DNA from: Paenibacillus agilis
GTDB lineage: Bacteria > Bacillota > Bacilli > Paenibacillales > Paenibacillaceae
NCBI RefSeq assembly: GCF_007786455.1
Contig: NZ_VNJK01000001.1
Location: forward strand, 1,090,782-1,114,781
Length of the DNA: 24,000 nucleotides
Reading direction: 5' to 3'
Shown here: in pieces, positions 1 through 24,000 of the stretch
Layout of the letters: each line of letters starts with the position of its first letter
Numbering within the stretch: the first letter of the stretch is position 1
Translations under genes and position numbers: made by a program
The notes under the pieces: model-generated
Database searches by the model: none
Told to the model about the DNA's origin: nothing
What the model saw: the letters and a program-made list of their open reading frames with translations, nothing else

Positions 1-675
1 GCACATGCGGATCATATTAACGGAACGTCAGGATTCCTTAAAGCACTAGAAGCAGAAGGACAAAAGAAACCTCGGATCGTAGCTTCAAAAGCAACCGCAG
101 AGAAGCTTGCATACGTTGATAGCAAAATTCCTCGTCCAACTGAACTTGTGGCTTGGCCGAAGGGGAAGTTTAAGTTTGAAAATCAAGTTGTAGAACTGCA
201 TGGATTCGATCGGGCTGCACATACAGACGATCATGCGGCTTGGCTCATTAAAGGAGAAAAAGTGCTTCATGCACCAGACTTATTGAATCCGGATCAACCT
301 TCTTTCTGGAATTTTGCAGGCTCTGAGAACTTTGTATATTTAGAGCAAAATTATAAAGATGTGTTGAAGCTAGATTGGAAATGGCTCAATGGCGGACACG
401 GCAACGTGGGCGAGAAAAAAGATATTAACTTCCATCTAGCTTTCATCGCTGATCTGAAAAAAGCAGTCAGTGATGCCATGGTGGCATTGCCTTATGGAAA
501 TTACGTGGATTCAAGTAAAGGAGCACATACCGCATACCTAGCAGAATGGATGGATGCAGTGTCTGTAAAAGCAACAGATACGCTCCGTCCGAAATATGGC
601 AAGCTATACGGTTTCGAACATTCTACACCTGCTAATGCAAAGATGGTTGCATTTAAAATGTATTCTTATCAATAA
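1..675 (+). CDS. MBL-fold metallo-hydrolase (N-terminus lies outside the window)
   Basis: Frame 1 is open from nt 1 (AHADHINGTSGF..., the tail of an HxHxDH zinc motif) and runs into the listed 148..675 ORF. Later ligand-like motifs are LHAPD and GGHGN. Stop codon at 673-675. Confidence 0.7.
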   Translation, partial: AHADHINGTSGFLKALEAEGQKKPRIVASKATAEKLAYVDSKIPRPTELVAWPKGKFKFENQVVELHGFDRAAHTDDHAAWLIKGEKVLHAPDLLNPDQPSFWNFAGSENFVYLEQNYKDVLKLDWKWLNGGHGNVGEKKDINFHLAFIADLKKAVSDAMVALPYGNYVDSSKGAHTAYLAEWMDAVSVKATDTLRPKYGKLYGFEHSTPANAKMVAFKMYSYQ

Positions 676-694
676 TCGTTACTTGTATCAGCTG

Positions 695-720
695 CAGGCT
701 GTCGAGTTGTTGACAGCCTG
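695..720 (+). terminator. Hairpin after the first MBL gene (no U-tract)
   Basis: caggctgtc (695-703) and gacagcctg (712-720) form a perfect 9-bp stem with an 8-nt loop. No T-run follows, so this is a weak or uncertain terminator. Confidence 0.3.
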
Positions 721-808
721 TACTGACTAATATGTACCTCGACGGGGATAATAATTTCGGTTTCGTTAATATAAAATTTGTACTGAATTGCGAAGGAGAG
801 TCTTTCTA

Positions 809-1657
809 GTGACGGCAAACAACCTTAAAGTAGATGTACACCACGCGATAGAGGCTAACGTGAATTCTTATGTATTTTCGGATGATAAAGGTACGTTCAT
901 TATCGATTGTACGCGTAATAGTGAGGAAGCAAGAAAAGTAGCTGCATTAGCTCGTTCGAAAGGTGCTGATCCAGAAACGATATTGATTACGCATGGGCAC
1001 CCAGATCATTATTTGGGGATGGGAGCTATTCTTCAGGAGTTTCCCAATATTCGATTTGTTGTTGCTTCGCAAGGAGTAAAAGACGACATTATTGGTTTTA
1101 CACAGTGGATGGATTCTGTTAACTGGTTAGAAGGCGAACCTCATATGAAGTCGAAGTCTGATCAGAATCCAGACGGTTTTGATTATGAGGGACGTCTCGA
1201 AGTGCTACAGTCAAGCACGCTGCAGCTTCCGGGTGGTGGTGTTTTACAAATTAAGTCGGACTATCCTCCAACAGAATGCGCACATATGACGACTGTATTT
1301 GCAGAAGACCTGAATGCACTGTTTACAATTGACTTAACCTATAACAAAGTTCATATCTGGATGGGCGTTGGGGTTGCGCGCGAACATATTAACAATTGGC
1401 AGGAGCAGTTGGATAAGCTGAAGGAACAATACGGCCCTCTAAATGCAACGATCTATCCAGGACACGGAAATCCGACAGACGTTTCAATATTTGATATTGA
1501 TAAGAAGTATATGAATGACTTGCTGGACACTATCGAGGCATCTAAAAGTGAAGATGAGGCCAAACAGAAGATGATGCAGCTATATCCAGATTGGGAAAAC
1601 ACCGATTTTCTACTTATGCACAGCGTTAAAAATCAGTTTGAACTGGCAAACAAATAA
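809..1657 (+). CDS. MBL-fold metallo-hydrolase
   Basis: The ITHGHPDHYLGMG (HxHxDH) motif and a later PGHG motif are present. I prefer the GTG start at 809, which is in frame with the listed 788 start. GAAGGAGAG (792-800) lies 8 nt upstream of it. Confidence 0.85.
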   Translation: MTANNLKVDVHHAIEANVNSYVFSDDKGTFIIDCTRNSEEARKVAALARSKGADPETILITHGHPDHYLGMGAILQEFPNIRFVVASQGVKDDIIGFTQWMDSVNWLEGEPHMKSKSDQNPDGFDYEGRLEVLQSSTLQLPGGGVLQIKSDYPPTECAHMTTVFAEDLNALFTIDLTYNKVHIWMGVGVAREHINNWQEQLDKLKEQYGPLNATIYPGHGNPTDVSIFDIDKKYMNDLLDTIEASKSEDEAKQKMMQLYPDWENTDFLLMHSVKNQFELANK

Positions 1658-1776
1658 GTTTGACGATGACGGTAGTAGGGGCTGTTCCTGACAAGTAGAG
1701 CGACAGTAAAGCCGGTTATTGTTTCTGAATAATATCATCATACAAAGATTATTTAGGGAACGAGGAGACTTTTTAT

Positions 1777-2625
1777 ATGAATTATCATCGTGAGCCGAGC
1801 ACTTTTGTAAGCCAAGTGAATCTCAAGGTATCGAACTTGAAGCAATCTCTTTCTTTTTACCAAGAGGTTATTGGATTTAAAATTTTAAGCCAAACTGAAA
1901 CGAAAGCGGAATTAACCGCAGATGGGAAAACGATTCTGCTTACTATAGAGCAGCCCGACCAAGTTAAGCCTAAGCAAAAAAATACGACAGGTATGTATCA
2001 TTTTGCACTACTATTGCCTAATCGTTCTGATTTGGCGAGTATTGTGAGACACTTCGCGGAACTGAATATACGTATTGGTTCCGCAGATCATCTTGTGAGT
2101 GAAGCATTGTATTTGGCGGATCCGGATGGTAATGAAATTGAAATTTATATCGACCGTAATCCGTCCGTTTGGAGCTGGAGTGGTGGCAATGTAGCAATGG
2201 CGACTGATCCATTAAATTTCAATGATCTTCTCACTCGAGAGCAGGAGATTGAGTGGAATGGACTTCCAGCGGGCACAATTATGGGGCATATCCATCTACA
2301 TGTATCCCAGCTCGCTGAAGCGGAACATTTTTACACACAAGGACTTGGTTTTGAAGTGATGAATCGCTATGGGGCACAAGCACTTTTCATCTCGACAGGG
2401 AAATATCATCATCACATCGGATTAAATACTTGGGCGGGTATTGGTGCTCCACCTCCTGCTCCGAATAGTGTAGGGCTCGAATCCTATTTACTTGTGCTCC
2501 CGAGTGAGGAAGCCAGAAATCATATTATAGCTCAGCTCAAAAACATCGGTGCTCCTGTTCAAGAGGAAAACGGTTATTATGTCACTGAAGACCCTTCAGG
2601 TAATAGGATTCAACTTCACGTATAA
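1777..2625 (+). CDS. catE: Two-domain VOC/glyoxalase-fold ring-cleaving dioxygenase (catechol 2,3-dioxygenase, CatE/YfiE-like)
   Basis: Recalled resemblance to B. subtilis CatE: AELTADGK, TGMYHFALLLP, DHLVSEALYLADPDGNEIE, GHIHLHV, YHHHIGLNTWAG. The SD sequence GAGGAG lies upstream of ATG 1777. Confidence 0.7.
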   Translation: MNYHREPSTFVSQVNLKVSNLKQSLSFYQEVIGFKILSQTETKAELTADGKTILLTIEQPDQVKPKQKNTTGMYHFALLLPNRSDLASIVRHFAELNIRIGSADHLVSEALYLADPDGNEIEIYIDRNPSVWSWSGGNVAMATDPLNFNDLLTREQEIEWNGLPAGTIMGHIHLHVSQLAEAEHFYTQGLGFEVMNRYGAQALFISTGKYHHHIGLNTWAGIGAPPPAPNSVGLESYLLVLPSEEARNHIIAQLKNIGAPVQEENGYYVTEDPSGNRIQLHV

Positions 2626-2683
2626 TAATCGAGGCCATTGAATGCAGTAGTGCTATAACAGCTTTAAAGGGGAATGAAATACG

Positions 2684-3760
2684 ATGCAAACGATTATGAA
2701 ATCTGAAAAGTCGGGAATCGAAATTGGTGTATACACACTTGCTGATCTAGGTAAAGATCCCCATACAGGGCAGATGATTAGTTCTAGGCAGCGCATAAAG
2801 GAAATTATTGAAGTAGCTAAATTCGCTGATGAAGCGGGACTTGATGTGTTTGGAGTTGGTGAACATCATCGATTGGACTATGCGGTATCGTCACCGGCAG
2901 TTATATTAGCAGCGATTGCCCAGCAAACCAAGCAAATTAAACTAACGAGTGCAACTACAGTTTTAAGTACAGTTGACCCAGTTCGGCTGTTCGAAGATTT
3001 TTCTACTTTGGATTTACTTTCGGATGGACGAGCTGAGATCATTGTTGGTAGAGGGGCTTTCATAGAATCATTTTCATTATTCGGCTACGACATTAACGAC
3101 TATGATGCTCTATTTTCAGAACATCTAGATTTACTCTTACAATTAAACGCTAATGAGTCGCTCACATGGAACGGCCGCTTCCGCTCTTCTTTGCATAATG
3201 CTGAGATTGCACCTCGTCCTGTTCAAAGTCAATTGCCTGTCTGGGTGGGCGTTGGCGGTACACCTGAAAGTGCAATACGTGCTGGAAAAATGGGAGTTGG
3301 CATGGCACTTGCTATTTTAGGCGGCAATCCAAAGAAATTTATGCCACTAGTTGACATTTATCGCAAAGCCGGTGCTGAAGCAGGTCATTCTCCAGAAAAC
3401 CTAAACGTTAGTGTGACAGGGCACAGCTATATCGCGAAGACTACGCAACAAGCAAAAAAAGAATTCTATCCTTATTATTCTAATTATTGGTCGTATGTGA
3501 ATAGCCAACGCGGGATGGGTAATAGAATTATTTCTATTGAAGATTTTGAACATATGACAAGTCCTGATACAGCTTTGTTTGTGGGCAGCCCGCAACAAAT
3601 TGTTGAAAAGATCTTAAGCCAATACGAGATGTTTGGTCATAAACGCTTTATTGCTCAGCTTGATATCGGCGGTTTACCGTTTGATAAAGTAATGAAAAGC
3701 ATTGAACTACTAGCTTCTGAAGTAGTTCCTATAGTTCGGAAAGAAACTAGTAAATCATAA
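2684..3760 (+). CDS. LLM-class (luciferase-like) flavin-dependent oxidoreductase
   Basis: The N-terminus FGVGEHHRLDYAVSSPAVILAAIA...IKLTSATTVLST.DPVRLFEDFSTLDLLSDGRAEIIVGRGAF is typical of the LLM family. The SD sequence AAGGGGA lies upstream. Confidence 0.85.
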   Translation: MQTIMKSEKSGIEIGVYTLADLGKDPHTGQMISSRQRIKEIIEVAKFADEAGLDVFGVGEHHRLDYAVSSPAVILAAIAQQTKQIKLTSATTVLSTVDPVRLFEDFSTLDLLSDGRAEIIVGRGAFIESFSLFGYDINDYDALFSEHLDLLLQLNANESLTWNGRFRSSLHNAEIAPRPVQSQLPVWVGVGGTPESAIRAGKMGVGMALAILGGNPKKFMPLVDIYRKAGAEAGHSPENLNVSVTGHSYIAKTTQQAKKEFYPYYSNYWSYVNSQRGMGNRIISIEDFEHMTSPDTALFVGSPQQIVEKILSQYEMFGHKRFIAQLDIGGLPFDKVMKSIELLASEVVPIVRKETSKS

Positions 3761-3768
3761 AAGAAAAT

Positions 3769-3820
3769 AAAGGATTAGACTCGAAAGAATGAATTGCTTT
3801 TGGGTCTAATCCTTTATTTT
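3769..3820 (+). terminator. Intrinsic terminator of the LLM gene
   Basis: aaaggattagac (3769-3780) pairs perfectly (12 bp) with gtctaatccttt (3804-3815). ATTTT follows. Confidence 0.65.
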
Positions 3821-3946
3821 GTTCCGACAATACATCCTGATCAATAACATACATGTTCATCACTAATAATGTACATAATTTTCACAAGGGAAGGTTATTT
3901 TCATTTACATACTATTCTTGACTCTACCAAAAGAATGGCGTTTGAC

Positions 3947-3975
3947 TTGACTGCAACATATTCGTTCTATATATT
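3947..3975 (+). promoter_or_regulatory. Sigma-A-type promoter of the MarR gene
   Basis: TTGACT (3947-3952), 17-nt spacer, TATATT (3970-3975). Confidence 0.5.
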
Positions 3976-3993
3976 TTAATGAATAAAATATAT
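3969..3993. promoter_or_regulatory. Perfect inverted repeat overlapping the MarR -10 (candidate MarR operator)
   Basis: atatatttta (3969-3978), spacer atgaa, taaaatatat (3984-3993). The arms are 10 bp and perfect. Confidence 0.45.
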
Positions 3994-4020
3994 GCTTATT
4001 AAAATATAGGAGGATGTCCA

Positions 4021-4440
4021 GTGGCGGATAACCATAAAGAGTTTGTAGATATACAAGCCATCATGATGGACATGCGTCTCGTACAGCAGAAATCAAAAGC
4101 TTTCATCGATATACTGACGAGTAATGATGTGTTGTCGCAAAATCATATTACCCTGTTGATGGATTTAAAATTAAACGGGAGCATGCGCATAACGGAAATC
4201 GCTGAACGCTTCATTATTACAGCTGGTGCGGCAACTTCCATGTGTGACAAGCTAGAAGAACAGCAATTGGTATGCAGAATTCGTTCAAAGGAAGACCGTA
4301 GAGTGGTTATGGTGGCTCTAACGAAAGCAGGAGAAGATAAGGTATATGAGATTTTTACAAGGATTCCAGCTCAAAAACTGCGTACGATTTCCGATGTGTT
4401 TAGACAAGTGAATGACCTTATGTCCCAAATTGTCGATTAA
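4021..4440 (+). CDS. MarR-family transcriptional regulator
   Basis: Winged-HTH region MRITEIAERFIITAGAATSMCDKLEEQQLVCRIRSKEDRRVVMVALTKAGEDK. GTG start lies 6 nt after TAGGAGGA (4007-4014). Confidence 0.85.
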   Translation: MADNHKEFVDIQAIMMDMRLVQQKSKAFIDILTSNDVLSQNHITLLMDLKLNGSMRITEIAERFIITAGAATSMCDKLEEQQLVCRIRSKEDRRVVMVALTKAGEDKVYEIFTRIPAQKLRTISDVFRQVNDLMSQIVD

Positions 4441-4486
4441 AGATAGGCTGCTGCATAGTGACGTGGCGGCTTCCGTATGAATAGGT

Positions 4487-4517
4487 CAGCCAGAGATTTC
4501 TGGTTGGCTTATTTTTT
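4487..4517 (+). terminator. Terminator-like hairpin after the MarR gene
   Basis: cagccaga (4487-4494) pairs imperfectly with tctggttggct (4499-4509). TATTTTTT follows. Confidence 0.45.
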
Positions 4518-4543
4518 GTATGTGTTTATGTTTATGGGTGTTA

Positions 4544-4572
4544 TTGACAATATAAGATTTTGAAATTATATT
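4544..4572 (+). promoter_or_regulatory. Sigma-A-type promoter of the bactofilin-like gene
   Basis: TTGACA (4544-4549), 17-nt spacer, TATATT (4567-4572). The 13-mer tatatattttaat (4579-4591) sits at the predicted transcription start site (TSS) and is identical to 3968-3980 in the MarR promoter. Confidence 0.6.
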
Positions 4573-4617
4573 GATAGTTATATATTTTAATAGTTAAAAC
4601 ATTTATCTTCTAAAATA

Positions 4618-5265
4618 ATGACAGAAATACTTATGGGGGCGGCGAGTGTAGTGGAAACAGCAGAACATATACGGATTAATGGAGCAGGGACGTATCGTCA
4701 AGATATTCAGTCCAAAAGCGTACATGTTGCAGGTCATGGTCGATTTGAGGGCAGTATTAGCACAGACAGTTTCAAAAGCTCGGGTTCTTGTCATGTAAAA
4801 GGGCATTGTAGTGCGAAGCAGCTGTCTAGTGCTGGTCATGGACATTTTCACTCCATAAGTGCAGAACGGATCGATTGTTCTGGCTCATTTCGAGCTGATC
4901 AATCCGTGGATACACAATCATTTTCTGCAAAAGGCAGTGTTATAATTGGGGACACGTTGACAGCTGGAGATGTAAATATTCGTTCGCAGGGAGTGACTTC
5001 TTCCATTAAACATCTCATTGCAGAGGGAACGATCGAGATCGGCATAGAGCGACGTGCATTTTTAAATTTATTTTCATTGGGGAATAAGAAGGTAGTTTGC
5101 TCTAGTATAAAGGGACGTAAGGTTGAAGTGAGTTATGTAGAAGCCAATCTTATTATTGGAGAGGATATTCGAATTGGCCCGAAATGCAAGATCGGTGAAG
5201 TTCGATACTCAAAACAGCTGGATATCGATCCAAGCTCGGTTGTGGAACGTACGGTACAAATTTAA
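4618..5265 (+). CDS. Polymer-forming cytoskeletal (bactofilin/DUF583-like) beta-helix protein, His/Cys-rich
   Basis: Repetitive pattern I.I.G.G...G.I....V.V.G.G..(INGAGTY, VHVAGHGRFEGSI, SSGSCHVKGH, SAGHGHFHSI, CSGSFRA, AKGSVIIGD). There is no clear SD sequence, so the start (4618 or 4633) is uncertain. Confidence 0.5.
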   Translation: MTEILMGAASVVETAEHIRINGAGTYRQDIQSKSVHVAGHGRFEGSISTDSFKSSGSCHVKGHCSAKQLSSAGHGHFHSISAERIDCSGSFRADQSVDTQSFSAKGSVIIGDTLTAGDVNIRSQGVTSSIKHLIAEGTIEIGIERRAFLNLFSLGNKKVVCSSIKGRKVEVSYVEANLIIGEDIRIGPKCKIGEVRYSKQLDIDPSSVVERTVQI

Positions 5266-5292
5266 AATGTAGGAATAAGAACAGAAGCTTTA

Positions 5293-5394
5293 ATGGGAAC
5301 GCTTCGAATATGGGGTATTGTAATCGGTATAGATCTATTGATTACGCTTAGTTATTTTATATGGCCAAGAGAAAAGAAGAAGTTTGTGAAGTAA
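5293..5394 (+). CDS. Possible 33-aa membrane peptide (MGTLRIWGIVIGIDLLITLSYFIWPREKKKFVK)
   Basis: Read by hand and not in the ORF track. It has one hydrophobic helix and a basic tail, sits directly after the bactofilin-like gene, and has only a weak SD sequence. Confidence 0.2.
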   Translation: MGTLRIWGIVIGIDLLITLSYFIWPREKKKFVK

Positions 5395-5499
5395 GAAGAT
5401 TATCTTTTAAAAATGGATAAGCCTTTCAATAAAGTTAGAGATGGAAGGCTCTTAGCTGGCTGAGTACATAACATAAAAAAACAGCTCCTTTTCGAACAG

Positions 5500-5538
5500 T
5501 TGCCACCTGGAATGAAGATTATCCATTCTAGGTGGCAA
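5500..5538. terminator. Hairpin between convergent genes
   Basis: ttgccacctggaatg (5500-5514) pairs with cattctaggtggcaa (5524-5538), 15 bp with one mismatch. There is no adjacent clean U-tract on either strand. Confidence 0.4.
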
Positions 5539-5586
5539 TGTTTACATGAAAACAATAAAAATTAATAAATTCCTACACAAAAAACA

Positions 5587-5895
5587 TTATCCAGCGTTAC
5601 GTTCCATCACAAGCACCGTACAACCCTTTTCAGACCATGGTTCATGTTCTGTATTAGGTCCATAACAGAGATAAGAACCTGCTTCATACTCAACATCATT
5701 GCTGATAAGAGCTCCATCTAATACGAATAATTCCTCAGTATCCTTATGCGTGTGTTGAGGGAATTTTGCCCCCGGTGCAAATCGCACAACATAACGCAGT
5801 TCATCATTTTCATCTCGTAATGGAATTTGCTCTATACCATCCACAACAAACTTCCACTCACTGTTTGTGATATCAACGGAAAAGAAATTTTTCAT
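5587..5895 (-). CDS. Cupin-domain protein
   Basis: Cupin motifs FAPGAKFPQHTHKDTEELFVLDG and YGPNTEHEP. The SD sequence GAAGGAG lies upstream. The gene is divergent from a LysR gene. Confidence 0.8.
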   Translation of the reverse strand: MKNFFSVDITNSEWKFVVDGIEQIPLRDENDELRYVVRFAPGAKFPQHTHKDTEELFVLDGALISNDVEYEAGSYLCYGPNTEHEPWSEKGCTVLVMERNAG

Positions 5896-5938
5896 GTTAT
5901 CATCTCCTTCTATGCAAATCGTAACTTACGATGATATA

Positions 5939-5955
5939 TTGTTCAATATGAACAA
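5939..5955. promoter_or_regulatory. Dyad-symmetric site in the cupin/LysR divergent region (candidate LysR-type operator)
   Basis: TTGTTCA-ATA-TGAACAA has perfect 7-bp arms. Related TGAACT half-sites repeat at 5959-5964 and 5980-5985. Confidence 0.45.
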
Positions 5956-5985
5956 AAATGAACTATTCTTCAGGAGAAATGAACT

Positions 5986-6857
5986 ATGGAAATTCGTTTG
6001 TTACAGACATTTCAAGCTGTTGTCCAATGTGGTAGTCAGATAAAAGCAGCAAATCTGCTGCAATACGCACAATCTACCATCACCTTACACATCAATCAAT
6101 TAGAAGAAAATCTCGGCATTGAACTGTTTGAGCGCAAAGGAAAACAAATGGTGCTAACCGAAGCCGGAAGACTTGTGAAAGAACGGCAGATATTTTATTA
6201 AATCAAGTGGATGTAATCACCGAAACTGCAAAAGAATTTTCAATCGGTCAGAAAGGACTTATTCGGATTGGGGCAATTGATTCTATTGGCAAAACAAATT
6301 TGATTTCTGTACTAACAGCGTTTATGAAAGACCATCCACAAATTTGTCTTTCTATCGAAAGTGGCGTAACCCAACAATTTAGTCAACGGATTATCGCTAA
6401 TGAACTTGATATTGCATTATGTCCTCCTCCATCGCCAGAATTAAATCTTGAATTTTATCCGCTATATGAAGACAAGCTTTGTTTAATACTGCCAATCGAC
6501 CATCCATTATCTACACAGAAAAAAATTAACATGTCTGATTTAGAAGATGAAAATTTCATTTTAACTGGACAATTGTGTGAATATCGACGAAAAATAGAGC
6601 ATGTTTTTCTTCATCATGGCTTTCATTTACACTCTAAGTACGATGCGGCGAATATGGAGATGGTTTTAAATCTTGTACTACAGGGGTTTGGTATTGCTAT
6701 GCTGCCTAGCAATTTCGTTGCCAATTCACATCAATACGCTATTCGTGACATCGATGGTATTTCATCCGCTTTACCTGTTGGATTAATTCGTCAAAAAAAT
6801 AAAGTCCTTAGCCCTGCTACAGAAAAATTGATAGCTAACATATTCTCTTCCTGCTAA
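5986..6857 (+). pseudogene. LysR-family transcriptional regulator interrupted by a frameshift
   Basis: The HTH part (5986-6201, ...TEAGRLVKER) stops at TAA 6199. The other frame reads ADILLNQVDVITETAKEF... from 6186 through the substrate-binding domain to 6857. One nt appears to be missing between 6159 and 6199. Confidence 0.8.
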
Positions 6858-6982
6858 ACAAGTACAAAAAAGCGCAAGTACACCACAGGTTCTTAACTTG
6901 ATGGCCATGAGGTTCAAGCAGTAAAGAGCTAAGAGTGAAATTGCTGAGTCACTGTCATTTTAATGAATATAAAAATCCGCAC

Positions 6983-7011
6983 TTGACTGCTAGGAATAAT
7001 GTGGATAATAT
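6983..7011 (+). promoter_or_regulatory. Sigma-A-type promoter upstream of the sulfotransferase leader
   Basis: TTGACT (6983-6988), 17-nt spacer, TAATAT (7006-7011). Confidence 0.5.
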
Positions 7012-7056
7012 AATCCCAATACATTTACATAGGCAACAGCCGATTGGATCACCAAA

Positions 7057-7110
7057 GGCTCATGTATCTTTTAAGCTTTCAAGCTGATAGAGAGACATGA
7101 GTCTTTTTTA
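7057..7110 (+). terminator. Intrinsic-terminator-like hairpin inside the leader (attenuator, or the end of a small RNA)
   Basis: ggctcatgtatct (7057-7069) pairs with agagacatgagtc (7091-7103), with one mismatch and one G-T pair. There is an inner AGCT..AGCT helix. TTTTTT (7104-7109) follows, only 30 nt before ATG 7140. Confidence 0.55.
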
Positions 7111-7139
7111 TTTCCTAGAGAGTGAGAGGAGTATGAAAT

Positions 7140-8582
7140 ATGGGACATCCTACGATTTATCCAACGGGAACAACGGTTTACAAGCCAGAGCAGGCATGGA
7201 GTGGATATACACTGTATCAAGCGGCAGATACGGGAGCGCTCCTTATTGATATGAATGGTCGAGAGGTTCATCTTTGGAAAGGGCTGCGTGGATTTCCAAA
7301 CAAGCTGTTGCCTGGCGGTTATGTACTTGGAAGTACGGCACAACGTGATACAAGATACGGGTTTCAGGATGAAAAAAACTTAGTTCAAGTCGACTGGCAT
7401 GGCAATATTGTCTGGAAGTTCGACCGCTATGAATGGATTGAAGATCCCGACAATCCAGCGCAGTGGATGGCGCGTCAGCATCATGATTATCAGCGTGAAG
7501 GCAATCCTGTCGGTTATTATGTGCCAGGGCAGGAGCCGAAGGTAGATGCTGGTCGTACGCTTCTGCTTGTCCATAAAAATGTAACTCGTCCGAACATTTC
7601 GGATAAGCTGCTGCTGGATGATGTCCTTATTGAAGTGGACTGGGAGGGAAATATCCTCTGGGAGTGGGCGTGCAGTGATCATTTCGATGAACTGGGCTTT
7701 GATGAGCAGGCGAAGGAAGTACTGTATCGCGACCCGAACACGAGATTCTTTGGTGCGAATGCAGGGGATTGGATGCATATTAATTCCGTTTCGGTATTAG
7801 GTCCGAACAAGTTCTACGATGCTGGCGATGAGCGTTTCCATCCAGACAATATTATTTGGGATGCCCGCGAGTCTAACATTATTGCCATTATAGACAAGCA
7901 ATCTGGGAAGATTGTATGGAAGCTGGGGCCGAATTACGACACAGAGGAAACGAAGCATCTCGGCTGGATTATTGGTCAGCATCACGCGCATCTTATTCCG
8001 AAAGGATTACCTGGTGAAGGGAATTTGCTCGTATTTGATAACGGGGGCTGGGCAGGCTACGGTGTGCCAAATCCAGAGTCTGCGGACGGGCTGAGGGTAG
8101 CTCGGCGGGATCATTCTCGTATTTTAGAAATCAATCCAGTAACGTTGGAGATTGAGTGGCAGTATACGCCGACTGAAGCGGGATTTCAGGCTCCGCTTGA
8201 TTCTTATCGTTTCTATAGTCCATATATTAGCTCGGCGCAGCGTCTTCCTAATGGCAATACGTTAATTACAGAAGGGGCTGACGGTAGAATTTTCGAGGTG
8301 ACTCGGGAGCATGAACTGGTGTGGGAGTATATTTCTCCTTATAAAAATCAACGGAATGCCAATATGGTCTATCGGGCATATCGTGTGCCTTATGAGTGGG
8401 TGCCTCAGCTAGAACAGCCAGAAGAGGTTGCTATTTTGCCGATTGATGTGGCTGATTTCCGCTTGCCAGGTGCGGCTCCGCGAGGAGCGATTACAGCCGT
8501 TGAAGTAGAAGGTACAACAGCAGAATATGCTGAAGGAGCGTTATGCGTGGCAAGAATCGATGAAACGGAGCGTAAGGAATAA
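7140..8582 (+). CDS. Aryl-sulfate sulfotransferase (ASST) family beta-propeller protein, cytoplasmic type
   Basis: The N-terminus MGHPTIYPTGTTVYKPEQAWSGYTLY and internal GDWMHINSV, QHHAHLIP and LVFDNGG recall the ASST family. There is no signal peptide. The SD sequence GAGGAG lies 8 nt upstream. Confidence 0.6.
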   Translation: MGHPTIYPTGTTVYKPEQAWSGYTLYQAADTGALLIDMNGREVHLWKGLRGFPNKLLPGGYVLGSTAQRDTRYGFQDEKNLVQVDWHGNIVWKFDRYEWIEDPDNPAQWMARQHHDYQREGNPVGYYVPGQEPKVDAGRTLLLVHKNVTRPNISDKLLLDDVLIEVDWEGNILWEWACSDHFDELGFDEQAKEVLYRDPNTRFFGANAGDWMHINSVSVLGPNKFYDAGDERFHPDNIIWDARESNIIAIIDKQSGKIVWKLGPNYDTEETKHLGWIIGQHHAHLIPKGLPGEGNLLVFDNGGWAGYGVPNPESADGLRVARRDHSRILEINPVTLEIEWQYTPTEAGFQAPLDSYRFYSPYISSAQRLPNGNTLITEGADGRIFEVTREHELVWEYISPYKNQRNANMVYRAYRVPYEWVPQLEQPEEVAILPIDVADFRLPGAAPRGAITAVEVEGTTAEYAEGALCVARIDETERKE

Positions 8583-8605
8583 TAGTTGAATTTGAAATGA
8601 ATGTA

Positions 8606-8715
8606 ACGGCTACGTTGTCCTGCTTGCAGGTGCGGCGTAGTCGTTTGCTTTTGGACCAAAACGAGTGATGTAACTGCCGGGGTTGGATTTAAATTTCAAG
8701 CAGTAGAACGTTTCA
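8606..8715 (-). pseudogene. Decayed fragment A of a second RT gene: its last ~40 codons plus stop
   Basis: Aligns by eye to 9733-9843 (the RT 3' end). The first 28 nt are identical and roughly 80 percent overall. The minus strand reads ...TFYCLKFKSNPGSYITRFGPKANDYAAPASRTT*, against RT ...TTFCAQKITSKSGSYTARFGPKTNDFTAPASRTT*. Confidence 0.6.
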
Positions 8716-8891
8716 TGATAATGAAAAGTAGACATAAAATATCTTAGATTAACGAAAAGAGTTTCCTCCGAGATAAAGTCGGTATAAGATGATAGGTACG
8801 CTTGCTAGTGAGATTTTAAGAAGGTAAATTTACTTTAATTATTAATCATATAAGTACAATAAACGTTATTTTTAGAGAGGAGGTTTTGTTG

Positions 8892-9434
8892 ATGAATCTT
8901 AGTTATATTCTATATACAGTTTTGTTGATCTTAGTATGGGTGCTATTGCTGACAGGTTTCATAATAAAAAGAAATACTAAATTCATCCGAGGGTACCTGT
9001 GGGTATCTGTGCCCTGTATCTCATTGCTTTTATTGTATTTTTGGAATACTAGCCTAAATAATTATGTACGAAGTTATTTATTCGCAGCTCACACTTATAC
9101 TTGTGAGTATTACGACAGCTTAAAACCACACTCTCTCCCTCTTCCTAAAAGAAGTGTATTAAAAGGCAAATCAGATGCTTGTTCCCCGTTTTATTTGACG
9201 TTTTCGAAAGATAAAGATGTTATTTCATTTTATGAGACAGTATTAATCGAATGGAAAAATAAAAAATTAATTTCAGGATTTCATTATGCTGAAAGGGACC
9301 ATCAATATGGTGGTAAAGAGAAGGGGTATGTTGCCTCAATCCCTGATGGAGCTACCCTTGATATATTTATTCATGTTTTGCAGGATAGTTATGAGGGACA
9401 GATGTTATCGATCCGATTTAAACGTAGTGGATAA
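8892..9434 (+). CDS. Hypothetical membrane protein, 2 N-terminal TM helices plus a ~110-aa soluble domain
   Basis: ATG 8892 lies 8 nt after GAGAGGAGG (8875-8883). The TM helices are ILYTVLLILVWVLLLTGFII and YLWVSVPCISLLLLYFW. I recognise no family. Coding is very AT-rich. Confidence 0.6.
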   Translation: MNLSYILYTVLLILVWVLLLTGFIIKRNTKFIRGYLWVSVPCISLLLLYFWNTSLNNYVRSYLFAAHTYTCEYYDSLKPHSLPLPKRSVLKGKSDACSPFYLTFSKDKDVISFYETVLIEWKNKKLISGFHYAERDHQYGGKEKGYVASIPDGATLDIFIHVLQDSYEGQMLSIRFKRSG

Positions 9435-9557
9435 TGTAAAAGTCTTCATGAATGAGATCTCGAAAGACAAATGGGCGATCATGGACCGCCTGTGCATACC
9501 TATGGAATTTCTATATACTCAAGCTCAGCGTGGCTATTATTAATAATTGAACCTATA

Positions 9558-9638
9558 TAGAAACTCAAACGCAGAATGTACATAGTTTCCTTACGGCTAT
9601 CATCTTTGCAATATACGATTTTTATTTATGGTTAATGT
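9558..9638 (-). pseudogene. Decayed fragment X of a second RT gene (motif 6-7 region)
   Basis: Aligns by eye to 9845-9925 at roughly 80 percent with a 1-nt indel. The minus strand reads P*IKIVYCKDDSRK..., then after the frameshift NYVHSAFEFLY. The RT reads PEKTKIVYCKDDSRKGNYAHVSFEFLG. Confidence 0.55.
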
Positions 9639-9683
9639 TCTCCCTATTTTTTAATATCCATAACAGGTGCTCAATTATATTGT

Positions 9684-9738
9684 AAAAGCCGTTTTCCTGT
9701 AAAAGGGGAAATAGATCATTGAAAGCGAAATCACGGCT
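9684..9738 (-). terminator. Weak terminator-like hairpin overlapping the RT stop codon
   Basis: On the minus strand, AGCCGTGATTTC (9738-9727) pairs with GGAAAACGGCT (9697-9687), forming 6-bp and 4-bp helices with a bulge. Only UUU follows, and the loop is long. Confidence 0.25.
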
Positions 9739-10696
9739 ACGTTGTCCTGCTTGCAGGTGCAGTGAAGTCGTTTGTTTTTGGACCAAAACGAGCGGTATAA
9801 CTGCCAGATTTGGATGTTATCTTCTGTGCACAGAAAGTTGTGCCTAGAAACTCAAAAGAAACATGAGCATAGTTGCCTTTACGGCTATCGTCTTTGCAGT
9901 ACACGATTTTCGTTTTTTCTGGATGAGGGGTAAGCTTGTATTGCGCTAATCTTTGCTGCAACTGGGCAAGCAGCTTTTTCGCGCTTGTTTCACTTTTACA
10001 ATGGCAAATGATATCATCTGTGTAGCGCTCGAAAGGAATATCGGGGTGTTTCTGCTGCATCCATTTATCAAAAATATGATGCAAATACACATTGCCTAGC
10101 AAAATATTGAGTTTGCTGCCTTGTGCGAGTCCTTTTTTTGATTTGACTACTGTTCCATCTTTCATTTGAACAGGTGCTATCATCATGCGATGGGTGTACA
10201 GCAATGCCCATTTGCTCCGAATATGTGTTTTCAACATCTCCATAAGCAGCCGATGGTTAATGTTTTCTCCAAACTTTTTAATATCTATGACAAGTGCCCA
10301 ATCATATCGTAAACAGCGTTCGCCTGCTATGCGTACGGCATCATCACGCGCTGGTCTTTTTTGTTTATAGCCATATGAATTGGGATGAAATAGACGCTCG
10401 AATCCAGGGGCAAGTTCATTTTTTAACAGTGTTTGTACAATAAAATCTTTCACCGTTGGAATACCCATTGGCCTCCATCCGCCGCTTTTCTTGGGGATTA
10501 CGATTCTTCGAACGGGAGAAGGAACATATTTGCCGGAGTTAAGCTCTACCCACAATTCATGTAACCGTTTGATTCGATCTTGCTTAAAATCTTCAATGGT
10601 CTGACCATCTATGCCGACCACTTTGGTTTTTTCTGATTGTCGGAATGCTTCCAACAAAATGTCCTTTGAGATTTGAAAGCGCCGCGTCTTTTCCAT
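9737..10696 (-). CDS. Reverse transcriptase, group-II-intron-like (RVT_1), free-standing, no thumb/maturase/endonuclease domain
   Basis: Motifs: VIPKKSGGWRPMGIPTVKDFIVQ (1-2), VIDIKKFGENINH (3), KGLAQGSKLNILLGNVYLH (4), RYTDDI (5), EKTKIV (6), FEFLGTTF (7). The ORF ends 25 aa after motif 7. The SD-like sequence GAGGGGGA lies just upstream of ATG 10696. Confidence 0.9.
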   Translation of the reverse strand: MEKTRRFQISKDILLEAFRQSEKTKVVGIDGQTIEDFKQDRIKRLHELWVELNSGKYVPSPVRRIVIPKKSGGWRPMGIPTVKDFIVQTLLKNELAPGFERLFHPNSYGYKQKRPARDDAVRIAGERCLRYDWALVIDIKKFGENINHRLLMEMLKTHIRSKWALLYTHRMMIAPVQMKDGTVVKSKKGLAQGSKLNILLGNVYLHHIFDKWMQQKHPDIPFERYTDDIICHCKSETSAKKLLAQLQQRLAQYKLTPHPEKTKIVYCKDDSRKGNYAHVSFEFLGTTFCAQKITSKSGSYTARFGPKTNDFTAPASRTT

Positions 10697-10739
10697 CTTA
10701 TCCCCCTCTGATCATCCATCTGAGCGATAGGAATGTACC

Positions 10740-11180
10740 AGCATATGAGAAGGTTCTCGTTTCGGTTTGTACAGTAGTCCATGTGGGGAATTGTATCTCA
10801 GGCTGCGCTGCACTATGGATTACCTATGCCAATCAAATTCCGCTAACGAGCGCTATGGACGTTATTTTCGTAAAATGATTCATTTTAGATTGCTAACGGT
10901 TGTAGTCGAGCTTATTTTAGCAATGATACCAAATGATATCGATCACACCGACAATTAAGCTCGCTGACACCCGTTACATTTCAAAATTCATCCATAAGCA
11001 CGGAATAGCCTCCGTGGCAACCGTTAGCGCAATTTTTGCTGCGTTGCTCTTTGCAGTTAGGGCAATTGACTCTCAGTCCTAGATACAATCACATAGCTAT
11101 AAGCTGCTACTACTTTTTTGCATAAGCTTTTTGCCTACGTGTAGGAAGTACCTATAAGTAAAAGGGCGAGCTCCTTTGGA
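10740..11180 (-). ncRNA. Candidate structured non-coding RNA upstream of the RT (boundaries and strand provisional)
   Basis: Nested perfect helices: 10892-10902/11018-11028 (11 bp), which encloses 10907-10914/10956-10963 (8 bp) and 10999-11004/11011-11016 (6 bp). Further helices: 10872-10878/10880-10886 and 11144-11148/11151-11155. No ORF here has an RBS. I found no convincing promoter. Confidence 0.3.
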
Positions 11181-11445
11181 GAAGAGAGCTGTGAACTATT
11201 ATTAAACATGAGCGAACTTCAAAATAATGGGTAATCAACAGGTCCAAAGTATTCCTATTTTGATAAAATGTTAAAATTAACAGAAAGATATCTCCTAAAT
11301 CATGGATATCTATAACAAATAATTGATGTATTATATTGTCTCGTTTCGTTCCTCATGGTAGTCTACATCGGAGATATCCATAACATATAGCGCTACAGCA
11401 GCATTTTGTATGGCGGCCTAGATGAGCGAGAAGGAGAAGATTACG

Positions 11446-13269
11446 ATGAAGAAGAAAGTCGCTATTATTTTCACCTGCATCTTACTGATCACAACAATTG
11501 TTACGTATGCATGGAATGCAAGTAGTGCCAGCCCTCGTGTTATCCCTATCCCTCCAGCGGGTAAGACGTCGGAAACGGAGAAGAGTGTAAGTGTAGAGGC
11601 CATTGTTGGCAGTAATATGCCAATTGAAGAGAAGGCAAAAAAGATTGTCGTTCTTATGAATGATAAGGAAAAAATAGGCCAACTTGTCATGTATACGCCT
11701 ACGAATCAAGCCGATCCCTTTTCAGAGAAGATGATAAATGAATATAACGTGGGCAGTGCCTTGGTAACGGCAACGATGAATAATACGGTTCACACGGCTC
11801 AGTTCAACAACCAATTACAACGGTTAGCGTCTGAAACCCGATTAGGCCTCCCGTTATTCATTTCTGGTGATATGGAATATGGAACGGCTCAGAGAGTTCC
11901 TGCTAACGGTACCATTTTGCCTAGACAGATGGCGATTGGAGCGACACGTAATATCGGATACGCGGAGCAAGCAGCACGGATAACGGCCAAGGAAGCCAAA
12001 GCATTGGGCTTTCAATGGAGCTACTCACCGGTCGTAGATGTAAACTCCAATATAGAGAATCCGGTTATTGGTGTACGTTCATTTGGAGAGCAAACTCAAA
12101 TGGTCTGCGACATGGCTGTTGCACAATTGAAAGCGTATCAAAGTGAAGGTGTCTTATCCAGCGCTAAGCATTTTCCAGGACACGGGGACACTAGCTTTGA
12201 CACACATACAACACTTTCTAAAGTATCCTACAGCGAAGATGTATTGAGACAAGTGCATCTCCCTCCATTCAAAGCAGTCATTGATCAAGGCATTGAATCG
12301 ATTATGACATCCCACATTATTATTGAAGCGATTGACTCAACACTTCCAGCAACGTTATCGAAAAAAGTTCTAACCGGCCTATTGCGTGAGGATATGGGGT
12401 TTAAAGGAATGATTATTACCGATGCGATGGTCATGGACGCCATATCAAAAAACTGGGGAGCGGGCGAAGCCGCCGTTATGGCTGTTAATGCAGGTGCAGA
12501 TATAGTAATGGCCAATGGCTCAGCAGCAGATCAATTCGAGACGTTGGATACTTTATACGGAGCATTGCAGGCCGGGAAAATAGAAAAGAGTCGTGTTGAT
12601 GATGCAGTGACACGAATTATTACTTATAAATTAAAAATGAAAACGTTTGATAACCGTTATGTTGATGTTGATCGGGCTGTAAAAATAGTCGGAAACGGAG
12701 AGCATTGGGATCGTTCCTATCAGATGGCTTTGGACTCAATAACGCTGCTCAAAAATGAAAACGTGCTTCCGTTCGATCCTAAGTCGAATGAAAAAACACT
12801 TGTCGTAAGTATGGCCTATGCGGAACGGATTGCAAAGATGGTTAGGGCAGTAAGCAAGGGCGAAGTATTGTCTTATCAAGCGGCACCAGCTTGGGGAGAA
12901 CCATTAGATGCAACGGAAGAGGCTATTCAAGGAGCTCTTGAAAAAGCAAAACAAGCCGATCGTATTATTGTATTTACACAGTCAGATCGCAAAATTCCAA
13001 AAGGCCAAGTAGATCTTGTTAACCAGCTAGTCGCTACAGGTAAGCCTGTTGTGGCGGTTGCTCTCGGCAATCCTAGCGATATCGTAAGTTATCCAAATGT
13101 GAAGGCTTATCTAACAGCTTATGCCGCTGATACATGGTATTGGATTACTCCTGTCCCGATCGCTTGGAATGCATCAGTTGAAGTTATATTCGGCACAAAT
13201 CCAAAGGGGAAACTGCCTGTTACATTAAGTAAAGAGTACCCAAGAGATTTTGGACTTAGCTATCGCTAG
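11446..13269 (+). CDS. nagZ: Secreted glycoside hydrolase family 3 beta-N-acetylhexosaminidase (NagZ/YbbD-like)
   Basis: The KHFPGHGDTSFDTHT signature and GFKGMIITDAM are present. The N-terminal signal sequence is MKKKVAIIFTCILLITTIVTYA. I prefer ATG 11446, in frame with the listed 11422, with AAGGAG (11431-11436) 9 nt upstream. Confidence 0.85.
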   Translation: MKKKVAIIFTCILLITTIVTYAWNASSASPRVIPIPPAGKTSETEKSVSVEAIVGSNMPIEEKAKKIVVLMNDKEKIGQLVMYTPTNQADPFSEKMINEYNVGSALVTATMNNTVHTAQFNNQLQRLASETRLGLPLFISGDMEYGTAQRVPANGTILPRQMAIGATRNIGYAEQAARITAKEAKALGFQWSYSPVVDVNSNIENPVIGVRSFGEQTQMVCDMAVAQLKAYQSEGVLSSAKHFPGHGDTSFDTHTTLSKVSYSEDVLRQVHLPPFKAVIDQGIESIMTSHIIIEAIDSTLPATLSKKVLTGLLREDMGFKGMIITDAMVMDAISKNWGAGEAAVMAVNAGADIVMANGSAADQFETLDTLYGALQAGKIEKSRVDDAVTRIITYKLKMKTFDNRYVDVDRAVKIVGNGEHWDRSYQMALDSITLLKNENVLPFDPKSNEKTLVVSMAYAERIAKMVRAVSKGEVLSYQAAPAWGEPLDATEEAIQGALEKAKQADRIIVFTQSDRKIPKGQVDLVNQLVATGKPVVAVALGNPSDIVSYPNVKAYLTAYAADTWYWITPVPIAWNASVEVIFGTNPKGKLPVTLSKEYPRDFGLSYR

Positions 13270-13330
13270 AGTCATAGACGCGGTCATAATCTCATTTTGT
13301 CTGATACCTACGAAAGAAATATAACAAACG

Positions 13331-13360
13331 AAAAGCAGCCTACTAGTAGGCTGCTTTTTT
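13331..13360. terminator. Bidirectional intrinsic terminator between convergent genes
   Basis: aaaagcagccta (13331-13342) pairs with taggctgctttt (13347-13358), loop ctag. A-run and T-run flanks give a U-tract on both strands. Confidence 0.8.
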
Positions 13361-13366
13361 GATACA

Positions 13367-15733
13367 TTATTTTATTGTTTTAATTTGAGCATCGAACCGA
13401 CCAAGATTCGGGGCTGAGCTTACAACAGCTTGCGGTATCGCAAAAACTTCGTTGGAAGGACTGCTTTCGCCTCCTAGGCCGCTAGCCGTAACTACGTAGT
13501 AATAAGTCGTATCATTTATGACGCCCAAGTCAACAAAACCATACGTGCTCCCAGTCACGGTTGCAATGGTCGTATATGGACCACCGGATGTACTTGCTCG
13601 TTTAATATGATACTGTGCAGCGCTGTTTACTAACTGCCAGTACAACGTTACAGTTGAGTTTCCTGCTTCGGCTATTAGACCAGCTGGCGCTGGAGTAGGT
13701 GGTACTACTTGTTTTGGTGTCGCAGAAACCTCGTTGGAGTTACCACTTTCGCCACCTTGGTTGCTAGCTGATACGACATAGTAATAAGTCGTATTATTTA
13801 CGGCATTCGTATCTACAAAGCGATATGTGCTTCCTGTAACCGTGCTTATTGTCGTAAATGGACCACCCGTTTTGGTAGCTCGCTTAATATTGTAATTGGA
13901 TGCACCATTGACTAATTGCCAGTTCAGCGTCACCTTCGAATCCCCTGCTGTCGCTATCAGATTAGTCGGCTTGGAAGGTGGCTGTACTTGGTCTTTTCCA
14001 AACAAATTCCACTCGATTACAAGATCGGCCCCAGCTGGTTTCAGCACAACGGTCGTTACATTTTTCACCGGAGTCGGAAGGGTTTGAACGGTATCATTTA
14101 AGGTTGGATTCGAATGAAAGGTATATAGATGACCAAAATTTTTATCATAGAACTCTATACTCCCCTTCTTAACATCGCTATGCAGGATTACCGAGGTGAT
14201 TTCTTTTGGAGAGTTGAACTTATACCAGACCCAATTATTCGCTTCGACTCGGATATAGGTAGCCGGATTATTGTCGGTTATTACTCTCGTTGTTTTTGTT
14301 GGATTTGGAATGGAAGTACCTATATCTAGCACTACTCCATCCAACAAGCCACCTGTATATTTGGTCACGCTTGCTTTCATCGCTGCGAAAGGAGAATCTG
14401 CACTGAATCCTGCTTCATTTCCAGCTGCTACAACATAATAATAGGTTACACCATTGGTTACTGATCGGTCCGTATAGGTCGTACCTGCAATATTAGAGGC
14501 AAGTATGGAGTATGGGCCACCAGAAGATGTTGCTCGTTTGACCGTATAATGTGCAGCACCCGTATGATCCCAATCCAAAGTAACAAGTTTATCTCTACCT
14601 TGGATCCAACTAATCTTGGTTGGAGCTGGTGGAGCTGATGCCTTCGTAAAGACATTCCATTCGGATACGAGATCGACTTTAGATGGTTTTAACACCACGG
14701 AAGCCACATTTTTCACTGGCTGCGGAAGAGTTTGTACACCATCATTTATGAGCGAGTTGTACGTATACAGTAGATTATTATTGCTGTCATAGAAATTTAT
14801 GCTGGACTTTGTAGCTTCGCTTTTTAGGATAAGGGATGAGATTTCTTGTGGAGAGCTGAACTTATACCAAACCAAGTAATTCAATTCCACTCGAGTATAG
14901 GTGGTCGCATTATTATCTGTGATCACTCTCGTCGTTGTTATTGGATTTGAAATGGAAGGGCCTATATTTAGCGTAGCTCTATCCAACAAGCCACCTGTGT
15001 ACTTCGTTGCAGCTGGCTTTATCATTGCTTGAGGTGAGTCAACACTTTGACCTGCTTCATTCCATGCTGAGACTACATAATAATAAGTTACACCATTCGT
15101 TACTGTTCGGTCTGTATAGGTAGTTCCTGAAATAGTAGAGGCAAGTGTGGAGAATGGGCCACCAGAGGTTGTTGCCCGCTTGATCGTATAGTATGCAGCA
15201 CCGGTATTATTCCAATCGAAAGTTACTATTTTATCTCCACCTTGTATCCAGTTGATTTTGGTTGAAGCGGGTGGGGTGAGTGCCTTCGTAAAGACATTCC
15301 ATTCAAATACGAAATCAGCCCTAGATGGTTTTAATACGACCGTACTCACATTTTTCACTGAAGTCGGCAGCGTTTGTACACCGTCATTTACGACCGAGTT
15401 GTACGTATATAGTAAATTGTTATTATTATCATAGAATTGGATACTTGACTTGGTATCTTCGCTTTTTAGGATGAGCGATGATATTTCTTTTGGGGAGCTG
15501 AACGTATACCACGCTAGGCTGTTCAATTCAACTCGAGCGTAGGTTGTTACATTATTATCCGTCATTTGGAGAACACCTGCGCCAGAAGGTTGACCGACTT
15601 GTTTGCTGACTTTAATAGCTGCTCCATCCAGCAGCCCGCCTGTGTATTTACTTGGCGCAGCATGGACGGGATGGATATTCACTAACGGTAATAACAATAC
15701 AAGTGTCATGACAATACCAAGGATTCTTTTCAA
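13367..15733 (-). CDS. Secreted multi-repeat protein: 3 x (discoidin-like putative binding module + FN3) followed by additional FN3 domains
   Basis: The signal peptide MKRILGIVMTLVLLLPLVNIHPVHA/AP uses a TTG start at 15733, preceded by GGGAGGAG (15746-15739). FN3-like units recur (GD.V.L.W...GA..Y.IKRAT..GGP...TYYYVV.A.N..G.S). The discoidin-like assignment is low confidence. Confidence 0.8.
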   Translation of the reverse strand: MKRILGIVMTLVLLLPLVNIHPVHAAPSKYTGGLLDGAAIKVSKQVGQPSGAGVLQMTDNNVTTYARVELNSLAWYTFSSPKEISSLILKSEDTKSSIQFYDNNNNLLYTYNSVVNDGVQTLPTSVKNVSTVVLKPSRADFVFEWNVFTKALTPPASTKINWIQGGDKIVTFDWNNTGAAYYTIKRATTSGGPFSTLASTISGTTYTDRTVTNGVTYYYVVSAWNEAGQSVDSPQAMIKPAATKYTGGLLDRATLNIGPSISNPITTTRVITDNNATTYTRVELNYLVWYKFSSPQEISSLILKSEATKSSINFYDSNNNLLYTYNSLINDGVQTLPQPVKNVASVVLKPSKVDLVSEWNVFTKASAPPAPTKISWIQGRDKLVTLDWDHTGAAHYTVKRATSSGGPYSILASNIAGTTYTDRSVTNGVTYYYVVAAGNEAGFSADSPFAAMKASVTKYTGGLLDGVVLDIGTSIPNPTKTTRVITDNNPATYIRVEANNWVWYKFNSPKEITSVILHSDVKKGSIEFYDKNFGHLYTFHSNPTLNDTVQTLPTPVKNVTTVVLKPAGADLVIEWNLFGKDQVQPPSKPTNLIATAGDSKVTLNWQLVNGASNYNIKRATKTGGPFTTISTVTGSTYRFVDTNAVNNTTYYYVVSASNQGGESGNSNEVSATPKQVVPPTPAPAGLIAEAGNSTVTLYWQLVNSAAQYHIKRASTSGGPYTTIATVTGSTYGFVDLGVINDTTYYYVVTASGLGGESSPSNEVFAIPQAVVSSAPNLGRFDAQIKTIK
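13440..15649 (-). repeat. Intragenic tandem repeats (~645-nt units) plus tandem FN3 units
   Basis: KYTGG codons recur at 15649, 15004 and 14362, giving periods of 645 and 642 nt. Long stretches of nucleotide similarity are visible between units, for example atccaacaagccacctgt at 14981-14998 against ccaacaagccacctgt at 14341-14356. Confidence 0.8.
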
Positions 15734-15890
15734 ATAGACTCCTCCCAAAATCTCAACTCAAATCCAGACACACAAAAGTCCATTTCTTATGTACCTACGA
15801 CTTGGTATTAATCAAAATACCATGTGATATTCTACTAAGTCTATATACATATTTTTTGTCATATTATCCTCTTCTGATCGAGAATGAACG

Positions 15891-16577
15891 TTACTTTTTG
15901 GCGTATAGCACAACAAAATTGAAATACTTATACATGCAGTCTACTTCAGAGAAGCCGCTCTTTTTCATCCAATCAAGTTGAGTTTGCAATGGTGACATTT
16001 TATCTAGTTTCATTCTCTCATACGCAGAGTCAAGTTCAGGTCTAGAAAGCCCGCTTACTTCTACTTTTTGCTTCCAATCGTTCTTGTAGAGGGAATTAAC
16101 AAACGGAGTATCGCCAAGTACTTGGTCGGCATTGATAAATACACCATTTGGCTTCAAATTCATGTAAATATTTTTGTACAGTGTCTGTTTATCGGTATCG
16201 GTAAGATGGTGTATCGATAGTCCTGAAATGATAATGTCAAACTTCACGTCAGAAATATAATTCGTATAATCATCTACGCTGTAATTGACGCTCGTATACC
16301 CTTTGAGTCTTAATTTCGCGATTTCTAGCATCTTTTCAGATAAGTCAATGAGGGTCAGGTTGGCTTCAGGATATTTTTGCAGTAAAAATGACGAGAATAA
16401 GCCGGTTCCAGCACCTAGGTCTAATATATTCGGGGAACTTGTAGCAGCACTCGCAAGCGATACGGACACTTTATAAAAGTCGTCAAAGCAGGGGATAAGC
16501 ATTTTTCTTTGCTGATCATACTGTTGAGCAGCTTCATCGAATTGAGACTTCACTTTATGTTGACCATGGCCATTCAT
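15891..16577 (-). CDS. Class I SAM-dependent methyltransferase
   Basis: Motif I is ILDLGAGTGLFSSFL, with later DIIISGLSIHHL and LKPNGVFINAD. The SD sequence GGAGGTG lies upstream. Confidence 0.85.
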   Translation of the reverse strand: MNGHGQHKVKSQFDEAAQQYDQQRKMLIPCFDDFYKVSVSLASAATSSPNILDLGAGTGLFSSFLLQKYPEANLTLIDLSEKMLEIAKLRLKGYTSVNYSVDDYTNYISDVKFDIIISGLSIHHLTDTDKQTLYKNIYMNLKPNGVFINADQVLGDTPFVNSLYKNDWKQKVEVSGLSRPELDSAYERMKLDKMSPLQTQLDWMKKSGFSEVDCMYKYFNFVVLYAKK

Positions 16578-16716
16578 ACGCCCACCTCCAAGTTTCTGTT
16601 ATTAGCATAGACTCTGTAACGATATAAATGAAATATATAGTATCAATGAATTTCATAGGTTTTAGCTATAAAATATAGAACTCTGTTCATATGCTGGACA
16701 TTGGATAAGTATTGTA

Positions 16717-16731
16717 TGATAATGATTATCA
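16717..16731. promoter_or_regulatory. Fur box (perfect 7-1-7 match)
   Basis: TGATAAT-G-ATTATCA matches the Bacillus Fur 7-1-7 consensus TGATAATnATTATCA at every position. It lies ~85-100 nt upstream of the esterase start. Confidence 0.7.
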
Positions 16732-16800
16732 ATTAGAAATAAAGCACCGAGTACATATTTCATTTGTATGTAAAGGTCAAGATTAAAAGATTAACGGACA

Positions 16801-17568
16801 GTGGGGATGGTCTTTATGATAACAGCGAAACATGTAAAGTTCGGAGCGCGTCATTTAACCATTTATTTACCGGATGGCTATGAAGAAAGTACAGAAAGAT
16901 ATCGGGTTATATACATGCAGGACAGTGCGGATTTGATTGATCCGGCGAAAAGTAACTCTTTATCGACTATCCGCACGCTTACTGCTGAGGGAGAACTGCC
17001 CGCATTTCTCTTTGTCGGTATTAAGCCATTCGATCGAAATGATGAATATACCCCGTTTGCTGCAAACCATATATTCGAGTCGGGAGAAAAAACGTTCGGT
17101 GGCCAAGCTGCTCAATATGCTGCATATTTGGTTAATGAGTTGAAGCCTTATATCGACAGCAGATATCGGACACTGCCAGATGGCGAGCATACGGGGATTA
17201 TGGGCTTCTCTTTTGGCGGACTCATTTCGTTGTATACGGCATTGCTCTATCCCGATGTATTTGGCAAAATAGGTAGTTTCTCTGGTTCGTTCTGGTTCCC
17301 AGGCATTGTAGATTGGGTTGATCAGCAGCCTGTACGCAATCATGGACAGCGGATCTTTATGAATGTTGGACATGGTGAAGGCGTAGGGCGAACGAATGGG
17401 CAGCAGTGGATGGTACCTAACAACTTGGCAATCTATGAATTATTGCTGAGCAAAGGTTTCTCGGAGCATACGGCGGAGCAGATCGTTTACGAAAGTGACT
17501 CGCATAACTTCGAGAAAGGTGTTCACTATTTGCCTGAGGCGTTGAAATGGTTGTATGTGACGGCTTAG
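16801..17568 (+). CDS. Alpha/beta-hydrolase esterase of the siderophore (enterochelin/bacillibactin) esterase family
   Basis: PF00756-like features: LTIYLPDGY, YMQDS, and the nucleophile elbow GFSFGG. The start is ambiguous (GTG 16801, ATG 16807 or ATG 16816). A Fur box lies upstream. Confidence 0.75.
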   Translation: MGMVFMITAKHVKFGARHLTIYLPDGYEESTERYRVIYMQDSADLIDPAKSNSLSTIRTLTAEGELPAFLFVGIKPFDRNDEYTPFAANHIFESGEKTFGGQAAQYAAYLVNELKPYIDSRYRTLPDGEHTGIMGFSFGGLISLYTALLYPDVFGKIGSFSGSFWFPGIVDWVDQQPVRNHGQRIFMNVGHGEGVGRTNGQQWMVPNNLAIYELLLSKGFSEHTAEQIVYESDSHNFEKGVHYLPEALKWLYVTA

Positions 17569-17607
17569 CTGTCTACGGAGCTTGGTATTATACGCTATGA
17601 TGCTATG

Positions 17608-17650
17608 AAAGAGCAGTTACTCATTTAAGATGAGTGAGCTGCTCTTTTTT
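17608..17650. terminator. Intrinsic terminator between convergent genes
   Basis: aaagagcagttactcat (17608-17624) pairs with atgagtgagctgctcttt (17630-17647), followed by TTT. Confidence 0.8.
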
Positions 17651-17698
17651 ATACAGTCGAGAATGATCTAAGCAAATGGCAGGGAGCAGGTGGTTGAA

Positions 17699-18703
17699 TC
17701 ATTCAAATGAATCCGGATAACGAGCTAAAAAGGCTATCATTTCATCTGAACTATTCCATTGGAAGACGGAAGTTAGTATAGGATCGTTAAAAAAAGAACG
17801 GATAGCATGCAAATTGAAATCATAATGATACGTTACAAATTGCTCTCGGACTTTGGAGGTATGAAGCGTCTGGAGGTCTGCGGCGAGAGGAAGGGAATCA
17901 TTTATAAATGAGAAGTCAGCCAACGGAAGCACTATACGCTCCTGGTTTCGCTTCGTACTTGCATGAATTTCCAGTTTCTCTATATCGTATACCAGTGTAA
18001 AGATGGTATCCTCACGGCGTGCTTTCTTCAACGTTTCAAAGGCGAAATCTAGTTTGTCGGTTTGGTCGGTATGATGGATATCTTGTAGCAAGTGCGCGGA
18101 AACGGTTGTAAATCGCTCCATGGAATTCTGCTCATAATCGTCGCTCTCAGGCCATTGTCTAACGTTTCTCTCGAATTGTTCCGTTGCGTATTGATAAAGG
18201 GAGTTCGTCAGAACAGGGATGGAGAGAGAATCGTGGAACACCTGCATATTTCCGTGCAAAAATTCAATAATTGCTCGTTCTCCGTTTCTGTCTGCTATGA
18301 AATAGTGAATTTTTGATGTGCTTTGGTCAATACGAAAATTAGCAGCTGCTTGCAGTACTTCTTGAACGGTGCTGCAAGTGTCCAACATATATTGAATCCA
18401 CTGTACTTCGTTAATAGCCGATCTATCGTCTGCCGCTGGATATTCCGTCATCCAAAGGGTCGCTTGCTCCACGACGAGACCGACTTCGTTCATTCCGCCG
18501 CTCGGCAGCTCCTTGCCTGTTTGGGAAATGGTCAAGCTGCCATACTTTGATGTCCATACAGCAGGCAAAGCAGGAGGCATAATAAGTGCCGTTTTGCGAA
18601 TACCTCGTAAATTCGTAAAAATATAAACACCGTCGTATATCATATCTTGATTTTTACCTATTAGATTGCTGCCGTCATGGTTCAAATGAAAGATTGTGCA
18701 CAT
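17699..18703 (-). CDS. Ntn-hydrolase, choloylglycine hydrolase / linear amide C-N hydrolase family
   Basis: The protein starts MCT..., so the catalytic Cys is at position 2, typical of the family. Its size is ~330 aa. The SD sequence GAAGGAGAC sits in the end of the upstream gene, with a 2-nt gap to that gene's stop. Confidence 0.65.
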   Translation of the reverse strand: MCTIFHLNHDGSNLIGKNQDMIYDGVYIFTNLRGIRKTALIMPPALPAVWTSKYGSLTISQTGKELPSGGMNEVGLVVEQATLWMTEYPAADDRSAINEVQWIQYMLDTCSTVQEVLQAAANFRIDQSTSKIHYFIADRNGERAIIEFLHGNMQVFHDSLSIPVLTNSLYQYATEQFERNVRQWPESDDYEQNSMERFTTVSAHLLQDIHHTDQTDKLDFAFETLKKARREDTIFTLVYDIEKLEIHASTKRNQERIVLPLADFSFINDSLPLAADLQTLHTSKVREQFVTYHYDFNLHAIRSFFNDPILTSVFQWNSSDEMIAFLARYPDSFE

Positions 18704-18705
18704 GG

Positions 18706-19200
18706 TCAGTCTCCTTCTTCGCTCGGGTTAATTGCTTGCTGCAGCGCCGACAGATTACCGCTCTGTATTTGATCTAAAAAAGCTTCGCACAGTTGGGTCG
18801 TTTGCACATCGTTTTGTTGGATGACAGCTGTAAATCTATTAATGAGACCTTGTTGTGCTTTTTTGTGCTGCAGTCGGATTAGCTTCTCTTCAAAAGCCTC
18901 GATATCGCTGCCTTCTTCTGCTTGCTGTACGAGCTTGTTAAGAAACAGGATTTGCAGGTCAATTTTTAAATCAGCAGTCAGGTCTTGAAGATAATGCTGT
19001 TCGTCAATAAGCAGAGCAGGCTCAATGTCAAAATAACGGGCGATCGAGTGGAGCCGCTCCCTTGGAATGGGACGTCTCTTTTTGACCCAGTCGGAAAATT
19101 GCTGTGGGGTTAATCCGATTTCTTTACATACTTTTGTGTAAGATATTTCGTGAATAAGGGCTACATACTGCAGCGCTGTTATCGAATGTGCGGGCTCCAT
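18706..19200 (-). CDS. XRE/Cro-type HTH regulator with a long helical C-terminal region
   Basis: HTH region ISYTKVCKEIGLTPQQFSDWVKKRRPIPRERLHSIARYF. The SD sequence AAGGAGG lies upstream. It is co-oriented with, and abuts, the hydrolase gene. Confidence 0.7.
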   Translation of the reverse strand: MEPAHSITALQYVALIHEISYTKVCKEIGLTPQQFSDWVKKRRPIPRERLHSIARYFDIEPALLIDEQHYLQDLTADLKIDLQILFLNKLVQQAEEGSDIEAFEEKLIRLQHKKAQQGLINRFTAVIQQNDVQTTQLCEAFLDQIQSGNLSALQQAINPSEEGD

Positions 19201-19215
19201 TTCTTTTCCTCCTTG

Positions 19216-19234
19216 CTGACATAAACTATGTCAG
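19216..19234. promoter_or_regulatory. Perfect palindrome in the XRE leader (candidate auto-operator)
   Basis: CTGACATA-aac-TATGTCAG has 8-bp arms. It lies between the predicted TSS and the SD sequence of the XRE gene. Confidence 0.5.
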
Positions 19235-19249
19235 TGGGTTTTGTTGTTA

Positions 19250-19277
19250 ATTATATCCATGGCGTATTTTATGTCAA
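19250..19277 (-). promoter_or_regulatory. Sigma-A-type promoter of the XRE-hydrolase operon
   Basis: Minus strand: TTGACA (19277-19272), 16-nt spacer, TATAAT (19255-19250). Confidence 0.6.
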
Positions 19278-19363
19278 TAGACTTCAACGATAATATGCAA
19301 AAAAATTTCTATCCGCACAGGGTAGATGAGTACGAAGAACGATTAATACAATCTAAATATACA

Positions 19364-19394
19364 TTGACGCATATATACACCTTGGTGTATATAT
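19364..19394 (+). promoter_or_regulatory. Promoter plus overlapping perfect 11-bp inverted repeat (candidate ArsR operator)
   Basis: TTGACG (19364-19369), 18-nt spacer, TATATA (19388-19393). The inverted repeat ATATATACACC (19371-19381), tt, GGTGTATATAT (19384-19394) spans the spacer and the -10. Confidence 0.55.
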
Positions 19395-19399
19395 TAAAT

Positions 19400-19735
19400 A
19401 TGAAAACTTTACCAATTCAGATGATGTTATTTACAATCGCAGAGCCCAACCGCTTTAACATTGTAGAGTTGTTAAAAAAAAGACCGCATTCGGTTGGGGA
19501 AATTGTAGAAGAGCTTAATATCGGTCAGCCGCAAGTGTCACGGCATTTACGCATTTTGGGCGAAGCTGGACTGGTAGGTGTGCAGCACAAGGGTCAACAG
19601 CGGATATATAGTCTGGAAGCAGGACCATTTCAAGAGCTGGATGCTTGGTTCGATTCCTTTAGCTTGTTATGGGAAGAGCGTCTTGATCAATTTGAGGACT
19701 ATATGCTCGACATTTACAGAAAGGAGGAGCAGTAA
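19400..19735 (+). CDS. ArsR/SmtB-family transcriptional regulator
   Basis: FTIAEPNRFNIVELLKKRPHSVGEIVEELNIGQPQVSRHLRILGEAGLV is present. The listed 19241 start would add a non-homologous, RBS-less extension that overlaps the promoter. ATG 19400 is preferred, but ATG 19421/19424 are possible. Confidence 0.75.
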   Translation: MKTLPIQMMLFTIAEPNRFNIVELLKKRPHSVGEIVEELNIGQPQVSRHLRILGEAGLVGVQHKGQQRIYSLEAGPFQELDAWFDSFSLLWEERLDQFEDYMLDIYRKEEQ

Positions 19736-19885
19736 CAGTAACGTTTAGCTGCAGGAGCAACAAAAAAGTTATCAATAAATGAGATACTTTTAAGCGCTCG
19801 CTTCATTTTGCGTGCATATTGGATTACTACTCGATGACATACATGATACGAATGCTCTATTCGATTGCCATTGTGGAGGTATGCG

Positions 19886-20392
19886 ATGAACAGGAAGACG
19901 ACCACTATTAAAAATTATGAGCGGCGGGAACTTATCGTGGAGCGGATAGTTGCCATCCCTCGTACGCTTGCTTGGCAAGGCTGGACGAAGCCTGTACATA
20001 TTGTACGTTGGTGGGGACCTCGGAACTGGACTACTACGGTGTATGAAATGGATGTCCGCCCTGGAGGCGTATGGCGCTATCAATTAGCCGCTGATGATGG
20101 AACAAATAAAGTATTATGCCAAGCCGTTTATCGTGAGGTAGTTGAGCCTTCCAAGCTTGTTTATGTAGACTCAATGTCGGATGAGAATTGGAATGTTATG
20201 AACGGTAGTGATATGTTAACGGCGGTTACGTTTAGCGATACGGTACAGGGCACGAAAGTTTCAATTACGACCCATTTTACAAGTGTGGAGCAGCTTGAAG
20301 GAGCTGAGGCGATGGGTATGATTGAAGGCTATACAGATACGTTAGAACGATTGGAAGAGTACTGGCAGCTGCGTGAATCAAACTCGCAATGA
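19886..20392 (+). CDS. SRPBCC (AHSA1/START-like) domain protein
   Basis: RIVAIPRTLAWQGWTKPVHIVRWWGP and MDVRPGGVWRY are typical of this domain, as is pairing with an ArsR gene. ATG 19886 lies 6 nt after GGAGG. Confidence 0.8.
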   Translation: MNRKTTTIKNYERRELIVERIVAIPRTLAWQGWTKPVHIVRWWGPRNWTTTVYEMDVRPGGVWRYQLAADDGTNKVLCQAVYREVVEPSKLVYVDSMSDENWNVMNGSDMLTAVTFSDTVQGTKVSITTHFTSVEQLEGAEAMGMIEGYTDTLERLEEYWQLRESNSQ

Positions 20393-20477
20393 CATGATGG
20401 TTCAGACATAGATACGGAGCGGGAATAAATACATCGAAATGTTACTCATTCACGTAAATATAAGGAGGAATCGTCTT

Positions 20478-20951
20478 ATGACAGATAATCTTATGGAAAC
20501 AGGTGCATATACCGCGCCAACACCAAATCCTGATATGCAATCGTTGAATCGCTTAGTTGGAAGCTGGAAGGTGAGCGGCGGTGTAGAAGGCATCGTCACT
20601 TATAGATGGATGGAAGGCGGATTTTTTCTTATCCAAGATGTTCAGTTGAAGCAGTATGGTCAAGATGTGAAAGGGATTGAGATTATCGGTCACGTACAGT
20701 CGTTTGGCGAGGAGCCGAGCAAGGATATTAAGTCGCGGTACTATGACAGCATGGGCAATACGCTGGACTATGTGTACGAAATAGATGGCGATACGTTGAT
20801 GATTTGGGGCGGTGAAAAGGGATCTCCTGCCTATTTCAAAGGCGAATTCAATACGGATGGCAATGTCAATTCAGGCAGATGGGTGTACCCAGACGGCGGA
20901 GGATATGAGTCTACGATGACGAGAATTGAAACGGGCGCTGGTCCAGAGTAG
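20478..20951 (+). CDS. Small beta-barrel protein (DUF1579/lipocalin-like)
   Basis: LVGSWKVSG...YRWMEGGFFLIQDV...GIEIIG and YDSMGNTLDYVYEIDGDTL are present. ATG 20478 lies 7 nt after AAGGAGGAA. The family assignment is from memory only. Confidence 0.5.
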   Translation: MTDNLMETGAYTAPTPNPDMQSLNRLVGSWKVSGGVEGIVTYRWMEGGFFLIQDVQLKQYGQDVKGIEIIGHVQSFGEEPSKDIKSRYYDSMGNTLDYVYEIDGDTLMIWGGEKGSPAYFKGEFNTDGNVNSGRWVYPDGGGYESTMTRIETGAGPE

Positions 20952-21054
20952 CTCTTGTAGCATTCGTTGTTAAGTTGCAGTGTTTATTGATGTTTGAAGC
21001 ATATAATAAATAAAATTTCGTGGGCGTTAATGCTGAAATAGCCTAATAAATGAT

Positions 21055-21094
21055 GCCACCTACTATGGAAAATATCCACGGCAGGTGGTTTTTC
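21055..21094 (+). terminator. Terminator-like hairpin after the ArsR-SRPBCC-DUF cluster
   Basis: gccacct (21055-21061) pairs with aggtggt (21083-21089), the right arm running into a TTTTT run (21089-21093). The loop is long with an inner tgg/cca helix. Confidence 0.45.
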
Positions 21095-21215
21095 ATTTGT
21101 TCGATCATTCATTTAATCATTTAATCTATAAACGTAATCATCATGCAATTATGTAATCGTTCTACAGCAATTGTCCAACATAGTATTGGTATTCCAATTA
21201 CACTGGATCATGACG

Positions 21216-21242
21216 TGTCACAAAAACCAACCCTTTCTCGTT
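21216..21242 (+). promoter_or_regulatory. ECF41-type sigma-factor-dependent promoter
   Basis: TGTCACA (21216-21222), exactly 16 nt, CGTT (21239-21242). The published ECF41 motif is TGTCACA-n16-CGTC. It lies 34 nt before ATG 21276. Confidence 0.65.
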
Positions 21243-21275
21243 CTATTGTCAAATACGGAAAAGGAGAGGGTTGGA

Positions 21276-22454
21276 ATGAAAGAATTAACTTGTGTTGTTG
21301 TTGGTGGAGGTTTCGCTGGGATTCACGCCATTAAGGCGATACGTAAAGCATTTCAGGAAAAAGAGGTGGATCGGAAGCTTCGACTGATTCTATTGGACCC
21401 ACATCCTTATCATGTACGAAAAGTGTTGCTGTTCCGCCCGGCTGTATCCAATGAGCCGATTACGATTCCATGGAAACAGATTTTACAGGAGGATGCGCAG
21501 TTCGTTCAAGGTGCGCTACAGCATGTGGAGAGCGATAAGAAATGGCTGTTATACAAAGACGAAAAAGGGCAGGATCATCGGATACATTATGATCTGCTTG
21601 TAGTAGCAATTGGTAGTGTCGCGCGCCAGCCGGAACCGGATCAAGGAGGCATCTCGCTAAATGATATTCATACTGCAGGGCGTATGCGGGAGCAGTGGTA
21701 TACCAATATGAAGCTTGCCGCTGCGAAAGGGGAACAAGAACAGGAAAGATTATTAACTGCAGCGGTTGCAGGAGCGGGTATAACCGGCATCGAGACAGCA
21801 GCCGAGCTGGCACACGCGATGCGAAAGGAAGCAGTCAACATGGGTATCGATCCTGCGAAGGTGAAGGTGCACTTATTAAATGCACAGGAGCGTTTATTTA
21901 TGGAAGGGCCTGCTAAGGCTTCGCGTAAATTGGACAGCACATTAGCTGAAATAGGCGTTATCGTTCATCACCGTGAGAAGGCGATACGCGAAGAAGATGG
22001 TCATCTTATTTTGTCCAGCGGTGCCAAGCTGCCTGTTGGTTTAACGATTTGGGCACTTGGTCTTATCGCAAATCCAGCTTTGCGGCACATGACACTGCCT
22101 CTTACGGACGATGGTAAAATTATCGTAGATGAATGCTATCGTGTACCGTCATCACAAGGTATTTATGCCGTTGGTGATTGTGCGCACGTAGTGGATATGG
22201 AGAGCGGTAAGGCGGATCAAATGACGTGTAAAGAGGCCATACCGCAAGCGAAACGTTTAGGGAAAATTATTTGGGCGGATTTAACGGGAGGTCAGGCTCC
22301 ACAGCACAAAGGAGTGCTAGACTCTTTCTCGATCGGTCTTGGACCAGACCGTGGCTTATTATGGACGCATAAATGGGGACTTGATATAATCCTCACAGGT
22401 AAGTTAGCTTATAAAACGAAGAAAACATTATGGGATTATGTCAGTATGGTGTGA
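21276..22454 (+). CDS. FAD-dependent pyridine-nucleotide oxidoreductase (NDH-2-like)
   Basis: Two Rossmann motifs (VVVGGGFAGIHA and AVAGAGITGIETAAEL) and GDCA are present. ATG 21276 follows AAAGGAGAGGG. The listed 21171 start has no RBS. Confidence 0.8.
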   Translation: MKELTCVVVGGGFAGIHAIKAIRKAFQEKEVDRKLRLILLDPHPYHVRKVLLFRPAVSNEPITIPWKQILQEDAQFVQGALQHVESDKKWLLYKDEKGQDHRIHYDLLVVAIGSVARQPEPDQGGISLNDIHTAGRMREQWYTNMKLAAAKGEQEQERLLTAAVAGAGITGIETAAELAHAMRKEAVNMGIDPAKVKVHLLNAQERLFMEGPAKASRKLDSTLAEIGVIVHHREKAIREEDGHLILSSGAKLPVGLTIWALGLIANPALRHMTLPLTDDGKIIVDECYRVPSSQGIYAVGDCAHVVDMESGKADQMTCKEAIPQAKRLGKIIWADLTGGQAPQHKGVLDSFSIGLGPDRGLLWTHKWGLDIILTGKLAYKTKKTLWDYVSMV

Positions 22455-22478
22455 GAACGGTTGATGCTTCATCGAGGT

Positions 22479-22548
22479 GTAAGTTCTAGCTCAAAATTGC
22501 CAAGTACCAAGTATCAAGTGTTAAGTACTAATTTCCAAGTTCTGAGTT
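22479..22548 (+). repeat. Phased heptanucleotide array (AAGT core) upstream of the sigma gene
   Basis: gtaagtt ctagctc aaaattg CCAAGTA CCAAGTA TCAAGTG TTAAGTA ctaattt CCAAGTT CTGAGTT. AAGT/GAGT cores stay in a strict 7-nt phase from 22481 to 22547. Confidence 0.6.
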
Positions 22549-22568
22549 CTCATCAAAGGAGGCAGCCT

Positions 22569-23438
22569 ATGATTGAGCTTTATGAACAATATCGGGGTCT
22601 AATGTTCCGTCTTGCCTATCAATTAACCGGTTCTGCCGCTGATGCAGAAGATGCGGTTCAAGATGTGTTCGTCAAAGTACAAAGCATCGACCCCGATCGA
22701 TTAAAGGAACCGAAAGCTTATTTGTGCAAAATGATTACAAACCGTTGTCTGGATCTGCTTCGCTCAGCGAGAAAGCGCCGCGAGCAGTATGTTGGGCCAT
22801 GGCTGCCGGAGCCGATCCCGACGATGGATGATGATAGCTTTGAGGTGGTCGTTCGCAATGACCTATTGTCTTATGCAATTCTGGCGCTTCTTGAGCGGTT
22901 GTCCGCAGCCGAACGGGCTGTATTCGTCTTAAGGGAAGCGATGGGGTTTGATTATCCTACTATTGCTGGACTAATCGACAAGAGTGAATTAAATTGTCGC
23001 AAGCTTATGAGCCGCGCCAGAGGGAAGATGGGTGTATCCGAAGAGGAGCTGATCGGAAAAGGCTGCATCGGAGAAGAGTGGGTGCAGCAGTTTCTTGCTG
23101 CGCTCTCGCTCGGTAAAGTGGATAAAGTACTTTCCATGCTTGCTGAGGATGCAGTGCTTCTGTCTGACGGTGGAGGTAAAGTAACCGCTGCGATTAACCC
23201 AATCGTGACGAGTGATCGCGTCGCTCGCTTCTTATTAGGGATTCGTCGAAATTGGCCCCAGAACGCAGAAGAGGAAGGCGGCTTTGCCGTGGAGCTGGCG
23301 CCAATTAGCGGACAGACTGGAATTATTATTCGGAGTAATGGAGTTGTTCAATCGGTGTTCTTCTTGGATATGAGACAAGGTAAAGTCCAGCATATTTATA
23401 TTGTTCGAAATCCCGATAAGCTGACACGTATTTCGTAG
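22569..23438 (+). CDS. ECF sigma factor with fused C-terminal NTF2/SnoaL-like domain (ECF41 / SigJ-type)
   Basis: Sigma-2 region: YRGLMFRLAYQLTGSAADAEDAVQDVFVKV. Sigma-4 region: LSAAERAVFVLREAMGFDYPTIAGLI. A YVGPWLPEP linker follows, then a ~100-aa extension. ATG 22569 lies 6 nt after AAAGGAGG. Confidence 0.85.
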   Translation: MIELYEQYRGLMFRLAYQLTGSAADAEDAVQDVFVKVQSIDPDRLKEPKAYLCKMITNRCLDLLRSARKRREQYVGPWLPEPIPTMDDDSFEVVVRNDLLSYAILALLERLSAAERAVFVLREAMGFDYPTIAGLIDKSELNCRKLMSRARGKMGVSEEELIGKGCIGEEWVQQFLAALSLGKVDKVLSMLAEDAVLLSDGGGKVTAAINPIVTSDRVARFLLGIRRNWPQNAEEEGGFAVELAPISGQTGIIIRSNGVVQSVFFLDMRQGKVQHIYIVRNPDKLTRIS

Positions 23439-23464
23439 CAGAATATTTTAAAGCATTGTAAAAA

Positions 23465-23493
23465 ACGCTTGGAACTCTCCAAGTGTTTTTTTG
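23465..23493 (+). terminator. Intrinsic terminator of the sigma gene
   Basis: acgcttgga (23465-23473), loop actc, tccaagtgt (23478-23486), then a T7 run. Confidence 0.75.
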
Positions 23494-23686
23494 TGCTTTT
23501 TTAGCTCTTGTCTCCATAATTTCATTCTGCTGCGCCTTTTTTTAAACTTTCCTTTCCGTCTCCACGATTACCCAAACATATTTGTTCGGGCTAACATCCT
23601 ATGTATTCTAGAGATCGATATATGCAGATGCCTCGAGAGAGTGCGATGTAAAATAGCAATAAGGATGTGAGAGGTTGAACGGTAAA

Positions 23687-24000
23687 ATGTCACTCCGCAA
23701 AGTGAAAGTAAGCTCGAATGTCATCCAAGACTTGAAAAATAAAAAGAGCGGCAACAAAACATCTACGTTATTGCTCAATAAACAATTTGCTCCTCGCTTC
23801 CTAAGACGAGGCAAGGTGCCTGAACTAACCGGACGTATTGTAGAACCAAGGGACTCAAAATACAACTCAGCACGTCAGGAATTCAACACCTACTTTAATA
23901 AATTCCCGCGTGTCATTGTATTTGCTCAAAAGACACAAGACGTAGTCAATGCCATACGATGGGCCCGTTATAATCGTGTACCGATTCGCATGCGCTCCGG
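23687..24000 (+). CDS. FAD-binding (BBE/PCMH-type) oxidoreductase, C-terminus outside the window
   Basis: Read by hand; the ORF is open to the window end. It reads MSLRKVKV...GRIVEPRDSKYNSARQEFNTYFNKFPRVIVFAQKTQDVVNAIRWARYNRVPIRMRSG, the typical N-terminus of FAD-linked oxidases. The start could also be TTG 23675. Confidence 0.75.
   Translation, partial: MSLRKVKVSSNVIQDLKNKKSGNKTSTLLLNKQFAPRFLRRGKVPELTGRIVEPRDSKYNSARQEFNTYFNKFPRVIVFAQKTQDVVNAIRWARYNRVPIRMRS

Follow-up and report, generated by a model that had tools for sequence, protein, structure and literature searches.

Free-standing reverse transcriptases (RTs) that resemble those of group II introns have been described as the G2L classes (Simon & Zimmerly 2008, PMC2602772), including G2L4 (Park et al., bioRxiv 10.1101/2022.03.14.484287). 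The RT studied here is encoded in a 24,000-nt stretch of the Paenibacillus agilis genome, referred to as the window. It shares with the G2L enzymes the character of a stand-alone, chromosomally inherited group II RT derivative with no intron RNA and an altered YxDD motif, here YTDD. G2L3-5 retain an X/maturase motif, whereas this RT ends right after motif 7; G2L1/2 are likewise without a maturase domain, but the present RT is not CRISPR-associated.

Beside the intact RT gene lies a second, broken copy of its 3′ end. Like TPRT retrocopies (non-LTR elements, group II intron retrohoming), this copy keeps the RT 3′ end and is without the 5′ end, but here there is no intron RNA, endonuclease, target-site duplication or tail, the copy stands in tandem, the unit reaches into the neighbouring gene, and the event is not recurrent in the RT family. 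A tandem segmental duplication with a pseudogenised partial copy, and with later conversion or deletion between its direct repeats, agrees with the locus in the head-to-tail arrangement, the one novel junction, the flanking non-RT DNA within the unit, the single promoterless and decaying copy, the mosaic identity, and the presence or absence of the copy among close relatives. Nothing essential differs from such a duplication, the only notable point being an orphan gene that now lies within the decayed copy. The locus also resembles a rho-independent terminator shared by convergent genes, in that a 39-nt GC-rich hairpin followed by a T-run is kept in four genomes; what differs is that the predicted terminator falls within the final ~13 codons of the opposing RT, so that nucleotide-level conservation of the RT coding sequence and stop would have nothing to do with the RT itself. 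We consider it quite probable that the broken copy is a decaying remnant of an ordinary tandem duplication at the DNA level, and that a 28-mer identical in both copies is part of the presumed terminator of the convergent arylsulfotransferase (ASST) gene.

The intact RT gene (9737-10696, minus strand) encodes a group-II-intron-like protein of 319 aa with an RVT_1 domain only (Pfam RVT_1, 2.4e-30) and without the X/maturase (thumb) domain. It matches the NCBIfam profile group_II_RT_mat with 273 bits over profile positions 2-282 of 353, which is below the cutoff, and gives no match to PF08388 (X/maturase); the whole RT family ends after RT motif 7 (alignment A1), and no DNA-binding or endonuclease domain was found in the RT. 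D227 and D228 of the YTDD motif are invariant in the 17 sequences of this family alignment, dN/dS against orthologues is 0.09-0.17, and the RT is apparently functional. Rfam returned nothing at gathering thresholds in the window and nothing at E ≤ 5 in 8300-11500, and hence no group II intron or retron RNA. The locus thus lacks the ribozyme domains (D1-D6, DV, by Rfam) and the X/maturase domain of a mobile group II intron; it also lacks the adjacent msr/msd RNA of a retron (by Rfam), the retron_St85_RT profile scoring 48 bits against a cutoff of 235. No RT-associated ncRNA emerged from the upstream regions of family members, which are not generally structured and have only ~100 nt of promoter-like sequence in common; the structured block of 250 nt that precedes the RT is specific to the lineage and missing from Paenibacillus sp. 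SC116.

Convergent with the RT is the ASST gene (7140-8582, plus strand; Pfam PF05935 and PF14269), which is syntenic in the loci L001, L002 and L006 and whose last two codons lie inside the duplicated unit. Between the two genes, the second RT copy consists of collinear pieces. Piece 3 (fragment A; 8606-8715, minus strand) corresponds to RT 9733-9843 and occupies the orthologous position, contiguous with ASST (alignment A2); the repeat finder and BLAST align 8592-8697 with 9719-9824 at 81% identity, with an 88% core at 8606-8688 and 9733-9815. Piece 2 (fragment X; 9558-9627, minus strand) corresponds to RT 9845-9915/9925, the same tools pairing 9558-9622/9627 with RT 9845-9910/9915 at 83-86%; a 1-nt deletion and stop codons leave its translation frameshifted and interrupted. 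Piece 1 (9628-9699, minus strand) corresponds to RT-internal 10253-10326 (RT nt ~371-444) at 78% over 74 nt, and was recovered by the repeat finder (repeat family D2/D11), by BLAST and as a degenerate translation. Pieces 1 and 2 flank a 327-nt internal deletion (RT 9926-10252), while an AT-rich insert of ~840 bp (8716-9557; GC 0.32-0.36), common to P. assamensis, splits the pseudo-copy between pieces 2 and 3. No target-site duplication was detected at the insert edges, and an extension of fragment A past 8715 scored no better than shuffles. Over all 290 aligned columns the two copies are 76% identical, and in the 77 nt just upstream of the 28-mer block they agree at 55/77. The first-pass annotation had described a copy of one ~190-nt RT 3′ end split by ~840 bp. 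Its matches of fragments A and X to the RT, the in-frame stop and 1-nt indel in X, the uneven identity and the 28/28 identity of 8606-8633 with 9733-9760 were all borne out, as was the split; the copy is larger, however, comprising the third piece, which was absent from that annotation, as well as the spacer and the ASST tail, and it is truncated at ~RT nt 367 rather than ~nt 770.

The homology does not end with the RT but continues over its stop and across the intergenic spacer as far as the final two ASST codons. The 3′ flank of the intact RT, read from 9731 to 9703, matches the ASST-proximal spacer and last ASST codons of P. assamensis at 24/27, a score reached by 0/1000 shuffles; this RT-proximal copy of the spacer and last two ASST codons (9703-9736, minus strand) forms the 3′ end of duplicated unit b. 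The three RT-derived pieces, the spacer and the ASST tail therefore make up one head-to-tail unit of ~627 bp with a single novel junction at 9702/9703, where ASST-tail-like sequence (..CCCCTT) is joined to RT-internal sequence (TTACAGG.., RT ~10326-10329) within 9700-9705. With the spacer and last ASST codons included, the breakpoints are not gene or transcript boundaries. It is the ASST-proximal copy that is without the RT 5′ end, and no further copies exist in the window or at seven other RT family loci.

A genome scan for closer relatives yielded three Paenibacillus loci, and a metagenome scan nothing close. The comparison with related strains that the first-pass annotation had proposed shows a single RT abutting ASST in P. 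arenosi and P. sp. SC116, where the RT 3′ end adjoins ASST in just the way that fragment A does in P. agilis; window positions 6981-8697 are colinear with L001 8590-6873 and 6974-8712 with L002 8596-6858, both single-copy loci. A second copy is lacking both from the two nearest single-copy Paenibacillus loci and from five more distantly related loci of the family. In P. assamensis (L006), the colinear alignment also shows the insert, together with fragment A and the end of X. The dS values make P. arenosi and P. assamensis sisters, with P. agilis and SC116 outside, so that the duplicate is old and was presumably lost in P. arenosi; we infer that this secondary loss occurred by recombination between the repeats. 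The P. assamensis RT agrees with its own pseudo-copy at 73/77, against 55/77 for the P. agilis equivalent, and the two spacer types have a mosaic distribution; we infer that the copies have exchanged sequence by gene conversion. What the anatomy and the relatives show is thus a tandem duplication that then decayed, which the annotation had named as the mundane alternative, and the outcome that it had named as speaking against its own proposal, ordinary duplication with gene conversion, is partly what P. assamensis displays.

On this reading, a ~627-bp segment would have been duplicated head-to-tail at the DNA level in an ancestor of P. agilis and P. assamensis; the segment would have begun with the final two codons of ASST, included the spacer of 20-28 nt and ended at ~nt 367 of the convergent RT. 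The product would have been an intact RT and an intact ASST with a promoterless, 5′-truncated RT fragment between them, presumably dead on arrival. This fragment would then have decayed through the 327-nt deletion, a frameshift and stops, A+T drift, and the 840-bp insert with its orphan gene. In the copy next to ASST, selection would preserve the terminator. In the copy next to the RT, these bases code for the RT tail and may also serve as a terminator for the orphan gene; conversion over short tracts between the two direct repeats has probably raised the identity further.

The window contains exactly two occurrences of the 28-mer, ACGGCTACGTTGTCCTGCTTGCAGGTGC, one starting at 8606 and the other at 9733, where none would be expected by chance. 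The well-conserved block is really 49 nt long, not 28, with 45/49 positions identical between the P. agilis copies, and it coincides with a predicted intrinsic terminator of ASST (8606-8653, plus strand) made up of a GC-rich hairpin of 39 nt (8606-8644) and a T-run (8645-8653). Within this hairpin, the 28-mer at 8606-8633 forms the 5′ arm and the apical CCTG-CTTG-CAGG stem-loop. In its 65-nt context (8596-8660) the sequence folds with an MFE of -26.5 kcal/mol (z -4.5; 0/200 shuffles as good), and a terminator scan matched the stem at 8632-8644 with the tail TTGCTTTTGG. The hairpin begins 24 nt past the ASST stop and overlaps the RT stop and the last ~13 RT codons. The 28-mer would have remained undecayed because, on the strand opposite to the RT, it forms the 5′ arm and apex of the presumed ASST terminator.

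Comparison among species supports this assignment. The hairpin is kept at the ASST-proximal position in four genomes (z -5.6 in SC116, -3.2 in P. arenosi and -2.35 in P. assamensis), with almost no compensatory changes because the stem is nearly invariant, and the 28-mer at this position agrees at 24-27/28 between species. Across the dead fragment, the terminator part is conserved at 42-47/49 (86-96%) versus 37-41/56 (66-73%) for the remainder. In all four genomes the block is preserved in whichever copy abuts ASST. The block attached to the P. assamensis RT itself is down to 21/28 and its stem is broken, yet the RT frame is still open over its full length; the RT therefore does not need it. 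Family members without a convergent ASST (Brevibacillus, Cohnella, metagenomic) have no stop-overlapping hairpin. Most likely, then, the selected function of the block is that of an intrinsic terminator of the convergent ASST, its activity being predicted from sequence, and not that of an RT priming or recognition element. The first-pass annotation was right in substance about nucleotide-level selection here, but not about the recognition or priming function that it attached to it.

The duplicated terminator copy inside the 3′ end of the intact RT (9733-9782, plus strand; T-run TTTGTTTTTGG) lies downstream of the orphan gene. It is 45/49 identical to 8606-8654, and its hairpin is weaker (MFE -17.4 kcal/mol, z -0.8). 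This RT-proximal copy is well conserved in P. agilis though there is no ASST there to terminate, and its conservation has to be explained by constraint on the coding sequence, by a function for the orphan gene, or by gene conversion. Both P. agilis copies also have in common a loop base, G, that is unseen in the other genomes, which points to conversion rather than pure retention.

The private loop base bears on a different account of the block, in which the block has no function and a recent conversion over a short tract between the repeats, or chance, is all that lies behind the 28/28 identity. The evident gene conversion in P. assamensis would fit such an account, and a run of at least 28 matches is no more than moderately significant under uniform mismatches (P ~0.02-0.03). 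Against it stand an ASST-proximal block that holds between species while the adjoining dead sequence does not, and the coincidence of this block with a strong hairpin and T-run directly after the ASST stop; we think this account unlikely.

The 840-bp insert contains an orphan gene (8886-9434, plus strand) encoding 182 aa with a predicted N-terminal hydrophobic segment. Only two homologues were found in 5.8 billion proteins, those of P. agilis (100%) and P. assamensis (87-88%); with a dN/dS of 0.21 the gene appears to be under purifying selection. An ORF of the same length, 182 aa, in P. arenosi is unrelated. A mobile origin of the insert or the orphan gene was considered and rejected, there being no Pfam, PADLOC, NCBIfam, PHROG, phage or plasmid match to either. 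Between P. agilis and P. assamensis the orphan dS is 0.27 versus 0.47-0.67 for flanking genes, a difference measured over just 180 codons of a gene rich in A+T. Because the orphan dS lies below that of the flanks, this segment may have been exchanged laterally and not simply inherited by vertical descent. More broadly, the second copy and the orphan insert might have arrived by homologous recombination with related Paenibacillus DNA carrying a rearranged RT-ASST region. Such an arrival would agree with the low orphan dS, with a duplicate that is found in P. agilis and P. assamensis and missing from P. arenosi, the sister of the latter, and with the resemblance of the P. agilis RT-proximal spacer to the P. 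assamensis ASST-proximal spacer. We consider it decidedly unlikely: the loss in P. arenosi through direct-repeat recombination is a simple alternative, and an original tandem duplication would still be required in some lineage, so that the route would change but not the nature of the event.

The first-pass annotation had raised abortive retro-copying. On such an account the RT copied its own mRNA from the 3′ end, a 5′-truncated cDNA integrated just downstream, and the 28-mer hairpin served as the recognition or priming element. The copy is indeed 5′-truncated, in the same orientation and directly downstream of an apparently functional RT, its stop-spanning block is unusually conserved, and an insertion exactly at the transcript end is formally indistinguishable from a tandem product. 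Several results nevertheless make this very unlikely. Part of the unit is DNA from outside the RT gene, since it takes in the spacer and the ASST codons that lie past the hairpin and T-run; the orthologous position is held by the truncated copy and not the full one; neither an A-tail or other non-templated tail nor a target-site duplication was found; the block has decayed beside an intact RT in P. assamensis, and the family elsewhere is without a stop-overlapping hairpin; the seven other family loci carry no extra copies; and the RT has no thumb/X, DNA-binding or endonuclease domain and no intron RNA. That the stop-spanning hairpin is a cis-element recognised by the thumb-less RT on its own mRNA, and that the RT produced the partial copy at its own locus by copying or template switching, with no error of replication or recombination involved, seems to us scarcely probable.

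A DGR-like pair of template and variable repeats, with the identical 3′ block as an IMH-like element, can practically be dismissed, the likeness (two ~100-nt repeats near an RT, a perfectly matching end and then a hairpin) being superficial: it is refuted by the 70 mismatches, which are distributed over all bases of either copy (A 14, G 19, C 18 and T 19, as counted in that of the RT) with no adenine bias, and furthermore the would-be variable copy is a frameshifted fragment with stops rather than the end of a target gene, and the RT is of the group II intron type, not the DGR type.

The locus is therefore a cautionary example, in that nucleotide conservation at the end of an RT gene and a 5′-truncated copy next to it resemble retroelement activity, and both signs are explained here by a DNA tandem duplication together with the predicted terminator of a convergent neighbour that overlaps the RT stop. 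It also illustrates how a duplicate is remodelled over time: part of it is deleted, it captures an orphan gene, it undergoes gene conversion, and in a sister species it is lost. [quoted passage not shown]

The 3' end of the reverse transcriptase gene RT (9737-10696, minus strand; 319 aa, with RVT_1 as its sole domain) is repeated beside the convergent arylsulfotransferase gene ASST (7140-8582, plus strand). The first-pass annotation described this repeat, and it is borne out: 8592-8697 aligns with 9719-9824 at 81% identity (repeat finder and BLAST), and the core of the repeat (8606-8688 vs 9733-9815) reaches 88%. An insert of ~840 bp (8716-9557) separates fragment A of this second copy (8606-8715) from fragment X (9558-9627), which is 83-86% identical to RT 9845-9915 and, as also claimed, is broken by a 1-nt deletion and stop codons. 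Two parts were absent from that annotation: a third piece, 9628-9699, which matches RT-internal 10253-10326 at 78%, and homology past the RT stop. The copies are 76% identical across all 290 aligned columns. The 28-mer spanning the RT stop (8606-8633 and 9733-9760) occurs exactly twice within the window, with zero occurrences expected by chance, and a run of at least 28 matches has P ~0.02-0.03 under uniform mismatch, so the uneven conservation described earlier is genuine, though of modest degree.

P. arenosi and P. sp. SC116 have one RT, convergent to ASST, with the reading frames 20-25 nt apart. Because these loci run colinear with the window over 6981-8697 (or 8712), passing from ASST directly into the RT 3' end, fragment A is the copy in the orthologous position. 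The 3' flank of the intact RT (9731->9703) matches the ASST-proximal spacer and last ASST codons of P. assamensis at 24 of 27 positions, a score reached by 0 of 1000 shuffles, and RT-internal homology restarts directly after that flank, at 9699 (~10326). Together, these matches point to a head-to-tail unit of ~627 bp that takes in the last two ASST codons and reaches ~RT nt 367, with a single novel junction at 9702/9703. Tandem duplication followed by decay, initially regarded as the mundane alternative, is thus borne out, since the unit takes in neighbouring-gene DNA and has one novel junction. The duplication leaves RT and ASST both intact, plus an RT fragment with no promoter. This fragment subsequently lost 327 nt (RT 9926-10252), acquired a frameshift and stops, drifted in composition towards A+T and received the 840-bp insert, at which no target-site duplication is detectable.

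Inside the decayed copy lies an orphan gene (8886-9434, plus strand; 182 aa, hydrophobic N-terminus; dN/dS 0.21) known from P. agilis and P. assamensis alone. Its protein matches a P. agilis protein at 100% identity, which assigns the window to P. agilis. A predicted near-consensus sigma-70-type promoter (TTTACA-18-TATAAT, 11/12; 9674-9703, minus strand) falls exactly on the duplication junction, directed into the pseudo-copy, in antisense orientation relative to the orphan gene. That strand also has a terminator-like hairpin (9490-9474), which is conserved in P. assamensis.

Shared with P. assamensis are fragment A, the ~840-bp insert that contains the orphan gene, and the final 25 nt of X; window 9583-9727 has no counterpart there. 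By dS (0.21-0.28; RT, ASST and a GH3 gene), P. arenosi and P. assamensis are sisters, with P. agilis and SC116 outside; the duplicate is therefore old. The simplest account of its absence in P. arenosi is that the direct repeats recombined and it was lost; lateral exchange may also lie behind its distribution. Elsewhere, just ~156 nt (5278-5433) are left of a region whose P. arenosi counterpart (L001 9858-10514) contains a 182-aa ORF distinct from the orphan gene, which suggests a ~500-bp deletion in P. agilis.

Read in the ASST sense (plus strand), a long hairpin spans 8606-8644; it starts 24 nt past the ASST stop, and TTTGCTTTT follows it. Folded in a 65-nt context (8596-8660), it has an MFE of -26.5 kcal/mol (z -4.5), equalled by 0 of 200 shuffles, and a terminator scan also flags it. 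The 28-mer constitutes its 5' arm and tip. The ASST-proximal hairpin is also present in SC116 (z -5.6), P. arenosi (z -3.2) and P. assamensis (z -2.35). Against these other ASST-proximal copies, the dead P. agilis fragment matches at 42-47 of 49 positions in the predicted terminator part and at 37-41 of 56 in the remainder. The block copy on the open, full-length RT frame of P. assamensis is down to 21/28, its stem broken, and no hairpin overlaps the stop in RT family members that lack a convergent ASST.

Just upstream of the block, the RT 3' end matches the pseudo-copy at 73/77 positions in P. assamensis vs 55/77 in P. agilis. Together with the mosaic distribution of two spacer types and a private loop base common to both P. 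agilis copies, this argues that gene conversion acts between the repeats, and it may have contributed to the 28/28 identity.

Abortive retro-copying, an origin suggested at first pass, did not hold up: the unit takes in neighbouring-gene DNA and shows neither tail nor target-site duplication, an intact RT can do without the block beside it, and the copy does not recur at seven other family loci, namely the two nearest single-copy loci in Paenibacillus and five that are more distant. A group II intron or retron is rejected, with no detectable RNA and no maturase domain, as is a DGR, the mismatches having no adenine bias.

Against the group II intron RT/maturase model the RT reaches 273 bits, short of the 300-bit cutoff, with profile positions 2-282 of 353 covered. 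Its nearest relatives are 304-319-aa RTs in Paenibacillus, Brevibacillus and Cohnella, followed by true group II maturases (415 aa, ~49% identity). Members of this Paenibacillaceae family are free-standing and conserved, have a YTDD active-site motif and all stop right after RT motif 7, without an X/maturase or thumb domain. They match none of the G2L classes described in PMC2602772 and PMC4244168. Neither an intron RNA nor a retron RNA could be detected for the RT, and family members have no intron RNA. With dN/dS of 0.09-0.17 vs orthologues, the RT is under purifying selection; for the family the value is ~0.1. Family loci are syntenic within genera, and no conserved neighbouring genes were seen; in Brevibacillus fluminis (L004 7238-11768) the RT adjoins a McrBC-like DUF2357/PDDEXK_7 and AAA_5 gene pair, not found beside other members.

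Family-wide, ~100 nt 5' of the RT start are kept (10700-10790, minus strand), with a motif, ACAA..(~17-20 nt)..CATAT, that we take to be a candidate resembling mother-cell sporulation sigma (SigE/SigK) promoters. A ~250-nt non-coding block (10785-11040) shows 87-89% conservation among P. agilis, P. arenosi and P. assamensis, against a neutral dS of ~0.5, and is absent from SC116. On either strand it folds as a long nested hairpin (z ~ -3). Neither an intact conserved ORF nor any Rfam, plasmid or phage match is present, and the block may represent a small RNA gene or else a MITE-like insertion. Upstream of it in P. arenosi (L001 ~5330-5585), GCGTAGC/AGCAAGGC-like repeats form a degenerate array that has no equivalent in P. 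agilis.

The feature is an ordinary tandem duplication remnant plus a probable terminator shared by convergent genes, and the ~10-residue C-terminal tail specific to this Paenibacillus clade is the RT frame reading through the predicted ASST terminator.

Follow-up and report, generated by a model that had tools for sequence, protein, structure and literature searches.

A thumb-less reverse transcriptase (RT) gene derived from a group II intron is located in the window, a stretch of 24,000 nucleotides from Paenibacillus agilis. We consider it fairly probable (about 0.6) that it descends from a group II intron RT and is now domesticated and free-standing, belongs to a small monophyletic Bacillales family and is maintained by the host as a single-copy gene. 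As a stand-alone bacterial polymerase, the thumb-less RT is of a rare and previously undescribed kind.

Gene structure and domain content

Fingers and palm (RT0-RT7) make up the entire domain content of the 319-aa RT (Table 1). The RT motifs given in the earlier note, with the strings IPKKSGGWRPMGIPTVKD, QGSKLNILLGNVYLH and FEFLG and the catalytic box YTDD, were all present in the translation of the ORF. The group II-specific blocks RT0, 2a and 3a were found together with RT1-7, and the protein could be aligned to 6ar1, 5hhl and 7uim; in the RT3a region the alignment of the family with intron proteins was essentially gapless, with one single-residue gap column in one member. RVT_1 was the sole match in the Pfam search (E=2.4e-30, aa 67-288), and PF08388 (GIIM, X/thumb maturase) was not matched. 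The NCBIfam model TIGR04416 (group_II_RT_mat) scored 273 bits (cutoff 300) over profile positions 2-282 of 353, and since the alignment stops at position 282, the missing part is the X/thumb only. Alignment places the end of the ORF at the first X-domain residues of full-length intron proteins, and we agree with the earlier reading that the thumb/X, D and En domains are all lacking. The tail had been put at 25 aa after motif 7; it is indeed short, but the figure is approximate, as FEFLG ends at aa 285 and 34 aa follow it.

Table 1. Positions of the RT gene, its motifs, the upstream signals and the decayed duplicate in the window.
Feature	Coordinates	Strand	Remarks
Thumb-less group II intron-derived RT gene	9737..10696	-	ATG start, 319 aa, NTE/RT0-RT7
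C-terminal tail, 12 aa, TNDFTAPASRTT	9740..9775	-	clade-specific, predicted disordered
RT5 catalytic box Y225-T226-D227-D228	10013..10024	-	
RT3 motif D138-I-K-K-F142-G143	10268..10285	-	catalytic Asp and Gly at the sugar-gate Phe site
Ribosome-binding site AGAGGGGGA	10701..10709	-	4 nt before ATG, read from sequence
Promoter-like element TGGACTACTGTACAAAC	10741..10781	-	ACAAAC 10770-10765, 17 nt, CATATG (CATA 10747-10744)
Two fragments of decayed RT tandem duplicate	9558..9699	-	in-frame stop codons
3'-terminal fragment of decayed duplicate	8592..8735	-	about aa 281-319 plus 18 nt past the stop

The AF2 model (pLDDT 88.8) had a confident fingers/palm fold ending after the RT7 beta-hairpin, and its best structural matches in PDB were those of GsI-IIC RT (7k9y/6ar1). 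The pLDDT was below 50 at residues 311-319 of the C-terminal tail. This 12-aa tail is confined to the window RT, P0001 and P0002 in the alignment, and the remaining members end at RFxP. Thus the ending PASRTT, proposed earlier as a search key for homologues, was recovered in the three closest Paenibacillus orthologues only, the others stopping 9-12 aa earlier at RFxP. The GGGGG of the ribosome-binding site is conserved in the upstream alignment.

Absence of intron RNA and of a separately encoded thumb

Rfam detected no group II intron RNA at the gathering score in the window, at E<=10 in positions 7000-13000, or in 10 family loci, and in the positive control (L013) group-II-D1D4-2 and Intron_gpII were found surrounding a full-length relative. 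The sequence upstream of the RT had no similarity to that upstream of 15 full-length relatives and was unlike intron DIII/DIV. No X domain was found by tblastn in any frame of the window or of 12 family loci (control E=1e-26), which ruled out a thumb encoded in another frame or in a nearby ORF. Two claims made from the sequence at the outset are thereby upheld, namely that no intron RNA lies around the ORF and that the RT stands alone and descends from a group II intron, its nearest relatives outside the family being group II intron proteins. The database label 'group II intron reverse transcriptase/maturase' is wrong for these proteins as to the maturase part.

Family, synteny and selection

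The second profile search gave about 20 protein clusters of the thumb-less family, distributed in Paenibacillus, Cohnella, Brevibacillus and Bacillus, with family profile scores of at least 391 bits versus at most 354 bits for intron proteins; at least 4 extra family loci were among the matches listed, mostly ordinary introns, when a genome collection was scanned with the family profile. The proteins have 296-319 aa, and their C-termini all fall at RFxP or a few residues from it, at the beginning of the X domain (one member, P0273, has 271 aa and a truncated look), and this truncation point is shared by intact ORFs diverged to 46% identity. The short C-terminus is therefore native to the family, as had been supposed, because about 20 clusters end at the same RFxP position. 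Homologues of 420-600 aa had been named earlier as the sign of a decayed intron; the nearest homologues of the window RT have 304-319 aa (46-89% identity), followed by RT+GIIM group II intron proteins of about 415 aa (about 49% identity), so this check went in favour of the earlier reading. The short proteins were monophyletic, with NJ bootstrap values of 97/100 (17 sequences) and 100/100 (all 19).

The order GH3, RT, arylsulfotransferase is conserved within Paenibacillus and the order MarR, RT, TetR within Cohnella, and the RT occupies the same position in three Paenibacillus and four Cohnella species, which is not the insertion pattern of a mobile element. At least 8 mutually unrelated chromosomal contexts were found for the family, and no neighbour gene was conserved among the contexts examined. 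The dN/dS was 0.09-0.12 among the Paenibacillus orthologues including the window RT and 0.08-0.14 in Cohnella; dS of the RT was 0.5-0.9 within genera, the same as that of the flanking genes, and was saturated between genera. Because synteny within genera, a dN/dS of 0.08-0.14 and a dS equal to that of the flanks coincide, the RT gene, judged from these sequence comparisons, is vertically inherited under purifying selection.

We propose that the ribozyme and the entire X/thumb would have been lost ancestrally in one event in endospore-forming Bacillales, and that the RT would since then have persisted in the host as a monocistronic gene in single copy, under a conserved promoter-like element of its own. 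Its role would be a host service rather than retromobility.

Active site and nucleotide-sugar pocket

In the ungapped alignment to 6ar1, G143 of the window RT falls on F143 of GsI-IIC RT. This column is F in 166/167 full-length relatives versus G, A or S in 18/19 short-family sequences of the same alignment. The second residue of YxDD is A in 156/171 full-length relatives versus T, N, I, M, L or V in the short family (YTDD in the main clade, W/H/F-I/M-DD in divergent members only), and D227 and D228 are invariant across the short family. The S-P of RT4 in intron RTs is replaced by N-I/F, with Phe in place of the Pro in most members. The template- and triphosphate-binding residues of the fingers are all conserved, as in true polymerases. 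As read from the alignments, the dNTP sugar pocket is thus altered at all three elements (RT3 F143 to G, YADD to YTDD, RT4 SP to N-I/F). The early-branching short protein P0133 retains FF and SP, so thumb loss and pocket change are separable; its deep branching may reflect long-branch attraction.

Previous studies suggested that F143 of GII RT and F150 of G2L4 touch the sugar of the dNTP and, jointly with the RT4 Pro, form a pocket for the second residue of YxDD (PMC12337344), which makes F143 a sugar gate (PMC12337344, PMC8857657). MMLV F155V lets in NTPs; polymerase activity persists when the gate is mutated in BoMoC, EuRe and GsI RTs, with untemplated addition of dNTPs lost (PMC8857657). 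However, the Gly at the gate could simply weaken dNTP binding, because BoMoC F534G lost activity and non-templated addition, and the Phe in place of the RT4 Pro might rebuild the gate from the opposite side.

We suppose that the protein would still be a metal-dependent nucleotidyl transferase. As it has no thumb to clamp the primer-template duplex, it would work in a distributive manner on 3' ends that are single-stranded or only minimally paired, for which oligomerisation or an unlinked partner may be needed; as it has no aromatic sugar gate, it would select only weakly against ribonucleotides or other nucleotides substituted at the 2' position. It probably polymerises distributively and is lax in its choice of sugar, the latter expectation being drawn from mutants of other RTs.

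Promoter-like element and possible timing of expression

Variants of ACA[AG][AT]C-N16/17-CATA were located about 45 nt upstream of the start in 12/13 loci examined, in unrelated contexts (identified by eye in L088, L089 and L091, and not recognisable in L087), and there was no clear match in two loci examined later (the second copy of L092, and L093). The motif had one occurrence in the window and none in shuffles, and the element does not resemble the intron sequence that precedes full-length IEPs. We infer that this family-specific element is a promoter. LexA (Cheo) box, sigma-54 (GG-N10-GC), sigmaG and sigmaF sites were compared with the alignments by eye and rejected, as spacing or bases did not match. 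The only pattern that fits, in part, is a CATA-type -10 with an ACA-rich -35 at 16-17 nt. The sporulation reading draws on the sigmaE/sigmaK consensus sequences, and a promoter of sigmaE/sigmaK type fits in full in some members only. Since the -10 box of the conserved element is CATA-type, our leading guess is that the RT may function in stationary or sporulation phase.

Comparison with known systems

The window RT and the group II intron RT/maturases (RT+X, about 415 aa) have the NTE/RT0, RT1-7, RT2a and RT3a blocks in common, with identical catalytic Asp and triphosphate-binding residues (27-29% identity and a TM-score of 0.76 to GsI-IIC RT, 6AR1/7K9Y), whereas the window RT has no X/thumb and no flanking ribozyme, is single-copy and syntenic instead of mobile, and possesses the Gly gate, YTDD and RT4 N-I/F. 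Like G2L4, it is a free-standing, host-maintained enzyme of group II lineage without intron RNA, and the second position of YxDD holds a beta-branched or bulky residue instead of Ala. Unlike it, G2L4 has the box YIDD (YTDD in the main clade here) and keeps an elongated thumb (dimer interface, DNA binding), a maturase motif, the gate Phe F150, the RT4 Pro P213 and an RT3a plug with a 9-aa insertion; identity between the two is 21% in the structural alignment. Of the two, the thumb-less family is by far the nearer to true intron RTs. G2L4 is confined to Proteobacteria (PMC4244168).

Laboratory truncations of intron proteins (283-305 aa, fingers and palm) have the same domain content and are the top PDB sequence matches of the window RT (E about 1e-31); they show that the fingers/palm module folds stably alone, but they keep FF, SP and YADD and are not natural genes. 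In Mycobacterium smegmatis DinB2 a smaller residue likewise replaces the aromatic gate, with proficient ribonucleotide use (PMC4176160); the analogy is functional only, as DinB2 is a Y-family DNA polymerase of unrelated fold with full DNA-binding domains, in which rNTP use is demonstrated and not, as here, expected. A retron is not indicated (retron_St85_RT 48 bits vs cutoff 235; no Rfam retron match in the window), and neither fusion with nor adjacency to cas1/cas2, as in G2L1/G2L2 and RT-Cas1, was seen in the examined contexts. Cas Pfam families were absent from all RT contexts examined, the window contained no CRISPR or tandem repeat arrays, and the PADLOC Cas1_IIIb match to the window RT covers the RT part only.

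To our knowledge, domesticated group II intron RTs are few (CRISPR RTs, G2L4, some DRTs), and every characterised one gave unexpected polymerase chemistry. The thumb-less family is the minimal case, a fingers/palm module only about 50% diverged from active intron RTs and with no thumb substitute, on which purifying selection has been maintained over dS>1. It thus offers a natural experiment on what an RT is capable of without a thumb and a natural Phe to Gly replacement of the sugar gate, in a compact 35-kDa scaffold which is close to the TGIRT enzymes and may accept ribo- or modified nucleotides.

Possible phage defence and substrate switching

Phage defence is the main alternative to a sporulation role: a single-gene anti-phage DRT-like RT would respond to infection by synthesising single-stranded or untemplated polymer, in the manner of AbiK, Abi-P2 and DRT4. 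These and Cas6-RT-Cas1 are, like the window RT, natural RT fingers/palm modules without a canonical thumb, and the biochemically characterised natural thumb-less RT-type polymerases are all enzymes of defence or CRISPR adaptation (PMC9508834, PMC12783706), which favours this explanation, as does the fact that the gene is solo, rare and patchy. However, their thumb position is filled in cis by a helical/alphaRep domain or Cas1, giving polypeptides of 500-1000 aa, and in Abi/DRT4 this domain holds the product and gives the priming residue, whereas nothing follows RT7 here. We found no DRT-type C-terminal accessory domain in the window RT, and no such accessory gene or ncRNA in the contexts and flanks of the family. 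Sequence kinship to these thumb-less polymerases is remote (7kft E=1e-15); the NCBIfam DRT models were all below cutoff (Drt2 64/390, Drt3a 63/200, Drt4 38/450, Drt5 14/550 bits), and although PADLOC RT profiles matched the window RT, the best of them were generic RT or RT-Cas1 profiles. Defence-type neighbours occur at two members, in Brevibacillus fluminis (a McrBC-like AAA_5 and DUF2357/PDDEXK pair) and at L091 (a TerB / BrxD-like / DEAD cluster), but most contexts are housekeeping and not defence islands, and the gene is syntenic across species with a dS like that of its neighbours. Untemplated dNTP addition, moreover, is what gate mutants lose (PMC8857657). We regard a defence role as credible but rather unlikely.

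Beyond the relaxed selectivity presumed above, the thumb-less RT could have switched substrate and polymerise ribo- or 2'-substituted nucleotides as a cell-cycle- or sporulation-regulated host function. This reading is suggested because all three pocket elements have altered together, although strong purifying selection acts on the catalytic core; if true, it would define a new biochemical class of cellular polymerase of retroelement origin, and we hold it to be doubtful.

Flanking sequences and a possible RNA partner

The earlier note had inferred a compact RT plus ncRNA module of an uncharacterised class, in which an RNA encoded beside the RT would serve as its template. In retrons, DRT2 and DRT9 the ncRNA lies upstream of the RT. 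In the window the RT is preceded by a 725-bp non-coding stretch, in which a ~300-nt element (10790-11089) folds into one long hairpin (z = -3.8 for each strand), and the ~40-nt upstream element is conserved family-wide. Yet the hairpin element, the sole upstream structure, has 16-nt terminal inverted repeats, is shared with P. arenosi only and is absent from Paenibacillus sp. SC116, whose RT is equally constrained; it looks like a MITE insertion. In other members the upstream spacers (110-260 nt) are unalignable except for the promoter-like box, and the convergent gene lies as close as 10-25 nt downstream (25 nt from the stop in SC116). No compensatory pairing was seen by eye in the family-wide conserved upstream part, which is too short for an ncRNA, no structured flank was conserved across family members, and Rfam gave no matches. 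An RNA partner encoded in the flank is therefore highly improbable, and the module as first described did not hold up.

Glycan chemistry and intron decay as possible readings

In a divergent subclade (L092, L085) glycosyltransferase genes (GT4 and GT2) precede the RT at a distance of 26 nt and UshA-like 5'-nucleotidase/metallophosphatase genes also adjoin it, and one database protein (P0122) is a GT2-RT fusion. These neighbours, and the fact that the remodelled site is the sugar pocket, would suit a palm recruited to non-nucleic-acid nucleotide chemistry in glycan synthesis, e.g. to handle nucleotide-sugars or nucleotides in a spore-surface polysaccharide pathway. But only one subclade shows the association, and no genes of this sort flank the RT in the main clade, to which the window RT belongs. 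The fusion could be an artefact of gene calling, and the fingers retain all the template- and triphosphate-binding residues of true polymerases. We give this explanation very little credit.

That the ORF is a functionless fragment of a decaying group II intron after deletion of the 3' half, as the ~49% identity to intron proteins, the TIGR04416 score just below cutoff, the decayed RT pieces at the locus and the truncated appearance of P0273 might suggest, is scarcely conceivable in view of the common truncation point in intact ORFs down to 46% identity, the dN/dS of 0.08-0.14 with dS saturated between genera, the invariant catalytic residues, the lack of intron RNA remnants, and the contrast with the neutral decay of the neighbouring true pseudogene copy.

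Decayed duplicate beside the gene

When aa 287-319 were searched by tblastn, a match was found at 8711-8613 (64% identity, E=4e-8; stop at 8610-8612), and the DNA repeat 8592-8697 / 9719-9824 was 81% identical. The 3'-terminal fragment 8592-8735 was 88% identical to the intact copy versus 81-82% to orthologues. In Paenibacillus sp. SC116 and P. arenosi the 3' end of the RT abuts the arylsulfotransferase gene directly, and in the window the remnant occupies this ancestral site beside the arylsulfotransferase gene and runs collinear with the remaining RT pieces; therefore, it is a decayed tandem duplicate of the RT gene. As it duplicates the same gene, its stop codon was inherited by descent. 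The second decayed copy noticed earlier thus exists and shares the stop codon, but being a local tandem duplicate it is not independent evidence for a native C-terminus.

The other pieces comprise fragment 9628-9699 (about aa 124-148), with 78% nt identity to 10253-10326, and fragment 9558-9622 (about aa 263-284), with 83% nt identity to 9845-9910; both were missing from the earlier list. The duplicate remnants, adjacent to the intact gene, are the only extra RT copy found in the window. A 182-aa ORF in the inserted segment had no Pfam match and no relative in related loci. The direct repeat was also considered as part of a DGR, which was rejected: the 28 mismatches fall on all bases without adenine bias, and the 120-nt repeat consists of the 3' end of the RT itself, with no accessory ORF. 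The pseudogene copy shows what neutral decay looks like at the RT locus.

A family of short reverse transcriptases

The RT motifs quoted in the earlier note are all present in the 319-aa ORF of the window, and the only RT domain that Pfam recognised in it was RVT_1. The protein scored 273 bits (cutoff 300) against the NCBIfam group II RT/maturase model, with an alignment spanning profile positions 2-282 of 353, so that only the C-terminal maturase part is absent; scores against the NCBIfam defence-RT, retron and DRT models were far under their cutoffs. The top PDB sequence matches were group II intron RTs, including GsI-IIC RT, together with 5HHL and 5HHJ, which are laboratory constructs without the thumb. 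The AlphaFold2 model (mean pLDDT 88.8) has a fingers/palm fold ending after the RT7 beta-hairpin, with residues 311-319 disordered, and its best structural match was GsI-IIC RT (TM 0.76), followed by the thumb-less constructs, while G2L4, DRT9, DGR and retron RTs matched more poorly. Residues 149-289 also passed the Pfam gathering score of viral RdRP_1 (PF00680; 25.1 vs 23.9 bits, E=9e-6), but a precomputed match occurs in a minority of full-length intron proteins too and is therefore not specific to the short family.

The database proteins closest to the window RT have 304-319 aa, share 46-89% identity with it and belong to Paenibacillus, Brevibacillus and Cohnella; intron proteins of about 415 aa (RT+GIIM) rank below them at about 49% identity. 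Every short protein in the alignment ends at, or a few residues from, a conserved RFxP, the point past which the intron proteins run on into the X domain (NFSPAxS...). The earlier proposal of a free-standing, natively thumb-less RT with a YTDD box was borne out. A second search with a profile of divergent members gave some 20 clusters, one of them from Bacillus sp. EB01, with a clear score gap between the short family and the intron proteins, and an exhaustive search of 1.8 billion representatives reduced the family to a handful of sequences. In a neighbour-joining tree of the RT region, 17 short sequences were monophyletic in 97/100 bootstraps and all 19 in 100/100, which implies a single thumb loss.

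Rfam group II models, a check suggested beforehand, had no match in the whole window at gathering score and none at E<=10 around the window RT gene; the positive control, the locus of a full-length relative (L013), showed group-II-D1D4-2 upstream and domain V downstream. Intron RNA was not detectable in 10 other family loci even at E<=1. Tblastn with the X domains of four full-length relatives gave no match anywhere in the 24 kb of the window or near 12 family loci, and the control was detected at E=1e-26.

Features of the window and of loci of relatives
Locus	Feature	Coordinates	Strand	Remark
Window	RT gene	9737-10696	-	ORF, 319 aa
Window	Upstream motif, ACAAAC	10770-10765
Window	Upstream motif, CATA	10747-10744
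Window	MITE-like element	10790-11089		About 300 bp, within the 725-bp spacer upstream of the RT
Window	RT piece	9628-9699	- (RT strand)	About aa 124-148
Window	RT piece	9558-9622	- (RT strand)	About aa 263-284
Window	RT piece	8592-8735	- (RT strand)	About aa 281-319 and 18 nt past the stop
Window	182-aa ORF	8886-9434	+
L003 (P. arenosi)	Segment like the MITE-like element	7588-7825		Upstream of the RT orthologue
L003 (P. arenosi)	Degenerate repeat run	about 7250-7560		GH3-RT spacer
L004 (Brevibacillus-type)	RT and neighbours	9238-13768		McrBC-like AAA_5 and DUF2357/PDDEXK_7 pair adjoining
L091 (Brevibacillus-type)	RT and neighbours	1500-7320		Cluster of TerB_N/TerB_C, BrxC/BrxD-like ATPase and DEAD helicase adjoining
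L092 (metagenomic contig)	Two short RTs and neighbours	3580-5242, 7641-8531
L093 (Bacillus sp. EB01)	P0273	6001-6816		271 aa

Replacement of the sugar gate

The short family shows no variation at the catalytic D138, D227 and D228 or at R63, K69 and R75 of the fingers. Conservation does not extend to the pocket round the sugar of the incoming nucleotide. Gly143 of the window RT aligns, in an ungapped stretch, with F143 of GsI-IIC RT. Previous work indicated that F143 (F150 in G2L4), the counterpart of HIV-1 RT Y115, stacks on the sugar of the incoming dNTP and forms with the RT4 proline a pocket for the second residue of YxDD (PMC12337344). The position has been called the sugar gate; MMLV F155V gains NTP incorporation, and gate mutants of one non-LTR RT and two group II RTs kept cDNA synthesis and lost non-templated addition (PMC8857657).

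In our 270-sequence alignment, 166 of the 167 full-length relatives had F in the gate column and the remaining one Y; the 19 short-family sequences comprised 16 with G and one each with A, S and F, and members retrieved later had G, or A in one. Moreover, YADD has become YTDD in the short family (or carries N, I, M, L or V at the second residue), and the L-S-P of RT4 has become L-N-I in the window RT and L-N-F in most members. Of the clues to function, the most telling is this joint change, under purifying selection, at three positions that are in contact. It suggests an altered, probably relaxed, sugar selectivity, with the direction of the change uncertain because Pro-to-Phe might rebuild a gate. 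The Bacillus sp. EB01 protein P0273, with Ala at the gate, stops after RT6 (KTKIVYGQDGL). It may be a copy in decay; if so, the family can disappear from some lineages.

Genomic context and selection

The RT gene lies between GH3 glycosidase and arylsulfotransferase genes in the window, Paenibacillus sp. SC116 and P. arenosi, and between MarR/SDR genes and a TetR gene in four Cohnella species. Other members are located beside McrBC-like genes (Brevibacillus), after metH, near clpP/sigL, beside hprK, or adjoining glycosyltransferase and 5'-nucleotidase genes. No neighbour common to the family contexts and no cas genes were found in them. Since the flanking genes are usually divergent and convergent, the RT gene is monocistronic. 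Pairwise dN/dS was 0.09-0.12 among the Paenibacillus and 0.08-0.14 among the Cohnella orthologues, and RT dS (0.5-0.9) equalled that of the flanking GH3 and arylsulfotransferase genes. Therefore, the RT is inherited vertically under purifying selection as strong as that on an ordinary enzyme gene, which excludes a pseudogene as well as an active retroelement.

The genes adjoining the RT in the Brevibacillus-type loci L004 and L091 are of defence-like kinds, and a DNA_alkylation (PF08713) repair gene was present near the RT in both. The metagenomic contig L092 carried two paralogous short RTs, P0121 and P0272. GT4 and GT2 glycosyltransferase genes precede the first by 26 nt, and the second converges with a UshA-like 5'-nucleotidase gene, an arrangement also seen in locus L085. 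According to Pfam, the 553-aa protein P0122 is a GT2-RT fusion. The glycosyltransferase/nucleotidase context and P0122 may tie the RTs of that subclade functionally to glycan or nucleotide-sugar metabolism, or may stem from a gene-calling artefact.

Relation to known systems and proposed function

Our literature search found no paper describing the short family. In AbiK, Abi-P2 and DRT4 a helical domain replaces the thumb and synthesis is template-independent, and Cas6-RT-Cas1 is a further precedent of thumb loss (PMC9508834, PMC12783706); another domain follows in cis in all of these, whereas nothing follows in the short family. Domain X is retained in the classical G2L3-5 groups, and G2L1/2 have a link to CRISPR (PMC2602772, PMC4244168). 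In G2L4 the thumb is enlarged and the gate Phe and RT4 Pro are preserved (PMC12337344); the window RT lacks all three. We place the short family among the domesticated group II intron-like RTs, outside every named group. For the window RT we infer, as most likely, a nucleotidyl transferase that works distributively, discriminates loosely between sugars and serves the host; the main rival explanation is an enzyme of phage defence. In this family natural selection has kept a minimal RT core whose sugar gate is replaced, and a few mutants would allow direct tests of the main predictions.

Upstream sequences

A motif about 45 nt upstream of the start codon, (T)GG-N5-G[C/T]ACA[A/G][A/T]C, 16-17 nt and CATA[T/C], was common to 12 of the 13 loci examined, with unrelated sequence around it; the matches in L088, L089 and L091 were recognised by eye, not by the strict pattern. 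L087 gave no clear match, nor did the second copy in L092 or L093, both looked at later. The motif occurred once in the window and never in shuffles, and bears no resemblance to the intron sequence that precedes full-length relatives. In position and spacing it matches a promoter, and we treat it as a putative one. A CATA-type -10 box is typical of the Bacillus mother-cell sporulation factors sigmaE and sigmaK, not of sigmaA. Only three loci fit a sporulation-sigma-type promoter fully, and all named hosts are endospore formers; sporulation-type control is a lead suggested by sequence rather than a result.

The MITE-like element of the upstream spacer carries terminal inverted repeats of 16 nt (ATTGTATCTCAGGCTG / CAGTCCTAGATACAAT) and, further inside, an inverted repeat of 32 nt. 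Either strand folds into a long hairpin (z -3.75 and -3.91), and substitutions lack codon periodicity. The element matches the P. arenosi segment at 89% and is absent from SC116. It resembles a MITE insertion, and the RT cannot depend on it. No ncRNA partner of the window RT was found, and the suggested RT plus ncRNA module is unsupported, as this sole structured upstream element is missing from SC116 and the flanks of other members are short and unalignable. The repeat run of P. arenosi, of the type GCAAGGCAGAGCAC / GCGTAGC, lies in the spacer between GH3 and the RT and is absent from the window and SC116.

A decayed duplicate of the RT

In SC116 and P. arenosi, 20-25 nt separate the stop codon of the RT from the end of the arylsulfotransferase gene; the window carries about 1.13 kb extra there, with three collinear RT pieces interrupted by a segment found in this genome only. 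The terminal piece is 88% identical to the intact gene vs 81-82% to the orthologues. The simplest history is a tandem duplication of the RT in this lineage and then decay of the downstream copy. The earlier note took the stop codon shared by both copies as an argument for a native C-terminus; this is invalid, because a decayed tandem duplicate inherits its stop and gives no independent evidence on the family. A DGR TR/VR pair was rejected since the mismatches have no adenine bias. Inside the segment splitting the duplicate lies the 182-aa ORF with a hydrophobic N-terminus, for which Pfam gave no match and the orthologous loci no relative; it is apparently a lineage-specific insertion.
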